A stretch of 61,297 nt of DNA from a virus (IMGVR_UViG_3300037465_000218:1-61297); one strand, 5' to 3'; positions 1 to 61,297 are shown, numbered from the stretch's first letter. Numbers and translations: made by a program. The notes: a model not told the origin generated them from the letters alone.

Positions 1-555
1 GTCATGGTTGCTGGCCCGCATGACCCAGATGAAGATGTCTTCGTCGTCGACGAAGCCACCCAGGCCGGACACACCGGTCTCCTGCAGGTACAGGTAGTCC
101 TTGGCGGTGTCCTGCATCTCCCAGTTCATGCGGGAGTTGGGCCGGCGCACCTGATAGGTGCCCGACTCCAGCTTCACGGTCTGGGGCTGGCCGGTGCGGA
201 CTGCATCGGCGAAGCCCCTCCAGATGGCCTTCAGCTCGGGGAAGCTCTCGACCACCCCGTTGGGCTCGTAGCGATCGTCGATCGGGGGCATGCCCGAGAG
301 GTGGCCTTCGATGGAATCGTCGGCCAGGCCGTAGAGGCAGATGTCGTTGTCCGCCGGTTCCTCTCCCTCCGGGGCCTGGGGCGCAGGCTGGGCCTGTACC
401 AGGGTGGAGAGGTCGGGAAGGGCGGGCATCTTGACGTGAGGTGCAGCCGGGGCACTGGTCGGTGCTGCCGGCTGCGCGTAGGCATCGGCGCTTCCGCCGT
501 GTGCCTCCATCAGGCGCTTGATCAACGCCTGCGCTTGGTTGAAGTCTTTGCTCAT
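1..555 (-). CDS. Hypothetical protein, runs off the window start (MSKDFNQAQALIKRLMEAH...)
   Basis: ATG at 555 overlaps the TGA of the upstream gene (ATGA); frame open to base 1; GC3-rich codons; not in the ORF track. Confidence 0.8.
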   Translation of the reverse strand, partial: MSKDFNQAQALIKRLMEAHGGSADAYAQPAAPTSAPAAPHVKMPALPDLSTLVQAQPAPQAPEGEEPADNDICLYGLADDSIEGHLSGMPPIDDRYEPNGVVESFPELKAIWRGFADAVRTGQPQTVKLESGTYQVRRPNSRMNWEMQDTAKDYLYLQETGVSGLGGFVDDEDIFIWVMRASNHD

Positions 556-1175
556 GCGAGGGGAACCTCCGCTCCAATGTTGGAGATGAGAAGATCGATC
601 TCGTCGCTGCTCAGATCGAAAGGAGAACGAGACTCCACTTCACTGGGGAGAATAGCGAAGTCCCCCAGATCGGTCTCGGAGTCGAACTCGATCTCGTTCA
701 GCTCACGATGCGCACGGGCCGCGAGAAGGTTGGCTTTCAGTGCTGCCCGGTGGGCTGCCTTGTCGGGCACCGTGTTCTGTTCGAGCACGAAGTCCACTGA
801 GGGCACGATGTTGGTCAGCTCCAGGGTGTCGTCGTTGAAGTCGGGCTGTACCGTCTCGTCGATGAAGGTGGTGCGCAGATTCCAGCTGCGCTTCATCTTG
901 GGATCCTCCTTGCGGATGATCTCCACGATCTGCGCACACCACTTCTGCTTGCGCTGCCAAGAGACCAGCACGGTCACGAGCAGAACCACGCTCTTCACTG
1001 CCCAGACGTTGAACGACTCGATCTGGTCCTTCTTGCGGGTGTTGGGAGTGAAGGTAGCGGGGATCTCCAGCATCTGACGGAGCTGGTCTTCGTCGATGTT
1101 CAGGGGCCACACGGTCTGGCCGTCTACGCCATCCAGGATGGAAAGCTCCTGGACGGCGAGTTCTACTTTCAGCAC
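552..1175 (-). CDS. Hypothetical protein
   Basis: 207 aa, GAGGAG RBS, GC3-biased codons, tightly packed with neighbours. Confidence 0.8.
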   Translation of the reverse strand: MLKVELAVQELSILDGVDGQTVWPLNIDEDQLRQMLEIPATFTPNTRKKDQIESFNVWAVKSVVLLVTVLVSWQRKQKWCAQIVEIIRKEDPKMKRSWNLRTTFIDETVQPDFNDDTLELTNIVPSVDFVLEQNTVPDKAAHRAALKANLLAARAHRELNEIEFDSETDLGDFAILPSEVESRSPFDLSSDEIDLLISNIGAEVPLA

Positions 1176-1178
1176 GAT

Positions 1179-1436
1179 CTACTCCTCGAAGTCTTCGGGG
1201 TCGGCACCGCACCAACCACACACGCCGCTCCAAAGGCGGCGATGCTTGTGGCAGACGGTACAGTTCCCGAAGTCGTTGATGTCGGGTTGGGTGAGGTTCG
1301 GCGTCTTGACTCGCAGCGCGCACTCCCCATCGGGGGCTTGCTCTGCGACTTCGGTTAGCTCCACCTCCACGGGATTCGACGCGTTCTTGAGCAGCTGCGC
1401 CCATCGCAGCTGTTCCTCGTGTAGCCGATCGCTCAT
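1179..1436 (-). CDS. Hypothetical protein with C-terminal CxxC...CxxC Zn-ribbon
   Basis: CTVC...CGWC; AAGGAGG RBS. Confidence 0.75.
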   Translation of the reverse strand: MSDRLHEEQLRWAQLLKNASNPVEVELTEVAEQAPDGECALRVKTPNLTQPDINDFGNCTVCHKHRRLWSGVCGWCGADPEDFEE

Positions 1437-1446
1437 GCGATCCTCC

Positions 1447-1578
1447 TTAGACGAGGGAGTTGACGACCAGGGCGGCGGTCGAGGTCAGCACGGCGAACGT
1501 GCCGAGCACGTTGTTGCCCCGGCTGAGCTGGATGAAGCCGGCGATGCCGCCGAGGATGGCGAGGGTGGTGATCAGCAT
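1447..1578 (-). CDS. Small membrane protein (43 aa, two hydrophobic segments)
   Basis: AAGGAG RBS 10 nt before ATG; MLITTLAILGGIAGFIQL... Confidence 0.65.
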   Translation of the reverse strand: MLITTLAILGGIAGFIQLSRGNNVLGTFAVLTSTAALVVNSLV

Positions 1579-1614
1579 GATGACACGTCTCCTTGCGGAT
1601 GTTGATGAGAGGGG

Positions 1615-1645
1615 GAAAAGGAAGGGCCCCACCATGGGGCCCTTC
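1615..1645 (-). terminator. Intrinsic terminator
   Basis: Perfect 10-bp stem GAAGGGCCCC/GGGGCCCTTC followed by CTTTT on the minus strand. Confidence 0.65.
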
Positions 1646-1693
1646 TCTTGGATCCGGATCCCGCTAGGGATCCCTGCGTAGCACAGGATCCCG

Positions 1694-1972
1694 TCAGGGA
1701 TCCATGCGCTGTTCCCAGCAGCGCCCGTCCAAGTCGGCCTGGGCGGCTTCCTTGGTCGGGTAGTACTGGGAGTCTCGGCTGACCGGTCCCTGCTCGTCCC
1801 AGCAGCCTAGGTAGTACCCGGCTCCGGACTGGCAGACGGTCAGCGGGTGATCCTCTTCGAGGATCTTGGCGGCGAGGAAGCTGGTCTTGTGCGTGATGCA
1901 GTGGTTGACCAGTTCCTTCTCCAGCAGATCTTGGGGCGGGCGCGTGAAGGACATGGTTTCGAGGCAGCCCAT
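1694..1972 (-). CDS. Conserved phage hypothetical protein (VCQSGAGYYLG...GPVSRDSQYY motif)
   Basis: Motif typical of small phage proteins; start uncertain (1972 or 2002). Confidence 0.7.
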   Translation of the reverse strand: MGCLETMSFTRPPQDLLEKELVNHCITHKTSFLAAKILEEDHPLTVCQSGAGYYLGCWDEQGPVSRDSQYYPTKEAAQADLDGRCWEQRMDP

Positions 1973-1980
1973 GGGTTCTG

Positions 1981-2715
1981 CTACTTCCATTCGTTCGGCC
2001 ACTGGATCCGCCCCTCATTGAGGCGGAACTTCTGCGGCGCGGTGGGTCGGTTGTAGGAGCACTTCTCGTGGTACAGGCAGCGGGTCTCGTCGCTGCCCCG
2101 CTCCACCACCGGGCGAATCCCGATGATGTTGCGGGCGACCTCGACCAGAGCCCCGCTCCCCCGAGTGGACTTCTTGTCCTTGGTGCGATGGATCACACCC
2201 AGGATGGAGACGTCCTCGGCTCGGCACCACTGGCGCAGGGACTGGATCTCCAGGCGGCTCTTCTTGTAGGCGGTGCCGGCTTCCAGGAAGTTCAGCACCG
2301 GATCGAGAACCACCAGCCGGGGCTTTCCCAGCTTGGTTTCGACTTCCTTGACCATGGCTCGCAGCTCCGTGAGTCCGCGGGGGTAGTTGGCCTGGAGGTC
2401 GAGGTCGTCGATGATGGCCACACGATCGAGGGCCGGGGCGGTCTCCGGCCGCCGAGAGTTGGCCCGCAGGCGGCCCTTGATGATCTCGGCGTAGTCCTCG
2501 GTAGACAGGAACAGGGTCAGGTCTCCATTCTCGGCGATGTTGGCGGCGATGTGGGCGGCGAAGGTGGACTTCCCGATGGCCGGGTCTCCCACCAGGAAGG
2601 TGAGTTCCCCTCGGGGAATCCAGGGCTCGGCCAGGTAGGCCAGCGGCCGGTCGGGGATCTCCCGAGCCAGCCGCACGGCCTCTCCGAAGGTCAGCGGTTG
2701 GGACTTGGCGGCCAT
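1981..2715 (-). CDS. RecA-family AAA_25 (RepA-helicase-like) ATPase
   Basis: Walker A GDPAIGKST, Walker B LVVLDP, GVIH..K and RGSGAL motifs; GGGAG RBS before ATG 2715. Confidence 0.85.
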   Translation of the reverse strand: MAAKSQPLTFGEAVRLAREIPDRPLAYLAEPWIPRGELTFLVGDPAIGKSTFAAHIAANIAENGDLTLFLSTEDYAEIIKGRLRANSRRPETAPALDRVAIIDDLDLQANYPRGLTELRAMVKEVETKLGKPRLVVLDPVLNFLEAGTAYKKSRLEIQSLRQWCRAEDVSILGVIHRTKDKKSTRGSGALVEVARNIIGIRPVVERGSDETRCLYHEKCSYNRPTAPQKFRLNEGRIQWPNEWK

Positions 2716-2720
2716 ACGTC

Positions 2721-3089
2721 TTATCTCCCGTCCAGAAATCTCTGGTAGGTGTGCCCATGGCAGGGCTTGGGGTGGCAGAAGCAGACCAGGGTCTTTCCCT
2801 GGTGCTGGCGCAGGGTGGCATGGATCCACTCCAGGCGCTTGGGTTCGATCACGAACAGGCCCGAGTCTCGGCGGTAGAACCAGTTCTCGAACATGCGGAT
2901 GCTCTCGGAGTGGTCCTTCACCTTGACTTCGGCCAGGGAGATCGGCCGCGCGCTGAACGGGTTGCCATAGTGCATCCCGTTCCGCTTGCGCCCGATGTAC
3001 ACGAAGTGTTCGTCCCGCACCCAGTTCGGGTAGGTCCGATCCAGCTCGTGCTTGTTGGCCACGGAGGTGGCCGGTAGAACCTTCTGCAT
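2721..3089 (-). CDS. DUF4326 family protein
   Basis: VYIGR...YGNPF...GKTLVCFCHPKPCHG signature; GGAG RBS. Confidence 0.85.
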   Translation of the reverse strand: MQKVLPATSVANKHELDRTYPNWVRDEHFVYIGRKRNGMHYGNPFSARPISLAEVKVKDHSESIRMFENWFYRRDSGLFVIEPKRLEWIHATLRQHQGKTLVCFCHPKPCHGHTYQRFLDGR

Positions 3090-3099
3090 GTGTGGTCTC

Positions 3100-3186
3100 C
3101 TAGGTGCGCAGTCGATCGCGCACCGCCATGAGGATTCGTCCCAGCTTATTCTCGCCCCAGTAGGTGTCATTCTCAGGTGAAGCGGG
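3100..3186 (-). pseudogene. NADAR (YbiA-like) C-terminal remnant
   Basis: Frame reads PASPENDTYWGENKLGRILMAVRDRLRT*, matching the NADAR C-terminus (D.YWG...N.LG.ILM.VR..L); no start codon upstream of the motif. Confidence 0.6.
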
Positions 3187-3199
3187 CTCGTGAGAGACA

Positions 3200-3556
3200 C
3201 TAACGCATTCTCACAATCCCATCTTCCACCTTTCCGATCCACTGGTTGGGCTCCAGGGGCTTTCCCTGGGCATCGTGCGTGCGGATCACCCACACGATGC
3301 GTGCGCCCTTGCGGGCGCGAGCCGCTTCCGGGCTGGTCTTGTTGGGATTCTGTTCGACGTAGCGGATGCCTTCGTGGTCCACTCCGATGCAGGCCCCTCC
3401 CGCCATGACCTTGGTACTCACCCTAGCACCACTGGGCAGGCTGAAGAAGCGAACCTTGCTGAAGATGGCTCCCACGATGGCAGCCAGCTCGGGGAACTGG
3501 TCGACGTTCCCGAGCACGCGATCCATCCCGCGGTGGTCGATCTGGGTCTGAGCCAT
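3200..3556 (-). CDS. Hypothetical protein
   Basis: 118 aa, GAGGAG RBS, GC3 bias. Confidence 0.8.
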   Translation of the reverse strand: MAQTQIDHRGMDRVLGNVDQFPELAAIVGAIFSKVRFFSLPSGARVSTKVMAGGACIGVDHEGIRYVEQNPNKTSPEAARARKGARIVWVIRTHDAQGKPLEPNQWIGKVEDGIVRMR

Positions 3557-3596
3557 TCTGGCTCCTCCTCACGAAGCTGAGAGAATCAGAGGTCTC

Positions 3597-3977
3597 TCAG
3601 GCAGGCACCGACTCGTACTGGATGCCCACCCTCTGGAGGGCCAAGCCCAGGTAGCCGGTGATGTTGATGATTCGGTTCAGCTCGCCCACATCCCAGGCGT
3701 CGCTGCTGATGGTGTGTGGTTGGAACCTAGCGTCCAGCTCGATGCCCCTGAAGCGGGCCCGATGGATCTTGAAGCGGGTTTCCTGCGCCCACTTCTCCAC
3801 GGACTCGGGGCTTCCGTGGCGGTGGGTGGTGAAGCGGATCTCCTTGATGCGGTTGGGATCGTAGGTGAAGCCGATGGCTACCTCGCGACCCCGATAGAGG
3901 ATGTCCTCTCCCCCGTAGTTCAGCTGATGGACGAGAAGAAACTCGCTTCCTTCTCGGCGGTAGAAGATCTCCGACAA
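3597..3977 (-). CDS. Hypothetical protein
   Basis: TTG start with AAGGAG RBS 8 nt upstream; 126 aa. Confidence 0.7.
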   Translation of the reverse strand: MSEIFYRREGSEFLLVHQLNYGGEDILYRGREVAIGFTYDPNRIKEIRFTTHRHGSPESVEKWAQETRFKIHRARFRGIELDARFQPHTISSDAWDVGELNRIINITGYLGLALQRVGIQYESVPA

Positions 3978-4078
3978 GACTTGGTCTCCTTGAGCTTGGT
4001 GGCCGGCGCATCGTAGAGCGCCACCCACTGGCAGACGATGCCGATGAGGGCCAGAAGCAGGATTCCGGCCATGATCAT
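3920..4078 (-). CDS. Small membrane protein
   Basis: MIMAGILLLALIGIVCQWVAL...; ATGA-coupled to the upstream ORF. Confidence 0.5.
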   Translation of the reverse strand: MIMAGILLLALIGIVCQWVALYDAPATKLKETKSCRRSSTAEKEASFFSSIS

Positions 4079-4173
4079 CCGATGGACCTCACCAGGATGA
4101 TCGTCACGAAGTGGTCGAACAGGGCCAAGAGCAGGCCCACGCCGGACACTCCGAGCACATGTAGCGGCTTCAT
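4075..4173 (-). CDS. Small hydrophobic peptide (32 aa)
   Basis: MKPLHVLGVSGVGLLLALFDHFVTIILVRSIG; ATGA overlaps at both ends. Confidence 0.55.
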   Translation of the reverse strand: MKPLHVLGVSGVGLLLALFDHFVTIILVRSIG

Positions 4174-4715
4174 GCTCGGTTCTCCTTGATCTCCTCGCAA
4201 AGGCCAAAGAGATCGTCGTGGTTGAAGTTGCGCAGATCGATGAGGCGCACACCTTCGGTCTCCGCGATGCGCATGCCCTGTCCCGTACCACCGAGGCGGT
4301 TCGGAGCAGGAAAGGCGAGGCAGAGGTCGACAGCCATGAAATCGGGGGGAGGGAGCATGATGGAGGAGTTGCGGGACATGAGCTTCTTGGCTCCCTGGCT
4401 CAGGCGATTCCAGGCGGGATGGTGCTTCTGGGCGACCAGCTCGAAGTACTTGCTGCGATCCTCGGTTAGTTCGTCCAGGTTGTGAACGATGTTCTTGTCA
4501 TGGATGGCGTGGCGTTCGAAGTTGTACCAGGGCAGATGCAGATGTACCAACGCGGGATTCACCCGGTTGGCACCACGAGCGAAGGCCTGATCGGCTCCCG
4601 GGGCATTCCCGGTATGTAGCTCATGCCCGCACTCCACCACCCAGGCACCCAGCTTCTCGCAGGTACCCAGGCAGAAAGGATCCAGATCTCGCGAACCAAT
4701 GCACGCAACACGCAT
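4170..4715 (-). CDS. SLOG (DprA/YspA-like) nucleotide-binding protein
   Basis: ACIGSR...HTGNAPGADQAF...RN...GGTGQGMRIA motifs. Confidence 0.85.
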   Translation of the reverse strand: MRVACIGSRDLDPFCLGTCEKLGAWVVECGHELHTGNAPGADQAFARGANRVNPALVHLHLPWYNFERHAIHDKNIVHNLDELTEDRSKYFELVAQKHHPAWNRLSQGAKKLMSRNSSIMLPPPDFMAVDLCLAFPAPNRLGGTGQGMRIAETEGVRLIDLRNFNHDDLFGLCEEIKENRA

Positions 4716-4810
4716 GATTGGTACCTCCTGTTGATGACCACCACACGAAGAGAATACCGAACCCCTACTGGGAGTGCCCTCCGCACTCCCTGGGATTCAT
4801 CTGTGATGTC

Positions 4811-5050
4811 CTACCACGCGCGCGCCAACTCCGGCCCACGCTGGTAGTTCTTGATCGACACCACATTTTTGGGCCGGGTACCCAACAGCAGGCGTCTCAA
4901 CTCTCGACGCTCATGGGCAGGGAGATCGTTTAGCTCCACGGGTTCTCCCATCTTCTCCAACAGGCGTTCGGGCAAGCGATCGATCAGCTGGGTCAGCTTG
5001 TGGCTCACGATCAGGCCGGCCACGAAGGCCAGCAGTAGGTAGAAGTACAC
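4811..5050 (-). CDS. Membrane-anchored hypothetical protein
   Basis: GTG start, AAGGAGG RBS, N-terminal TM segment. Confidence 0.7.
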   Translation of the reverse strand: MYFYLLLAFVAGLIVSHKLTQLIDRLPERLLEKMGEPVELNDLPAHERRELRRLLLGTRPKNVVSIKNYQRGPELARAW

Positions 5051-5131
5051 GGTCTGGCCTCCTTTCGTTGGCCTTGGGCGAAAGAGAAGGGAGAACAACC
5101 TGGCATCTCCAGGCGTTCTCCCGTTCTCTAC

Positions 5132-5416
5132 CTAGTGGACGGTATCCTTCTTGGGCAGGAGACCGGCCGATTGCAGGCGGTTGCGCACTCTCTCGTACGC
5201 ATCGTCCATGGCTTCCTTGGCTCCCGGCACCTGTTCTTCCGCAGTTGCCTGTTGGGCGGGGGTCAAGGTAGCCAAGCGGCGATCCATGGTCATCTCGTAC
5301 ACCGCCGAGATGTCCTCATGGATGCTGGACAGAACTTCCGCTTCGTCGTCAGCGAGATCCTCGTCCAGCAGGATCTCCTTGAGCAGCGCGAGGACCTTCT
5401 CGAACTTGGCGTCCAT
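5132..5416 (-). CDS. Hypothetical acidic helical protein
   Basis: 94 aa, GAGG RBS. Confidence 0.75.
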   Translation of the reverse strand: MDAKFEKVLALLKEILLDEDLADDEAEVLSSIHEDISAVYEMTMDRRLATLTPAQQATAEEQVPGAKEAMDDAYERVRNRLQSAGLLPKKDTVH

Positions 5417-5425
5417 GGCGTCCTC

Positions 5426-5563
5426 TCAGAACAGCAGGTTCCGCACCCAGTCGCCCCAGGTCTTGATGACCAGGGCGAACAGGTAGGTCCCATGCAGGTA
5501 GAGGCCGAACCCAAGGGCACTGGCGAGGGCCCCGTGGGCAAAGCCGTTGGTGTAGCGCAGCAT
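5426..5563 (-). CDS. Small membrane protein (45 aa)
   Basis: MLRYTNGFAHGALASALGFGLYLHGTYLFALVIKTW...; fills the gap between coupled genes. Confidence 0.6.
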   Translation of the reverse strand: MLRYTNGFAHGALASALGFGLYLHGTYLFALVIKTWGDWVRNLLF

Positions 5564-5760
5564 CACTGGTACCTCAGGATGCTGGGGCCGTAGCAGGCCA
5601 GGGCCCGCTCCTCGTGATACTCGAAGACGTCGGCTTCCATCAGGTCGAGGTCGGCCTGGGTCAGGGGCTCGAAGCGCCCCGTGGTGGGATTCAGCTGCAG
5701 GATGCCGAAGGGACCGAAGTCCACCCGGCCCAGCAGTCGGTTGATGAGGCGTCGGAACAT
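5563..5760 (-). CDS. Hypothetical protein
   Basis: MFRRLINRLLG...; AGGAG RBS before ATG 5760. Confidence 0.7.
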   Translation of the reverse strand: MFRRLINRLLGRVDFGPFGILQLNPTTGRFEPLTQADLDLMEADVFEYHEERALACYGPSILRYQ

Positions 5761-5762
5761 GG

Positions 5763-6116
5763 TCAGATACTCCTGATGTTGGGAGCTTCCTGGAACAGCT
5801 GACTCAGCTGACGTGAGGCTTGCTCCCAGTTGAGGCGGCGCACGGCTTCGTCCACCACGTCGGACATGGCAGGGTCCACCGGCTTTTCCCACTCTTCGCG
5901 GGGTCGGTTGATCCAGCGCTTGCCATCGTAGTCGAGCGATGCCTTGTAGACGAGATCGAGGTAGGCGTCGTCCACCTTGATTCCCGGGCACACTCGGGTG
6001 AGTGTCCCTTCGAAGCCACCGCAGGTCGAGCAGGCGAAGCAGTTGCACAGCATGCAACCGTACGGCTGATCGCAGGGGGCGCAGAGGGCTCGGACGTGGC
6101 CGTTGAGGGTGCTCAT
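5763..6116 (-). CDS. Cys-rich hypothetical protein
   Basis: CxxC...CxxCxCxxCxxCGGFEG.L...CPG motif; ATGA coupling. Confidence 0.75.
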   Translation of the reverse strand: MSTLNGHVRALCAPCDQPYGCMLCNCFACSTCGGFEGTLTRVCPGIKVDDAYLDLVYKASLDYDGKRWINRPREEWEKPVDPAMSDVVDEAVRRLNWEQASRQLSQLFQEAPNIRSI

Positions 6117-6334
6117 CGGTTCACCCACTGGCTGTCCCTGCGCGCGGCGGTGCGAATGGCCCCGGTGTTCAAGCGCAGGTGGGTGAGCGAGCACTTCTGG
6201 CAGATGTGGCGACCGGGCAGTCGCGGGTAGCTCCCGCAGGCCTGGCAGCACGAGGTGAAGCACCACCACCAGTAGCGCAGCAGCACGAAGGGTGCGGCGC
6301 ACAGGCGGCGGAGCCAGAAAGGCAGGTGATCCAT
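6113..6334 (-). CDS. Small Cys-rich (Zn-finger-like) protein
   Basis: CQACG...ICQKC; AAGGAG RBS. Confidence 0.6.
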   Translation of the reverse strand: MDHLPFWLRRLCAAPFVLLRYWWWCFTSCCQACGSYPRLPGRHICQKCSLTHLRLNTGAIRTAARRDSQWVNR

Positions 6335-6385
6335 GATGGTCTCCTTGGTTCGGGTTGGTTCAGTGGCTCGCCTTGCGGCTCGCCT

Positions 6386-6598
6386 TTAGTCGTCCGCCGG
6401 GATGCGCTTGCTGTTGGCGTGGCGCAGGGCGAACAGGGCTTCGAGGTCCGTGTCCGGCGGCAGGTCTTCGACCCGCGCACCGTACATCTCGATCTCCTCG
6501 CGGGTATTGCTACCCACGAGGACGAGCATGCACACGGTGAAGAGGAGGTAGGCTCCGAAGGCGAACCATCCCCAGTTGCTTGCGATGAACTCGAACAT
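6386..6598 (-). CDS. Small membrane protein
   Basis: N-terminal TM segment; AAGGAG RBS. Confidence 0.75.
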   Translation of the reverse strand: MFEFIASNWGWFAFGAYLLFTVCMLVLVGSNTREEIEMYGARVEDLPPDTDLEALFALRHANSKRIPADD

Positions 6599-6705
6599 TG
6601 ATTCACTCCTTCCGGTTGATGGGCGTCAAAACGAAGGGAATACAGTGTTCACACCGCGTGTTCACTGTACGTCCGCACAACGTGTGCAGGCTGTTCCTTC
6701 GATGG

Positions 6706-6739
6706 AAAAAGAGGGCGGGCCTCACTAGGAGGCCCGCCC
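6706..6739 (-). terminator. Intrinsic terminator
   Basis: GGGCGGGCCTC/GAGGCCCGCCC 11-bp stem followed by TCTTTTT on the minus strand. Confidence 0.85.
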
Positions 6740-6741
6740 AT

Positions 6742-7065
6742 GTGGCGCACTCTCGGTTTCGGTTCGCTACCGTGTATTCCAACGGGGTTCACAACCTACG
6801 GCAAGGGTGCTCCGACCCCACTTAGATGGGGTACTTACCGGCATCCACCTAGCTGACCAGGCATTGGTGGTCGTAGCCGGGACATTTAGGGCCCACCCTG
6901 GTTGAGGGAGCAACTCTCCCAGGGTAGGCCCAGCGCATGGAGCGCAGTAGCCTTACGGCTAAAGACGGATCGCTCTACATGCGCTAAGATAGGTTGACAG
7001 ACTATGCTCAGCGCGTCCGCGCTTCGCTCCCTTTCGGGATTTGCAGTATCCGGTCTGTCAGCGGA
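6742..7065 (-). ncRNA. Candidate structured non-coding RNA (unclassified)
   Basis: Series of helices (6995-7002/7053-7060; 6932-6939/6978-6985; 6889-6901/6919-6931; 6815-6832); GAAA and GUAA tetraloops read on the minus strand; no credible ORF; ends at a terminator. Confidence 0.5.
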
Positions 7066-7074
7066 TGCTCCGGA

Positions 7075-7368
7075 TCACTTGGGCTGCGGGCAATGCGTGA
7101 CCCGCAGCTGGGTGTCCTCGAACGGCGGATCCCAGGACTCCCTGACCACCCCGCCATCCCGGCAGAGTCTCTCGATCAGGGCGTCATAGTAGCCGCTGGC
7201 AAGGGTCAGCCGGCGAGCCAGCCAATCCTTGTAGTGCAGAGCGTAACCGAAGTCATCTCGGGTACACTCGATGCGTCCCTTGGAGCGTTCCCTCACCTAG
7301 TTGCAGGCTTCGTCAGCGAAGGCTCCGAAGGGCAGGGCGAAGGCGAGGAGGGCGAGGAGGTGCTTCAT
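7075..7368 (-). pseudogene. Secreted protein interrupted by an in-frame TAG
   Basis: Signal peptide MKHLLALLAFALPFGAFA-DEACN, TAG at 7297-7299, then the same frame continues for 73 codons. Confidence 0.6.
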
Positions 7369-7370
7369 GG

Positions 7371-7976
7371 CTACTCCCTCACCCGCTCGATCTCGGTCAG
7401 CATCTTCACCTCGTAGTCGGTGAGGGTCTCACCTTCCACTCGGTTGCGGCCCTGGGCTTTGGCTCGGTAGAGCGATTTGTCGGCGCGTTCCACAAGAGCC
7501 CACCCATCTTCGTCCGTCTCGGACTGCAAAGCAAAGCCCACGCTGATGGTCACCGGAGGGAGACCATTGACGCGGGCTTGCTCTACCGTGCGGCGGATGC
7601 GCTCGGCCATGACGGCCAAGCCAGCGATGCTGGTCTGTACCAAGATGCAGACGAACTCCTCGCCCCCGTAGCGGGCTGCGATGTCCGTGGTCCTGGTACA
7701 GGCCTGGATGATTCTGGCCACCTGAGCGATGACCTCATCACCCACTCGATGTCCGTACGTATCGTTCACCTGCTTGAAGTGATCGATGTCGCACATGATG
7801 ATGCCGAGGTTCTGATCGGTCCCCCGGCGGCGATGCTGGAACATGCCCTGAAGGTGCTGCTCGAAGGCCCTACGTCCCAGGAGGCCTGAGACGCAGTCCC
7901 GTCCTAGCTGCTGGATCTCCTCCTTGGCGGCCTGGAGGGCAGCCTCCAGTTCTCGGATGCGTTGGTACGGATCCAT
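7371..7976 (-). CDS. Diguanylate cyclase (coiled coil + GGDEF domain)
   Basis: DIDHFKQVNDTYGH, RTTD I-site, RYGGEEF, ADKSLYRAKAQGRN; start ATG 7976. Confidence 0.95.
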   Translation of the reverse strand: MDPYQRIRELEAALQAAKEEIQQLGRDCVSGLLGRRAFEQHLQGMFQHRRRGTDQNLGIIMCDIDHFKQVNDTYGHRVGDEVIAQVARIIQACTRTTDIAARYGGEEFVCILVQTSIAGLAVMAERIRRTVEQARVNGLPPVTISVGFALQSETDEDGWALVERADKSLYRAKAQGRNRVEGETLTDYEVKMLTEIERVRE

Positions 7977-7977
7977 G

Positions 7978-8292
7978 TCAGCTCTCCCTGATGTGCTTGA
8001 TGGAGACCCCGTCCTCCTTGAGGGCGCGGACGCAGTCCCCGCACAGGTTGGTCTTGAAGGGAGGCAGGGATGCGGCATCCTGCCTCATGAAGCGGTCGGC
8101 GGCGGGGTACTCGTGACACCCGTCACACTCGGGGATTTCGATGCATTCATCCATGATGCGGGACTTGATGCTGGTCTGAACGGCCGCGAGGATGTGCTCC
8201 TCGTTCTGCAAGCCGGCGGCGGCTCGGTTCTTGGCCAGCTCCCGAGCCTTGGCGAATTCTTCGTCGATGATCGTGAGGGCCTTGAGGGCCAT
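7978..8292 (-). CDS. Hypothetical protein with CxxC...CxxC
   Basis: AAGGAG RBS, ATG 8292; CDGC...CGDC. Confidence 0.75.
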   Translation of the reverse strand: MALKALTIIDEEFAKARELAKNRAAAGLQNEEHILAAVQTSIKSRIMDECIEIPECDGCHEYPAADRFMRQDAASLPPFKTNLCGDCVRALKEDGVSIKHIRES

Positions 8293-8352
8293 GGTAATGC
8301 TCCTTGAGTAGGGGTTGGTGTCGGAACCCAACCCGGGATCACCCCGGGTGGC

Positions 8353-8395
8353 AAAAAAAGAGGGAGCCTCCCATGCTGGTGCATGAGAGGCTCCC
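8353..8395 (-). terminator. Intrinsic terminator
   Basis: GGGAGCCTC..CATGC/GCATG..GAGGCTCCC stem followed by T7 on the minus strand. Confidence 0.85.
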
Positions 8396-8483
8396 ATGTT
8401 CTTCTTGCGGCTGGTACCCCGGGGCTCATCCAGGTTGGCTTCCCAACCACGGCGAGCCCCAGGGGTTCAGCTGCTGGCGTTCG

Positions 8484-8960
8484 CTACGCGGCGTTGCGCG
8501 CGAACGGGTTGCCCGAGCGGATCGCCGGCGCGGCCGCCTGGGGCTCCGGCTGCGACGCCGGGGCCTGGGCGGGCGTGTTGGCGGCCTCCGCGAGGGTCGC
8601 CTGCACCTCCTGATCCGCGAAGATCAGGGTGGTGAGGACCGTGCGAAGGGCGGCCGAGCGGGGCATGAAGTGGTCGTAGAACTCGCCGTCGGCCCCCTTC
8701 TCGGAGGGCATGTCGATGTGGGCCTTGCCCTTCAGCGACTTCACGACGATCCCGCGCAGCTTGATGGGGAACTTCACCCCCGTCGCGGTCTTGACCACGA
8801 GGGTCACGTCCGCGTAGCCGAACAGGACGCTCTGCGCGTGGGGCACGATCTTCCGGTGGAACCGGTCGACGCGGCTCTCGTCGCAGATGGACTCCCACAG
8901 GAGGGCGGCCTCCTGGTTGGCGTCCGCGAGGTTCTGGTGCTCGTACTTGGTGCGCTGCAT
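8484..8960 (-). CDS. SpoVG-like nucleic-acid-binding protein
   Basis: GYADVTL...KLRGIVV...HIDMPSEKGADGEFYDHFMP...R..L aligns with the SpoVG pattern (A.ASVT..V.GIKV..G.FVAMPS.K..DGEY.D..HP). Confidence 0.7.
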   Translation of the reverse strand: MQRTKYEHQNLADANQEAALLWESICDESRVDRFHRKIVPHAQSVLFGYADVTLVVKTATGVKFPIKLRGIVVKSLKGKAHIDMPSEKGADGEFYDHFMPRSAALRTVLTTLIFADQEVQATLAEAANTPAQAPASQPEPQAAAPAIRSGNPFARNAA

Positions 8961-9110
8961 GATTGCTCATGCTCCTTGTGCTTCCTGGCTGGTTTCTGGA
9001 TCCCAAGTGGCGGAAGCAGTCCTGTCTGGGATCCCATCATCGGTCTGAGAGAATACCGCTGCGCAGTAGTACCCTCACGGGCTTCCACGCAGCGGCTCTT
9101 CCTGACCGCA

Positions 9111-9127
9111 AAAGATCTAAGCGAATA
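9111..9127. repeat. 17-bp exact repeat AAAGATCTAAGCGAATA, copy 1
   Basis: Identical to 9891-9907; both lie upstream of minus-strand genes. Confidence 0.85.
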
Positions 9128-9484
9128 CACCCCTGCATAGTACCCCCTCTCGGTTCTTCTCCCCTTGAGTGGTACTATCAGTGGGCGGAAAACGAAAAGG
9201 AAAATCCCCACAGATGTCCGACCAGGAATGCGCACGTATGCACACCCAGTAGGTACCAATGGAGTACGCATAGTTGTCTACCTCCATGGTCGCTTCGTGT
9301 AGTACCTACTTTTGGCGTGCGCATCTTTGACCCTCAGGGGTGTGGGCCTTGCTTGGCCCCTGATTGGCGAAAAATGCTCGGCGCAATGGAAAATGAAAGC
9401 GCGCAATGATAAGAGCCCCATGTTGTGTTCGTATCATAGCACGCTTGTTGGTTGCGCATCTATGGAAAGGATCTACCTCTTGGG

Positions 9485-9527
9485 AAAAGAAAGGGGGCCA
9501 ACCTGATAGCATCTCAGGTTAGCCCCC
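9485..9527 (-). terminator. Intrinsic terminator
   Basis: GGGGGC.AACCTGA/TCAGGTT.GCCCCC stem followed by TTTCTTTT on the minus strand. Confidence 0.8.
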
Positions 9528-9568
9528 GTTTCTTCTGGGACAGGGATTGGCTCGCTGTGGGGTGCCGG

Positions 9569-9664
9569 TTAGAGCCAGCGGTCCATGGCCTTGGTGACCA
9601 GCGGATCCACCACGAAGATGAACCCGAAGGTCAGGACGAGCATGATGGTGAAGGCGAGGCCCAT
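9569..9664 (-). CDS. Small membrane peptide (31 aa)
   Basis: MGLAFTIMLVLTFGFIFVVDPLVTKAMDRWL; GC3-rich; directly follows the upstream gene. Confidence 0.6.
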   Translation of the reverse strand: MGLAFTIMLVLTFGFIFVVDPLVTKAMDRWL

Positions 9665-9666
9665 GG

Positions 9667-9843
9667 TTAGAACCTTCCATCACCCGGGATGCAGTGGTAC
9701 ATCTCGGGCTGGTCGTCGATGACGACCGAGAGTCCGCCGCTCTGGCGGATCTCGGTGAGCATCTGGTTGATCTCGCACAGGTCGATGGGGTCGATGGCCT
9801 TCAGCAGGCGATCGGCCTTGGGAGTCCAGTACGGTGCGGGCAT
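9667..9843 (-). CDS. Hypothetical protein (58 aa)
   Basis: AAGGAG RBS before ATG 9843; GC3 bias. Confidence 0.7.
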   Translation of the reverse strand: MPAPYWTPKADRLLKAIDPIDLCEINQMLTEIRQSGGLSVVIDDQPEMYHCIPGDGRF

Positions 9844-9890
9844 GATCTTGCTCCTTCTGGTTGCTGGGTGAGTCTCCGTCAGGCTCACCC

Positions 9891-9907
9891 AAAGATCTAA
9901 GCGAATA
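9891..9907. repeat. 17-bp exact repeat AAAGATCTAAGCGAATA, copy 2
   Basis: Identical to 9111-9127. Confidence 0.85.
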
Positions 9908-10233
9908 GCTCGGCGGAAAGCCTCACTGCGAGGCATCCCCTGGCATTGGCTCTACTTCCGGCAAATACCGGCAGGGTAAAGCGACACCCTGGTACCGGTG
10001 GGGATGCCTCTGAGGCTGCGGAGGGTGGGTTATACGGGGCGATCGGAGGAGGGTTGATACTCCAGGGTCCCCCGCTGAAAGTGTAGAGATGGCAAGGATT
10101 TACACCTGCTGTTGGGTACCACATCTGGGGCCATCAGGGGTGCCAGGACAGAGGAGACCTATTGGTACATGGGGTGTCGATCGCACCCACTCGATAGATA
10201 TGTGGTACTTGGTACTTACCCCGGCCACTACCT

Positions 10234-10272
10234 TGGTGGGTATCGATCGTAGATGGTGGGTATCGATCGTAG
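10234..10272. repeat. Tandem 19-bp direct repeat TGGTGGGTATCGATCGTAG x2
   Basis: Copies at 10234-10252 and 10254-10272 (period 20). Confidence 0.9.
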
Positions 10273-10508
10273 CTGCTCCCGTTGGTCGCTATCTACTACC
10301 ATAGATGTTAGGCTACGATCGATGGGGCCATGGTACCTATTGGAGGCACCTACTTTTGGTACATGCATCCGTGGCCCTCGGGGGTGAAGTCCAAGGGTGA
10401 ATCTCTGGGGGCACCTTGTTTTGGTGTATGCATCTGGGGGCCTTCCCTGCGGGCGGCTGGTAATGAATCGGGTTGGCCGGCTTGGGTGGCGTGTCTATCT
10501 CTGGGGCC

Positions 10509-10546
10509 AAAAAAGGGGGTTGCTGACGCTTTGGTCAGCAACCCCC
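10509..10546 (-). terminator. Intrinsic terminator
   Basis: 13-bp perfect stem GGGGGTTGCTGAC/GTCAGCAACCCCC followed by T6 on the minus strand. Confidence 0.85.
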
Positions 10547-10585
10547 GGAGGGAGAACGGAGCGCGCGCGGCGCGCTGTGCCATGG

Positions 10586-10622
10586 AAAGATCCGGGGGTA
10601 CCCTCTCGGGTACCCCCGGATC
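10586..10622 (-). terminator. Hairpin/terminator after the SpoVG-like gene
   Basis: 15-bp perfect inverted repeat GATCCGGGGGTACCC (10589-10603/10608-10622) with a short T tract. Confidence 0.6.
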
Positions 10623-10637
10623 AGCGAGCGTAGCGAG

Positions 10638-10997
10638 CTACGCCGCCGAGCGCTTCCGCTCGGCGCGCTCCACCGCGCGGCTCACCGCGGGAAGCGAGAA
10701 CACGAGGCGCGTCAGCGTCTCGCGGGTCTCGCGGTTCGCGGAGAAGTACCGCGCGATCCAGCGCTCCTCCCCGCGGACCTCCTTGAGGTCTGCGGGGAAG
10801 TCCACCCGCGGAGCACCGTCGGCGGTGATCCGCACCTGAAGATCGGGCATCCCGATCTTCAGGTCCGCGCCGTCGTCGAGGACCCCCTCGACGACGAGCT
10901 CGGCATACAGGTAGCCGAGGAAGATGGAACCGCCCTCGTTCAGGCGGATCGCCTCGTTGAAGCGAGCGGAGTCGAGCGAAACGATGGACTTGGACAT
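10638..10997 (-). CDS. SpoVG-like protein (divergent paralogue); first gene of the GC-rich arm
   Basis: LGYLYAELVV...KIGMPDLQVR...PRVDFPA...YFSANRETRETLTRLVF parallels 8484-8960; AGGAG RBS. Confidence 0.6.
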   Translation of the reverse strand: MSKSIVSLDSARFNEAIRLNEGGSIFLGYLYAELVVEGVLDDGADLKIGMPDLQVRITADGAPRVDFPADLKEVRGEERWIARYFSANRETRETLTRLVFSLPAVSRAVERAERKRSAA

Positions 10998-11022
10998 GCG
11001 AGTCTCCTAACGAGCATGGACA

Positions 11023-11184
11023 AGTCCCAGCAGGACCCGTTCCTGCGGGGACTGCGTCCTAGAATAGCGGTCGTCTTCGACCGCTTCCGAAGAGCGAAGC
11101 GAATCTCTTCGCTCTTCCGAGATCCCGTACGCTTTGGTACGGGATCTCGGAATTGAGCGCGCGCTGTGAAAGCGCACGCTCAAT
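11023..11184. repeat. Array of five closely spaced inverted repeats
   Basis: Stems at 11023-11053, 11066-11085, 11089-11117 (11 bp), 11115-11152 (16 bp perfect) and 11152-11184. Confidence 0.85.
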
Positions 11185-11520
11185 CCGCTTGCGCCAGCTC
11201 AGACCGAAGGGATGAGCGAAGCAAGCTTCCAAAGCATCCAGAACGCGAGAGCGGTCGGGATGCTGATGGCGAGTAGACGAGACATGAGTGGTCCTCCACG
11301 AATGGCGAGTCTACGAGCACCCGCACGCACCATGCGTGCGGGTTCTCTCGTTTTACCCCCGGGAGGGGGTATAAACGATGAGGCCTATCAAGTATCTAAG
11401 AGAATCTGGAGGTGCCTGGTACTACACTTCCAGGGATGAAAGGTTTAGGGGAAGACTGACGGGGTATATGGGTACCTGGGAAAATGTGGCGGGGATGTGG
11501 AGGTGTTAGGGGAGGATCCC

Positions 11521-11549
11521 TTGACAAGTGTAGACGGATTGCGTATGAT
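11521..11549 (+). promoter_or_regulatory. sigma70-type promoter
   Basis: TTGACA-17 nt-TATGAT. Confidence 0.85.
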
Positions 11550-11568
11550 TCCTCCAGGAGGAATAGAT

Positions 11569-11880
11569 GTGACTCATTCTAATCTCAAGCAGACTATTGA
11601 GACTTACTACATAGTGCAACGACGTAGGAAGAATGGCCGATGGGTTCAAATTCACCCGCCGAGAAAATTTGGTACGGGGCACCACGGACTGGGCCTTAAA
11701 CTCCTACGGGAGTGGGTCTGGAACTTGGAGCACCGGGAATGGCCTTGGAAAAAGGTTTCTCATCCTTTAGGCCAATTGCGAATAGTCCGAGTTGAGCGAG
11801 TCCGGACTGAGCAGAAGTTCTTTGAACCTACCAAGTTTAATCCCAGGCGCAAGAAAAGTCGGTCTGGAAGGTGGGTATAA
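11569..11880 (+). CDS. Basic hypothetical protein
   Basis: AGGAGG RBS before GTG 11569, downstream of the promoter. Confidence 0.7.
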   Translation: MTHSNLKQTIETYYIVQRRRKNGRWVQIHPPRKFGTGHHGLGLKLLREWVWNLEHREWPWKKVSHPLGQLRIVRVERVRTEQKFFEPTKFNPRRKKSRSGRWV

Positions 11881-11894
11881 AGGCTTCAAGTTTG

Positions 11895-11923
11895 TTGCAA
11901 GTTAGCTCATTCTATCGTATAAT
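11895..11923 (+). promoter_or_regulatory. sigma70-type promoter
   Basis: TTGCAA-17 nt-TATAAT. Confidence 0.8.
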
Positions 11924-12045
11924 TTCCTGTGAGGGCATAGTGATTGCTCTCAAGTTGTGTGAGATTCGTTCGGAGCGCGCCGAGAAAATTGTGTAAATGC
12001 CTGGTTTTGCTCGGATTACGCTCACATCCAAGAATTGAGGTTTTC

Positions 12046-12387
12046 ATGGTAGATATCAACGGAAATCCCGGAGTTGTTGTCGAAGAGGCCAACTACGACA
12101 AGAAGACTATGCAGGCCAATTTCTCGGCTTTGCTTTATCTTCTCACCGAACAACAGGCTATGATTGGCAAATTGCTCCAGGCTTTGCTGGATAGTGGCGT
12201 GTTGCGCTCGCACCAATTGTCCGCCATCACGGACATGGAAGCAGGGGACGAAGGCCTACACCCTACATATACCCTTTTGTACCAGCGCTACGCTCAGTAC
12301 TTCATGCGTACCAAAGAGCTACTCGACAATCCACCCGATCCGGACGGAACCTATCGCGATAAGCCCAAGGAGCCGATCCATGGTTAA
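12046..12387 (+). CDS. Hypothetical protein (paralogue of the next gene)
   Basis: GAGG RBS; shares QA..AL..L..E...L.D.G.LR...AI pattern. Confidence 0.75.
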   Translation: MVDINGNPGVVVEEANYDKKTMQANFSALLYLLTEQQAMIGKLLQALLDSGVLRSHQLSAITDMEAGDEGLHPTYTLLYQRYAQYFMRTKELLDNPPDPDGTYRDKPKEPIHG

Positions 12388-12775
12388 AGGTGAAGGGGTA
12401 ATGGATAAACAGGCGCGCGGAGAATTTAGCCAAATCTCTGAGCGCGATAAGGAAATCCAAGCGTCTATTTGGGCTTTGATTTTCCTGACCTCGGAAATGG
12501 CTTTGGCTTTTCGGGCCCTCCGAGACAAGTTACAGGATCGGGGTGCTTTGCGACCCGAGGACAATGCGGCTATCGATCAACTCGCTTCTGAGGGGGAAAA
12601 TCTACGCCGCGCCTACGAGCACATTGAGAAGGCCTTCCGCGAAAAGTATGATCGCGTCTGGACGGCCATGGAAGCCCCAGCCGAAGTCACCAATTTTGTA
12701 CAAGAGCGATTCGGATCGGGGAAGATCGTTGATTTGAACGACCAAAAATTACCTGTGGTTACAGGAACGAAGTAG
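12380..12775 (+). CDS. Hypothetical protein (paralogue of the previous gene)
   Basis: AAGGAG RBS; start 12380 or 12401. Confidence 0.75.
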   Translation: MVKGEGVMDKQARGEFSQISERDKEIQASIWALIFLTSEMALAFRALRDKLQDRGALRPEDNAAIDQLASEGENLRRAYEHIEKAFREKYDRVWTAMEAPAEVTNFVQERFGSGKIVDLNDQKLPVVTGTK

Positions 12776-12784
12776 GGGATTATC

Positions 12785-13123
12785 ATGAACCGAGAGATTC
12801 ACATCGACATGGAAGAGACGACCACTGCTTTGGCCGAAAGGCTGGCCCACGATACCATGTTCCGCGCCATCTGCGCTGGTGATCCCACCGCCATGCGTCG
12901 TCTTGAACAACAGGGGAGCATCAAAATTCCTATCGATCTACGAAGAGAGACTCCGCTTGGTCAACGCCAGGTCGAGTCTCTTTTGCGTTTTATGGTCCCG
13001 CGCGAAATTGAACGGGCCATGGAAGACGCAGAAGGGGACAATAAAGTCTACGACGACTTAGGGGAGCATCGCATTCTTGGGCGCGCCAAAAAGGTAAAGG
13101 CTTCCCGCATCCTGGAGAGCTAA
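12785..13123 (+). CDS. Hypothetical protein
   Basis: 112 aa, operon packing. Confidence 0.75.
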   Translation: MNREIHIDMEETTTALAERLAHDTMFRAICAGDPTAMRRLEQQGSIKIPIDLRRETPLGQRQVESLLRFMVPREIERAMEDAEGDNKVYDDLGEHRILGRAKKVKASRILES

Positions 13124-13764
13124 TGTCACTAGACGACATCTGGCGGGATTTCTACATTGAGAATACTCGCGCAGACTTGGACGCTGCTTGGGATGCTGCT
13201 GCCCCGTCTAACCCCGTCAATGTTCTGGAGCTGGGTGTATGTAATGGGGGAAGCCTCAGGTACTGGTCGGAGCGAGTTCCGGAAAACGGATTAGTCGTTG
13301 GCGTTGATATCTCGCCCACAATTTTTGATCAGATCACAGGCAAAGTCCGCAAGGGAAATTGGCAGATCCGCGAGATGGTGACCGATAACATCGCGCGACT
13401 AGAAAGCAGCCGTGAGGTCTATGTGGTATGCGGCGATTCTTCAAGACCCGAAACCCGCCAATGGGTGGAAGGTCTTCTCGGGGATCGGAAATTCGATCTT
13501 TTCTACCACGATGCCATGCACTATGACGTTATCCCGTTGCAGGACATCAACAACTATCAGCACCTTCTCCGTATGGGCGGGACGCTGATCGTGGCCGACA
13601 CCCACATGGCACGTCAACCCGAGCTGATTGAATTTTGCGATATCACTTACGAAACAATTGGTACTAATCAGGTGGTCCACCGACTCCCGCCCGAGAAAAG
13701 AGTTTTGAGCACTTCGCAAGAAATGGTGGCGTGGCTCAAGGATCGGGAAATCAAGATGCGATAG
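13123..13764 (+). CDS. Class I SAM-dependent methyltransferase (Methyltransf_24-like)
   Basis: VLELGVCNGGS, VVGVDI, GDS, FDLFYHDAMH, LRMGGTLIVAD. Confidence 0.85.
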   Translation: MSLDDIWRDFYIENTRADLDAAWDAAAPSNPVNVLELGVCNGGSLRYWSERVPENGLVVGVDISPTIFDQITGKVRKGNWQIREMVTDNIARLESSREVYVVCGDSSRPETRQWVEGLLGDRKFDLFYHDAMHYDVIPLQDINNYQHLLRMGGTLIVADTHMARQPELIEFCDITYETIGTNQVVHRLPPEKRVLSTSQEMVAWLKDREIKMR

Positions 13765-13774
13765 GAGTGAAGAG

Positions 13775-13921
13775 ATGTGGCAAGCCTTCCTAGAGGAGCT
13801 GGGTAAGCTTCTTGCTTTCATCGGTATCCTGCTACTGATCTCTCTCCCAGGCTGGGCAGCCCTAGGGCTGCTGTACTTCCTGGGTCACTTTTTCAAAGCA
13901 CTGGGCGTCGAAGTCCAGTAG
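13775..13921 (+). CDS. Small membrane protein (48 aa)
   Basis: MWQAFLEELGKLLAFIGILLLISLPGWAALGLLYFL...; GGAG RBS. Confidence 0.6.
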   Translation: MWQAFLEELGKLLAFIGILLLISLPGWAALGLLYFLGHFFKALGVEVQ

Positions 13922-13928
13922 GAGCAGC

Positions 13929-14174
13929 ATGGCACTAGAGCGCGCCCTCGAAATGCTTCTGGATGAAGTCCGGGCCAGGATCGCCCATCTGCAAAACGTA
14001 AAGCGCCTAATCAAAGCGGATTTAGCGGAGGAGCGAGGCCGTGCCAATTCTGACGAACGTATCACTCCAGTTCGATGGGAAGACCGAGTACTTGGAGAAT
14101 GCGTTTCAACAGGCGATCGGGATAGCCAACCTGTGGACAATCACGATCTGGATCAAACCAAAAGAAACACCTAG
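13929..14174 (+). CDS. Hypothetical coiled-coil protein
   Basis: AGGAG RBS; overlaps the next gene by 134 nt. Confidence 0.45.
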   Translation: MALERALEMLLDEVRARIAHLQNVKRLIKADLAEERGRANSDERITPVRWEDRVLGECVSTGDRDSQPVDNHDLDQTKRNT

Positions 14175-14859
14175 TGTATTTACGACTAGCGGCCAGCCAC
14201 TTTTCAAGCCAGACGGAAAAGCTCTCCTCCACCTCAAGGGAATAGGCCACAGAAACGAAGTTCTGATTTGGGGCGACCGGATCAAAGATAGTACCAGTGA
14301 GGAATTCATCGTAGTAGAGAACTGGAATGCGGACGCTGGACGTATTCGAGTTACCAGATTCAACATGGCCCAGAAGCGACAGGAGTGGAGACTTTTTGCC
14401 TGCGCTTGGGATGGCAGTAACTTGCATGCCTGGGATAACGGCATCAAGTTGACAGATACATACGACACGGTTTCAGGAACCGGGTCTTTCATCATGGAAG
14501 ACCCGACCACGAGCGGGCGGGCCCGCGCTTTGCGCTTAGGAGTAGCCTACACTGGCGTACCCTACACATTAGAAGATCCGCGTTTAGTCTCATGGTCGGG
14601 AATGATTGGTCCCGTCGGAGTTTGGAACACGGTACTGGGCGATCTGGAACTTGGAGCAATTGCTTCTGGAACGTTCGCATACGACCTGAGTACCAACTCT
14701 GGGACCTATACCTCCAGTGGCACCTTAGTCCACTGGTGGCGGCTTGGTGCCGATAGCACTGATATAGGCAAGGACTACGCCCCAACGGGGGACAAATCAA
14801 TAAACATCGGAGTTGACGCCACCGTAACCGGCACCAACATTGTGGTGGATTCACCATGA
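14041..14859 (+). CDS. LamG/concanavalin-like virion protein
   Basis: SLQFDG...WTITIWIKP...WDG...HWWRLG LamG pattern; paralogue of 30888-31694. Confidence 0.75.
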   Translation: MPILTNVSLQFDGKTEYLENAFQQAIGIANLWTITIWIKPKETPSVFTTSGQPLFKPDGKALLHLKGIGHRNEVLIWGDRIKDSTSEEFIVVENWNADAGRIRVTRFNMAQKRQEWRLFACAWDGSNLHAWDNGIKLTDTYDTVSGTGSFIMEDPTTSGRARALRLGVAYTGVPYTLEDPRLVSWSGMIGPVGVWNTVLGDLELGAIASGTFAYDLSTNSGTYTSSGTLVHWWRLGADSTDIGKDYAPTGDKSINIGVDATVTGTNIVVDSP

Positions 14860-15581
14860 CCGCGGAAAATGGATTCAATAGAGCGCCGTTACAGAGTACG
14901 GCTACTACTGGCCCACTTTTCACGGAACAGGAGTTTTCCTGGGTCCACACGGAAGGCACTACTGGAAGTGGTTCTTTCCTCGTGGTCTTCGTAGGCTCGA
15001 TTGACACCAGTCGAGAAGGAAGGGCACAGGCACTTAGCGCAACTTTTTCAGGGGCCACCAACCAAATGTTGACTCTGGCACACGAGTTAACAGGTAACGG
15101 CCGAGCGTTTCCTTCGGCCCACATTTTCACATTGACCAATCCCAGCTTCTCGGGAACCTATCCCAATACTAGCGGGACAATCACAGTGAGAATGAATGAA
15201 CCAGTGTCCAATGCTCACGCCCTCTCTGTAGTTTTTTCGGGCGTGAACACCACGTCTCTAGGATACGCGCCGGGCAGTTTCCGCGACCGAGTCGAACACA
15301 ATATCACATCGACCGGTACTTTCAGCGGCTCTCTCCCGGCGTCTCCTGGGGACCTACTAGTAGATTGTGTCGTGGCTAATGCGGGTCTTCCAGATGATCA
15401 TACGCTGGGCCCCGATCAGATTTTGATCGACAAGCTTTATCTGAATTCGGGCGAAAGCGCAGCTATGTCAGTAAGTCACAAAATCGCCAGCACGGCGGCC
15501 CACACTAAAGGGATGTTCCGTAGCGGAGTCACCGCTTTGGAAACCGTTAGTGAGGTGAAGTTCGTAGTAGAGATGAACTAA
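14856..15581 (+). CDS. Ser/Thr/Gly-rich putative virion protein
   Basis: Paralogue of 31694-32386; ATGA coupled. Confidence 0.7.
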   Translation: MTAENGFNRAPLQSTATTGPLFTEQEFSWVHTEGTTGSGSFLVVFVGSIDTSREGRAQALSATFSGATNQMLTLAHELTGNGRAFPSAHIFTLTNPSFSGTYPNTSGTITVRMNEPVSNAHALSVVFSGVNTTSLGYAPGSFRDRVEHNITSTGTFSGSLPASPGDLLVDCVVANAGLPDDHTLGPDQILIDKLYLNSGESAAMSVSHKIASTAAHTKGMFRSGVTALETVSEVKFVVEMN

Positions 15582-15736
15582 TGGTTCCGGATTTTCGATT
15601 CGTAGGTCTAAAGAAGGTAGAGAAACCCAAACCTGTGCCGCAATCCGAAGAGGAAATTCGGGAGCTAGAGACGCAGGCCACCGACAGAGAAGAACAGGAG
15701 CGGGAAACTCCCATTCCAGAGGATGACGATGAGTAA
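15581..15736 (+). CDS. Small acidic hypothetical protein (51 aa)
   Basis: TAATG coupling; MVPDFRFVGLKKVEK... Confidence 0.55.
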   Translation: MVPDFRFVGLKKVEKPKPVPQSEEEIRELETQATDREEQERETPIPEDDDE

Positions 15737-15986
15737 AGAATTGCTTGACCATGCTGAGAATGTTCGTGATCGCTATGAAGTGCTGGTAGACAAAATACCA
15801 ACAGAGGAAAAGATCATTATGTCACATGAAGCCGAACAGACCCTAGGGCTGGAGCCCTGGGAGATTTCCGAAATTGTTCAGGGCGCACTGAACGAACTTC
15901 CAGAAGGCCTGGAAGATCATGTAGATACTTTGTTTGATGTCGTCTACGATGCCGTAGCCGAAGCTTTGGATAGAGCCCGTGCCTAG
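15729..15986 (+). CDS. Hypothetical acidic protein
   Basis: 85 aa, operon packing. Confidence 0.7.
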   Translation: MSKELLDHAENVRDRYEVLVDKIPTEEKIIMSHEAEQTLGLEPWEISEIVQGALNELPEGLEDHVDTLFDVVYDAVAEALDRARA

Positions 15987-16137
15987 CGAGCTTCTCAAAG
16001 AGCAAAAAGAGAAGCTGATCGCCCGAGCGACCCAGGAGCGCAAGTCCTATGTGCAGCCCGACCTTGTGGCGGCCTTGGCCTTGGTAGAAATCCTCGAACT
16101 GCTCGAAGAGAAGCTAAATGCAGAAGTCAATGACTAA
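15979..16137 (+). CDS. Hypothetical protein (52 aa)
   Basis: GTG start; fills the gap between overlapping genes. Confidence 0.55.
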   Translation: MPSELLKEQKEKLIARATQERKSYVQPDLVAALALVEILELLEEKLNAEVND

Positions 16138-16324
16138 AGTCTACGTGGATGGTTTTTGGGCGGCGGAAATTGAAACCCCCAGCACACAATACTTGCTGGA
16201 GGAAGCTATCAAAAACACCCCGTCCATCCAAGCTGCCCTCAAAGACAAGAAGGTACTGGAGATTATCCCTGTGCCTCGCGATTACCCCCAATTTGTAATC
16301 GTGGCCACTGAGTTACCCCAATGA
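16130..16324 (+). CDS. Stand-alone LeuRS C-terminal-domain-like protein 1
   Basis: VYVDG..AAEIETP...IQAALKDKKVLEIIPVP matches the LeuRS CTD pattern VQVNGK.RA.I.VP...V.KYL.G..V.KVI.VP. Confidence 0.55.
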   Translation: MTKVYVDGFWAAEIETPSTQYLLEEAIKNTPSIQAALKDKKVLEIIPVPRDYPQFVIVATELPQ

Positions 16325-16557
16325 TTACCTATTTCTCTCTGGATACCCTTTCCCACTTTGGTGGCTGTTCCCTCAAGATCTTTGTAGACGGGGAGCTAAT
16401 TGACACGTTCGACGTACCAAAGGAGCCCAAGCCGGGGGATGAAATTACTACCCCGCTCCTAAATGCAGCCCTAAAGGGGAGAGAGATTACGGATGTTTCT
16501 TTTGTGGGGACGATGGTAATCGTAACCAGCCGCCCGGAAATTGCGGAGACAGACTAG
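16321..16557 (+). CDS. Stand-alone LeuRS C-terminal-domain-like protein 2
   Basis: IFVDGELIDTFDVP...LNAALKGREITDVSFVG.MVIV. Confidence 0.5.
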   Translation: MITYFSLDTLSHFGGCSLKIFVDGELIDTFDVPKEPKPGDEITTPLLNAALKGREITDVSFVGTMVIVTSRPEIAETD

Positions 16558-16772
16558 TGCCTCGTAGCCCCGGGGATTTCGTTTGCGACTTCTGTGGGCA
16601 AGAGACGACCAAGATTCGGCGAGTGGCTCTCGATGTGGACTATGACCGGTTGACAGCTGGACATAAGCCCAAGTATGCGTGCCATCCGTGTAGTGAGCAG
16701 AAAGAGCGTGAGCGTATGGGTTTGGAGCGCGGCCCGAAAAAGCCAAATTTTGACTGCGCGCTCCGAAAATAG
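16557..16772 (+). CDS. Small Zn-finger protein
   Basis: CDFCG...CHPC. Confidence 0.7.
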   Translation: MPRSPGDFVCDFCGQETTKIRRVALDVDYDRLTAGHKPKYACHPCSEQKERERMGLERGPKKPNFDCALRK

Positions 16773-16845
16773 GTTTTCACCCAGTAGGGAGAGAGGAAGG
16801 ACTTTCCGATCCATTCTCTCCCTTCTACAATCCCGTAGGATGACT

Positions 16846-17184
16846 ATGACTACCAAAGATGAGGTAGAGCAGCAACTACGTACCAGTTGGGATTTACCAG
16901 AGACAATCAAGCATCTCCAGCATGTGGTGCAGGAGATAGAGCAGTGTGTTCCAGGACAGCGTACCAAAGAGCTGATGTATGAGCTGGTTTGTATGGTCAT
17001 GGAGTGCGGGGAAAGACTGCACGAGCTGGAAACCAGGATCGCTATGGGGAGTCTTGTGGAGGATAATGCCCAAAGGGAAGAACGAATGCGAGTGGAATTA
17101 CAACAAGCTAAACGACGGGGCGAGGTAAGTACCAATGCGTACTATCATCACGATCCTGCTGATGTCAAGCATTGGCGTGGCTAA
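16846..17184 (+). CDS. Hypothetical helical protein
   Basis: MTTKDEVEQQL...; AGGA RBS. Confidence 0.7.
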   Translation: MTTKDEVEQQLRTSWDLPETIKHLQHVVQEIEQCVPGQRTKELMYELVCMVMECGERLHELETRIAMGSLVEDNAQREERMRVELQQAKRRGEVSTNAYYHHDPADVKHWRG

Positions 17185-17258
17185 ACAGCAGTGGCAATAG
17201 GGGAATTGGCTATAACGGCACGCCCAAAATTTTTTACAAAGGCCAATCTGAAGTCGTG

Positions 17259-17287
17259 TTGACTTTAAGTGGTTTCTGCGGTATAAT
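17259..17287 (+). promoter_or_regulatory. sigma70-type promoter
   Basis: TTGACT-17 nt-TATAAT. Confidence 0.85.
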
Positions 17288-17319
17288 TGAAGAGTCGAGA
17301 CTCGACAGGAGTGGAGACC

Positions 17320-17730
17320 ATGAGCGATCAACACTATGAACGAAACTGGTTGACCAAAAGGGACATCTATCGAAAACCAGGAGAACTCTACCTTAGCCGC
17401 TACGTCATTTTCCGATGTAAGTGGTTCGGGATGTACGTCCATAAGTTCTGGATTTCGGATTACGATGTTCCCCATGATCACCCCTGGAATTTCCTATCTG
17501 TCCCGTTGACCACAGGCTACCGGGAGCACCTACCCGATGGCACCAGTATTTGGCGGGGAGCCCTCAGTCCCAGATTCCGTACAGCGGAAGAGTTTCATTG
17601 GGTAGAACTGGAAAAGGGGCCTGCCTGGACGTTCTTCCTACATTTCCGACGACGTCGTGAATGGGGATTTTTGACCAAAGATGGCTGGGTAGACAACGAA
17701 ACGTACAACAAGAGCCTAGGTCTATCCTAG
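17320..17730 (+). CDS. Cupin-fold phage protein (HDHPW family)
   Basis: YL.RY...YVHKF..SD...PHDHPW.F.S...GY.E...H.VEL...WGF. Confidence 0.8.
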   Translation: MSDQHYERNWLTKRDIYRKPGELYLSRYVIFRCKWFGMYVHKFWISDYDVPHDHPWNFLSVPLTTGYREHLPDGTSIWRGALSPRFRTAEEFHWVELEKGPAWTFFLHFRRRREWGFLTKDGWVDNETYNKSLGLS

Positions 17731-17740
17731 AGGAGGGTTT

Positions 17741-18031
17741 ATGGGCTTCTGGTCAATATTCTGGCCCGTATTTTCTGCACTGGTTAGTGCCTTTGCAGTG
17801 ACCGAGCTTTTCCACCTTAGCATGGGCTACTACTTCCACAAGAAGCAAGAGAAGCTTCGCAAGGAATTTGAAGATAAGGTGGCCCGCGGCGAAATTGACC
17901 CCATGCAGATGCTTTTTGGTGGTAGTTTTGGCGGACCTCCTGGTTTTGCACCTTTACCCACTGTGGAAGGAACTGAAAATGTCGCAGTATCCGCCGGTAA
18001 ACCGGACTCGGGGACCGGTCAATACCTTTAA
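17741..18031 (+). CDS. Membrane-anchored hypothetical protein
   Basis: N-terminal TM segment, GGAGG RBS. Confidence 0.7.
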   Translation: MGFWSIFWPVFSALVSAFAVTELFHLSMGYYFHKKQEKLRKEFEDKVARGEIDPMQMLFGGSFGGPPGFAPLPTVEGTENVAVSAGKPDSGTGQYL

Positions 18032-18608
18032 CACGCTGGTCCACATAGCAGCATTGACCTACAACTGCAATGCTTGTGGTTTGTGTTCTACACGGAACAA
18101 CAGCGTCCCTGGAGAAGGTCATTCTCAAGCCCGATTAATGTTCGTCGGGGAAGGACCAGGGGAAACCGAAGATTTGGAGGGACGTCCGTTCGTAGGAAGG
18201 GCCGGGGATCTCCTGAATCAGGCGTTGGTTCGGGCCAACCTTGATCGCGAAGATGTGTTCATTACTAACGTGGTCAAGTGCCGCCCTCCGGGAAACCGAA
18301 ACCCTACGACCGAAGAGATGCAAAGTTGCTCTCCGTATCTCACCAAACAGATCGCCACGATCAATCCAAAATTGATCGTACTCTTGGGAAAAGTAGCTGC
18401 GGAGTTTCTTCTACAGCGCCCGGTGAAAATTACCAAAGAGAATGGTAAACTAGATTTCCTTACCGGCGGTACTTGTGTGATGACGGTTTTACACCCGGCT
18501 TATGTTTTGCGAAACCAACAGCCGGAAGTACGCGAAAGCTTCTTCCGAGCCATCCAAGACGCGAGGAACATAGCCTATGGAAACTCCGATCCTGGATTAC
18601 ATGCGTAA
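17979..18608 (+). CDS. Uracil-DNA glycosylase, family 4 (4Fe-4S)
   Basis: CxxC, GEGPG..ED..GRPFVG, NVVKCRPP.NR.P, HPAYVLR. Confidence 0.95.
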   Translation: MSQYPPVNRTRGPVNTFNTLVHIAALTYNCNACGLCSTRNNSVPGEGHSQARLMFVGEGPGETEDLEGRPFVGRAGDLLNQALVRANLDREDVFITNVVKCRPPGNRNPTTEEMQSCSPYLTKQIATINPKLIVLLGKVAAEFLLQRPVKITKENGKLDFLTGGTCVMTVLHPAYVLRNQQPEVRESFFRAIQDARNIAYGNSDPGLHA

Positions 18609-18729
18609 GGTTTTAGAGGAACACACCTTGCCGCTGGCCGATCGAGGCGCAGGATTGGTAGATGCCCCCTGGCTGGTTGACATGATTCACAAGGTGGAGG
18701 AAGTGTACAAGAATGACCAGCCCCGCTAG
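18577..18729 (+). CDS. Hypothetical protein (50 aa)
   Basis: GAGG RBS; METPILDYMRKVLEEH... Confidence 0.5.
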   Translation: METPILDYMRKVLEEHTLPLADRGAGLVDAPWLVDMIHKVEEVYKNDQPR

Positions 18730-18883
18730 TCTCCCCCCAGTACAAGACTATGTTAACAAGTTGATGTTGCTGGAGGCCATTCGCTGCTACACCGAGCAAG
18801 ACTACCACGGACTAAAGTGGATTGAAACACAGATGTTCACTTTTGTGAACCGATTGCGGGAGTTGAATAACCTTGGCCGATAA
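18713..18883 (+). CDS. Hypothetical protein (56 aa)
   Basis: GGAGG upstream; fills the operon gap. Confidence 0.5.
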   Translation: MTSPASLPPVQDYVNKLMLLEAIRCYTEQDYHGLKWIETQMFTFVNRLRELNNLGR

Positions 18884-19103
18884 CGAACATGATGGAAGCG
18901 ACAATCTGATTTGCTTCAATTTCGTGGTTGATCTACACGACAATCACGACCCAGAGGCTTGGAATAGAATCCTTGATGCATTCATCGAGGCTGTTGAAAA
19001 AGAAGGTGCATGCGCCGGCGGAGGAATTCACCCTACCGGGAGTTCACTTGACTGGTGTACTGGTTGTCAAGACTTTGAGGATGATGACGATGGAGAACTT
19101 TAG
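18873..19103 (+). CDS. YggL (DUF469)-like small protein
   Basis: F.F......D......LDAFIEAVE..G...GGG pattern. Confidence 0.45.
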   Translation: MADNEHDGSDNLICFNFVVDLHDNHDPEAWNRILDAFIEAVEKEGACAGGGIHPTGSSLDWCTGCQDFEDDDDGEL

Positions 19104-19377
19104 AGAGATTGGTGAATACATCCGGGAGCACTTTATGGGCTGTCGCTTTGTGGGAATCTCCAGCGACAATGAGGTTTTTGTCGAATTCGAGAATGACGAT
19201 CTCGACATCCACGTAGGTACCGCGCAACGCCTGCGGGAACTTTTTCCCTACATTACCAAGGTCACTACGGTGGTGAGGCCGTCGCTTGCCCAGGTTAAGC
19301 AGATGGTTGACGAACTGAACACATTTATCGAAGGCCCCAAACCCAAACCACCCCTGTTAGAAATTGGAGAGTTCTAA
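19090..19377 (+). CDS. NifU/NfuA C-terminal-domain-like protein lacking CxxC
   Basis: EIGEYIREH..C.FVGISSDNEVFVEF...G...RLRELFP.I.KV aligns with the Nfu domain without the CxxC loop. Confidence 0.45.
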   Translation: MENFREIGEYIREHFMGCRFVGISSDNEVFVEFENDDLDIHVGTAQRLRELFPYITKVTTVVRPSLAQVKQMVDELNTFIEGPKPKPPLLEIGEF

Positions 19378-19627
19378 CGTGGTATCGACACTTCTACCTC
19401 TCATTGATAAGTTGGCAGTAGAGCGTGGAGAACGCCACGGTAAGGTTTTTCATCTCAAGATTTCTACCAACGAGTTGGTAGGGCTTTTGGGTATGAAGTC
19501 TAACGCCTCTACCCATCGTTCCATTAAGGCATTTGTAGAAATGCACTACCCAGGAACGAAAGTAGAGCCACTAGGTTTTGATGCCGCCGGTGGATTTCGA
19601 TTGCACATCAAGATTTGGAGTAAGTAA
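19364..19627 (+). CDS. Hypothetical protein
   Basis: 87 aa, TAATG coupled to ndk. Confidence 0.6.
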   Translation: MESSNVVSTLLPLIDKLAVERGERHGKVFHLKISTNELVGLLGMKSNASTHRSIKAFVEMHYPGTKVEPLGFDAAGGFRLHIKIWSK

Positions 19628-20079
19628 TGGCAGGACAACTGACTTTTGCTATGATCAAACCCCACGCGGTTCTAGCCAGGAACGTAGGTAAGATCATCAA
19701 CAGAATTGAAGAAGGTGGTTTCGGTATTGTGTTGGCTAAGACCATTCAACTACATTTGGAAGGTGCTCGCGAGTTCTATAAAGAACACAAGGATAAGCCT
19801 TTCTACGACAACCTATGTCGCACGATGTGCGCGGGGCCTGTCTGGGCTCTCGTATTAGCCAAACCCAACGCTGTCGGAGAATGGCGCGGGTATATTGGAG
19901 CCACCAATCCTGCAGAAGCAGAAGAGGGCACACTACGTCGAGAGTTTGGGGATCCTCAGAACATCACGAACAATGCCGTTCACGGGTCCGCAACAGACCA
20001 TGACGCCAAACGAGAGATCAACTTCTTCTTCGGGCGAGAGATTAAGTTAGCGGAGAAGTTGCATGAGACTGGTAACTAA
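19627..20079 (+). CDS. ndk: Nucleoside diphosphate kinase
   Basis: TFAMIKP, GATNP, GTLR, NAVHGS (catalytic His). Confidence 0.97.
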   Translation: MAGQLTFAMIKPHAVLARNVGKIINRIEEGGFGIVLAKTIQLHLEGAREFYKEHKDKPFYDNLCRTMCAGPVWALVLAKPNAVGEWRGYIGATNPAEAEEGTLRREFGDPQNITNNAVHGSATDHDAKREINFFFGREIKLAEKLHETGN

Positions 20080-20578
20080 CCGAGATTTCAAGCGAGAGGA
20101 TTTCGAGAAGAGATTGCGCTACGTCTGTGAACCAGTGCCCCGCGTTACTTCTCAGTTGCGCGATGTGGCTATCGACTTGGTAGCCACAATGTACAAGCAC
20201 AACGCGATTGGCTTAGCGGCCAACCAAGTAGGTCTACGGATTCGACTTTGTGCCTTGGATCCTGCTTGGATGAATGGTCGAAAGATGCCGATAGTAATGT
20301 TCAACCCCGAGTTCGTCGAATGTGGGGAAGAATTGTATGACTCACCTGAGGGTTGTTTGAGTTTACCTGATTTGGGTTTACAGGTTCCGCGCTTCAGAAA
20401 CATTGTCGTACGCTTCCTAGGCCTGGACAACAACACATACACTATCAAAGACGACAACAGCCTACTCTCAACCGTCATTCAACACGAGGTCGACCACCTC
20501 AATGGAATTTTGATGACAGACCGAGCATTAGAGCCGGTGGAGGTTATCTACAAAGATAGTATTATCAAAGGGGACTAA
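20063..20578 (+). CDS. def: Peptide deformylase
   Basis: IGLAANQVG, EGCLS, QHEVDHLNG. Confidence 0.97.
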   Translation: MRLVTNRDFKREDFEKRLRYVCEPVPRVTSQLRDVAIDLVATMYKHNAIGLAANQVGLRIRLCALDPAWMNGRKMPIVMFNPEFVECGEELYDSPEGCLSLPDLGLQVPRFRNIVVRFLGLDNNTYTIKDDNSLLSTVIQHEVDHLNGILMTDRALEPVEVIYKDSIIKGD

Positions 20579-20582
20579 GGGT

Positions 20583-20960
20583 ATGATGACAAAGAACTCT
20601 GTCGTACTCTGGAAAGACGTACACGAGATTGCCGACAAAGTATGTAAGCACTACGGGCTTCGATACGCCAAGATCTTACCCGAGACCCGGAAACTTGCCA
20701 AGCATTACGGCGAGTGCTCGGCCTGCGATAAGTGTGTAAAAGCAGACCACATCAATAACAGAAACTGCAATGAAAAGATTCTCTCTATCCGCGTTCATCA
20801 GTTGAATAAGCCAAGGGTGCCACTTGCGACCTCCACTATTCTGCGCACTCTTGCCCATGAACTTGCGCACCTTCGGGAGTGGGATCATGGGAAGGCGCAC
20901 AGAGCATTTGAGAAAGAGATTGTCGAATACATAAAGGAACTAGGATACGACGTGATCTAA
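20583..20960 (+). CDS. Zincin metallopeptidase-like protein (WLM/SprT-like)
   Basis: TLAHELAH....HG..H. Confidence 0.75.
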   Translation: MMTKNSVVLWKDVHEIADKVCKHYGLRYAKILPETRKLAKHYGECSACDKCVKADHINNRNCNEKILSIRVHQLNKPRVPLATSTILRTLAHELAHLREWDHGKAHRAFEKEIVEYIKELGYDVI

Positions 20961-21436
20961 TGAAAAGACACCTAATCGCACTATTGGCAACAGTGCTACT
21001 GGTAGTAGGTTGTGCCCCGCGTGCATCATTAGCGGGCTCTTTGGCGGGAGATACCCGATTTACCCGCAGTGGATCAAGTCTGGGACTTACTGCAGAAGAA
21101 GTAATCGAAAAAAATGGGCCGCCCCTAGATAAGCAGGCAGAGGGATGCACAGTTCCTCTATTTGTTGCTGATCGAGAGCCTATTCCGGTGCCAGGCGAGG
21201 CCTGGTTGTATGCAGCACAGGGTGACGGCGCTATGGCGCAACTGGCACTGTGCTTGGTTGAAGGATATGTAGTAGCTGAGCAAGCGCGCTGGGTGAATCA
21301 AGAAGGTGAACGCCTTACCATGGGTTCCACCGAGAGTATCGACCAGGGCTTACTTAAGAAGGCGTTAAAAGATGCATTACAGAGTTCTACCCAAAAAGAA
21401 CGAAGCCTTCCGCAAGGCAGAGAGATCGAGATCTAG
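20960..21436 (+). CDS. Putative lipoprotein
   Basis: Signal peptide with lipobox LVVGC. Confidence 0.7.
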   Translation: MKRHLIALLATVLLVVGCAPRASLAGSLAGDTRFTRSGSSLGLTAEEVIEKNGPPLDKQAEGCTVPLFVADREPIPVPGEAWLYAAQGDGAMAQLALCLVEGYVVAEQARWVNQEGERLTMGSTESIDQGLLKKALKDALQSSTQKERSLPQGREIEI

Positions 21437-21506
21437 TACTGTTGCCACACAATCAAATTAACGCCGAGGTGAAACGCCCCGGCTATAGCTACATGGGGAG
21501 TCAGTT

Positions 21507-21830
21507 ATGAGCACCGAGTATATTGACCGATTACCTGATAATCTCACATCTGGAACCAAGGGCGTAATGGCCGTCGCCGTCAAGACCGAAAAGGGATATA
21601 CCCTTACCCGCGAATACGGATTCACCGTAGAGGAAGAGAACGGACATGTCCTCGCATTTGATTTCCTAGAGCACCCTGATCTTGGAATTGCGGTGCTGTT
21701 TGGAAGCCAGGTATTTGCACTCAAGTTTTGGAAAGATGAGGATCTTCAGAAAGGGATCGAAATCTTTACCAAGGCAGCCACTGCTGAATTAGAGAGGAGA
21801 AAGAGTCTTGGACCTCAAGCAACCCCTTAA
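21507..21830 (+). CDS. Hypothetical protein
   Basis: 107 aa, GGGGAG RBS. Confidence 0.75.
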   Translation: MSTEYIDRLPDNLTSGTKGVMAVAVKTEKGYTLTREYGFTVEEENGHVLAFDFLEHPDLGIAVLFGSQVFALKFWKDEDLQKGIEIFTKAATAELERRKSLGPQATP

Positions 21831-22596
21831 TCGATACATCGACCACACACTGCTAAAGCCCGATGCCACTTTGCAGGAGTTTCAGAAGCTGGTGGATGAA
21901 GCAGTAAAGTACAACTTTGCATCCGTCTGTGTTTCCCCTTACATGGCAGAACCTGCCGTGCATGCACTCAAGGATCATCCGGACATCAAGGTCTGTACGG
22001 TGGTTGGTTTCCCGCACGGAAACATCCCTTTTCCTCTAAAGGTAATGGAGACGGAATACTTCATTGAGCGCGGAGTACATGAAATTGATTTCGTGCTGAA
22101 CGTAGGTCTGCTTCGCTCAGGAATGTACGATAACGTAGGTAGCGAGCTTGAGCATATTGGGCTTCTTTGCCGCAACGCGGGCGTGGTATCCAAGTGCATT
22201 GTAGAAAGTTGCTATCTGACTATTGATGAGAAGACATTCATGTTCCGCGCGCTATCTGAAAAAACAGCCGTAGACTTCATCAAGACTTCTACGGGGTTTG
22301 GGACAGATGGCGCGGACCTAAGAGACGTCATGGACTGGAACGCCCGGCGTAACCAGTTTGAGGTCAAGAACAACACGCGAGTTCTATTTTTGAACTCGGC
22401 AACCCCGACTTACACCCTGCGAAACGGCGCACCCTTGAAGATCAAGGCTGCCGGCGGGATTCGAGACTTGGACACCGCACTCAAGTTTATTGCGTGCGGT
22501 GCCGATCGTCTCGGTATGAGTGCTTCCGTGAAAGTAATGGAGGAATGGAATGCTCGGAATTCCCAAACTTTCACCGGAGGAGAAGAGCAAGCTTGA
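21808..22596 (+). CDS. deoC: Deoxyribose-phosphate aldolase
   Basis: IDHTLLKP, VCTVVGFPHG, KCIVES, FIKTSTGF, IKAAGGIR, GADRLG.S. Confidence 0.96.
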   Translation: MDLKQPLNRYIDHTLLKPDATLQEFQKLVDEAVKYNFASVCVSPYMAEPAVHALKDHPDIKVCTVVGFPHGNIPFPLKVMETEYFIERGVHEIDFVLNVGLLRSGMYDNVGSELEHIGLLCRNAGVVSKCIVESCYLTIDEKTFMFRALSEKTAVDFIKTSTGFGTDGADLRDVMDWNARRNQFEVKNNTRVLFLNSATPTYTLRNGAPLKIKAAGGIRDLDTALKFIACGADRLGMSASVKVMEEWNARNSQTFTGGEEQA

Positions 22597-22819
22597 AAGG
22601 TTGATTACAAACGTCCAACGGACATCGCGTGCTAGGAAGCCTACCGATTCGCAGCGCTGGTTTATGAAGCATCAGCTGAGAGTGATCTTGATGATGCTTG
22701 GCGAACCAAAGAGACCGGAGTTAGATCTCCGAAACAAGGCGCTGAAGATTATCAACGACGGGTGGCCTTTCAAGATCTATAGGCTGAGGAAGCTAATCAA
22801 AAATGGACGACGAGGGTAG
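22550..22819 (+). CDS. Basic hypothetical protein
   Basis: 89 aa, GGAGG RBS. Confidence 0.6.
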   Translation: MLGIPKLSPEEKSKLERLITNVQRTSRARKPTDSQRWFMKHQLRVILMMLGEPKRPELDLRNKALKIINDGWPFKIYRLRKLIKNGRRG

Positions 22820-22942
22820 TAAACATCAGAGTCTAGGTAGATTGCAAATCAAGTCTACTTCTCTAATCGGTGCTACAAATACAAACGCACCACAAGCAAG
22901 CTACCCGTTTGCCTGCGGGCACGGGTATTAAGGAGGACAACA

Positions 22943-23227
22943 ATGTCTAATGAAAAGCTGGAGATTCCAGCCGACAACACGCTGAATGTAGAGGGTAAGC
23001 CGAATGTTCCGCTTTGCCCCATCTGTACGGGTGTTCTAGAAGACGCCGCCCGAGATTATTCCTACAAGAGGAATAATCCTGATACACGCTGGTTCTTCTG
23101 CGCCGAGTGTGGGTGCCATCTGGGTTATCACCGCATGAAGAAGAAGTGGAAGGTTGATCCCTACGATCTCAATGACAACAACAAGGTACGAGAGTACTTT
23201 GGCCTGGATCCTGTAGAAACCAAGTAA
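22943..23227 (+). CDS. Zn-ribbon protein
   Basis: CPIC...CAEC; AAGGAGG RBS. Confidence 0.75.
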   Translation: MSNEKLEIPADNTLNVEGKPNVPLCPICTGVLEDAARDYSYKRNNPDTRWFFCAECGCHLGYHRMKKKWKVDPYDLNDNNKVREYFGLDPVETK

Positions 23228-23237
23228 GGAGTTTTCC

Positions 23238-24212
23238 ATGAGTGAGGTTTTAGCCCTCAAGTATCGCCCACAGACCTTTGCAGAGGTGGTGGGTCAGGCT
23301 CAGACTATCAAGCAACTTGAATCCGCGTTGGAAAAGGGAACTCTTGGTCATGCCCTTCTGTTCTGCGGAACACGAGGAACGGGTAAGACTACGTCTGCTC
23401 GCATCGTTGCCAAAGAACTCAATAGAAAATACGAGGATGTTTACGAGAACTGGGAGAACCGACAGCACTTGGTTCTTACGGAGATCGATGCTGCCTCCAA
23501 TACTGGTGTAGATAACGTCCGAGAGCTTATCGAAAGCATTCGCTACGCTACTCAGGGGCATCGGGTCGTGATTATCGACGAAGTTCATATGCTCTCCAAG
23601 AATGCGTTCAACGCCCTCTTGAAGACGCTGGAAGAACCTCCGCCGGGAGTTACGTTCATTCTCTGCACCACTGAGCCACATAAGCTTCTCGATACGGTAA
23701 AGTCCCGCTGCCAACTCTACGAATTTCATGAGGTGGATCGTCAGACGCTAGAAGCGTATTACGAGCACATCATGGAATTGGAAGGGGTCAAAGCCGATGT
23801 GGCTGCCGCTGCATTGAAAGCAAACGGTAGCGTTCGAGACGGATTGTCAATCCTGCAAAAGGCGCTTTCGGGAGAAACCGAAGCAGATAACTCCAAGATT
23901 TACTTTGAGTTGGTAGGGGCAATCTATAGCCAGGATGTTACCACAGCCCTCGCATTGGTTTCTGAGCTTCGCAAGGCTGAAGAAGCCCGGGTAATCATCC
24001 AGACCCTGGAGAAGTGGTTCTACTGGTGTTCGATGGAAGCCTTTGGAATGAAGACGCCCGTTCGAGAGTTCTTTGGGGACACCCAGTTGAGCTTTGATTT
24101 GTCCCATCTACAACGGCTATTTGATTCTTGTCTGGATGTGGAACGGAATTTTACCGCCACCCCGAACAGCAAGATCGTTCTTGAAATGGGAGTAATGAAG
24201 CTTTGCCTGTAG
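23238..24212 (+). CDS. dnaX: DNA polymerase III gamma/tau-like clamp-loader ATPase
   Basis: LKYRPQTF, GTRGTGKTT, EIDAAS, IIDEVHMLS, TLEEPP, SRC. Confidence 0.93.
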   Translation: MSEVLALKYRPQTFAEVVGQAQTIKQLESALEKGTLGHALLFCGTRGTGKTTSARIVAKELNRKYEDVYENWENRQHLVLTEIDAASNTGVDNVRELIESIRYATQGHRVVIIDEVHMLSKNAFNALLKTLEEPPPGVTFILCTTEPHKLLDTVKSRCQLYEFHEVDRQTLEAYYEHIMELEGVKADVAAAALKANGSVRDGLSILQKALSGETEADNSKIYFELVGAIYSQDVTTALALVSELRKAEEARVIIQTLEKWFYWCSMEAFGMKTPVREFFGDTQLSFDLSHLQRLFDSCLDVERNFTATPNSKIVLEMGVMKLCL

Positions 24213-24937
24213 AAGGATTCTACTACACCTACGGCGATGATGCCAACATGATTGAAAAGAAGTGGCTTCCTGATATTGAGAAGCGCTACCCTAACGCCAC
24301 GTGGCTGCGTTATGACGCCACGGTAGACGAACTAAACGTCGGCGGTTTGGTAACGGAGTATCAAAGTCATGATCTCTTCAGTCAAGGCAAAGTTATCGTC
24401 ATTCGCAACGCGGATGCGAAGCAAGCCCAAGTGGAAGCTCTCGCTGAGGAACTTCTTACTGCTCCTATGGCTGGTAGTGCCCTGGTCCTTATTGCTGGTG
24501 GTTGGAATAAGACTACTCGGTTGGGGAAAATAGCCAAAGACAAGTTCGTGGTCAAGGAATTTGCCAAGCCCGAACAAAAGCCCTTCGATTTGATCGATGC
24601 ACTAAACACCAAGAACGCTACCATGGTGATGCGACACAGCGATAGGCTCTTTGAAACGGACTACAACCCCCTGGCCATGTTCTCCCTGATCTTTGGCCAC
24701 TTTTTGCTATTGCGCCAAATCTACGAGCATCGCCGCCTATCTTCCGAAGAGATTGCCCGCGAGCTGAAACAACATTCGTTCCGGATCAAGAAAGCCATGG
24801 TGGCTTTCCGGTATTGGGACAAAGACCAGCTTGATGCGGCTCTCCTAATCTTGGGAAACTTGGACAGCCTGCTGCGCACTTGGCAATATGATGAAAGGAT
24901 GCTGATCCAAATGACCTTGATAAAGTTGTGTCTATAG
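24203..24937 (+). CDS. holA: DNA polymerase III delta-like clamp-loader subunit
   Basis: YG.D...DLF...KVIVIRNAD...F.LIDAL...IA.EL..H.F.IKK...D..L pattern; follows dnaX. Confidence 0.75.
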   Translation: MPVEGFYYTYGDDANMIEKKWLPDIEKRYPNATWLRYDATVDELNVGGLVTEYQSHDLFSQGKVIVIRNADAKQAQVEALAEELLTAPMAGSALVLIAGGWNKTTRLGKIAKDKFVVKEFAKPEQKPFDLIDALNTKNATMVMRHSDRLFETDYNPLAMFSLIFGHFLLLRQIYEHRRLSSEEIARELKQHSFRIKKAMVAFRYWDKDQLDAALLILGNLDSLLRTWQYDERMLIQMTLIKLCL

Positions 24938-24961
24938 CTTATGATTTAGACTAAGGGTATT

Positions 24962-25171
24962 ATGACAGAGCGAGAAGTAGTGATTTTTGTTGAAGACCGA
25001 GCGCGCGAGGATACCAAAACCGTCTTTACAGATGGGAACTGGGATACCATCGATTTTCGGACCCTAGACGACTGCTACCAAAAAGGCTTTCTCATGTGGG
25101 CAGGCGACAAATTGGTTGTGAGTGATCTAGGGAGACGTTCCTTTGGAGTACATAATGAACGACATCACTAA
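24962..25171 (+). CDS. Hypothetical protein
   Basis: 69 aa, operon packing. Confidence 0.6.
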   Translation: MTEREVVIFVEDRAREDTKTVFTDGNWDTIDFRTLDDCYQKGFLMWAGDKLVVSDLGRRSFGVHNERHH

Positions 25172-25460
25172 AGCCCGGCACTACCTGAAGAGTCGCGGTT
25201 CCAAGCTTCAAAGCCTTCCCAGCTTTCCCTCTATGCTTTCCTCCGCCGAACAAGAGTATCGCAATCTGAAACTGCGTGCGGTGGGTAACAAGGAGGGTAT
25301 TTCTTTTGAGGAAAAAGAGGTAGAGGCCGCATTGGACTACGCCGTTCTACGGTACCTCAAGCGACATAACCAGCTACCTCCTAACATCAAAGCCGCATTT
25401 GACCCGGGCAATACCCTGGAGCTAAAGCGGGAACTGGCAATGGCATGGATGAACGCGTAG
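25155..25460 (+). CDS. Hypothetical protein
   Basis: GGAG RBS before ATG 25155. Confidence 0.7.
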   Translation: MNDITKARHYLKSRGSKLQSLPSFPSMLSSAEQEYRNLKLRAVGNKEGISFEEKEVEAALDYAVLRYLKRHNQLPPNIKAAFDPGNTLELKRELAMAWMNA

Positions 25461-25678
25461 CAGAAACTACCTTGCAGTGGCTGGATAACGACAAGTTGTC
25501 CTTCCTTTGGAACAATGAATTGGTGCTAGTACACTATGATCGAGAGTACCACTTCTATAGGATTCTCACGGATCATGATGAGGAGACCCTAACTGCCATC
25601 AACAATTGGTTGCATGGCCTAAAGCAAAGGATCGAGAATGAGAACCAGAGTTCACCCGATCAAACGGATCGGAATTGA
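25445..25678 (+). CDS. Hypothetical protein
   Basis: 77 aa, overlapping neighbours. Confidence 0.6.
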   Translation: MDERVAETTLQWLDNDKLSFLWNNELVLVHYDREYHFYRILTDHDEETLTAINNWLHGLKQRIENENQSSPDQTDRN

Positions 25679-26261
25679 TCTGGACAACACTGTGGCTGAT
25701 TACATGAGCGGAGCTATTCCGCTGATGAAGGAGCATTACAATCTGGTTCCTGACTTTACTCGTCAAGCAACCACGATTGAAGAGGTCTTCGGTCTGACTA
25801 AAGACACCCGACCTCCGAACATGCGCCAACATCTCTATGAGGAGCTGCACCTTTTCCGCACTCTTCCCAAAGTCGAGCCTGATGTAGAAAACCTTACCAG
25901 GAATCTCTACGCCAAGCCTTGGCACAAGATCTATTTCATCACAGCCAGGACCGCATCGAGCACAATTGTTGAGGATACGATCTTCTGGCTACATAGTAAT
26001 GGGTTCGTTTTTGACGATATCTTCTTCGTAGATAACAAGGCAGAGCTTTGTCGCATGATGAAGGTTGATGTCATGATCGAGGACGAGGTAGGGCAGCTAC
26101 TAAATCTTCGCAGGACCGGTATAGATTGTGTCGTACCAAATAGGCCCTGGAACCAACATCTACCCAACGACCCACATCACATGGAGAGGGAACAGGGTAG
26201 GTTAGCCCGCGTGAACAATTGGCGTGAGGCTCTAACTGCCATTGAGGAGTTTTTAGCATGA
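25638..26261 (+). CDS. HAD-family 5'(3')-deoxyribonucleotidase (NT5C-like)
   Basis: IGIDLDNT, FITAR, K..., MIED, PWN. Confidence 0.88.
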   Translation: MRTRVHPIKRIGIDLDNTVADYMSGAIPLMKEHYNLVPDFTRQATTIEEVFGLTKDTRPPNMRQHLYEELHLFRTLPKVEPDVENLTRNLYAKPWHKIYFITARTASSTIVEDTIFWLHSNGFVFDDIFFVDNKAELCRMMKVDVMIEDEVGQLLNLRRTGIDCVVPNRPWNQHLPNDPHHMEREQGRLARVNNWREALTAIEEFLA

Positions 26262-26800
26262 AGTTTTACCTAAGTGGGGGAATGGAATACAAGAAGAACC
26301 TCGGTACTGTATGGCGAGATTGGCTAACCGAGCAGCTTCAGTTGCTGCATCACGATGCCATCAATCCTGTGAAGTTAGAAATGGCCGAAGAGGAAGACGA
26401 GGACAATACTAGTCGACAACCTATTCAGGCCCGACTGACAGAACTGAAGATGGAAGGAAAGCTGAACGAAGTACGAAAGCTTGTTCGGAAGACCCTGTTC
26501 CGCAAAGACATGTTTGCCATCCAGTTGGCAGACGCTATCGTAGTTTTCTACGACGAGTCTGTCCAAAAAGGTGCTGGAACTTTGTCTGAAGCCTGGGAAG
26601 CTTTCCGTGAGGGAAGGCCAGTCTATCTGGTCACTGAATTCCCCATGGAGAAAGTTCCGACCTGGCTAATCGGAGAGACTACTGCCATCTTCAAGGATTT
26701 CGAAGGCTTCTTGGACTATGTGAAGGATCACAGCCACGTCATTCGTGATCAGATGCATGCCAAGCAGGTTCGAGATGAGGTACTCGGCGGTCTCTATTAA
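26258..26800 (+). CDS. Nucleoside 2-deoxyribosyltransferase-like protein
   Basis: FYLSGGM...WR...INP...D...I..AD...GT.SE. Confidence 0.8.
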   Translation: MKFYLSGGMEYKKNLGTVWRDWLTEQLQLLHHDAINPVKLEMAEEEDEDNTSRQPIQARLTELKMEGKLNEVRKLVRKTLFRKDMFAIQLADAIVVFYDESVQKGAGTLSEAWEAFREGRPVYLVTEFPMEKVPTWLIGETTAIFKDFEGFLDYVKDHSHVIRDQMHAKQVRDEVLGGLY

Positions 26801-26814
26801 GGAGGTATCCCGCC

Positions 26815-27324
26815 GTGGATCCAGCAGAAGTAGAATCAATTGAACAAACACTGGAGGTTCTGGGTAACGCTGGCGCGGTACCCGTTGTAATCTTCCTCAC
26901 CCAGCTAATCAAAAAGCGTGTCGGCGATTTCAAGTATGGTTCAGACCTACTTGCGCTAGGCATTTCTTTTGTTTTGTGCTTTGGCTGGACATTCTACAAC
27001 ATGTCGGCGGATGGATATTTCGTCTGGCAGCAGATGAACGGCCTAGAGACCTTTAGGTGGGCCATCGACCAGCTGATTGTAGGTTTTGCCACCTGGCTAG
27101 CCGCCAGCAAGATTTACGACCTCGGACACGGAAACAAGAAGCGCACCAATAAGGTGGCGGCTCTTGAAGAAGAGATTGTAAAACTACGGAATGGGCATTT
27201 CAATGAGGGGGAAGAGGCCGACGACGAGTCCTCTTCCCACGATGCTGGAGAAGGCGATGGGCAAGATAAGGAAGATTCTGCAGTCTCTGATAAGTTGCGT
27301 GACATTTTGGAAGGGAAGGACTAA
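26815..27324 (+). CDS. Holin-like membrane protein
   Basis: Three hydrophobic segments, TQLIKK and LAASKIYD patterns, charged tail. Confidence 0.55.
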   Translation: MDPAEVESIEQTLEVLGNAGAVPVVIFLTQLIKKRVGDFKYGSDLLALGISFVLCFGWTFYNMSADGYFVWQQMNGLETFRWAIDQLIVGFATWLAASKIYDLGHGNKKRTNKVAALEEEIVKLRNGHFNEGEEADDESSSHDAGEGDGQDKEDSAVSDKLRDILEGKD

Positions 27325-27328
27325 AGAA

Positions 27329-27790
27329 GTGCCTGGAGTAGCAGACCAAATCAGTAAAACCAAGAAGAAGCAAGATCAGAAGGCTAGACAAGCGGATATG
27401 CAAGAACTTCTACGCATGGTGCAGGAAGGCCGGCTTCACGAAGCAGACGAGCGGCAGTTAGAATCCTTGAAATTAGCTTTGGAAATCAATACCCTTCTAG
27501 GAGAACGCTCGGCGGCCCCGGCCGTGGATTCAGCCCAATTGGCAGAAGCAGTCAAGCAGGCTATTGCCGAAGGCATGGCTAACGTAACCGTCAAGGCTGT
27601 AGGTGGTGCAGCCGACCCTGCCCTGGATCCCTCTCGTCCCCAAATGAAGCACGTGTCACTTGTGGACCTAGTGCAAGACGATACCAAAGTAGACATCTCT
27701 CATAGTGAGGGTATTAGTAAAGACGTTGCTGGGGAGAAAGACTCTACTGATAAGTTGGAGCAATTGAGGAAGCTCAAGGGCGGCAAGTAA
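27329..27790 (+). CDS. Hypothetical protein
   Basis: AAGGA RBS before GTG 27329. Confidence 0.7.
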   Translation: MPGVADQISKTKKKQDQKARQADMQELLRMVQEGRLHEADERQLESLKLALEINTLLGERSAAPAVDSAQLAEAVKQAIAEGMANVTVKAVGGAADPALDPSRPQMKHVSLVDLVQDDTKVDISHSEGISKDVAGEKDSTDKLEQLRKLKGGK

Positions 27791-28557
27791 TGTCCCCTAC
27801 CAACACTAGTTCCATCCGTTTTGATGGGATCTCTGGTAAGATGTCCATTACGGATTACAAAGGTGTTGTGTCTAGCAGCCCGAGAAGTATTGCTTTTTGG
27901 CTAAAGACACTATCCTCGGGCGTTCCAACCGAGGGTACAATTTGTTACTGGGGCAATAACCTCGATGCTGGTCTTCTTCAAACCGGAACCACTACCAAGA
28001 TTTCCCTAGTGTCGGGAGGAGGAGACGATACACATGTGGCCTTATACGGATTAGGTTCGTATCGAGAATCCGAGCACAATGTCGGAGATGGCAAATGGCA
28101 CCATGTTTGCTTCACTTGGCCCGGTGGACAAAGGACCTATACCGCAGCTACTTGTTACATCGATGGGGTTGTCAGCAGTGGAACATCAGTAAAAACACCT
28201 GGAGCAAACAACATCAACACCCCCGAGGGCCCCGATGTAACTTTGGGGTGCGAGCCCTCTGTGCTCTTTGGAGATCGAGAATTTTTTGGCGGATACCTAG
28301 ACGACTTCTGCATCTTCAATAGCGATATCGGTTTGGCCGGGGTCTCCCAATTAGTAGCCAGCGGCCACGGTAATGTTGATATCGCTGCCAGCGGTATTTT
28401 TGCCTCCAATTTGGTGGTATGGTACAGAATGGGAGATGTTAGTGGTGATGCTGCGGGGGATGGTGGCATCATACATGATGCGTCTGTAAACAATCGACAT
28501 GCGGTAACGTCGGCGGGAACTACCCTTGTCGCAGATCCCGGACCAGAGGTGTACTAA
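27790..28557 (+). CDS. LamG/concanavalin-like virion protein
   Basis: SIRFDG, SIAFWLK, DGKWHHVCFTW, YIDG, F.GYLDD..IFN, LVVWYRMG. Confidence 0.85.
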   Translation: MSPTNTSSIRFDGISGKMSITDYKGVVSSSPRSIAFWLKTLSSGVPTEGTICYWGNNLDAGLLQTGTTTKISLVSGGGDDTHVALYGLGSYRESEHNVGDGKWHHVCFTWPGGQRTYTAATCYIDGVVSSGTSVKTPGANNINTPEGPDVTLGCEPSVLFGDREFFGGYLDDFCIFNSDIGLAGVSQLVASGHGNVDIAASGIFASNLVVWYRMGDVSGDAAGDGGIIHDASVNNRHAVTSAGTTLVADPGPEVY

Positions 28558-29849
28558 TGGTCGATCAGGAAAAACTCCACGAGTTGACCAAAGAGGGAGT
28601 TGTCACTACCGAAGATGGTATCAGAGTAATTGATGCATCCCGGCTGGACGGGCCTCAACGGCTACGTGCAGCACCAGAAAAACGAAAACCACGAAAGGTT
28701 GCCCCACCGCCGCCTGCTCCGGAACCCGAGCCGGTGGAAGAAGTTGTAGAGGGGCCCAAGGTATTACTGCCTCCTGACATGCAAAAGCGGGAGTCATTGA
28801 ACGCTCAGTTCAAGAAGGAGTTTATCATGAACGAAGAACAAGTACCGAAGGGAGTAGGTTTGGACGTAGGCACCTCCTTTTTGGTCTCTGGACGATTCAA
28901 TCCAAACGGAAGTGTGGATTACCGTAAGGTGCGGGATTGTTTCCTTTACATCCCCTTTAAGAGCCCTATCAATCAGCGTATGATTCAGAAGGGACTAGAT
29001 GATCGACAGGCCCCTTACATCTCTCAACCAGATGGCTTCTATGTTCTGGGCGAAGATGCTTTTACTATGGCCAATGAGCGACACCAGGAAACCCGGCGAC
29101 CTATGAATCGGGGGGTTCTTTCTCCCAAGGAAAAGGCCGCGTTTCCGATTCTAAAGTCGTTGATTGACCTTGTGGTTGGCCCGCCCAAGTTCCAAGGTGA
29201 GCGTTTGGTTTTTTCAGTGCCCGCTAAGCCAATTGATGCCCAGTTCGATCAGGTGTTCCATCAGGACATGCTGCGCTCCTTTATCGCCAGCAAGGGCTAC
29301 GAGGCTGTTGCGATGAATGAGGCCGAGGCCCTAGCCTACTCCGAACTCTTGAATGAGGGTTTGACCGGCATCGCTATCTCCTGTGGTGCAGGTATGATGA
29401 ACGTGGTAGTAATGTCCTCAGGCGATCCGGTAGTGGCCTTCAGTACCAGTCGTTCCGGAGATTGGATTGACGAACAGGCCGCTATTGCCACGGACATGAC
29501 CCGGGCACTTGTTCAGCAAGAGAAAGAGTCTGCTGAACTAAACCTGATGTCTCCAGATCCGCACAATCAGATTCACCAGGCTATTGCGGTCTACTACGGA
29601 AACCTGATTGTTTACACGTTGGAGAACATTGCCCACGACCTCGCCCGCTCCCCAGCGCTTCCCAAGTTCAAGAATCCGATTCCTTTGGTGGTGGGCGGCG
29701 GTACTTCCCTCCCCCGCGGCTTCCTGGATAAGTTCAAGCAGGCCCTGGGTGCGGTAGACATGCCCGTTGAGATTAGTGAAGTACGACACGCAGCAGATCC
29801 GCTCCACGCGGTGGCACACGGGTTGGTTTTGGCCGCCAGTATGGATTAA
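28557..29849 (+). CDS. Actin-fold ATPase (MreB/FtsA/Hsp70 superfamily) with Pro-rich N-terminal extension
   Basis: GLDVGTS (phosphate 1), FSVPA, NEAEA, SCGAG (phosphate 2), GDWID, VGGGTS (adenosine), PLHAVAHG. Confidence 0.85.
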   Translation: MVDQEKLHELTKEGVVTTEDGIRVIDASRLDGPQRLRAAPEKRKPRKVAPPPPAPEPEPVEEVVEGPKVLLPPDMQKRESLNAQFKKEFIMNEEQVPKGVGLDVGTSFLVSGRFNPNGSVDYRKVRDCFLYIPFKSPINQRMIQKGLDDRQAPYISQPDGFYVLGEDAFTMANERHQETRRPMNRGVLSPKEKAAFPILKSLIDLVVGPPKFQGERLVFSVPAKPIDAQFDQVFHQDMLRSFIASKGYEAVAMNEAEALAYSELLNEGLTGIAISCGAGMMNVVVMSSGDPVVAFSTSRSGDWIDEQAAIATDMTRALVQQEKESAELNLMSPDPHNQIHQAIAVYYGNLIVYTLENIAHDLARSPALPKFKNPIPLVVGGGTSLPRGFLDKFKQALGAVDMPVEISEVRHAADPLHAVAHGLVLAASMD

Positions 29850-29887
29850 CTATGATCATTTATTTGGTAGACGTATAGGATCGAGTA

Positions 29888-30886
29888 ATGCCTACTCTAA
29901 CTCCAAAACTCGGACTCAAGAAACCAGTAGTAAACGTAGAAACCGATTGGGGGTATAGGCTAAACGAGACGATTGATATTTTGGATGGCGCTGCCCTAAC
30001 CGCCAACATCACAGGCCTGGGATCTGTCACTTACACGGATTTCGGAGGCGGCACTGTAACCATCAGCGGGCAGCTTTTAGTAGGAAAAGGCGCAATTACG
30101 CTGATACCCGAAGGCTCTGCCCTTGTTATCAGCGGTACGGGTGGAACTCACGGGGCGCTTCCAGGACTGGAAAACGATGATCATCCGCAGTATGCACATC
30201 TGGCTCAGAATGAGACAATCTCTGGAACCTGGAACTTTGTAGGGTATCCCACCATCTCTGGGCAGCCGGTGGCAACCGGAACTGGTACGATTATCCACGA
30301 CATGCTTCAGGGACTTTTGGACGATGACCATCCTCAGTACGTACTGGTGGATGGTACTAGGGCAATTACTGGCGATCTCGTAGTTATTAGTGGGGTTTCG
30401 GCGGCCTCCGGAACGATCACTGAAGTTCTCACAGCGGCATCTGGATCTATTCAGCTCACGCATGATGGAATTACTGTTTCTGGAGTCAGGGTGGCCACCC
30501 TTGCTGATGCGGTAATCAGCGGCAGTGGTTACAGCGCCTACCGAACTATCAACACCGCGGTCGGGTCAGGAACCGAAAGCATTCTTAACAGTGATTTCTT
30601 GATAGTGGTAAGTGGGTTAGCGACCAACTACGAATTGGTTTTACCTTCTGCTAACTCCGTTCTGGGCCGATCTTTCCGTGTACAACTTCCTTTCCACGGG
30701 GCGTTGTATCCTAACCTCAATACTCTCAACATAGAAACGCAGTCAGGGGAAAAAAAGGATGGTAAAATTGCCTCAGCTGCGGATGTGGTTGGGTACCAGT
30801 TAGGTACAGGAGGTCAGCGGGGAACTACTTTTATGGCCGTTGGCGGGGATTATGATTGGATAGCACTCAAAGACTCGGATACCTAA
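29888..30886 (+). CDS. Tail-fibre-like virion protein with HxxLxGLxxDDHPQY repeats
   Basis: Two DDHPQY repeats, TP.LGL.KP N-terminus, Ser-Gly rich. Confidence 0.75.
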   Translation: MPTLTPKLGLKKPVVNVETDWGYRLNETIDILDGAALTANITGLGSVTYTDFGGGTVTISGQLLVGKGAITLIPEGSALVISGTGGTHGALPGLENDDHPQYAHLAQNETISGTWNFVGYPTISGQPVATGTGTIIHDMLQGLLDDDHPQYVLVDGTRAITGDLVVISGVSAASGTITEVLTAASGSIQLTHDGITVSGVRVATLADAVISGSGYSAYRTINTAVGSGTESILNSDFLIVVSGLATNYELVLPSANSVLGRSFRVQLPFHGALYPNLNTLNIETQSGEKKDGKIASAADVVGYQLGTGGQRGTTFMAVGGDYDWIALKDSDT

Positions 30887-30887
30887 A

Positions 30888-31694
30888 ATGGTTACGCTGA
30901 GCGTCTATAACGAGGGCGTCTACAACGACGGTATTTACAACCTCGCTGTATCGGGTACTTCGGCCTCTATTGAATTGGATGGTAAGAACCAATATCTGGG
31001 GACTTACGAACCGGCGTCCTTGGGTATTGCTAACACCTGGACTTTAGGGTTCTGGGCCAAGCCGCTTTCCAATCCCGAACACACCGCAATCTTTTCTACT
31101 GCCAGCCATCGTCGCACTAATGAGATCGATGTCTTTACGACTCCGATCGCCAGAGAATCACAACTACACGGAAAACGACCGGCGTCGCTACGTGTGATGA
31201 TCAAAGATGCTTCAGGAACCACTCTCAAACATTTTGGCTGGGGAGATTTCTTCCGAACTGACGAATGGACGCATGCTTTCATTCAATGGGATGGCACCTC
31301 ACTTACCGCGTACAAAGATGGGGTACTCACAACCACCGGTGTAGTATTAACCAACGTTACTGGTACGATGACAGATGAGTCTCGTCAGATCTTTATGGGA
31401 TCAGCTGTCGCTGGCGTTACAGCCACCTTCAGTGGTATTCTTGGGCACTTTGCCGTATGGGATTCTATTTTGTCGCCGGCCGAAATGCCAATTGTTGTAA
31501 GTGGGGGGTTCGACATGGACTTGACCACCACATCAGGGGCTTATGTTTCTACCGGCAGCCTAAAGCACTATTGGCGACCTGGATTGGATGACACCAACAT
31601 CGGCAAGGATTATGCGGTCAGCGGAACCAACCCGATTGATTTGACCAAAGAACACAATATTACGGAGGAGAATGTATCTGAGGAGGCCCCGTAA
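30888..31694 (+). CDS. LamG/concanavalin-like virion protein
   Basis: Paralogue of 14041-14859 (GIANTWT, WDG, HYWR.G.D..IGKDYA). Confidence 0.78.
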   Translation: MVTLSVYNEGVYNDGIYNLAVSGTSASIELDGKNQYLGTYEPASLGIANTWTLGFWAKPLSNPEHTAIFSTASHRRTNEIDVFTTPIARESQLHGKRPASLRVMIKDASGTTLKHFGWGDFFRTDEWTHAFIQWDGTSLTAYKDGVLTTTGVVLTNVTGTMTDESRQIFMGSAVAGVTATFSGILGHFAVWDSILSPAEMPIVVSGGFDMDLTTTSGAYVSTGSLKHYWRPGLDDTNIGKDYAVSGTNPIDLTKEHNITEENVSEEAP

Positions 31695-32386
31695 TGCCCA
31701 GCAGTCTAATCACCGTAGCTACGGGAATTCAGGCCGTCAACAAGACGTCGCTGTCCTGGGAAATGGTTTCTGTTGGGCCGCACACTGCAGATAGCACACT
31801 GGTAGTGATCGTCGGCGGCGTAGATTCCCAGAAGTCAATTCCTGTGGTGGCGACTATTTCAGGTTCGGCTAAGTCTCCCTTTGCCGCTGTTCCTTTGACT
31901 ACAGCCACCAGTTTTACTGGCCCCGGTGGGCATAGTTTCCCTTGCGTGTGGATGATGACAGGTTATTCGCCAATCCCAATTGCTGGGGTTGTAACGGGTA
32001 CCATCTACGTCGAGTTCAATGAAGTAGTCAGCCGAATGTGTGGTATGTCCGCCATCATTAGTGGGACCAGTGGCGCTTATGATGGTCCAGCTAATGGGCT
32101 GGTCCAGCATACCCAACTACCGGATTTCTTTCTTTCCAACACGCACACGACTACAGGAACCAACTCGGTACTGGTGGATGTATGCATGTCGGAAGCCAGC
32201 AACCACCAAACCCATACTTTGGGAGCGGGCCAAATCGACATTGGCAGCATCTTCTTTACGGGGCCCAAGTATTCGGTCTCTTACAAACAAGCCCCCATCC
32301 CTGGCACCGGCACTATGAGCCGAGGAGATGTGGGTGGGCCATTTGCGGGGGTATCCCTCGTCATCCTAGGACTACAGGGGCGGTAA
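31694..32386 (+). CDS. Ser/Thr/Gly-rich putative virion protein
   Basis: Paralogue of 14856-15581. Confidence 0.7.
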   Translation: MPSSLITVATGIQAVNKTSLSWEMVSVGPHTADSTLVVIVGGVDSQKSIPVVATISGSAKSPFAAVPLTTATSFTGPGGHSFPCVWMMTGYSPIPIAGVVTGTIYVEFNEVVSRMCGMSAIISGTSGAYDGPANGLVQHTQLPDFFLSNTHTTTGTNSVLVDVCMSEASNHQTHTLGAGQIDIGSIFFTGPKYSVSYKQAPIPGTGTMSRGDVGGPFAGVSLVILGLQGR

Positions 32387-32730
32387 TGTACCACAAAGAA
32401 GACACTCGGCCTTGGGGTAAATTTGAGCAGTTCACTTGGAACGAAAAGACCACCGTCAAGATCATCACGGTCAATCCCGGGCAACAGCTTTCCATTCAAA
32501 GACATCAAAAGCGGTCCGAGTTCTGGGTCGCCCTGGACGACGGACTCATCACTTACTTGGAAGGTGAGTGGAGAGTTCTCCACAAGGGTGGTACTTTTCA
32601 CATCGCCGCTAACAAAATTCACTCCATTCGGAATGAATACAAGACGCCGGCGCGATTCTTAGAAATCGCCTTTGGTCATTTTGACGAAGACGATATTGAA
32701 CGCCTGGAAGACAAATACGGGAGAAGCTAA
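32386..32730 (+). CDS. Mannose-6-phosphate isomerase type II-like cupin
   Basis: RPWG.F...VK.I.V.PG..LS.Q.H..RSE.W...H...LEI..G...EDDI.RLED.YGR. Confidence 0.88.
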   Translation: MYHKEDTRPWGKFEQFTWNEKTTVKIITVNPGQQLSIQRHQKRSEFWVALDDGLITYLEGEWRVLHKGGTFHIAANKIHSIRNEYKTPARFLEIAFGHFDEDDIERLEDKYGRS

Positions 32731-32731
32731 A

Positions 32732-32959
32732 ATGGTAAAAGTATTCAAGCCTACCGGGAAAGATGCCGTTTCTAACCGCAAGATTTCCCAAACCGCGGAT
32801 GATCGAAAACAACAGCTCAAGGAGTTCCGCGAGGACAAAGAGCACAAGCAGAAGTTGAAGGAAGAGAGGTTTGCCAAGATTGCCGAAAAGAGAAAGCGTC
32901 GGCCCCCTACAGGTGGTGGTGGCGGTGGAATTAACGTGAAGGTCGGTGGAGAAGAGTAG
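32732..32959 (+). CDS. Small basic hypothetical protein
   Basis: Lys/Arg-rich, GGAG RBS. Confidence 0.6.
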   Translation: MVKVFKPTGKDAVSNRKISQTADDRKQQLKEFREDKEHKQKLKEERFAKIAEKRKRRPPTGGGGGGINVKVGGEE

Positions 32960-32991
32960 AAGTTTGTCTTATGATTCATTAGGAGGTTTCC

Positions 32992-33660
32992 ATGGCCAAC
33001 TACCCCATCCAGGATGTCGTCGGCGACGTACATCAACACAACCTAGATTTAGAGGCCAACCAGATCTACTTGGTCGGTACAGAAGAATACATCAGCCATG
33101 AAAAGGACGCCGAACCCGGTGTGGAGTTCTCAATGGCTAATCGCTTCATCAAGAACCTAAACCTTATTGCCAATAGAAGTATAGAGCCAATTTTGATTCA
33201 CATGAAGACGTGTGGGGGGTACTGGGAAGAAGGTATGGCCATTTACGATGCTATCATGGCTTGTCCCAACAAGGTAACCATTCTCAACTACACACACGCC
33301 CGTTCGATGTCGTCCATCATTTTCCAGGCGGCGGATAAAAGAGTAATGATGCCCCACAGCACCTTCATGTTTCACGAAGGTACCATGGAGTACTCTGGTA
33401 CGGCCAAGAACTTTCGCACAGCCCACGAGCAGGAGCTAAAGTTCCTGGAGGCTATGCTCGACATCTATGTTGATTCTATGAAGGCCAAAGGAAAGATGCG
33501 CAAACAGCCGCGTCCAGCTATTCGGGCCTGGCTCATAGAGCAAATGGATAAGAAGGAAGACGTTTTCCTGTCCGCACAGGAAGCCGTAGAGTACGGTTTC
33601 GCTGACGAGGTCTTCGGTAAAGACGGGAAGTACAACTGGAAGAAACTCACGGAGTATTAG
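32992..33660 (+). CDS. clpP: ClpP-family serine protease
   Basis: T.GG...G.AIYD, ARSMSS (Ser), MFHEG (His), EDVFLSAQEAVEYGFAD (Asp). Confidence 0.9.
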   Translation: MANYPIQDVVGDVHQHNLDLEANQIYLVGTEEYISHEKDAEPGVEFSMANRFIKNLNLIANRSIEPILIHMKTCGGYWEEGMAIYDAIMACPNKVTILNYTHARSMSSIIFQAADKRVMMPHSTFMFHEGTMEYSGTAKNFRTAHEQELKFLEAMLDIYVDSMKAKGKMRKQPRPAIRAWLIEQMDKKEDVFLSAQEAVEYGFADEVFGKDGKYNWKKLTEY

Positions 33661-33663
33661 TCG

Positions 33664-34701
33664 ATGCGAGAAGCCCTGACTTTTGATGATGTAGCATTAG
33701 TGCCCCGCTACAACAACGTAAGCAGCCGAACGGAACCGAACCTGAGCACGTGGTTGACGCGCAACCTCAAGGTTGGTATGCCTTTGGTTCCTGCCAACAT
33801 GGATACAGTAATTGGTACTGAGCTGGCCCGCATTCTTGTGGCTAATGGTGGCATTCCTATCTTTCATCGCTTCACAGATCTGGGGACCCAGAAGAAGTGG
33901 GTCGAAGAATTCCAGGGAAAGGTGGTCTTGTCTTGTGGGGTTGGTAAGTTTGATGAAATCTCTAGTCTGGTTGATTTTGGGCCTGTCGGTTTGTGCATTG
34001 ATGTCGCTCACGGACATTCGGACCGCATGGTCGACTTGGTCAAACGAATCAAAGATACTTATCCGACTCTGGAAGTCATCGCAGGGAACATTTGCACGGC
34101 ACGTGCATATCATGATCTTGCTAACGCAGGTGCGGATGCTGTTAAGGTGGGTATCGGTCCGGGAGCGGCTTGCACTACAAGAATCGTTACGGGATTCGGA
34201 GTACCACAATTCACGGCAATACGCGACTGCGCGGATGAGGCTGCGCACTTTAGAGTTCCGATTATTGCAGACGGCGGAATCCGAAACAGCGCCGATGTGG
34301 TCAAAGCATTGGCGGCAGGAGCCTCTACTGTAATGATGGGTAAGATCTTTGCCCTCACCGTGGAAAGCGCCGCTGAAAAAGAACCGGAGCTTCATTATAG
34401 CAAGGCTTTCGAGACAACCCGGGAAACAGGCCGAGTAATGGCCAAGTATCGAGGCCAAGCAAGTGAAGATTTCCAGAACGATTTCTATGGCGGGCTAAAA
34501 GACAAAACGGTAGCCGAGGGTACTGATTTCTGGGCCCCGATCATAGGCAATGCCCAAAGTGTAATCGATCAATTCCTAGGTGGGTTGCGTAGCGGCATGA
34601 CCTATGCCGGTGCGCGGGACATCAAGGAACTACAAAGAAAGGCCGAGTTCGTCAAAGTAACTGGGTCTTATTCCGCTGAGAGCAATCCCAGGAGAGACTA
34701 A
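33664..34701 (+). CDS. IMP dehydrogenase/GMP reductase family protein (no CBS domain)
   Basis: [50 protein letters not shown]. Confidence 0.92.
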
Positions 34702-35453
34702 TGGCTAAAATCACCGCGGAGCTACTCGAACGAGAAAAAGAAGTTCGGGGGTTCATTGAAACTTACGCAGACCTATTCGATCTGGATGCAAACCTTATTC
34801 GAGGCCTGATTACCCAGGAGTCTCGCTTTGTAGCTGAGGCCACCAGCCCAACCGGCTGTTACGGCTATGGTCAGTTTTCCCACATTGGAGCCAAGCAGGT
34901 TCAGAATATTGCGACCATGACAGACAAGGCAGCAGACCTGGCTTCTTTTACCAAGCAGCAGGCTTCTGATCCTGACGCAGGAATCAAGGCCATCTGCGCG
35001 ACTCTTTGGTGGCTCTTCAACAAAAAGTACCATCAGATCACGGACAAGAAGGTACAATTAGAAGCAGTTCTCACCTTCTACAACGCGGGCGGCCGCGCGG
35101 CTGCGCTGGTGGTACAATACGGCGGGCATAACAAGGCACTAGAGGTTCTCAAGGCTCTGCCCAAGAACGTTAGAAGTCAGTCTGTTACATACGCACCAGA
35201 AGTAGCCCAGTGGTTTATTGCTTGGCATGAGCACATGGCAGAGGCGAAAGCCGCAGACCGCCCCGCGCCTGCGCCCACTGTACGCCCCGCCAATCCATTT
35301 GACGAAAAGAATAGGGGCATTGATGTTCGGTACCGCGCCCTGATCGAGGCTTTGCGCCTGATGGACGAAGGCGATACCAACGTCGACATGATCATCAATG
35401 TGCGAGATGGACTTACTGAAGTAACGCTCATCTTCCCCGGAGAACTAAACTAG
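34701..35453 (+). CDS. Lytic transglycosylase (SLT domain)
   Basis: LITQESRF, S.TG.YGYGQF, FYNAG. Confidence 0.85.
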   Translation: MAKITAELLEREKEVRGFIETYADLFDLDANLIRGLITQESRFVAEATSPTGCYGYGQFSHIGAKQVQNIATMTDKAADLASFTKQQASDPDAGIKAICATLWWLFNKKYHQITDKKVQLEAVLTFYNAGGRAAALVVQYGGHNKALEVLKALPKNVRSQSVTYAPEVAQWFIAWHEHMAEAKAADRPAPAPTVRPANPFDEKNRGIDVRYRALIEALRLMDEGDTNVDMIINVRDGLTEVTLIFPGELN

Positions 35454-35454
35454 T

Positions 35455-36228
35455 ATGTTTGACGGACGGGACACAGTAGTCAAGACTCCCGAGCAAGTAG
35501 AGAAGATGAGAGTTTCCGCAGCCTTACTTTCGCGGTGCCTAGATATGTTGGTGGGCCTCGCGAAGCCAGGTAAGTCAGGGCAGGAGTTAGACGCGGTTGC
35601 GGAGGAATTTATCCGCGACCACGGCGCAGTTCCAGCTTTCAAGAATTACGGGCCGCCCACCCACCCGTTTCCCGGTTCGATCTGTTTTTCTCGCAATAGT
35701 GTCGTGGTTCACGGCATTCCTACGGAAACAGACATCATCGAAGAAGGGGATCTCATTACCATCGATTGTGGTTTGAGTTTAGACGGGTGGTTTGCAGATG
35801 CGGCGCGCCTGTTCGGTGTGGGACAAATTACCGACGAGGACAGAGACATCATTGAGTGGAGTGAGAAAGCGATCAACGCAGGAATTGAAGCGTGTGTTGT
35901 GGGGAACAAGTTGGGGGATGTATGCTACGCGATTCAATGCTCTATTGGTCGCAGCCCGTACTACAACATCACGCAATTCTGCGGACATGCTATCGGGCAA
36001 AGGATGCACGAGGACCCGCAGGTCCCTAACTGCGGGTTCAAAGGCAAAGGATTGGATTTGCAGCCAGGAATGGTTTTCTGTTTGGAGCCCATGCTCAAGA
36101 AAACCGATGTTGCCTTGGGGATTCTCCCCGACAACTGGACGATCGTAACTCGGGATGGCTCCCGAGCAACACACATAGAACACATGGTTTTAGTTACCGA
36201 AACTAAGCCCGAAATTCTCACTGCATAA
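35455..36228 (+). CDS. map: Methionine aminopeptidase type I
   Basis: C.S.N.VVVHGIP, DCG...DG.F.D, GHAIG..MHEDP.V, EPM, H.EH. Confidence 0.96.
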   Translation: MFDGRDTVVKTPEQVEKMRVSAALLSRCLDMLVGLAKPGKSGQELDAVAEEFIRDHGAVPAFKNYGPPTHPFPGSICFSRNSVVVHGIPTETDIIEEGDLITIDCGLSLDGWFADAARLFGVGQITDEDRDIIEWSEKAINAGIEACVVGNKLGDVCYAIQCSIGRSPYYNITQFCGHAIGQRMHEDPQVPNCGFKGKGLDLQPGMVFCLEPMLKKTDVALGILPDNWTIVTRDGSRATHIEHMVLVTETKPEILTA

Positions 36229-36306
36229 ACGCAGTTTCTGTCGTATAATTCTCAAGTGCGGATAAGTATCCGCCAGCGACAGACAGAATTTCCTAGGAGT
36301 TATACA

Positions 36307-36531
36307 ATGGTTAATGGAGTAGTAAAGTGGTTTGATGCTAAGAAGGGATACGGTTTCGTCGTTTCCCCTGAGGTTGATGGTGATGTGTTCGTTCACTACA
36401 CCAAGATCAAGATGGAAGGCTTCAAGAAGCTGGAAACCGGCGAAAAGGTCTCCTTCGACCTGATTCGCAGTCCTGCTGGGAAGCCTCAGGCTGATAACGT
36501 TGTTCGAAACGGAGTAGAAACACAAGACTAG
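36307..36531 (+). CDS. Cold-shock protein
   Basis: GVVKWFDAKKGYGFV, DVFVHY, GFKKL; AGGAG RBS; TATAAT at 36244. Confidence 0.95.
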   Translation: MVNGVVKWFDAKKGYGFVVSPEVDGDVFVHYTKIKMEGFKKLETGEKVSFDLIRSPAGKPQADNVVRNGVETQD

Positions 36532-36535
36532 GCAT

Positions 36536-36564
36536 TTGACAAAAAAGCCCAGATGTCTTATGAT
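36536..36564 (+). promoter_or_regulatory. sigma70-type promoter
   Basis: TTGACA-17 nt-TATGAT. Confidence 0.8.
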
Positions 36565-36585
36565 TGCTGTGGGAGGATTACAACA

Positions 36586-36858
36586 GTGGGCAATGAAGTT
36601 TACGTGGATTTAGAGATCCTTGCCGATCTCGGAGACGAGTATTTGGTACGTGTAGGCAAGGACGTGTTGAATACTCTGGTCGAATTTGACCCCGCCCTGG
36701 TTGTCCGTCATTGGGACGGAGAAAGGCCGGTGGTGCTAGAACCGTATGGTAATGACGCGGTTCGTACCAGAGAAGATGCCAGTAGTACCAATAACTTGGA
36801 GAATTTGCCAAACGTTGACGCGGACGAGCTACTTACGTGGCTCGTAACCCAGGAGTGA
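36586..36858 (+). CDS. Hypothetical protein with DUF3892-like C-terminal motif
   Basis: GGAGGA RBS before GTG 36586; VRT..D....NNLENLP. Confidence 0.6.
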   Translation: MGNEVYVDLEILADLGDEYLVRVGKDVLNTLVEFDPALVVRHWDGERPVVLEPYGNDAVRTREDASSTNNLENLPNVDADELLTWLVTQE

Positions 36859-36988
36859 TTAGAGTCTTAGGTTCTCCCTCCAGGGTATGTGGGGAATCTT
36901 CCCCCGGGCCTTCAGTGCCCTACCCGACCGCGTCTGCGGATACAATGGCCTAAGAACCTAAAATACATTGTACGGAGGGAAATACACA

Positions 36989-37264
36989 ATGGGTGTACTA
37001 AAGCACGACGGAACTGTAGTCAACCTTGACTCGCTAGATCCGGTGTTCGATACCAATGCCAATGGCTTTGGTCCTGAGACCACGCGCAACCCTGACATGG
37101 TCGCAGGCGTCAAGCCTAACATGGCAGGTATGCCTTGGACTGGTGGATACAGCCTACCTACGGGTAACCGCTCTTCCAGCACTGGGCTTCCGCATGTTAG
37201 CCTCGGTCGCAGTGGCAAGCTCCCAGCGGGCAACGCTACTCTACCTGGCGTAACGACTCGATAA
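36989..37264 (+). CDS. Small Gly/Pro-rich protein
   Basis: GGAGG RBS; flanked by structured intergenic regions. Confidence 0.7.
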   Translation: MGVLKHDGTVVNLDSLDPVFDTNANGFGPETTRNPDMVAGVKPNMAGMPWTGGYSLPTGNRSSSTGLPHVSLGRSGKLPAGNATLPGVTTR

Positions 37265-37394
37265 GCGTAGTCAACTTCATTACGGCTGGCCAAGGGCAAT
37301 CCTTGGCCCGCCTCAAGATGCGGTTGCCCCCTAAGCGGGGGCGACCTTTCTTACATCGTCTGAGGATTACGACTCCTACAGGAGGTGTACCCTA

Positions 37395-37595
37395 ATGGAA
37401 GATCTAGTACTAGGCGCGCTTGGACTAGTTTCCAGTGCTATGCACTGGGGTCTGGACAACGCCCTACCCCTAGCAGTTGGTGCGATTCTAGGTGGTCCTT
37501 TGAGCCACGCTGCTCTTGGAGTTGTTGGCGACGTTCTTGGTCGAACCAAGGAAGTAGTCGACTCCATCGGCTCTGCCATTTCTGGCAAGAAGTAA
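37395..37595 (+). CDS. Small hydrophobic Gly-zipper-like protein
   Basis: AGGAGGT RBS; GAILGG..GxxxG pattern. Confidence 0.7.
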   Translation: MEDLVLGALGLVSSAMHWGLDNALPLAVGAILGGPLSHAALGVVGDVLGRTKEVVDSIGSAISGKK

Positions 37596-37659
37596 GTACC
37601 GACATAGTATTTGGAAAGGGGCCTGGTACTACCAGTCTCCTTTCTCCAGAGGTTTTCTA

Positions 37660-38103
37660 ATGAAACTGAGCTTTGCCAATTTGAACAAAGATGGGCTCTC
37701 CGGAGCTACTGTAGATGGAAACACACTGTTACTTCAGTGTGTGAAGCCTTTGATTATCCAACCTACGGAAATCCAAAAAGTTCATGTTGGAGTAGAACTT
37801 AGAATTCCCGAAGGATTTGTTCTCAATATCAGTACTCACCCCAAGCTTGCTGATCGAGCGGGGGAGGTCTTTCCAGCACTCACAACCTTAGACCATACCC
37901 ATACGGGAGAAGTAGTGATTCCGGTGCGCAATAACGGCCGCAATCCTCTAAACTTGATGGTTGGGATGGTACTAGCTCGCGGACATGTTGTTCGCATCGA
38001 AGAGTTAGAATTCACGGAAGAGGCCCCGACGGCGGCCCCCACCGAACCCCTGCCCCGAACTCAACCCCAACGGAAGAATCCGTTCACCTTTGAGGTCAAG
38101 TAA
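37660..38103 (+). CDS. Degenerate dUTPase-fold protein
   Basis: dUTPase beta-fold pattern (I.P......GV.L.IPEG...LD....GEV.I...N.G) without motifs AGxDL, RSG, GxIDxDYRG or RGxxGFGSTG. Confidence 0.7.
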
Positions 38104-38534
38104 TGAAGTTCCTTATCAAGCGTCTTCATTCCGACGCTGTTGTTCCGACCTATCAAACCCCTGGTGCCGCTGGTGCAGATTTGTACTCTGTAGAAGACCT
38201 GGAGATCCCGGCGGGTCAGGTGCGTATGGTGGGGACTGGGCTTTCTGTCGAAATCCCCGCGGGTTTCGAGATTCAGGTTCGTCCCCGAAGTGGTTTAGCC
38301 GCGAAGCATGCAGTTACCGTTCTCAATACTCCCGGCACCATCGATAGCGATTATCGCGGGGAGATCAAGGTCATTCTTATCAACCATGGACAAAACCCTT
38401 TCCCAGTAAGTAAGGGCGATCGTATTGCCCAAATGGTTATTGCCCGCGTACATCAAGCGGGCTTTGAAGAAGTTATCGAGTTGAATCAAACCCTCCGCGG
38501 TGCGGGGGGATTTGGTTCGACAGGAAGGAATTAG
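38103..38534 (+). CDS. dut: dUTP diphosphatase (trimeric)
   Basis: [34 protein letters not shown]. Confidence 0.97.
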
Positions 38535-38535
38535 C

Positions 38536-38772
38536 ATGGAAGTTCAACTGCCCATCAGCGTGAATTGTGAGGTTTTGGTTTCAGCTCAAGACGGCGTTGC
38601 TACCGTAACGGTACCCCCGGAATTGCGCCTAACGGAAAGACTAGTGACCTTCCTAAACTCTGCCTTACAGGCTCGTGATCTGACCCTTAAGCATTGGACT
38701 ATTACTATCCCAGAACAGGAAAAGGAATTGGAGAGCCTACCCAATGTCAAGATGGAGCAAGCCAAAGAATAG
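38536..38772 (+). CDS. Hypothetical protein
   Basis: AAGGA RBS before ATG 38536. Confidence 0.65.
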   Translation: MEVQLPISVNCEVLVSAQDGVATVTVPPELRLTERLVTFLNSALQARDLTLKHWTITIPEQEKELESLPNVKMEQAKE

Positions 38773-39589
38773 AGAAATCGATTTGGTGCTTTCGTCTTCC
38801 GGAGTCCGCGTCCCTTGTTTCATCGGTGGTTTGGCAGCCCTCGAAGAAAGAGGATACAAGATCCAACGAATCGCGGGTAGCTCCGGTGGAGCCATAATCG
38901 CTGCAGCCTACGCTCTCGGCATGACGACCGAGGAGATGAGGCAACTCTCCCTCGAAATTCCCTACAACTCGTTCCGAGACTTCAAGCTTCGCAACCTCCT
39001 GAGTCTGAGCAACCCCAGCGTTTACACAGGTCAGGAACTAGACGCTTACTACCAACGACTTTTCGGCAATGCCACAATGAAGGACATGAAGATCGATTGC
39101 AAGATCTCAGTGGTCACCATCATCGGGCGAAGACGCATTCTCATTGATCGAGAATCTCACCCAGATCTTCCTGTTTGGAAGGCGGTGCGAATGTCCTCTA
39201 CTATTCCGTTCATCTTTCCTTGGTACGACCTGGACGGAGAACCAGTAACGGACGGTGGTTTGGTTACCGGCCTGTCGGACATTTTTCCGAACAACCCCCG
39301 ACCCGTGGTCTGTCTACGACCACGCGCGGATCATGCCCTCAAAAAGATGATCCAGGATGTCAAGACCTCCAAGTTGTTCATTTGGAGTTACCTCAAGATC
39401 ATTGCCGAATACTTCTTGGATGCTGTAGACAACCAGCATGTTCCTGAATTCGAGTGGAATCGAACCATTGTCATTCCTACGTTTGACATTGGTGGGTTCA
39501 ACTTTGACATTACCCCGGAAGAGGTACAGCACCTCATTCAGTACGGGTACAATGCTGTTATGACATCAGAGCTGTCATTGAATAAGTAG
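38744..39589 (+). CDS. Patatin-like phospholipase
   Basis: LVLSSSGVR, GSSGG nucleophile elbow, AVRMS.TIP, DGG. Confidence 0.9.
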   Translation: MSRWSKPKNREIDLVLSSSGVRVPCFIGGLAALEERGYKIQRIAGSSGGAIIAAAYALGMTTEEMRQLSLEIPYNSFRDFKLRNLLSLSNPSVYTGQELDAYYQRLFGNATMKDMKIDCKISVVTIIGRRRILIDRESHPDLPVWKAVRMSSTIPFIFPWYDLDGEPVTDGGLVTGLSDIFPNNPRPVVCLRPRADHALKKMIQDVKTSKLFIWSYLKIIAEYFLDAVDNQHVPEFEWNRTIVIPTFDIGGFNFDITPEEVQHLIQYGYNAVMTSELSLNK

Positions 39590-39638
39590 GGTGTCTCCTG
39601 GCTAGGAGTGCGTCCCTTAAAGCTATTTGGAGTAAACT

Positions 39639-39914
39639 ATGCCCGTAGTCATTACCGATTACACGAACCGCGTTTGGGCCGTAGAACAGCCTAACGATGG
39701 ATACCTACATGTTGGATTCACTGGTAAGCCAGGCCCCCGGCTAACGGACGTCCTGGATTTCATTGAAACCCGCAGCAAGCAGTTTGATAAGTTCGTTCAG
39801 AAACGGAAAGTAGAGGAAGCAAAGAATGCCCAAAAGAGACGAAGTGCCCTATCTCGTGAGCCAGATGGGAACCTACAGCAAAAAAGTGGAGGGAACACCG
39901 GCACTCCTGCGTAG
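39639..39914 (+). CDS. Hypothetical protein
   Basis: GGAG RBS. Confidence 0.6.
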   Translation: MPVVITDYTNRVWAVEQPNDGYLHVGFTGKPGPRLTDVLDFIETRSKQFDKFVQKRKVEEAKNAQKRRSALSREPDGNLQQKSGGNTGTPA

Positions 39915-40092
39915 AGATCTGGTACTTCCAGAGGATTTGGCCGTCGGGGACAAGGTCAAACTATTCTCTCTCCCCGATGGAAAGCAATTCGTTTCCAAGG
40001 TAGAGGCCGACAGCCCCGAGGGTTTTGTTATCAGGAGACTTACTGCCGCGCACATCTACTTTGATGGGGAAATCTCAATACAGGAGGCCTAA
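39826..40092 (+). CDS. Hypothetical protein
   Basis: 88 aa, GAGG RBS; overlaps the previous gene. Confidence 0.6.
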   Translation: MPKRDEVPYLVSQMGTYSKKVEGTPALLRRDLVLPEDLAVGDKVKLFSLPDGKQFVSKVEADSPEGFVIRRLTAAHIYFDGEISIQEA

Positions 40093-40093
40093 C

Positions 40094-40528
40094 ATGTTCG
40101 GAAAAATCAAGAATTTCTTCAAGAAGGCCTGGGAGTGGGCAGAGGCCCTTTGGGAAAAGCACGATGAGATGATGGAGGAGATGGTTACTGCCGTTCTCCC
40201 CATGGTCATCGATGTTGCTTTTAGAACCGACCTTAGCGGCGATCAGAAGAAGAAGGCAATTGTAGATGCCATCATCGACAATGCCCAAGTTTCTGCCGCC
40301 AACGTTTCTCACTCGCTCCTCAACGAAGCAGTTGAAGTGGCTGCAGCTAAGTACAACATTCAGATTGGTAAACTGACTCTAGACAAGATGAATGCGTCCC
40401 GTGAAGCTGCTCTCAAGGCCGCGCGTGATTTTGCTAACAAGAAGCTCAAGATTAGTGGCACAGAAGCCGAGTCTGCAGGCGTTAATGCAGCAGTTGTTCT
40501 GACCAATGCAGATGTGGACAAGAACTAA
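40094..40528 (+). CDS. Hypothetical protein (LL-H holin C-terminal-like segment)
   Basis: AGGAGG RBS; LSGDQKKKA...SLLNEAVEVA. Confidence 0.6.
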   Translation: MFGKIKNFFKKAWEWAEALWEKHDEMMEEMVTAVLPMVIDVAFRTDLSGDQKKKAIVDAIIDNAQVSAANVSHSLLNEAVEVAAAKYNIQIGKLTLDKMNASREAALKAARDFANKKLKISGTEAESAGVNAAVVLTNADVDKN

Positions 40529-41240
40529 AGCTTTCTTCAAGGAGCTTTGGAGGAGGTTGCTTTTGATTGATTGGGTGGCAGCCGCTTTAGCCATTCTCAA
40601 GGCGGCTAAAAGGGAAGATCTCCGGGTCGAGGACAAGTACATTGTGATTCGGCCGCGGATTCTCAGCGATGAGAACTACCTTCGGGGTGTCTCCGTCCTG
40701 CGCGGAGTGTTAACCCTCATTCCCCCAGCATCCATTGCCGCCCCAGTCCTTGGTCTAGGAGCCATTGGCTTCAACATCTGGAAGCGCATAGCCCTCAATG
40801 CCGAGTATGATCGTTTAGAGTATCCACCAATTGATCCCAACATGCTACGACTATCCATCGAAATGGATCCAGAACTCAAGAAGCACTACGGGTCGTGGAT
40901 ACTCGAACACAACTGGGATGCGGAGACTATCGCTGATCTGGAGAAGGTCTACAATGATTTCCAGTTCATTACAGACGGAAAGATGCTTCAGGCCAAGTAC
41001 CCGCATGTATCCGACGACTACATCATGAGTAGGGTGCTGCTAAATAAGCACAACCTGCAGAAGAACCTAGAACAGATTGAGCAAGGGCTGTTGAAGGTTT
41101 CTCAAACACCTGAAATTGAGCACAATATTCGGGAGGCCTTTGAGACAATCAAAGAACTTTTCCCGGCTATGAACGACTGGGCCCTGTTCAATTCCGAAGG
41201 TTTTGAGGATGTAGTTGAAGTATTGGATACCATTTTCTAA
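40506..41240 (+). CDS. Hypothetical membrane-associated protein
   Basis: 244 aa with hydrophobic segments. Confidence 0.7.
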   Translation: MQMWTRTKAFFKELWRRLLLIDWVAAALAILKAAKREDLRVEDKYIVIRPRILSDENYLRGVSVLRGVLTLIPPASIAAPVLGLGAIGFNIWKRIALNAEYDRLEYPPIDPNMLRLSIEMDPELKKHYGSWILEHNWDAETIADLEKVYNDFQFITDGKMLQAKYPHVSDDYIMSRVLLNKHNLQKNLEQIEQGLLKVSQTPEIEHNIREAFETIKELFPAMNDWALFNSEGFEDVVEVLDTIF

Positions 41241-41251
41241 AAGGAAAGAGT

Positions 41252-41881
41252 ATGCGCATTTCCAAGTGGTTTCTGTCTTTAGCATTACTGCTGGCAGTGG
41301 CTTGTCAGACCGTAGCCCCCACTCCTTTTTTGATTGGTAGAATGACCGACCTCAATGATGAGGTAGTTCAACTCTACGTCAATTGCTCGGAAGGGGCCAA
41401 CTACGTTCCTACCAAAGAGGGCTGCGAACCGGAGCTGTTGAGTGCCAAGGTAGATGAGCTTATGGCTCTCTCCGTGGATTTCATCAGCGCGGACATCAAG
41501 CAGCCCCAGGGATACGACATTTATTTGGCCACTGCCATGATCTTCTTCCGCATTGGTGAGCGGAATCTAAACGAGTACACCAAGGCGGAACAAATCGCAC
41601 GTCAGTTTTTCGAAATCCAGAAAGCCCATTCGGGACGATCAGTAGACGAAGCACGTTTCTATTGGGCCTGGTATGCGGCAGCAACTGCGGCCAAACAGTA
41701 TTTCGATGATCCTTTATCGTTGACCGAGGCACGAAAGGCCGATCTTCTTTTAGCCTTGGGGGAAGGAACCAGTATTCTACCTAAGGTAGAGGGGCCCCGC
41801 CTCGTACGGCTTCAAGCAGCTCTTGATACTCTCCGATTCGTCATTGCATTCATTGACGCTTTAGCAACACAACCACAATAG
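41252..41881 (+). CDS. Putative lipoprotein
   Basis: Signal peptide with lipobox LAVAC. Confidence 0.75.
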   Translation: MRISKWFLSLALLLAVACQTVAPTPFLIGRMTDLNDEVVQLYVNCSEGANYVPTKEGCEPELLSAKVDELMALSVDFISADIKQPQGYDIYLATAMIFFRIGERNLNEYTKAEQIARQFFEIQKAHSGRSVDEARFYWAWYAAATAAKQYFDDPLSLTEARKADLLLALGEGTSILPKVEGPRLVRLQAALDTLRFVIAFIDALATQPQ

Positions 41882-41911
41882 CGCAACGTATTTCTGCGCC
41901 CTGGAGGCGCG

Positions 41912-42073
41912 ATGATACGGATCACCGACCATGTAGTAATGGATTGGGGAGTGGTAATTTGGGAACAAGATGGGGAAATGTTTGAACAGATCGAAGCCCT
42001 TTTGTTCAGTGGGTTAGTCATGCGACTGGATCCAATTGACTTCTTTAGCATAACGGATGATGAAGCATGGTAG
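41912..42073 (+). CDS. Small acidic protein (53 aa)
   Basis: GGAGG RBS; MIRITDHVVMDWG... Confidence 0.5.
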   Translation: MIRITDHVVMDWGVVIWEQDGEMFEQIEALLFSGLVMRLDPIDFFSITDDEAW

Positions 42074-42297
42074 TAAACAGACCAGCAAACAGACCAACCA
42101 AAGTGGTACAAACCTTCGCCAAGACAGATTGTGTTCACTATGAGGTGCGGGACGTGCCCAGTTGTTGCGGGCGCACCCACAAAGCCGGTGCTTGCTACAT
42201 CAATTGGAAAGGTAATACTGGTGCAAAGACATGCAGCCTACATATGAAATGGTGCCAGTACCAACCCAAAGGAGGGAACGATGTTCATTCTACGTAA
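42067..42297 (+). CDS. Small Cys-rich protein
   Basis: Six Cys in 76 aa. Confidence 0.6.
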   Translation: MVVNRPANRPTKVVQTFAKTDCVHYEVRDVPSCCGRTHKAGACYINWKGNTGAKTCSLHMKWCQYQPKGGNDVHST

Positions 42298-42363
42298 CTA
42301 CCAAGTTTTGACCGGTGGCACTGCTACCGTACGAAAGGTCGGAACTGCGCCAGGAAGTGACTA

Positions 42364-42741
42364 ATGGCGCAACTCTCCATAAGATGCTGCCCAAGTTCAA
42401 GTTCTAGCTCGGGTGCCAATGCCACTGGTGTTGACATCCAACGGCTGGTCTTGGTCAGAACTGGGGGGCATGTCGATGCGAATACCACCATCGACATCAC
42501 CAACCCCGGGACCGGCTGGGTAACTTTTGGAGACCCTGTTACTATTTCAGGAGCGGACGAATTTACGGAACTTACACAGGTTTTCAGGAACGGGGTCATA
42601 CAATTGACCGCCGCATCCGCAAGCGATAATCATGACGTATACTTTGTCGCAGCGAGCGGAAGTATTGCGTTTGAGTACAAGCTACACACTAACGACGTCG
42701 TACAAGTATGGAAATTTAACCCCACTACAACCAGTGGGTAG
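42364..42741 (+). CDS. Putative virion protein (shares a domain with the next gene)
   Basis: IQRLVLVRTGG...NGVIQLTA...DVY.V...SIAFEYK...NDV.Q..KF. Confidence 0.75.
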   Translation: MAQLSIRCCPSSSSSSGANATGVDIQRLVLVRTGGHVDANTTIDITNPGTGWVTFGDPVTISGADEFTELTQVFRNGVIQLTAASASDNHDVYFVAASGSIAFEYKLHTNDVVQVWKFNPTTTSG

Positions 42742-42796
42742 TATTCGGCTTTACCCTTCTTAACCAAACAAATCTCAAAAAGGAGGTTAAGCCCTA

Positions 42797-43531
42797 ATGA
42801 GTCCACGAACACTTACGCTTCAAAACCAGATTCGTTCGACCACTTCGGGTATCGAGTACGATGATACTCTGACTTTGCCTTTAGCAGAGACTCTCGTAAA
42901 CGAAGCATTTCTTGATGACCCGACCCAAGTGTCCGGAACTCTGGTTATGGACTTGAACTTCCTGCGAACTGCTGTTCGCGACATCAAGGGAGAAACCCCT
43001 CTTTACAACTGGTATGACCCTGCCGCTACTACACCAGGGTTGATTACTCTGTCTGGTGCTCGCCAAGCCATTTCTAACCTACAGACTTTTGTCGGTTCCG
43101 GTGGTGATCTTGACACAACCCCAGACTATACCAGTACCTGCTTCATTTCGCAGAACGACCCCCTTGAGACTGCTATCAGTACTCTCGATGCGCAGCTTTG
43201 TATTGCAACAGGTACCATTTCGCAAGGACAGGAGATTCAAAAGCGAGTCCTAATTCGAACAGGCGGCCAGGTGGCCCAGAACACCACAATCAACATTAGC
43301 ACCCCGGGCGCGGGATGGACGGTTTATGGTGATGACATTCAACTCACCTCTTCCGGTACCTTCATCGAGTCTGCTTCGGTGTATGTGAACGGTATTCTAC
43401 AGCTAACTGCCCCTGATGCAGCGGCGGACAATGATGTCTACTGGGTCTCTTCTCCGTACAGCATTGCTTTCGAGTACAAGATTAGATCTAATGACGTTAT
43501 CCAGATTTACAAGTTCCCGACTGTGCCGTAA
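42797..43531 (+). CDS. Putative virion protein
   Basis: AGGAGG RBS; C-terminal domain paralogous to 42364-42741. Confidence 0.78.
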   Translation: MSPRTLTLQNQIRSTTSGIEYDDTLTLPLAETLVNEAFLDDPTQVSGTLVMDLNFLRTAVRDIKGETPLYNWYDPAATTPGLITLSGARQAISNLQTFVGSGGDLDTTPDYTSTCFISQNDPLETAISTLDAQLCIATGTISQGQEIQKRVLIRTGGQVAQNTTINISTPGAGWTVYGDDIQLTSSGTFIESASVYVNGILQLTAPDAAADNDVYWVSSPYSIAFEYKIRSNDVIQIYKFPTVP

Positions 43532-43586
43532 TCTTTGTAAGTCGGAGGGGTATTCCCTCCGCCTTACCCAGTAAAGGAGGAAAACC

Positions 43587-44012
43587 GTGGCGGAAGAGAC
43601 TGAAGAGCTACGTGGGCGGGCCCGAGCTGATTTGAGAAACGAACAATTGCGCACCCTGATAGGCAAGTGGGAAAAGAAGCGAGACGAACTTTTAGATGAG
43701 ATCTCTTTCCGTAAAGGTCAACTGGAACTTCTGGAGGAACTGATCAAGCAGTCCTACGAAAGAATTCTAGACGTCAACAAGGAAGAAAAGACCAGAGAAG
43801 AAGCCAAAATACAGGCCCGCCTCGACGAATTGAAAAAGCAAGCAGAGGCCGAAGAAGAAGCGCGTAGGCAAACTGAAGCCTTGTCCCTACACGAACAAAA
43901 GCAGAGGGCCGCCGCAGAAGGAAAGAGAAAGGGAAAGCCGCACCCTAATGAGCGGGCCCGAGAGCTTCACGAAAGAAAGACTACGGGCAAAAAGAACAGC
44001 GAGCAGGAGTAG
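43587..44012 (+). CDS. Coiled-coil protein
   Basis: E/K/R-rich heptads; AAGGAGG RBS. Confidence 0.75.
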   Translation: MAEETEELRGRARADLRNEQLRTLIGKWEKKRDELLDEISFRKGQLELLEELIKQSYERILDVNKEEKTREEAKIQARLDELKKQAEAEEEARRQTEALSLHEQKQRAAAEGKRKGKPHPNERARELHERKTTGKKNSEQE

Positions 44013-44015
44013 CCG

Positions 44016-44435
44016 GTGCCAAGAACACTGATTCGAGAAGGTCAAGAACAAGACATCTCGTTTATTAGTGAGGGTGAGCTAAATGAATTCTTTGGCCAGG
44101 TTGTCATTACCGGAACAGAAGATGACACTACCGTCCTTGTGACCTTTAGTGGTCTTCATGATAACCTCGACACCTTAACTCATGGGTTAGCTGAGAATGC
44201 CACTACTGAGATTGTCCGAAATATTCCGGGACAGGTTACAGACGTAAACGTAAGAACAGTCCCCGTAACGGGGACGCTAATTCGTAGTACTTCTGTGACT
44301 AGGAACCCCAACAATCAAGTAATCACAATCGTAGAGCGACAGCATGACGCTTCTGGTACTGTTGTACAAACTTTGACCAGTACCGTAAATAGAACTAGCG
44401 GAAAAGTCACTTCTGTGACCACGGTGGAGACATAG
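44016..44435 (+). CDS. Thr/Val-rich putative virion protein
   Basis: Beta-rich composition, within the structural cluster. Confidence 0.7.
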   Translation: MPRTLIREGQEQDISFISEGELNEFFGQVVITGTEDDTTVLVTFSGLHDNLDTLTHGLAENATTEIVRNIPGQVTDVNVRTVPVTGTLIRSTSVTRNPNNQVITIVERQHDASGTVVQTLTSTVNRTSGKVTSVTTVET

Positions 44436-44436
44436 A

Positions 44437-45624
44437 ATGACGTTTAGAGTCGTAGAAGGTAGAATACTGGGGTTGGGTACGGTCAGCGGTACTGATGAGA
44501 CTCCTCTAGCCCTATATGAACCTACCCACGCAATTCGTGTCTATCTTGAGAATCCTACCACAGTAAATACCGCCACTGTAAATCAGGTCGGCGTTACCAG
44601 TATCACCGCCAGTGGCACTACCACGAGTGGAAGTGTCAGCCTTCAGGGTATCGGAACAGTAAGTCTTCATACAAACGGGTTACCTACTAATGGTACTATT
44701 ACCATTTCGGGCGGGTTGCGCTTACAAGAAACCGACGGGTCTCCTGATTTCTTTGCCCACACAATTGTTGTTACAACAGGAAGCCTTACTAACCTTGGCG
44801 GAGGGGTAGCTCAACTAAATACTGGCGGCGGTGGCGGCGGTGGCGGGGTTACCGCGCACAGCGAGCTGACTGGTCTTTCCGCGGATGATCATACCCAGTA
44901 TTCGCTGGTCAATGGAGCCCGCGCATTCACCGGCACAGTGGGTGGTATCACTCCCACTTCTGCTTCTCATCTGGCTACCAAGGGCTATGTAGATGGTAGT
45001 CATAAGGCTATTACTGGGGATGCATTCATCTCCGTTACTTCTGGAACTAATGCTATTCGCCTCTCCGCAGATGCCATTGTTGGGGATTCGTTTATCTCGG
45101 TAGTTACCGGTACCAATGTCGTTAGTCTTTCTGCAGACTCTATCGTAGGTACCTCCAACAATGTTACCGTGATCTCCGGAACCAGCGCCGTTACTGTATC
45201 AGGGGTTACTACAGTATCCAGTGGTATTGCCTACATCAACGACCCAACTCGGGGCGGGAAAGCTTTGAGCGTTTCTAGACAGAACTACCCATTCAGTTAT
45301 GATGGTTTGGCGGACGGCACATTTCTTGCGGCGGGCTATGCTGTCAATACGGACGCCGGGTGGTTGATTCCTAGGGATGCCACGATTGTATCCTATACTG
45401 CCTATTTCCCCAGCGGCCCTGCCGGAAAAACCTTCCAAGTTCGTAAGAACAACAGCGCCGTTACCCTATCTACCCTTAGTATCAGCGCAGGGCAGATCTA
45501 CTACAATGATCAGGTCAATATTGACCTAAACCGGGGCGATAGGCTGCAGGTATTCGTAGACAGCGCCCTTCTGGGCGCACAAGATCCGACTTTCATGATT
45601 GAAGTAGCTTGGAGGTTAGCATAA
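44437..45624 (+). CDS. Tail-fibre-like virion protein
   Basis: HSELTGLSADDHTQY, HLATKGYVD, AIxGDxFISVxxGTN internal repeats, Ser-Gly rich. Confidence 0.8.
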   Translation: MTFRVVEGRILGLGTVSGTDETPLALYEPTHAIRVYLENPTTVNTATVNQVGVTSITASGTTTSGSVSLQGIGTVSLHTNGLPTNGTITISGGLRLQETDGSPDFFAHTIVVTTGSLTNLGGGVAQLNTGGGGGGGGVTAHSELTGLSADDHTQYSLVNGARAFTGTVGGITPTSASHLATKGYVDGSHKAITGDAFISVTSGTNAIRLSADAIVGDSFISVVTGTNVVSLSADSIVGTSNNVTVISGTSAVTVSGVTTVSSGIAYINDPTRGGKALSVSRQNYPFSYDGLADGTFLAAGYAVNTDAGWLIPRDATIVSYTAYFPSGPAGKTFQVRKNNSAVTLSTLSISAGQIYYNDQVNIDLNRGDRLQVFVDSALLGAQDPTFMIEVAWRLA

Positions 45625-46364
45625 TGCCAGTAGCTATAGGTATTCAAAACCTTACCGGTTCCGCCATTACCATTCAAGACATGGGTATTTCTATTCCTGG
45701 TAGCACTATTCTAATCCTAACTTCTGTATTCACCCCAGACCAGTTGCGATCTTCTGATTCGCTGCTGACAAGAATCAATAACAATGAGGCGGTAATCTAC
45801 GACGGGTCTTCTTCTCTATCCAAAACAAAATCTCTAGAGTTTATGAGCGGTACCCCCATCGGTACAGAGGCCGCGGCTATCACTTCGGTAGCTAGCTCGG
45901 CTGCAGCCGGAGCGTCCCCTGCAATTGTTGGAACAGGCACGGTCCTAGTTATTTCTGGCTCTAACACAACCACGATTAGCGGGGCCTTACCTGTACAAAA
46001 TACCTATTTCTTTGCAGAAAGCGCCGCGCAGTCTAGTACCACTAGTTCTACATTTCAACAGAAACTACGCCTTACTGCGAGCGTGGTCACTGGAACCTAC
46101 AAATTAGAATGGTATTATGAATTCAATAATTCATCTGTCTCATCCAACTTCCTGGCCCAAATTCAAGAAAACGATTCTGTAACTCTTATGTCGCACACTC
46201 AAGAGGTTCAAGACGGGGCATCTAACCAAACAAACCAAGCACACGGCTTTGCGATTAGAAGTCTAACTGGTGGAACATACAACTTCGACCTAGACTACGC
46301 CGCTGTCAGCAGCAATACTTCCCGCATTCAAAATGCTAGGTTGTTCCTTCAAAGGCTAGCATAA
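45624..46364 (+). CDS. Ser/Thr-rich putative virion protein
   Basis: GGAGG RBS, TAATG coupling. Confidence 0.75.
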   Translation: MPVAIGIQNLTGSAITIQDMGISIPGSTILILTSVFTPDQLRSSDSLLTRINNNEAVIYDGSSSLSKTKSLEFMSGTPIGTEAAAITSVASSAAAGASPAIVGTGTVLVISGSNTTTISGALPVQNTYFFAESAAQSSTTSSTFQQKLRLTASVVTGTYKLEWYYEFNNSSVSSNFLAQIQENDSVTLMSHTQEVQDGASNQTNQAHGFAIRSLTGGTYNFDLDYAAVSSNTSRIQNARLFLQRLA

Positions 46365-47344
46365 TGGCCACATATCATTACGTTAAAATTGTCAACGCCA
46401 GCCGCCTGGCGCAAGAAATCCAGGCTAGTGGGATCACCATTGCCTTAGATCATATTTCCACAACTCCTAGCGGTTCTGATGTTGTTTTCAAAGCTACTCT
46501 ATCCGCAAGCGAAGAAGATACGCTACTCAATTTGGTCGAAGATCACGATCCTGCTGATCTAGTATCGTATGAACAAGTGCTGTTGTACGCACCCAGTCCT
46601 GCTACGGGAAATGTGGAACCTGTGTGGAAAGACCCCATAGCCGGAGATGGCAAGAAAAGAGTTCTGGCCAGCCACAAGCCCATTATTCCTGGCAAAGAAT
46701 CCTATAACTACTTTACCAGTGCGGGTGATTTGGGATTGGTGGTAGGTAGTGGCACGCGCTTGGCGATTACCACTGCCTCCGGGGTTGAGTTTTCATATGT
46801 AGATGTCCATTTTAGTACGGATGTAAATCCGTCTGAAAACATCTACATCTTCGGAGGAGGTATTTCGTGGGAAAATGCTGGATGGGGAGACGAAATTAGC
46901 CTAGAACTACGAACCTCTCCCACCTCAGTGGTACCTGCGGCTGTGGCGTCTGGACTAAATCTGCCTGTGGATTACAATTTGGTAGGAACGCGCATCCGAT
47001 ACGCAGGCCCTGGTCAGGGCACACATGCGCTGGGTGGTTACCCGAAGTGGGTTCCCAATTTCAACAAAACGGGCTACTGGGACTTGGACAAGGTGGCAAT
47101 GAAAGCTCTTCCCAACGCTTCCGGAACCGGAACTTTTGATTGGTACACGGATGATCAATTTGTGGGGCACTATTTACACAACCTTCAAGTGTACAAGAAC
47201 AATAGTCAGCCGATCATTATTGATGCTACCGAGTCTGCCCCCCTTCCCTACGGAATGTACGTTAGGCTTGTGGCCCATAACGTTAGCAATACTGTTTGGC
47301 GTGCCTGGGCCTTCATGAAGATGTACCGAGAAAGGTTGAAGTAA
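46364..47344 (+). CDS. Putative virion protein
   Basis: 326 aa, coupled within the structural cluster. Confidence 0.75.
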   Translation: MATYHYVKIVNASRLAQEIQASGITIALDHISTTPSGSDVVFKATLSASEEDTLLNLVEDHDPADLVSYEQVLLYAPSPATGNVEPVWKDPIAGDGKKRVLASHKPIIPGKESYNYFTSAGDLGLVVGSGTRLAITTASGVEFSYVDVHFSTDVNPSENIYIFGGGISWENAGWGDEISLELRTSPTSVVPAAVASGLNLPVDYNLVGTRIRYAGPGQGTHALGGYPKWVPNFNKTGYWDLDKVAMKALPNASGTGTFDWYTDDQFVGHYLHNLQVYKNNSQPIIIDATESAPLPYGMYVRLVAHNVSNTVWRAWAFMKMYRERLK

Positions 47345-47703
47345 TGCCAACACAAATCAAGCACAACCACGGGCTTGTCGATGCCGTTCTTGAATTGGGC
47401 TTCGACGCCGTCAAGTATTTTGAAATTACTGCCAACGGGACTGCCCAAATGCTTACGATCAGCCCCCCGGCACGAAGATTGACCCTAAGAAACGCGAGCA
47501 CAACTATACCTGTCTACTTCAACCTCACGGGGGTTGATGCGACAACGGTAGTCAGCTCTACACCGGGCGACAACATCAAGCTCGGACCAGAATGTGTTTT
47601 TGAAATGGACTTTGACACTTTGACCAACATCTCTTTCATTACCGGCGGTGGTACAGCACTGGTCGAGGGGTGGTTAGGATGGAAAGGAACTGTCGGTTGC
47701 TAA
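47344..47703 (+). CDS. Putative virion protein
   Basis: TAATG coupling; beta-rich. Confidence 0.7.
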   Translation: MPTQIKHNHGLVDAVLELGFDAVKYFEITANGTAQMLTISPPARRLTLRNASTTIPVYFNLTGVDATTVVSSTPGDNIKLGPECVFEMDFDTLTNISFITGGGTALVEGWLGWKGTVGC

Positions 47704-47725
47704 TTTGTGATTGACCACGTATAAT
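47697..47725 (+). promoter_or_regulatory. sigma70-type promoter
   Basis: TTGCTA-17 nt-TATAAT. Confidence 0.7.
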
Positions 47726-47747
47726 TCCATAGTAAGGAGCGTATCTG

Positions 47748-48398
47748 ATGAGTAAGCTCAATGCTGGAACTCTTGTCCTCAATCGTAGCTGGTTGGCAGT
47801 ACAGATTTGTTCTGTCAAGCGAGCTATCGCTTTAGTGTACCAAGGCCATGCTAAGGTTGTGGACGCTGACGGCCGGGCTTACGACTTCGAGGATTGGTCT
47901 GAAGTTTCCCAGGTGATGACTGAGGTTGAATCCGACGAATTCATCCACTCCCCTACCCTACGAATCAAGATCCCGCGCGTAATCGTACTCATGTTCTATG
48001 ACAAACTGCCAAAGCGAACGGTAAGCTTTAGCCGCAAGAACATTTTCGAACGGGACAAGTACACCTGCCAGTATTGTGGTACTCGTCCTCCGAGCAAGCG
48101 AGCGGCGCTAAAGTGGATGGAAAAGAAAGCACTAACCTTTGACCACGTGGTACCGCGTTCCCGAGGTGGAAAGACCACTTGGGACAACATTGTGACCGCA
48201 TGCTACGATTGTAATCGCAAGAAGAGCGATCGTACCCCGGAAGAAATCGGTTGGAAGCTCAAGCGACGCCCTGAACGGCCTGATTGGCATCCTACCCTCA
48301 ATATTCCGCTACGGATTGTACCGCACAAGGAATGGATCAACTTCTTGGATTTGGCGTATTACAACGTGGAGTTAGACAATGACAACGAAGGCGACTGA
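47748..48398 (+). CDS. HNH endonuclease
   Basis: LVLN, FSRKNIFERD.YTCQYCG, DHVVPRSRGG.TTW.N.V.AC..CN..K. Confidence 0.92.
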   Translation: MSKLNAGTLVLNRSWLAVQICSVKRAIALVYQGHAKVVDADGRAYDFEDWSEVSQVMTEVESDEFIHSPTLRIKIPRVIVLMFYDKLPKRTVSFSRKNIFERDKYTCQYCGTRPPSKRAALKWMEKKALTFDHVVPRSRGGKTTWDNIVTACYDCNRKKSDRTPEEIGWKLKRRPERPDWHPTLNIPLRIVPHKEWINFLDLAYYNVELDNDNEGD

Positions 48399-48735
48399 AC
48401 TTTTCCAGTATCTTCGCGGGGCTGTTAGATCTGCCTATGGTATGGAAGACTTCCGTGGTAAGTCTGTTCTCTTTATCGGAATGGATCGAATTGGACAAGA
48501 GCTACTTCTCCGGCTGTGTTTGGATGAGGTTAGCCTGTTCTTTGCCGACCACCGAGTAACCAATTACTACCAGGCACACGCAGTTTGTGGGCAGGTGTCC
48601 CCGCATCGCGGGGAGCCTGTAGACATCACTGTGAATTTTGATAACAAGACTTTGGTGGTGAAGGGTAAGTCCCTACCATTGCCCAAGCTGGGGCAAGAGG
48701 CTTATACCCAGGGGATCCATGACTTTTACCTCTAA
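48379..48735 (+). CDS. Degenerate Leu/Phe/Val dehydrogenase NAD-domain-like protein
   Basis: AV...YG.EDFRGKSVLFIGMDRIG..L...L......L.FAD resembles LeuDH (A....FG.D.LEGK.VAVQG.GNV...L...L...GA.L.V.D). Confidence 0.45.
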   Translation: MTTKATELFQYLRGAVRSAYGMEDFRGKSVLFIGMDRIGQELLLRLCLDEVSLFFADHRVTNYYQAHAVCGQVSPHRGEPVDITVNFDNKTLVVKGKSLPLPKLGQEAYTQGIHDFYL

Positions 48736-48744
48736 GGAGGGAGC

Positions 48745-49026
48745 ATGGCTATCGTACTGTTAGACACCATCTCAATCTTGCAATACCGCCTAGAGTTCTT
48801 GGAAGGTATTCGCGAGATTGCAACTCAATGCAACTGGTCGCCTGGACAGGTTCAGGAGCTGCATGATTACTTGTTGGACGAAGTAATCAAAATCGACAAC
48901 ATGATGTTCGACATTTACGAAGAGACCGAAGACGCACAATTGGCCTATCTCACCTGGGAAGGACACATGGAAGACTTGAGGCGTTGGTTGGGTCTGATCT
49001 TGGGGATCAAGATCAAATACGTTTAG
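48745..49026 (+). CDS. Hypothetical protein
   Basis: AAGGAGG RBS. Confidence 0.75.
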   Translation: MAIVLLDTISILQYRLEFLEGIREIATQCNWSPGQVQELHDYLLDEVIKIDNMMFDIYEETEDAQLAYLTWEGHMEDLRRWLGLILGIKIKYV

Positions 49027-49035
49027 GAGAATCAC

Positions 49036-49281
49036 ATGCGTGTTCTTTTGCTAGCAAGCCTACTTACCGTAATTCTGGCTACCGCCGCGCCGGCAGGGCA
49101 GCCCAGTGGGAACTATCGAGACATGCCCCAGCAGCAAATGGCTCCTCCGGTAGTGGTGGTGCCTCAGCCAGTCCCGGCCAAGGAAGATAGCCCCCTAGTG
49201 CCTATCGTTGTGGCGGCATTGGGGGCCGCTGGTTTGGTGGGGGCAGCTTACGCCTCCCGAGGTAGAAAGAAAGGCGAGTAA
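49036..49281 (+). CDS. Small exported protein with C-terminal membrane anchor
   Basis: Signal peptide, Pro/Gln linker, TM segment plus RGRKK. Confidence 0.7.
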   Translation: MRVLLLASLLTVILATAAPAGQPSGNYRDMPQQQMAPPVVVVPQPVPAKEDSPLVPIVVAALGAAGLVGAAYASRGRKKGE

Positions 49282-50450
49282 TGTCCGTTTCGTATTGGCA
49301 GGATACCGGACGCACCCGTCAATGGACGGACGCCCATGTGGTGATTATTGGGGCTGGACTGGCCGGCCTCTCTACCGCCTATTGGCTACACAAGCTTGAT
49401 CCTACTTTGAGCGTGGCAATCGTGGACAAGGGGGTAGTTGGGCACGGGGCGTCTGGGCGTAATGCGGGTTTCATTACCTGCGGATCTACAGAACATTTCT
49501 CTCGTATGACATCCGCATACGGCGAGAACAAGGCAGAACAGATTTGGAAGTTTACCGAATACAACCACCAGTTGATTGTAGATACCTTTGGTAGGCAACG
49601 GCTAGAAAACGAATGTGAGTATAGAAGGCGCGGTAGTTGGACACTGGCAGCCACAGAACATGAGATCGGAGTTATTGGAGATACGGTAAAGAAGCTGCAG
49701 GGCAAGGGTGTTCGTGTAGAGTGGTTTGGAAAAGACATCGTAAGCAGCTGGCAGCAATGTGAGGGTTTCTACGGCGGGGCCAAGTATCTGGACGACGGGG
49801 AAATTCACCCGGTCAAGTACCTAAATCTACTTCAGCAAGAGTCGGGCGCAACTCTCTACATCAACCAAGAAGTATTCAGCTTTGAAACCGTAGGCGATCG
49901 CCTGGTAGTAAAGACCAATCAGTTTGATCTCCGAACGGAATCCGTGGTTCTTTGCACCAACGCCTGGAGCGGTCAACTTTCCTCCTGGTTCAAAGACAAG
50001 ATAGCCCCTACCCGAGGACAGATCATTGTAACTGAACCTGTCGAGCCATTTTTAGAGCCCGCCTATTGTAGTTTTGTTCTCGACTATTTCCGTCAACTGG
50101 TTGATGGAAGAGTTTTGATTGGAGGTTTCCGAAATGCTGATGTTGAGCGCGAAGTTGGTTTCTCAGATGAAATCAATCCACTCATCAATGCTAAGTTGGA
50201 GGGGTTTCTACACGATCATTTCCCTCGACTCCGTGGTGCTAGGGTTGATTATCGGTGGAGTGGTGTTATGGGGTTTTCTGCGGACGGCTATCCGATGGTA
50301 GGTTCTTTACCGGAGGATTCGCGGATCTTCTACAACGTAGGATTTACCGCACACGGACTAGGTTTCACTTTTGCAACCGGGGAGCTGACAGCCAAGCTTA
50401 TTCTTGAAGGACAAGATCCCGGGATTTTCAGCGGGAGAAGATTCTCATGA
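49281..50450 (+). CDS. FAD-dependent oxidoreductase (DAO/PuuB-like)
   Basis: IIGAGLAG, GASGRNAG, RGQI..T, WSG.MGF..DG.P..G, GF.AHG. Confidence 0.92.
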   Translation: MSVSYWQDTGRTRQWTDAHVVIIGAGLAGLSTAYWLHKLDPTLSVAIVDKGVVGHGASGRNAGFITCGSTEHFSRMTSAYGENKAEQIWKFTEYNHQLIVDTFGRQRLENECEYRRRGSWTLAATEHEIGVIGDTVKKLQGKGVRVEWFGKDIVSSWQQCEGFYGGAKYLDDGEIHPVKYLNLLQQESGATLYINQEVFSFETVGDRLVVKTNQFDLRTESVVLCTNAWSGQLSSWFKDKIAPTRGQIIVTEPVEPFLEPAYCSFVLDYFRQLVDGRVLIGGFRNADVEREVGFSDEINPLINAKLEGFLHDHFPRLRGARVDYRWSGVMGFSADGYPMVGSLPEDSRIFYNVGFTAHGLGFTFATGELTAKLILEGQDPGIFSGRRFS

Positions 50451-50764
50451 CCTTTGACGACCTAATACGGGATGCGAAAGAACTACTGGATCTCCGCCCC
50501 GACGGGTGGACATCCAGTACCCTCCGAGACATGGTAAAGCTCGCGGAGGAAACAGGTGAAGTGGCCGAATGCATGGTCAAGTCACACAAGACCAAGGAAG
50601 ATTTGGGAGAAGAACTTTCTGATGTGCTGGTTGTTGTGGGTGTCATTGCTTTGCGGGCAGGAATTGACCTGAAGGAAGCGCACCCCAAGAAGCAAGTAAA
50701 GAGAGTTCAGAAACTCCTCAAGCGGTTTCACGGAGGAACTTACCCCGCCAAACAGGTGGGATAG
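50447..50764 (+). CDS. MazG-like nucleotide pyrophosphohydrolase
   Basis: KLAEETGEVAE...EELSD. Confidence 0.85.
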   Translation: MTFDDLIRDAKELLDLRPDGWTSSTLRDMVKLAEETGEVAECMVKSHKTKEDLGEELSDVLVVVGVIALRAGIDLKEAHPKKQVKRVQKLLKRFHGGTYPAKQVG

Positions 50765-50772
50765 TAAAGTAA

Positions 50773-51282
50773 ATGGGTAGACTTCTCAATTTACAAGGTC
50801 GAAGATTTGGGAAGCTACAGGTGCTAAAGGTTGCCGGTAGAACTACCCGCGGGGCCAGTCTTTGGAAATGCCTGTGTGCGTGTGGAAAGACAAAGATTGT
50901 TCGGGGAACTTCTTTAACAAACGGGTTGTCCAAAAGTTGTGGCTGCAACAATAAACTCCACAACCGTAAGCACGGTTTGTCGTATACTCCCGAATATAAC
51001 AAAGCTCGTTTGTCTAAAAGGAAAGCACATAAAGTAGCAAATGGAGGAAGTCATACCGCGGAACAACTGCGCTATCTCCTAAAGAGGCAAAGAAACAGAT
51101 GCCACTACTGTAAATCAAAATTGATAGAGTGGCACCAGGAACATAGAATTCCTCTTTCTCGCGGAGGAACTGATAACATTGAAAACATCGTTATCAGCTG
51201 CCCTCCTTGTAATTGGAGAAAGAGAGATAAAACAGAAGAAGAGTTCTACGCTTTTCTCTCTGATATCAAAACCCCTGCTTAA
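50773..51282 (+). CDS. HNH homing endonuclease
   Basis: G.RFGKL.V...W.C.C.CG...SCGC N-terminal domain; CHYC...EHRIPLSRGG...N....C..CN..K; A-rich. Confidence 0.85.
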   Translation: MGRLLNLQGRRFGKLQVLKVAGRTTRGASLWKCLCACGKTKIVRGTSLTNGLSKSCGCNNKLHNRKHGLSYTPEYNKARLSKRKAHKVANGGSHTAEQLRYLLKRQRNRCHYCKSKLIEWHQEHRIPLSRGGTDNIENIVISCPPCNWRKRDKTEEEFYAFLSDIKTPA

Positions 51283-51331
51283 ATAATCGCGGGTTCTTGC
51301 AGGGATCCCGTTTGTAGGAGGCAAAGACAAG

Positions 51332-52177
51332 ATGATGTCGTATCAAAGTGATTTCGTACTATGTGTATTGCACAACGGTAGTCCCGTAAGGGAGATTGGT
51401 GGTACCGTCCATCTGCCGTTTTACAGCGAGTACAAGATTCGTGTCAAGAACAAGCATTCGTTTTTGAGGGCAAAGGCCCGCGTATGGGTAGATGGTCGAC
51501 AGGTTTCTAACCTCGGAGACTTCATTCTACAGCCTAATGAGACCTTGGATCTGGAAAGGTTCCTCGATGAGTCTATGACCAACGGACGACGTTTCAAGTT
51601 TGTTCCGGTTGGCGATGGGCGAGTCAATGACCCGACTGATCCGGAGAATGGTATTATCAAGGTAGAATTCTATCGTGAGAAGCGATGGGATCCGCCGCGC
51701 ATTACCCCGAGACCGATTAGACGCACCTATGGTGCCCAACCAGATTGGACTTACAATAATCAAAGCAATAGTGCCGGACCTGTTCTCACTGGCGGAGGGC
51801 GTTCCTCTTGTTCAGTAAACTACATGTCCCAGACGATCAGCAGTTCTCTTATTCCCGATCAGACTGCGTTTGTTGATGAAGGTGCTGGTGCTACAGTAGA
51901 AGGTGGGTATTCTGGTCAAAGCTTCGTGTATGGAAGTGATTTTCCGACCGAGCCCTATCCGGTAACACTACGATTGAATGTTCGCGGCTTGGAACGTGGA
52001 AATTGGGAGAACGAGTATGAGATCTCTCCTAGTCCTCGGCCACAGAAGAAGATGATCAAGTTCTGCCCCAATTGTGGAGCAAAGCGACACCGCATGGCTG
52101 ACAAGTTCTGTCACCGCTGTGGTACTGCTTACCACCCGCGCTACGAAAGAGAGCGTGGTAGAATTTCACCTCGATAA
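51332..52177 (+). CDS. Hypothetical protein with C-terminal Zn-ribbon
   Basis: FCPNCG...KFCHRCG; AGGAGG RBS. Confidence 0.8.
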   Translation: MMSYQSDFVLCVLHNGSPVREIGGTVHLPFYSEYKIRVKNKHSFLRAKARVWVDGRQVSNLGDFILQPNETLDLERFLDESMTNGRRFKFVPVGDGRVNDPTDPENGIIKVEFYREKRWDPPRITPRPIRRTYGAQPDWTYNNQSNSAGPVLTGGGRSSCSVNYMSQTISSSLIPDQTAFVDEGAGATVEGGYSGQSFVYGSDFPTEPYPVTLRLNVRGLERGNWENEYEISPSPRPQKKMIKFCPNCGAKRHRMADKFCHRCGTAYHPRYERERGRISPR

Positions 52178-52278
52178 GACCTTCGGTATTACCATTCCCC
52201 ACCCTCTGGTAGCGAATGGTTTACGCCGTAGGTTGGCCCCTGGTCGGAGAGGGCGGCCAGGGCGCTCAAGGAGTTAGG

Positions 52279-52521
52279 ATGTCCGAGCCTTGGAAAGTCA
52301 TCGTTTGCGGAAATGAGCAATGTATGGCTGAAGCTCTGGATGATAAGGGAAAAGTCAAACCGGACTACAAGATTTATCCGGAGTACGACACCCCTGAATA
52401 CACGCAGTTCACTTGCAAGAGATGCGGCCACGTTGAGACCTGGGGCGTTACCAGGCGCAACGTGGCCAAAGTACTCTATGAAAGGCTAACGAATGCTGGA
52501 ATGGGTTCAAACTTGGCCTGA
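52279..52521 (+). CDS. Zn-binding hypothetical protein
   Basis: AAGGAG RBS; CxxxC...CKRCG. Confidence 0.7.
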   Translation: MSEPWKVIVCGNEQCMAEALDDKGKVKPDYKIYPEYDTPEYTQFTCKRCGHVETWGVTRRNVAKVLYERLTNAGMGSNLA

Positions 52522-52741
52522 TTGGTTGCAAACCGTATGGTTTGCGTACGTTACCTTTCACGACCTGATCCAGTGGGCGGTTATTGTCCTGTTTGGACTC
52601 ACCGCCTGGGGACAACGTCATAAGAAGAGGCAGCTTGAGGAACTCATAGAACACATCCACGAGGAACTGCATAAGCATATCCGCGAGGATTCTTCGTTCC
52701 ATGAGGATCTTGGGCAAAGCGGTATGACCAGAGGAGAGTAA
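52493..52741 (+). CDS. Membrane protein
   Basis: TM segment, His-rich tail. Confidence 0.65.
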   Translation: MLEWVQTWPDWLQTVWFAYVTFHDLIQWAVIVLFGLTAWGQRHKKRQLEELIEHIHEELHKHIREDSSFHEDLGQSGMTRGE

Positions 52742-52960
52742 ATGTCCTTGGTGAACAAAGAGAACCTCCTGGCTGCACAACTCATGTACCTGAACAGGAT
52801 AGAATTTCTACGACGAGAAGTAAACCGCGTGGTGAACAAAGGTTTGCAACTCGGAGAAGCTCACGAGCAGACAACGATGTCTGCCCTCGATGAAATTGAA
52901 AAGGAGCTAGAAGGTATTGATGAATGCCTCACACTACTAAAGCATCTCTTTAGGAGTTAG
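52742..52960 (+). CDS. Hypothetical protein
   Basis: 72 aa, helical. Confidence 0.65.
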   Translation: MSLVNKENLLAAQLMYLNRIEFLRREVNRVVNKGLQLGEAHEQTTMSALDEIEKELEGIDECLTLLKHLFRS

Positions 52961-52961
52961 C

Positions 52962-53561
52962 ATGGATTTGCGTTTGTATCCCTTACGGGAAGATGATTTT
53001 GATCGTATAATTGAATTGGGGGATTTGGTTCAGGGTAAGAACTACTTGAATTACGATACGATCAGCAAGATACACGGCATGAGTTATAGCCGGGGGACGT
53101 GCTGTAGTTACGTCATGTACGACCAGCCCAGAGAAAAGCGCAACTTGATTGGCTTTCGGCTAACCTACGGGCCAGGATTGTGGGTACCAGACGAATGGTG
53201 TTCAGTTGATGCGTGGGGAGTGGCACCGGAGAAGGTTTGCTACTTCAAATCCAATACCATCCATCCCGATTATCAAGGGAAGGGTATTGGTCCGGCCATG
53301 CTGGATGTTTCTATCGAGGCTGTAAAACAAATGGGTGCAGAGGCCGGGGTAACTCACATCTGGCTTGAGACTCCCAACAAGAGTGCGTATAGGTACTTCG
53401 CCAAAACCGGAGCCGAGACGCTCTGGATTTGGCCCGGCCGTTGGAAAAACGACCTGGAAACATACGGGTACCAGTGTGTGGTTTGCTGCGCAGATGGCCA
53501 AGTCAGACCTTGCCGATGCCACGCTGCTGAAATGATGTTATACTTTGGGGAACAACAATGA
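52962..53561 (+). CDS. GNAT acetyltransferase
   Basis: IHPDYQGKGIG acetyl-CoA motif, N.SAY.YF.K.G. Confidence 0.85.
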   Translation: MDLRLYPLREDDFDRIIELGDLVQGKNYLNYDTISKIHGMSYSRGTCCSYVMYDQPREKRNLIGFRLTYGPGLWVPDEWCSVDAWGVAPEKVCYFKSNTIHPDYQGKGIGPAMLDVSIEAVKQMGAEAGVTHIWLETPNKSAYRYFAKTGAETLWIWPGRWKNDLETYGYQCVVCCADGQVRPCRCHAAEMMLYFGEQQ

Positions 53562-53848
53562 GTACACAAATCGTTGATGGTGTTTACGTAATCGTTTGCG
53601 ATTGGGTGGATGAGGATGGAAACGCCTGCACATTAGGACGAGATGGTGGGCCGCGTATGTTTGTGGATCCTGACGCCGGCCGGAAGCCTAGCAATCATTT
53701 CCAGTGCGGCGCACATCACGGGATTCTGAAGCAGAAGGACAAGCCAGAGTTCCAGCTTCCCGAGGACCACAAGCTGAATGAGGAAGTATTGCATCCGGGA
53801 CAGGAGTTTGACGGGGTTGTGGTGGAAGAGGTAGAAGATGTCGAATAG
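53558..53848 (+). CDS. Hypothetical protein
   Basis: 96 aa, ATGA coupling. Confidence 0.7.
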   Translation: MSTQIVDGVYVIVCDWVDEDGNACTLGRDGGPRMFVDPDAGRKPSNHFQCGAHHGILKQKDKPEFQLPEDHKLNEEVLHPGQEFDGVVVEEVEDVE

Positions 53849-54110
53849 TACTGCCCCCTCCACACTGAAGACCGGTAAGTATTCAATCCAGTTTTCTGGC
53901 GGCGGTACTGCCATTTTTGCTGAAGACAAGTTTGGTGATAAGAAGTGGCTTGCAACAACCACCGATCCCGAAATGGCTATGACGATTGTCGAAGGTCTGA
54001 TTTTGGTAGAACACAAACGGTTCTACCATCCCGAAACAAAACCAGTGATCAAGGATCAAGAGAATAAACCTCTTCCCCCCTTTCTCAAGAGAGGGGCTGA
54101 GAAGTCCTAG
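53838..54110 (+). CDS. Hypothetical protein
   Basis: 90 aa, GAGG RBS. Confidence 0.7.
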   Translation: MSNSTAPSTLKTGKYSIQFSGGGTAIFAEDKFGDKKWLATTTDPEMAMTIVEGLILVEHKRFYHPETKPVIKDQENKPLPPFLKRGAEKS

Positions 54111-54188
54111 GTTCGCTTATACGGCGATATTCTGGGAGAGGGTGACCTTCAGGGTCACCCCAAGCAAGAAAATAAGGAGGGATGACCA

Positions 54189-54434
54189 ATGGGTGGATTC
54201 TTCCTACGACCGAAGGATACGAATCGAGCTTCCAATGGGCACATCAACGCTGAGCCAATCGGCGTAGTTGGTGAGTACGAGGAAGAGTATACTGACGCGA
54301 GTGGTGTGGCAGTTCATCGCCGACGGCACCCGTCGGAGGCCACTGAGCCAAAGGGTAATGCTCCGCTACCGGGCGGTAGCTGGAGAGGGGCTGTTTCCAA
54401 GACTGGCTCGTTGGGCCGCGGAAGGAGTCGATAG
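54189..54434 (+). CDS. Hypothetical protein
   Basis: AAGGAGG RBS. Confidence 0.65.
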   Translation: MGGFFLRPKDTNRASNGHINAEPIGVVGEYEEEYTDASGVAVHRRRHPSEATEPKGNAPLPGGSWRGAVSKTGSLGRGRSR

Positions 54435-54700
54435 TGAGTGATTACAGAGTTGTGCAGTGCTTTGGTGTAAAGAAGCGCCCGCGGAAGCCAGAGGAAGCTT
54501 GTCGTAAACGCTACCTTTGGATTGCCCGCGGTGCTTCATCAGGGAATTTTGGACGCAAAGGCGCACAAGCTTGCCCCAATTGTGGTACGCTTCCCGACTT
54601 TGATCATCCGTACAATCGCTTCCTCATGGGCTTTATTACGGAAGAACAAGCCAAAGCAGAAATGCCCGAGTACACAAAAAGTTTGCAGGACAAGAAATAA
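54434..54700 (+). CDS. Zn-ribbon protein
   Basis: C...C...CPNCG; AAGGAG RBS. Confidence 0.7.
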   Translation: MSDYRVVQCFGVKKRPRKPEEACRKRYLWIARGASSGNFGRKGAQACPNCGTLPDFDHPYNRFLMGFITEEQAKAEMPEYTKSLQDKK

Positions 54701-54875
54701 CATTTGACTTTCTTGGAAATCTGTCTTATTCCTAGAATGGATGTCGGGGTTACTACTAGATCTTATCTTAACTTACACTAAGATCTTACAGAGTAGGGAA
54801 AAGAGCCAATCTTAGTCCTTACAGATTTCAAATTTGAACTCGCGCGTACTACGCGCGTACCAATGAGGGGCAGCT

Positions 54876-55694
54876 ATGAAGCAGTATTTAGACTTGCTTA
54901 AGGATTGTTTTTACGGAGAAGAGAAAGAAGATCGAACGGGAGTAGGTACAACCAGTGTCTTTGGAAGACAGCTCCGCTTCAATCTCCAAGATGGTTTTCC
55001 TTTGCTCACGACCAAGAGGCTATTCACCAAGGCCATCATCCATGAGCTGCTCTGGTTTATCAGTGGCGAAACCAACATCCAATACCTGCAAGAGAACGGT
55101 GTTACAATTTGGGACAAGTGGGCAGATGCAAATGGTGATCTTGGTCCAGTGTACGGGTACCAGTGGCGGCACTGGCCGACCTACAAAGAAATCGAAGACG
55201 GGTTGTTCGTTCCCGGGCGAGAACTTGATCAACTCGATCAGGTGATCAAAGACATTCGGAAGAACCCCAGTTCCCGTAGGCATATTGTTACGGCTTGGAA
55301 CCCAGTGGATGTACCAAATATGGCTCTTCCGCCCTGCCACCTGTTGTACCAATTCTACGTGGCGAACGGGCGACTTTCTTGCCAGACGTACCAAAGAAGC
55401 TGTGACGTTTTCCTGGGAGTACCCTTCAACATTGCTTCCTACGCCCTTTTGACCATGATGGTCGCGCAGGTTACAGGATTGGTACCCCATGAGTTCATTC
55501 ACACCTTTGGTGATGTACATCTGTACAAAAACCACCGGCCCCAGGCGATTGAGCAGTTATCCCGTGACCCTCGTTCGCTTCCTAAAATGATCCTCAATCC
55601 CGGCGTAAAGGAGATTGATCAGTTCAAGTTTAGTGATTTCCAGTTGGTGGGGTACGACCCTCACCCAGCCATCAAGGCGGAGGTAGCGGTCTAA
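54876..55694 (+). CDS. thyA: Thymidylate synthase
   Basis: [44 protein letters not shown]. Confidence 0.98.
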
Positions 55695-56344
55695 TGCTCT
55701 TGTCTCTTATCGCAGCGTATGCCAAGGATAGTGCGGGTGCGCGAGTGATTGGTTTGAAAAACCAACTGCCTTGGCATTTCCCACATGATCTGGAACGCTT
55801 CAGGGAGTACACGCTGGATTGTGCGATCATCATGGGGCGTAAGACCCATGAATCAATTGGACGTGTTCTTCCTCGACGCGATAATATCATTTTGACCCGC
55901 CAAGAAAACTACCGGGTGAAAGGTGCTTCTGTTTTCTCGGACTTGGAAGAGGCATTGCAGTTTGCCTCCACGCGCAACAGCGAAGCTTTTGTGATTGGTG
56001 GTCAAGAACTATACGAGCAAACTTTGGCGCGCGCTGATCGGCTCTATCTGACCTCGTTCAAGATTCCGGGAATCGAAGGTGATACCTATTTTCCTCCGTT
56101 CCAATCCAATCAATACAAGTTGATTTACATCGAGCGGAAGGACATTAGTGGGGATTGTTTTAGGATCCTAGAGAGAATTCGTTATACCGCCGCCCAGCAG
56201 GCGGGTTCCGAAGCAACAGCCTACTCTTCTATTACTGGGATGGATCAGGTGCCCGCTGCGGCCGCCGGCCCGGGCCAGGATGAAGTTGTGGACGATGAAG
56301 ACGAAGAAGTTCCGGTTATTTGGGAAGGGGGATATGTTCTCTAA
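55694..56344 (+). CDS. folA: Dihydrofolate reductase with acidic C-terminal extension
   Basis: VIG..NQLPW...DL..F, IMGRKT.ESI..LP.R.NI.L, IGG, GDTYFP. Confidence 0.95.
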   Translation: MLLSLIAAYAKDSAGARVIGLKNQLPWHFPHDLERFREYTLDCAIIMGRKTHESIGRVLPRRDNIILTRQENYRVKGASVFSDLEEALQFASTRNSEAFVIGGQELYEQTLARADRLYLTSFKIPGIEGDTYFPPFQSNQYKLIYIERKDISGDCFRILERIRYTAAQQAGSEATAYSSITGMDQVPAAAAGPGQDEVVDDEDEEVPVIWEGGYVL

Positions 56345-56625
56345 TGGTAGAATTTAGAGCGGTCGTCAATATCAACGAGCAGGGCGAGATTGTTTGTTTC
56401 TGCTCTCTAGAAGAAGCTATGCGGGGTCAATGCTTATGCCAGAATAAGTACGATTGCCCTGAGGCGATTATCAGTGTCGAAACTCTTCCTGGTACTAGGC
56501 CATCCGAGAAAGGTGCTAAGCAAATTGTATCGGATACAGCGCGAGTAGCCAAGGAAGTTACCAAGATCAAAGAGGGCCTGTCTAGGTTGGAACAGGCTGT
56601 ACGGAAAACCAAGTTCAGACTTTAG
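56344..56625 (+). CDS. Cys-rich hypothetical protein
   Basis: TAATG coupling; CFC...CLC...C. Confidence 0.65.
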   Translation: MVEFRAVVNINEQGEIVCFCSLEEAMRGQCLCQNKYDCPEAIISVETLPGTRPSEKGAKQIVSDTARVAKEVTKIKEGLSRLEQAVRKTKFRL

Positions 56626-56638
56626 GAAAGGGGAACCT

Positions 56639-57214
56639 ATGCTGATCGTAGGCTTTGGAACTACCGCCCAGGTGGGCAAGGATACCGCAGCGGAATATCT
56701 TGAGAAGAAATACCCGGGACGCGTGAAGCGGGTAGCGTTTGCGGACAAGTTGAAGAAGATTGCAATGGATCTTTTCGGTTTGAGTTGGGAGCAGTGTTAT
56801 GGTTCCCAGCAAATCAAGGAAACAGTAGACCCTCGTTATGGAATGACGCCGCGAGAGATTCTCCAAGGAATTGGAGAAAAGATGCGGCACGTATTTCCGG
56901 ATATCTGGGTAGATACGGTATTCAATACTACCATTCCGGAATATGCCAAGCAGGGTTTTGACTGCTTTGTCATTTCGGATGTACGCTACCCCAATGAAGC
57001 CAATAAGATTCACGCTGTTGGCGGGGCGGTAGTAAAGGTAACGCGCAAAGGAAGCGGTGTAACGGTGGGGGCTTCCCATTCTAGCGAGACCTCAATGCAG
57101 GATTACAAAGAGTTTGACTTCATCCTTGAAAATGATGGCGACTTCCAGGAGTATTTTTGGAAGCTTGACGACCTAATGAGGAGGTTGAACTACAATGGTG
57201 GAGAGGAGAGATAA
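56639..57214 (+). CDS. Deoxynucleoside monophosphate kinase
   Basis: G....GKDT.A, FADKLK, TPREILQ.IG, ISDVRYPNE, H.SE. Confidence 0.9.
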   Translation: MLIVGFGTTAQVGKDTAAEYLEKKYPGRVKRVAFADKLKKIAMDLFGLSWEQCYGSQQIKETVDPRYGMTPREILQGIGEKMRHVFPDIWVDTVFNTTIPEYAKQGFDCFVISDVRYPNEANKIHAVGGAVVKVTRKGSGVTVGASHSSETSMQDYKEFDFILENDGDFQEYFWKLDDLMRRLNYNGGEER

Positions 57215-58043
57215 GACAGATACTTCCGGGCGAGGGCTCGGTCACTCTTGGGCTGATGATAACGTAGAACGTGGGGCACCAGACGCAGACTTTCAGAAGC
57301 GCCGCCCCACTTATCCCATCGGCGACGACCCCCGGGGCCGAGAGATAGACTTTGAAGACACCTCGGGTCGGGAATCATATGGTTCCAAGAACGAAGTATT
57401 CCGTGCATATCGAGGGCAGGCCCCAATCGAAGGCCAAGAATACGGTATGCCCGTTCGGGCTGGTAAGATCTACAAGAGGGTCCAGGATATTCGTCCTGAA
57501 GTGCCTGATCGGAGTATTAAGGCTGAGTACCACGCGGCTTTGCAAGCAGGACAATCCGCTGAGCTAATCTCGACCAACTTCGCGGCTTTGATGCCAAGAC
57601 CTACGATTTCTTCCCCTACCCCGGGCGCAAGCTTTAGCCCGGGCGCTACGATGGAAGTCGTAGCTCCAACAACTGCCCTTCGAAACATTCACGCAGCTGT
57701 CTTGGAAATCAACGGACTGGCCGTAGAGCGTAGGGTGTTAAATCGTCGAGATCAAGATTCTACTACGGACTACGAGTTTCGTTTCTTCTACAAGATTCCA
57801 GCTAACCAGGCGTTAGGACCGATGACTGTTACGGTGCGCGCCTTCAACATGGAATCCTCTTTCCAAGGCGTGATCGCAGACGATGCTCTCTTTACCACCA
57901 GTGCTCAGACCGGACTGGGTAGTGCAGAGCACTTTCGCCCAGGTTCAGCTACGTCTTCGGATGGGTATCAACTTCAGCTAGATGATACTGGTATTCTTCG
58001 ACAGCATGTCGGCATGGTTAGCATTACAGTTAACATCGTGTAA
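57195..58043 (+). CDS. Hypothetical protein with Ig-like C-terminal region
   Basis: PTISSPTPGASF...TVTVRAF beta-sandwich-like pattern. Confidence 0.65.
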   Translation: MVERRDKTDTSGRGLGHSWADDNVERGAPDADFQKRRPTYPIGDDPRGREIDFEDTSGRESYGSKNEVFRAYRGQAPIEGQEYGMPVRAGKIYKRVQDIRPEVPDRSIKAEYHAALQAGQSAELISTNFAALMPRPTISSPTPGASFSPGATMEVVAPTTALRNIHAAVLEINGLAVERRVLNRRDQDSTTDYEFRFFYKIPANQALGPMTVTVRAFNMESSFQGVIADDALFTTSAQTGLGSAEHFRPGSATSSDGYQLQLDDTGILRQHVGMVSITVNIV

Positions 58044-58053
58044 AGGATGAAAG

Positions 58054-58527
58054 ATGGCAAAGCCTAAAGCGAAGGGTTCGGTAAACGTAGACGCGGTAAA
58101 GCGTGAAGTTCGAAAGATGATAAAGGAACAGGACGCTAAAACGTCTACCCCTAAGGCTCGTTCTTCGATTCATCGGGAAAGCCCCCTCGAACAAGAGATG
58201 GGAACTACCAAATACAGGCAGATGATCCACGACCACAATGAGAAGAACAAGCACATTCTAGACCGTTTACCTTTTACTTTTCCACCCAAGAAGAAGATTC
58301 GTTCGCACCTCAACGTGTTGTTAGAGTGCCCTGAGTGTGGGGCAGAGAAATGGGGGAGCGAACACACGGTAGGCTTTGTTTGTAGCAGCTGTAACAAGTA
58401 TGTCTCTGCCAAGAACTCCGAGGCAGAAAGTAGGGGATACGACCCAGATCTGAAAGTCGGAATTCGCGGTACTGCGTCTGATAAGTTGCGAATGCTTGAG
58501 GAGAGGGACAAGAAAAAAGGCCAATAG
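58054..58527 (+). CDS. Basic Zn-ribbon protein
   Basis: CPECG...CSSC. Confidence 0.75.
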   Translation: MAKPKAKGSVNVDAVKREVRKMIKEQDAKTSTPKARSSIHRESPLEQEMGTTKYRQMIHDHNEKNKHILDRLPFTFPPKKKIRSHLNVLLECPECGAEKWGSEHTVGFVCSSCNKYVSAKNSEAESRGYDPDLKVGIRGTASDKLRMLEERDKKKGQ

Positions 58528-58529
58528 GC

Positions 58530-58558
58530 TTGCGAAAATCCAAAAAACCTTGTATAAT
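58530..58558 (+). promoter_or_regulatory. sigma70-type promoter
   Basis: TTGCGA-17 nt-TATAAT with TG extension. Confidence 0.8.
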
Positions 58559-58584
58559 TGGAACAGGTTGAGAAGGAGCCTATC

Positions 58585-59127
58585 ATGTCTGACGAGAAGA
58601 AGCAGTGGCACTCTTGGGTGATCAAGCGGAACCGCTTGGACAATGTAGTTTCCTACATCAAGGAAAACTGCCCCGAGATCGATAAGTTTTTCTACCCCTT
58701 CATTAAGAAGGAGTACCAAACCAAGAAGGGTGTTACCCGAATCAAGGACATGCCCCTTTACGAGGGTTATTTGTTCTTGAGGTACCACAGCCATCCGCAG
58801 GTTTTTCACAAGCTTAGCCAATACCCCCAGGTTACGACTTACTGCGGGCCCGTCTCTGAAGTGGAAATCGAGAAGATGCAGGCCGCACAGGGGAAGCTGA
58901 TTTCGGAGTTGAAAGCCAGCCGTTTCAAGCAGGGCGATACGGTCATCCTCAAGGATGGCCCGTTCAAGGGTTGGGAGGCCAAAGTAGTCTCCCTGAACGG
59001 GACGTCCGTAAAGGTGAAGATTGACGCTGTGATCCTGGGATCTGCCGTCCAAGAGGTAGTTTATCCCGAGGAACAGCTCGAACGAAAGACCGAACTACAG
59101 AACTCCGAAGTGCAGGACATCCTCTAA
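58585..59127 (+). CDS. nusG: NusG-family transcription factor (NGN + KOW)
   Basis: PLYEGYLF, P.V...G PV...EI, F..GD.V.L.DGPF.G.E..V; AAGGAG RBS. Confidence 0.88.
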   Translation: MSDEKKQWHSWVIKRNRLDNVVSYIKENCPEIDKFFYPFIKKEYQTKKGVTRIKDMPLYEGYLFLRYHSHPQVFHKLSQYPQVTTYCGPVSEVEIEKMQAAQGKLISELKASRFKQGDTVILKDGPFKGWEAKVVSLNGTSVKVKIDAVILGSAVQEVVYPEEQLERKTELQNSEVQDIL

Positions 59128-59140
59128 AGAGAAAACACAC

Positions 59141-59557
59141 ATGTCAGGAAAACCTGGAAGTAGCGGAAGACGTCCTGGATTCAAGCATTCCGACGATACC
59201 AAGCGGAAAATCGCTGATTCGTTGAGAGGCATCCCTCTCAGTGAAGTGCGTAGGGACAATATTGCCCAAGCTAAGGCGGTGTATGATTTAGACGAGAAAT
59301 GTGTCCGCCGGTTCGAAGAATTGAAGGCTAACTATCCGGATCAAGAAGAGTTTTTTGAGGAGAACGAGGCGGATCTCCTTTTTGCCATGCGTGATGTGCG
59401 CACCGAAAAGGAACTGAGTGACATTCGTAAGAAAGTAGAGAATGCTGTACTCAGACCAGAAGAGCCGTACCAATACTCCAGTAGCTCCTGCTACGCAGCC
59501 GAAGACGCGATGATCGCGCTTCTGGACTTTAAGCGCTACATACAAAAACTCCACTAG
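59141..59557 (+). CDS. NUMOD3-motif protein
   Basis: GFKHSDDTKRKIADSLRG. Confidence 0.7.
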   Translation: MSGKPGSSGRRPGFKHSDDTKRKIADSLRGIPLSEVRRDNIAQAKAVYDLDEKCVRRFEELKANYPDQEEFFEENEADLLFAMRDVRTEKELSDIRKKVENAVLRPEEPYQYSSSSCYAAEDAMIALLDFKRYIQKLH

Positions 59558-59596
59558 AGTACCAAAATCATTTTAACCAGCTGCCCTACTTAATGA

Positions 59597-59629
59597 GGGG
59601 GACGCTGTCTAGGCTTTCCCCTTTTTTTT
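59597..59629 (+). terminator. Candidate intrinsic terminator upstream of the terminase genes
   Basis: Imperfect stem GGGGGACGCT/GGCTTTCCCC followed by T8. Confidence 0.5.
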
Positions 59630-59648
59630 GGTACTACGAGGATTAGGA

Positions 59649-60314
59649 ATGGTCGATAAGCCAAAAAAACCACAAATTGACATCGACGAACTTGCTCGCA
59701 GGGGCGAGGAAGATCCTAAATCCAAAGCGTGGAATAACCCTAATAGCCGCAAGAATCTGAGGCAGTACCAAGAGCCGATCGTTCCGGAAGTCATCTCCGG
59801 GGAACTGGAAGACGAAGAGAGCGATATCTCCCAGATTGTTATAGGGCGCAAGCTAAGCCCCGATGTAGTCAGAAAATTGATGCCCCAGAGGGGAGTTCTT
59901 ACCGCCGCCGAAAAAAAGCGGTATCTAGGGGTGGTGCAACAATTTCTGGCAGATTTCAAGACTGAAGAGCCCACCGCTGCTGACATTGACGACATCTTCG
60001 AAATAGCGGAAAGCGATATCATGAAAACCCGGCTGTTATCAGCCGCCAAAGATAGTCCCGATGCTATCGTCAACATCAACCAAGCGTTGGAACGTATCTA
60101 TAAGAGAAAGCAGACTGCCAAAGAGAACCTATCCGCCCGCCGATCTGATCGGAAGGACGCCAGGGCTTCTCAGGACATCAACATCGTTGATCTCGTGGTC
60201 CGCTACGACCTAGAACAGAAAAGACGAGACGAAGAACGTGTTGCTGCCCTACTTGCGGAAGAAGATACCGCCGCAACTAAGCTCAACGAGGTCCTGGAGA
60301 AGGACGGATACTAA
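59649..60314 (+). CDS. Putative terminase small subunit
   Basis: Helical charged protein with NPNSRKNL motif directly upstream of terL. Confidence 0.5.
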   Translation: MVDKPKKPQIDIDELARRGEEDPKSKAWNNPNSRKNLRQYQEPIVPEVISGELEDEESDISQIVIGRKLSPDVVRKLMPQRGVLTAAEKKRYLGVVQQFLADFKTEEPTAADIDDIFEIAESDIMKTRLLSAAKDSPDAIVNINQALERIYKRKQTAKENLSARRSDRKDARASQDINIVDLVVRYDLEQKRRDEERVAALLAEEDTAATKLNEVLEKDGY

Positions 60315-60316
60315 TC

Positions 60317-61297
60317 TTGCAGAGTCTGCTGGAAGATCCAGACTTTCTCTCACAGTCAGATGAACTCGTAGAGTTCTATAGACAATATCCCGAAATCGCA
60401 GCCGAAGACCTTTTGAGAGTCAAACTTAGTTCGATTCAAAAGGTGGTCTTGAGGTCTATGTGGTTTCGGGACTACGTCATGGCCATCATGTGCCGAGGTG
60501 CTGGTAAGACCTTCTTACTGGCTGTCTTTTCGTGTTTGAAGGCTATGCTTTATCCGGGACATCGTGTTGGACTTCTAGCCCCCACCTTTCGTCAGAGCAA
60601 GTACATCTTTGAGGAATGTGATAAGCTTTATCACCGCTCCCCTGTTATGCAGGCAGCCTGTGAGCGCAAACCCACCTCTGCCTCGGATAACTGCTACATT
60701 CGTTTCAAGGCCGTAGGGGCCAAGAACCCGTCTGTAATTCAAGCTATCCCCCTGGGCGACGGTACTAAGATCAGAGGTTCGCGTTTCTATACCATCCTTT
60801 GCGATGAGTTTCCTCACATTCCAGACGAGATCTTCAACATGGTCATCCGTCCGATGGCCGCCACCCTTGCTGATCCCATGGAGAACGTAGCGAAGGTTGC
60901 TCGTCAGAAGGAACTGTTGGAACGAGGGTTGATTACCCAAGCCGAGATTGATGCTGACACCGCGACCAACCAAATCATCATTACGTCATCTGGTTACTTT
61001 ACGTTTAACCACATGTACAAGTTGTATTGCGCTTATCGTGAGGAGATGAAGAACGGCAATACCAAGTACGCCGTTTATCGCGTGCCCTATTGGCTTTTAC
61101 CCGAAGGTTTCTTGGATAACAAGTCAATCGAAGCTGCTAAACGAGAAATGTCCAGCCTTGAATTTAGGATGGAGTATGAAGCGGCCTTCATTCCTGATAC
61201 CGATGCTTTCTACAAAGCTTCCCTACTAGAGTCTTGTTCTAAGACTGGCTTCTCTACACGGGTTGTGGGAGAGCACGGAAAGACTTATTGTTTAGGT
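60317..61297 (+). CDS. terL: Terminase large subunit (partial, runs off the window end)
   Basis: TTG start; Q motif, MCRGAGKTF Walker A, APTFRQS, IRGSRF..ILCDEF Walker B, ITSS coupling motif, F.MEY.A.F. Confidence 0.92.
   Translation, partial: MQSLLEDPDFLSQSDELVEFYRQYPEIAAEDLLRVKLSSIQKVVLRSMWFRDYVMAIMCRGAGKTFLLAVFSCLKAMLYPGHRVGLLAPTFRQSKYIFEECDKLYHRSPVMQAACERKPTSASDNCYIRFKAVGAKNPSVIQAIPLGDGTKIRGSRFYTILCDEFPHIPDEIFNMVIRPMAATLADPMENVAKVARQKELLERGLITQAEIDADTATNQIIITSSGYFTFNHMYKLYCAYREEMKNGNTKYAVYRVPYWLLPEGFLDNKSIEAAKREMSSLEFRMEYEAAFIPDTDAFYKASLLESCSKTGFSTRVVGEHGKTYCLG

Follow-up and report, generated by a model that had tools for sequence, protein, structure and literature searches.

The window, by which we mean the whole 61,297-nt stretch of viral DNA analysed here, is composed of two arms that meet near 11.4 kb. 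These belong to one genome and are not an assembly chimera, and on balance we favor the reading that the GC-rich left arm is integral to an uncultivated freshwater phage, as a gene module conserved within its lineage, with its high third-position G+C (GC3) kept by selection. That it is the residue of a recent import is rejected. The features on which the argument draws are the following.

1-11440, minus strand: GC-rich arm, 61.8% G+C, 25 leftward ORFs, truncated by the left end of the contig, so that genes beyond base 1 are out of view
1981-2715, minus strand: RecA/KaiC/DnaB-type P-loop ATPase (AAA_25), 244 aa from the MAAKSQ start (PF13481, 2.5e-17)
2721-3089, minus strand: DUF4326 protein, 122 aa (PF14216, 3.7e-14; phrog_464)
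4170-4715, minus strand: SLOG/DprA-like protein, 181 aa (phrog_768, 3.5e-31)
6599-7074, minus strand: non-coding stretch in which a strong terminator of the intrinsic type (6713-6739) closes the upstream unit
7371-7976, minus strand: GGDEF diguanylate cyclase, 201 aa (PF00990, 8.3e-44; TIGR00254)
8484-8960, minus strand: predicted SpoVG-fold protein, 158 aa, GC3 0.99, forming a separate unit with a 532-nt leader and a terminator at 8362-8395
8961-10637, minus strand: mostly non-coding control stretch with repeats, terminators at 9493-9527 and 10515-10546, and two small genes
9667-9843 and 9569-9664, minus strand: the small genes of that stretch (58 aa and 31 aa)
10638-10997, minus strand: putative SpoVG-fold paralogue, 119 aa, GC3 0.92, the first sizeable gene of the arm
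10998-11198, minus strand: five tandem perfect hairpins, leader of the 119-aa gene
11199-11285, minus strand: 28-aa membrane peptide with which the leftward unit begins, kept in the relative L009
11286-11568, no strand assigned: divergent control region with a hairpin (11315-11347), conserved blocks, and a rightward promoter
11441-61297, plus strand: right arm, 50% G+C, with the genes of a large phage
11569-11880, plus strand: first rightward gene, 103 aa, a variable cassette

The first-pass annotation had set a GC-rich left arm against a right arm of about 45-50% G+C, and sliding G+C and GC3 confirm the contrast, with 61.8% for bases 1-11440 vs 50.1% for 11441-61297. The 1-kb windows lie at 0.567-0.658 up to 11000 and at 0.466-0.532 across 12001-61000, and 200-base windows place the drop at ~11300-11450. 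The richer value first reported, 42-43 of 60 bases (70-72%), holds locally at 10500-10800 but not for the arm as a whole, where the mean is 62%. Almost all of the excess is at third codon positions (GC1/GC2/GC3 of 0.62/0.42/0.84 in the left arm and 0.555/0.41/0.53 in the right), and the non-coding parts of the left arm have merely 0.53-0.60 G+C. GC3 spans 0.69-0.99 (mean 0.84) in the 25 accepted minus-strand ORFs and 0.40-0.64 (mean 0.53) in 76 plus-strand ORFs of the right arm, with zero overlap between the two ranges. Across eight four-fold boxes, the arms correlate in their choice of C or G with r = 0.94, a value from 8 points without a control that leaves a single host or history for both arms unproven. 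The C-over-G preferences common to both arms are GCC, ACC, CGC, CTG, and GTG, which are frequent among many GC-rich bacteria. The codon use of the left arm is an intensified form of the preferences in the rest of the phage, and its pattern appears compatible with a GC-rich host and with early expression alike. As a counterpoint, GC3 is uniformly high down to the tiniest of the 25 ORFs, which a regional bias or a shared foreign origin would explain equally well as, or better than, translational selection acting on single genes.

Gene orientation changes at the same place. All 25 accepted ORFs in 1-11285 are on the minus strand, as the first-pass annotation had stated, and its all-plus right side very nearly stands, with 77 of the 87 ORFs of at least 70 aa starting beyond 11000 on the plus strand in a mechanical greedy ORF set and 10 putative ones on the minus strand. 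The strand switch falls at 11.29-11.57 kb, adjoining the tandem-hairpin tract. This tract had been described as ~500 bp of non-coding hairpins; the hairpins are real (RNA fold of 10998-11198, z = -10.6, with 0 of 200 shuffles equally stable; 10998-11500 folded as DNA, z = -10.1), but the 28-aa membrane peptide is encoded there as well. The hairpin tract sits in an mRNA leader. Five blocks of the divergent control region, GGGGGTATAAA, CCTGGTAC, TGAAAGGTTTAGGGGA, AAAATGTGG, and GGGGAGGAT, are conserved in the contigs L007 and L009, and its rightward promoter, TTGACA-17-TATGAT at 11521-11549, has the counterpart TTGACA-17-TATAAT in L009.

A scan of 1-20000 returned 29 terminator-like sites vs 15.7 ± 3.5 in shuffles, the four best of which (10546, 9527, 8395, and 6739) are all on the minus strand in the left arm. 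The region 6700-7074 folds with z = -5.8, and a search of 6599-7074 against Rfam matched zero families. Sigma-70-like sites over the same 20 kb show no excess (8 vs 7.4 ± 2.4 expected by chance), and none of the eight is within 1-11000 by consensus matching, which is biased against GC-rich DNA; the GC-rich arm has fewer AT-rich hexamers, so that missing promoters there are weak evidence. The best sites, at 11521 and 11895, are in the right arm, which starts with promoters of 11/12 and 10/12 consensus positions that are kept in relatives. The control stretch 8961-10637 contains a 39-nt repeat in four copies and a tandem 20-mer at 10234-10273, and an exact 17-mer, TATTCGCTTAGATCTTT, occurs twice on the minus strand, at 9111 and 9891. 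We infer that the module is transcribed leftward from the ~280-bp divergent control region as several separate units, each of which would end at a strong intrinsic terminator and lack a sigma-70 consensus promoter. Two of the units would consist of one SpoVG-fold nucleic-acid-binding protein each, behind a long hairpin-rich leader.

The SpoVG fold of the 158-aa protein is predicted from its AlphaFold model (pLDDT 84.5), and the leads from the Atlas concur. SpoVG structures (PDB: 2ia9, 2i9z, 2i9x; PF04026) lead the Foldseek matches of the model in the PDB, the top 8 of which are all SpoVG chains with probability 0.99-1.00, TM of 0.53-0.60 by target and 0.32-0.40 by query, E of 5e-3 to 4e-2 (none ≤ 1e-3), and 16-21% identity. 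In sequence, the protein matches PF04026 with E 0.0021 and 18.6 bits, under the gathering cut-off of 29.6, and this family is carried by one (P0024) of its 24 homologue clusters. The 119-aa protein has zero match to PF04026, and its similarity to the 158-aa protein (E = 0.001 in a two-sequence comparison) suggests a distant paralogue. SpoVG is a bacterial DNA- and RNA-binding regulator; unlike it, the 158-aa protein carries an additional helix at its N-terminus, and its acidic linker ends in an invariant NPF. The homologues of the 119-aa protein in the contigs L010 and L011 have DDIPF at the C-terminal end, which resembles the tip of bacterial SSB. The 158-aa family gave 0 confirmed matches among 185,579 species genomes, 0 in plasmids, and 0 in cultured phages.

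The 22 left-arm proteins first scanned against Pfam and PHROGs matched only AAA_25, DUF4326, SLOG/DprA-like, and GGDEF families, together with the weak SpoVG hit. The first three had already been named and are well supported (2.5e-17, 3.7e-14, and, for the DprA-like phrog_768, 3.5e-31); the GGDEF cyclase and the two SpoVG-like proteins were absent from that list. The ATPase also matches the helicase parts of phrog_19 and phrog_239, the SLOG/DprA-like protein has 77 homologue clusters, several with PF18306, and three of the 22 proteins match phage DNA-metabolism families. At least six small membrane peptides are encoded in the left arm. The GGDEF protein, with a short coiled-coil N-terminus, a domain score of 149.6 bits (cut-off 23.8), an intact GG(D/E)EF motif in the form GGEEF, and RTTD five residues upstream of it, is apparently an active c-di-GMP synthase. 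It matches 8 PHROGs, and its best bacterial matches are 38-51% identical to it and spread over many phyla. Such gene content would make up an accessory, host-directed set.

The right arm encodes a methyltransferase, UDG, NDK, peptide deformylase, clamp loader, actin-like protein, prohead protease, dUTPase, ThyA, DHFR, dNMP kinase, and the N-terminus of TerL. CheckV gives this 61-kb record as 21% complete, which puts the genome near 0.3 Mb. The first rightward gene is replaced by another gene in L007, in L009, and in the sequencing run X2 (joint from 11526 to 11883).

Linkage and depth of the two arms were read from assembled contigs of four runs (X1-X4), of which X1 and X3 may stem from one campaign; X2-X4 come from three other studies. 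Both arms were found in 4 of 4. In X1, the probable source, an 8005-bp Logan contig spans 8236-16240 with 0 differences, and depth is 6.75, 5.99, and 6.6 on 28-8227 vs 10.3, 8.25, and 8.89 further right, i.e., 0.6-0.8x that of the right arm. In X2, the left pieces carry 53/1322, 90/1385, 28/1454, 23/1076, and 50/1146 differences and the right arm 181/3402, a strain divergence of about 2-6.5% and 5.3%, at depths of 7.75-13.2 and 11.4, respectively. Among the matches listed, X3 has four left and four right pieces, all exact, at depth 2-4.5, and X4 has two left and six right pieces at depth 3.3-4.65.

The relatives bear on how long the contrast has existed. L009, a 1462-bp metagenome contig with 76% identity, spans the same junction and keeps the divergent order of a 117-aa homologue, the 28-aa peptide, the junction blocks, the promoter, and an L007-type first rightward gene. 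Homologues of the 119-aa protein are 77% identical in L009 and 46-47% in L010 and L011, and GC3 of the homologue vs its divergent neighbor is 0.78 vs 0.56, 0.80 vs 0.44, and 0.82 vs 0.47 in L009, L010, and L011, three short contigs of 1.5-1.7 kb. As the contrast recurs down to 46% protein identity, it appears to be maintained and not freshly imported, and its presence at the same type of junction in relatives so distant points to selection on codon use, which would serve translation by the tRNA pool of a GC-rich host. The module also travels as a set: three contigs (312051, 16257, and 10316 bp) are listed as matches of both the 158-aa and the SLOG families.

A mosaic or hitch-hiking module, taken from a GC-rich phage or plasmid gene pool by block exchange or sitting at this site as a semi-autonomous element, is a possible but clearly less probable account. 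It would carry its own replication ATPase and iteron-like repeats, and the composition would reflect its own history. The AAA_25/DnaB-like ATPase suits this, as do the non-coding stretch 9844-10514, where CGATCG clusters lie beside the tandem 20-mer and the four 39-nt repeats, and a composition step that is sharp and covers every gene. Left-arm families also recur jointly, on the three contigs listed above for both the 158-aa and the SLOG families. Large contigs of a right-arm family (104042 and 111682 bp) are missing from the left-arm lists, none of the 51 clusters of the right-arm protein at 14041-14859 shows the 312051-bp or another large left-arm-family contig (weak evidence, as the listing column is unreliable for the window's own proteins), and in L010 and L011 the homologue has neighbors other than the genes of the studied phage. 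However, the 11.4 kb of the arm, which is cut at base 1, show neither integrase nor transposase nor att-like repeat, X2 divergence is similar in both arms, as co-inherited DNA predicts, L009 retains the junction blocks and gene order, and the codon ranking is common to both arms. Phage lambda has a G+C-rich left arm and an A+T-rich right half, and the resemblance is in blocks ~10 points of G+C apart in one genome with the step at a functional-module boundary; the abrupt, module-wide step inside one replicon found here is that of a lambda-like mosaic segment. The rich block of lambda, in contrast, holds structural genes, whereas that of the present phage consists of small accessory genes oriented away from the early region, and the third-position contrast recurs in relatives at 46% protein identity. 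We know of no equivalent test with relatives for lambda.

The first-pass annotation had proposed the arm as a candidate pre-early, first-injected region by comparison with T5-like phages. In full, such a reading has the arm entering the cell first, within or next to a long terminal repeat, with the hairpin tract as injection stop; it is unsupported and, in our judgment, improbable. The pre-early (first-step-transfer) region of T5 sits in a long terminal repeat and the host-takeover module of SPO1 in the terminal redundancy. The arm resembles these in its ~25 small genes, in being a terminal-looking block near palindromes, and perhaps in acting on the host; many small unassigned genes, membrane peptides, and a host-signalling enzyme occur as in takeover modules, two self-contained units stand out by their very high GC3, and the hairpin tract is kept in L009 by structure rather than sequence (different sequences, z = -11.3). 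Unlike T5 and SPO1, it has no terminal repeat, doubled depth, further family matches, or host-type consensus promoters. No direct repeat of ≥30 nt relates the arm to other parts of the window, and its X1 depth (6.0-6.75 vs 8.25-10.3, 0.6-0.8x rather than 2x) indicates that it is not a collapsed repeat. The 22 scanned proteins match five named families only in Pfam and PHROGs, with no homologue of T5 pre-early A1, A2, or deoxyribonucleotidase among them; an NT5C nucleotidase, of what we take to be the family of the T5 deoxyribonucleotidase, is at 25638-26261 in the right arm. None of the eight sigma-70-like sites is in the left arm, while two consensus promoters, kept in relatives, stand at the start of the right arm. 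The N-terminal domain of TerL is of the T4 type, which often pairs with headful packaging without fixed ends. Three assemblies stop within ~100 nt of the junction, as would fit a physical end: L007 starts at 11441, L008 starts 12 nt upstream of its own first -35 box (both records are classed 'linear'), and record 13 of X2 ends at 11406; record 6 of X1 and L009 bridge it. The starts of L007 and L008, two IMG/VR contigs, may alternatively be due to pipeline trimming at the GC step; CheckV calls a provirus boundary by a G+C step between neighboring gene windows (PMC8116208).

That the left arm is resident DNA next to an integrated prophage, whether host chromosome or some other element, is very improbable. 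The GC step does resemble a provirus boundary as defined by CheckV (PMC8116208), GGDEF enzymes are chiefly bacterial, left-arm families occur on a 312-kb contig, and integration would also give co-occurrence and equal depth. Unlike at such a boundary, however, the phage-type genes of the rich side are not accompanied by host markers, and a conserved divergent promoter region occupies the junction in place of an att site. The window has no tRNA gene, the 22 left-arm proteins include no integrase or housekeeping family (in an arm cut at base 1), and the layout is phage-like, with small, tightly packed genes all on one strand. The phage-like character claimed at the outset is upheld by the phage-type families, among them the three DNA-metabolism matches and the 8 PHROGs of the GGDEF protein, and by the 158-aa family missing from 185,579 species genomes; the check for a bacterial-chromosome match found none, the GGDEF protein being at most 51% identical to the best 80 bacterial loci. 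Least credible of all is an assembly chimera of two unrelated genomes, which the abrupt composition step, the metagenome source, and other assemblies breaking at the same site might suggest, but a second assembler crosses the junction with 0 differences, L009 from a different sample spans it, and the arms co-occur in all four runs with matching depth and divergence.

We return to the left arm as an integral, lineage-conserved module. A more far-reaching reading, which we offer tentatively and think rather unlikely, is that, in huge freshwater phages of one lineage, a single genome maintains two codon dialects, that of the module having stayed distinct from the 50% G+C remainder over long divergence. 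If so, the self-contained leftward module would combine GC3 of 0.8-0.99 with its own promoter type, terminators, and hairpin-armoured leaders, and would include two abundant SpoVG-fold proteins with SSB-like tails. A possible cause is that these are the genes which a GC-rich host must translate immediately, with its machinery still untouched, the junction being the entering end of the DNA; another is that the module may be a semi-autonomous passenger element of huge phages.

The left arm of the window (1-11440), rich in G+C, is a genuine compositional module of a huge phage, one that is both conserved and unusual. Counted per kilobase, G+C lies at 0.567-0.658 as far as 11 kb and at 0.466-0.532 beyond 12 kb, with the drop located between about 11300 and 11450, and the whole-arm values are 0.618 for the left arm and 0.501 for the right arm (11441-61297). 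All 25 accepted left-arm ORFs, within 1-11285, lie on the minus strand (25/25), with GC1/GC2/GC3 of 0.62/0.42/0.84 (GC3 range 0.69-0.99); the corresponding values for 76 right-arm ORFs on the plus strand are 0.555/0.41/0.53 (GC3 range 0.40-0.64), and the two GC3 distributions have zero overlap. The contrast described in the first-pass annotation, a GC-rich leftward arm against a right arm of about 45-50%, is thereby borne out, although the left arm averages 62% and not the 70% of its hand-counted lines. Its right-arm genes, given as all on the plus strand, are nearly but not strictly so (77 of the 87 ORFs beyond 11 kb in the mechanical ORF set), and the ~500-bp hairpin tract that it took to be non-coding does hold hairpins but also contains a conserved 28-aa peptide gene. 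G+C skew of the plus strand is positive in both arms; it was rejected as a replication signal, C-ending codons accounting for it in the left arm.

The join of the two arms is real. The first-pass annotation had raised the prospect of a chimeric assembly, and the window is not one: in X1, the probable source run, an independent Logan assembly contains an 8005-bp contig covering 8236-16240 with 0 differences, and the junction is also crossed by L009, which comes from another metagenome, measures 1462 bp and has 76% DNA identity. L009 carries a 117-aa homologue, a tract of hairpins and the 28-aa peptide; it keeps the conserved junction blocks, its promoter reads TTGACA-17-TATAAT, and its divergent first rightward gene is the same one as in L007, a related IMG/VR record of 77 kb. 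Both arms were found at matching depth in all four sequencing runs compared (X1-X4, from four studies). In X2 the left-arm contigs have depths of 7.75-13.2 and the right arm 11.4, with divergence from the window of about 2-6.5% and 5.3%, respectively; among the pieces listed, X3 has four exact pieces per side (depth 2-4.5) and X4 has two left and six right pieces (depth 3.3-4.65). This linkage evidence consists of contigs only, X1 being probably the source and X3 possibly sharing a campaign with X1. Uncovered stretches of the runs were not counted as evidence, nor was the absence of left- and right-arm families from each other's large contigs; the "longest contig" listing is inconsistent for the window's own contigs.

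The window spans one entire virus record of IMG/VR, 61,297 bp long and classed linear. CheckV rates it 21% complete, so that it represents about one fifth of a genome whose size would be close to 0.3 Mb. To the right of 11.44 kb it has the genes of a large tailed phage, among them those for a clamp loader, UDG, NDK, peptide deformylase, methionine aminopeptidase and an actin-like protein, together with prohead protease, dUTPase, ThyA, DHFR, dNMP kinase, the N-terminus of a large terminase and a pair of HNH endonucleases. No close relative was found among cultured phages; the clamp loader matched 1112 records, all at <60% identity. The actin-like protein (28557-29849) matches Pfam Volactin at 3.8e-62 and MreB weakly, and is flanked by two Laminin_G_3 proteins. 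Both enzymes of N-terminal protein maturation, peptide deformylase and an M24 methionine aminopeptidase, are present (20063-20578 and 35455-36228), and the two HNH endonucleases, of homing type, have their genes within 3 kb of each other (47748-48398 and 50773-51282).

Among terminator-like sites in 1-20000, the best four are all on the minus strand of the arm, at 10546, 9527, 8395 and 6739, and they divide the arm into predicted units as follows.

Predicted units of the left arm and its two SpoVG-fold genes
Unit 1, minus strand: 28-aa peptide, hairpin tract and 119-aa protein
Unit 2, minus strand: 58-aa and 31-aa proteins
Unit 3, minus strand: 158-aa protein alone, after a 532-nt leader
Unit 4, minus strand: 104-aa protein, GGDEF protein, 23-aa signal-like peptide and 73-aa protein
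Unit 5, minus strand: long run from 6598 to the contig end
10638-10997, minus strand: 119-aa gene, GC3 0.92, in its own promoter-to-terminator unit
8484-8960, minus strand: 158-aa gene, GC3 0.99, in its own promoter-to-terminator unit

The arm holds the only two occurrences of the 17-mer TATTCGCTTAGATCTTT, at 9111 and 9891, and each precedes a unit; a 76% copy stands at 11390. Transcript starts would be expected directly 3' of ATTCNCTTAGAT. None of eight sigma-70-like sites falls in the arm (0/8), in a scan that was overall no better than chance and is biased against GC-rich DNA. In the mostly non-coding 1.7 kb at 8961-10637 a 39-nt repeat is present in four copies, alongside both exact 17-mers, a 20-mer in tandem (10234-10273) and, within one kilobase, five CGATCG sites, with GTAC at about twice the window's mean density; the stretch could contain promoters, encode small RNAs or act as an origin, and no Rfam family matches it. 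A structured non-coding stretch, 6700-7074 (z -5.8), lies downstream of the GGDEF unit and ends in a strong terminator; no Rfam family, those of c-di-GMP riboswitches among them, matches it at threshold. Rfam gave no match at gathering score, and in 6400-11600 only chance-level ones (E 0.24-0.87). Little was found by way of motifs common to both arms: CCAAAAGTAGGT is not above chance beyond 9.3-10.4 kb, and the repeated 9-mer CGTACCAAA lies mostly within genes, without common context. The GGDEF protein of unit 4 (7371-7976) is a predicted diguanylate cyclase carried by the phage, in which no more than a short coiled-coil precedes the domain and the GGEEF motif and RxxD site are intact; these features suggest a constitutively dimeric enzyme, which would raise host c-di-GMP.

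On the other side of the junction, the right arm opens with a promoter TTGACA-17-TATGAT at 11521, which aligns in L007 and L009 with an invariant -35 box, and a second promoter, TTGCAA-17-TATAAT at 11895, is identical in L007. Just upstream of the first, at 11441-11520, lie two copies about 60 nt apart of a direct repeat, TTAGGGGA(A/G)GA, a possible operator that is conserved in L007 (1-80) and less exact in L009. The first rightward gene itself (11569-11880) is a swappable cassette: in L007, L009 and the X2 strain an unrelated gene (MEFEIT...) replaces it between the same promoter and the conserved 11895 promoter, the joint in X2 running from 11526 to 11883.

The 119-aa and 158-aa proteins are distant paralogues (E = 0.001 in a two-sequence comparison). 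The 158-aa protein yields a confident model (pLDDT 84.5), whose eight best PDB matches are all SpoVG at probability 0.99-1.00, though with E values no better than 5e-3 to 4e-2 and a target-based TM of 0.53-0.60; its Pfam SpoVG score is under the cut-off, and it is therefore classed as SpoVG-fold and not as a family member. By predicted fold, these proteins form an uncharacterised phage family that includes 608-1114 of L010 and 717-1199 of L011, both short metagenome contigs. The C-terminus of the 158-aa family is an acidic linker followed by an invariant NPF, and the 119-aa homologues in L010 and L011 end in DDIPF, tips that resemble the protein-recruiting tip of bacterial SSB and look built for protein recruitment. 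Between the 119-aa and 28-aa peptide genes, in the leader of the former, stand five tandem perfect hairpins (10998-11198, z = -10.6). The equivalent tract of L009 (560-890, z = -11.3) has about six hairpins of other sequences, the structure being conserved between the two but not the sequence. We infer from the make-up of the units, from the leaders and from the extreme codon use that both proteins are abundant and bind nucleic acids.

The G+C excess of the arm resides at third codon positions, its non-coding parts being only 0.53-0.60 G+C, and the codons favoured are those that the right arm already favours more weakly (r = 0.94 between arms for C-versus-G choice in eight four-fold boxes). 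The first-pass annotation had asked whether relatives share the two-part layout; in all three contigs carrying a 119-aa homologue (3/3), GC3 is 0.78-0.82 in the homologue versus 0.44-0.56 in its divergent neighbour. Two of the three homologues share only 46-47% protein identity, at which silent sites are saturated, so that the contrast must be renewed, either by codon-use selection or by a standing bias or exchange of the module's own. Selection for the host's codons would maintain the excess, and we hold the whole reading that favours it to be somewhat probable. A mosaic or passenger module is rather unlikely; the uniform shift across all 25 ORFs and the presence of an ATPase and iteron-like repeats in the arm are in its favour. 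Segmental G+C within phage genomes is classical, as in lambda; what is new here, compared with lambda, is a third-position contrast that persists across divergent relatives, and the contents of the module.

The first-pass annotation had further read the arm as a T5-like pre-early region, at or near a physical genome end, and the T5-like part of this we could not support. No terminal repeat was found in the window, contig depth of the arm is lower than that of the right arm and not double, the arm has no host-type promoters, no family beyond AAA_25, DUF4326, SLOG/DprA-like, GGDEF and SpoVG matched its proteins, and the TerL N-domain is of T4 type. Assemblies do break at the junction, which could mark a physical end: L007 starts at window base 11441, L008, another related record, starts 12 nt ahead of its first -35 box, and the X2 contig ends at 11406. 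Other explanations exist, however. Any variation between strains breaks a Logan contig, and the gene that opens the right arm is a cassette that varies. Record starts have trimming as an alternative cause, since CheckV-type pipelines remove "host" flanks at gene borders by G+C and gene content (PMC8116208). The L007 start is one base past the stop of the mechanical ORF 11212-11439; L007 and L008 are both classed linear, and if proviruses fall outside that class, trimming would be less likely.

The claim that the left arm is phage-like and not host chromosome is supported. Its families are AAA_25, DUF4326, SLOG/DprA-like (phrog_768, which matches 354 phage records) and GGDEF (matching 8 PHROGs), the window has no tRNA, and no integrase or housekeeping family was found among the 22 left-arm proteins scanned. 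The 158-aa family, 24 clusters of metagenome origin only, has 0 confirmed matches in 185,579 prokaryote species represented by one genome each. NCBIfam added nothing besides KaiC/RadA-like and GGDEF, and defence and anti-defence models gave one weak match, mad8 at 2e-4 on the ATPase. The GGDEF protein failed as a guide to the host, the best 80 of 595 bacterial loci being only 38-51% identical and dispersed over many phyla. That the arm is the flank of an integrated prophage is highly improbable: we retain the idea because equal depth and co-occurrence of the arms would fit a prophage with its flank too, but neither the tRNA, integrase and housekeeping searches nor the GGDEF identities (at most 51% among the 80 best) indicate host DNA.

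Searches for relatives returned no match for 1-11500 against cultured phages (megablast), for three left-arm proteins and the 158-aa family alignment in IMG/VR scans, or for the 158-aa protein or its homologue cluster P0013 against phages and plasmids (tblastn). The left arm was not found in the L007 and L008 records, which says little, both being fragments; L007's is the only IMG/VR record with the junction pattern, and its last 20 kb contain no second GC-rich block. Left-arm families are also present on a contig of 312051 bp, the 158-aa and SLOG families on contigs of 57-194 kb, and the family of right-arm protein 14041-14859 on contigs of 104-112 kb. In the literature on jumbo phages with GC-rich regions and on phage SpoVG we found nothing describing such a layout, the sole SpoVG-phage paper found treating the host's SpoVG.

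Sharp G+C steps in metagenomic viral contigs are usually taken as chimeras or host flanks and then trimmed. Because the step in this case belongs to the phage and is conserved, a pipeline that trims automatically would lose real phage genes, and related records that start at the junction may already have been trimmed in this way. The arm also adds the uncharacterised SpoVG-fold family with its conserved C-terminal tips. If the GC3 contrast is held by selection, the arm would mark a class of genes with special translational demands and provide a handle on the composition of the host.
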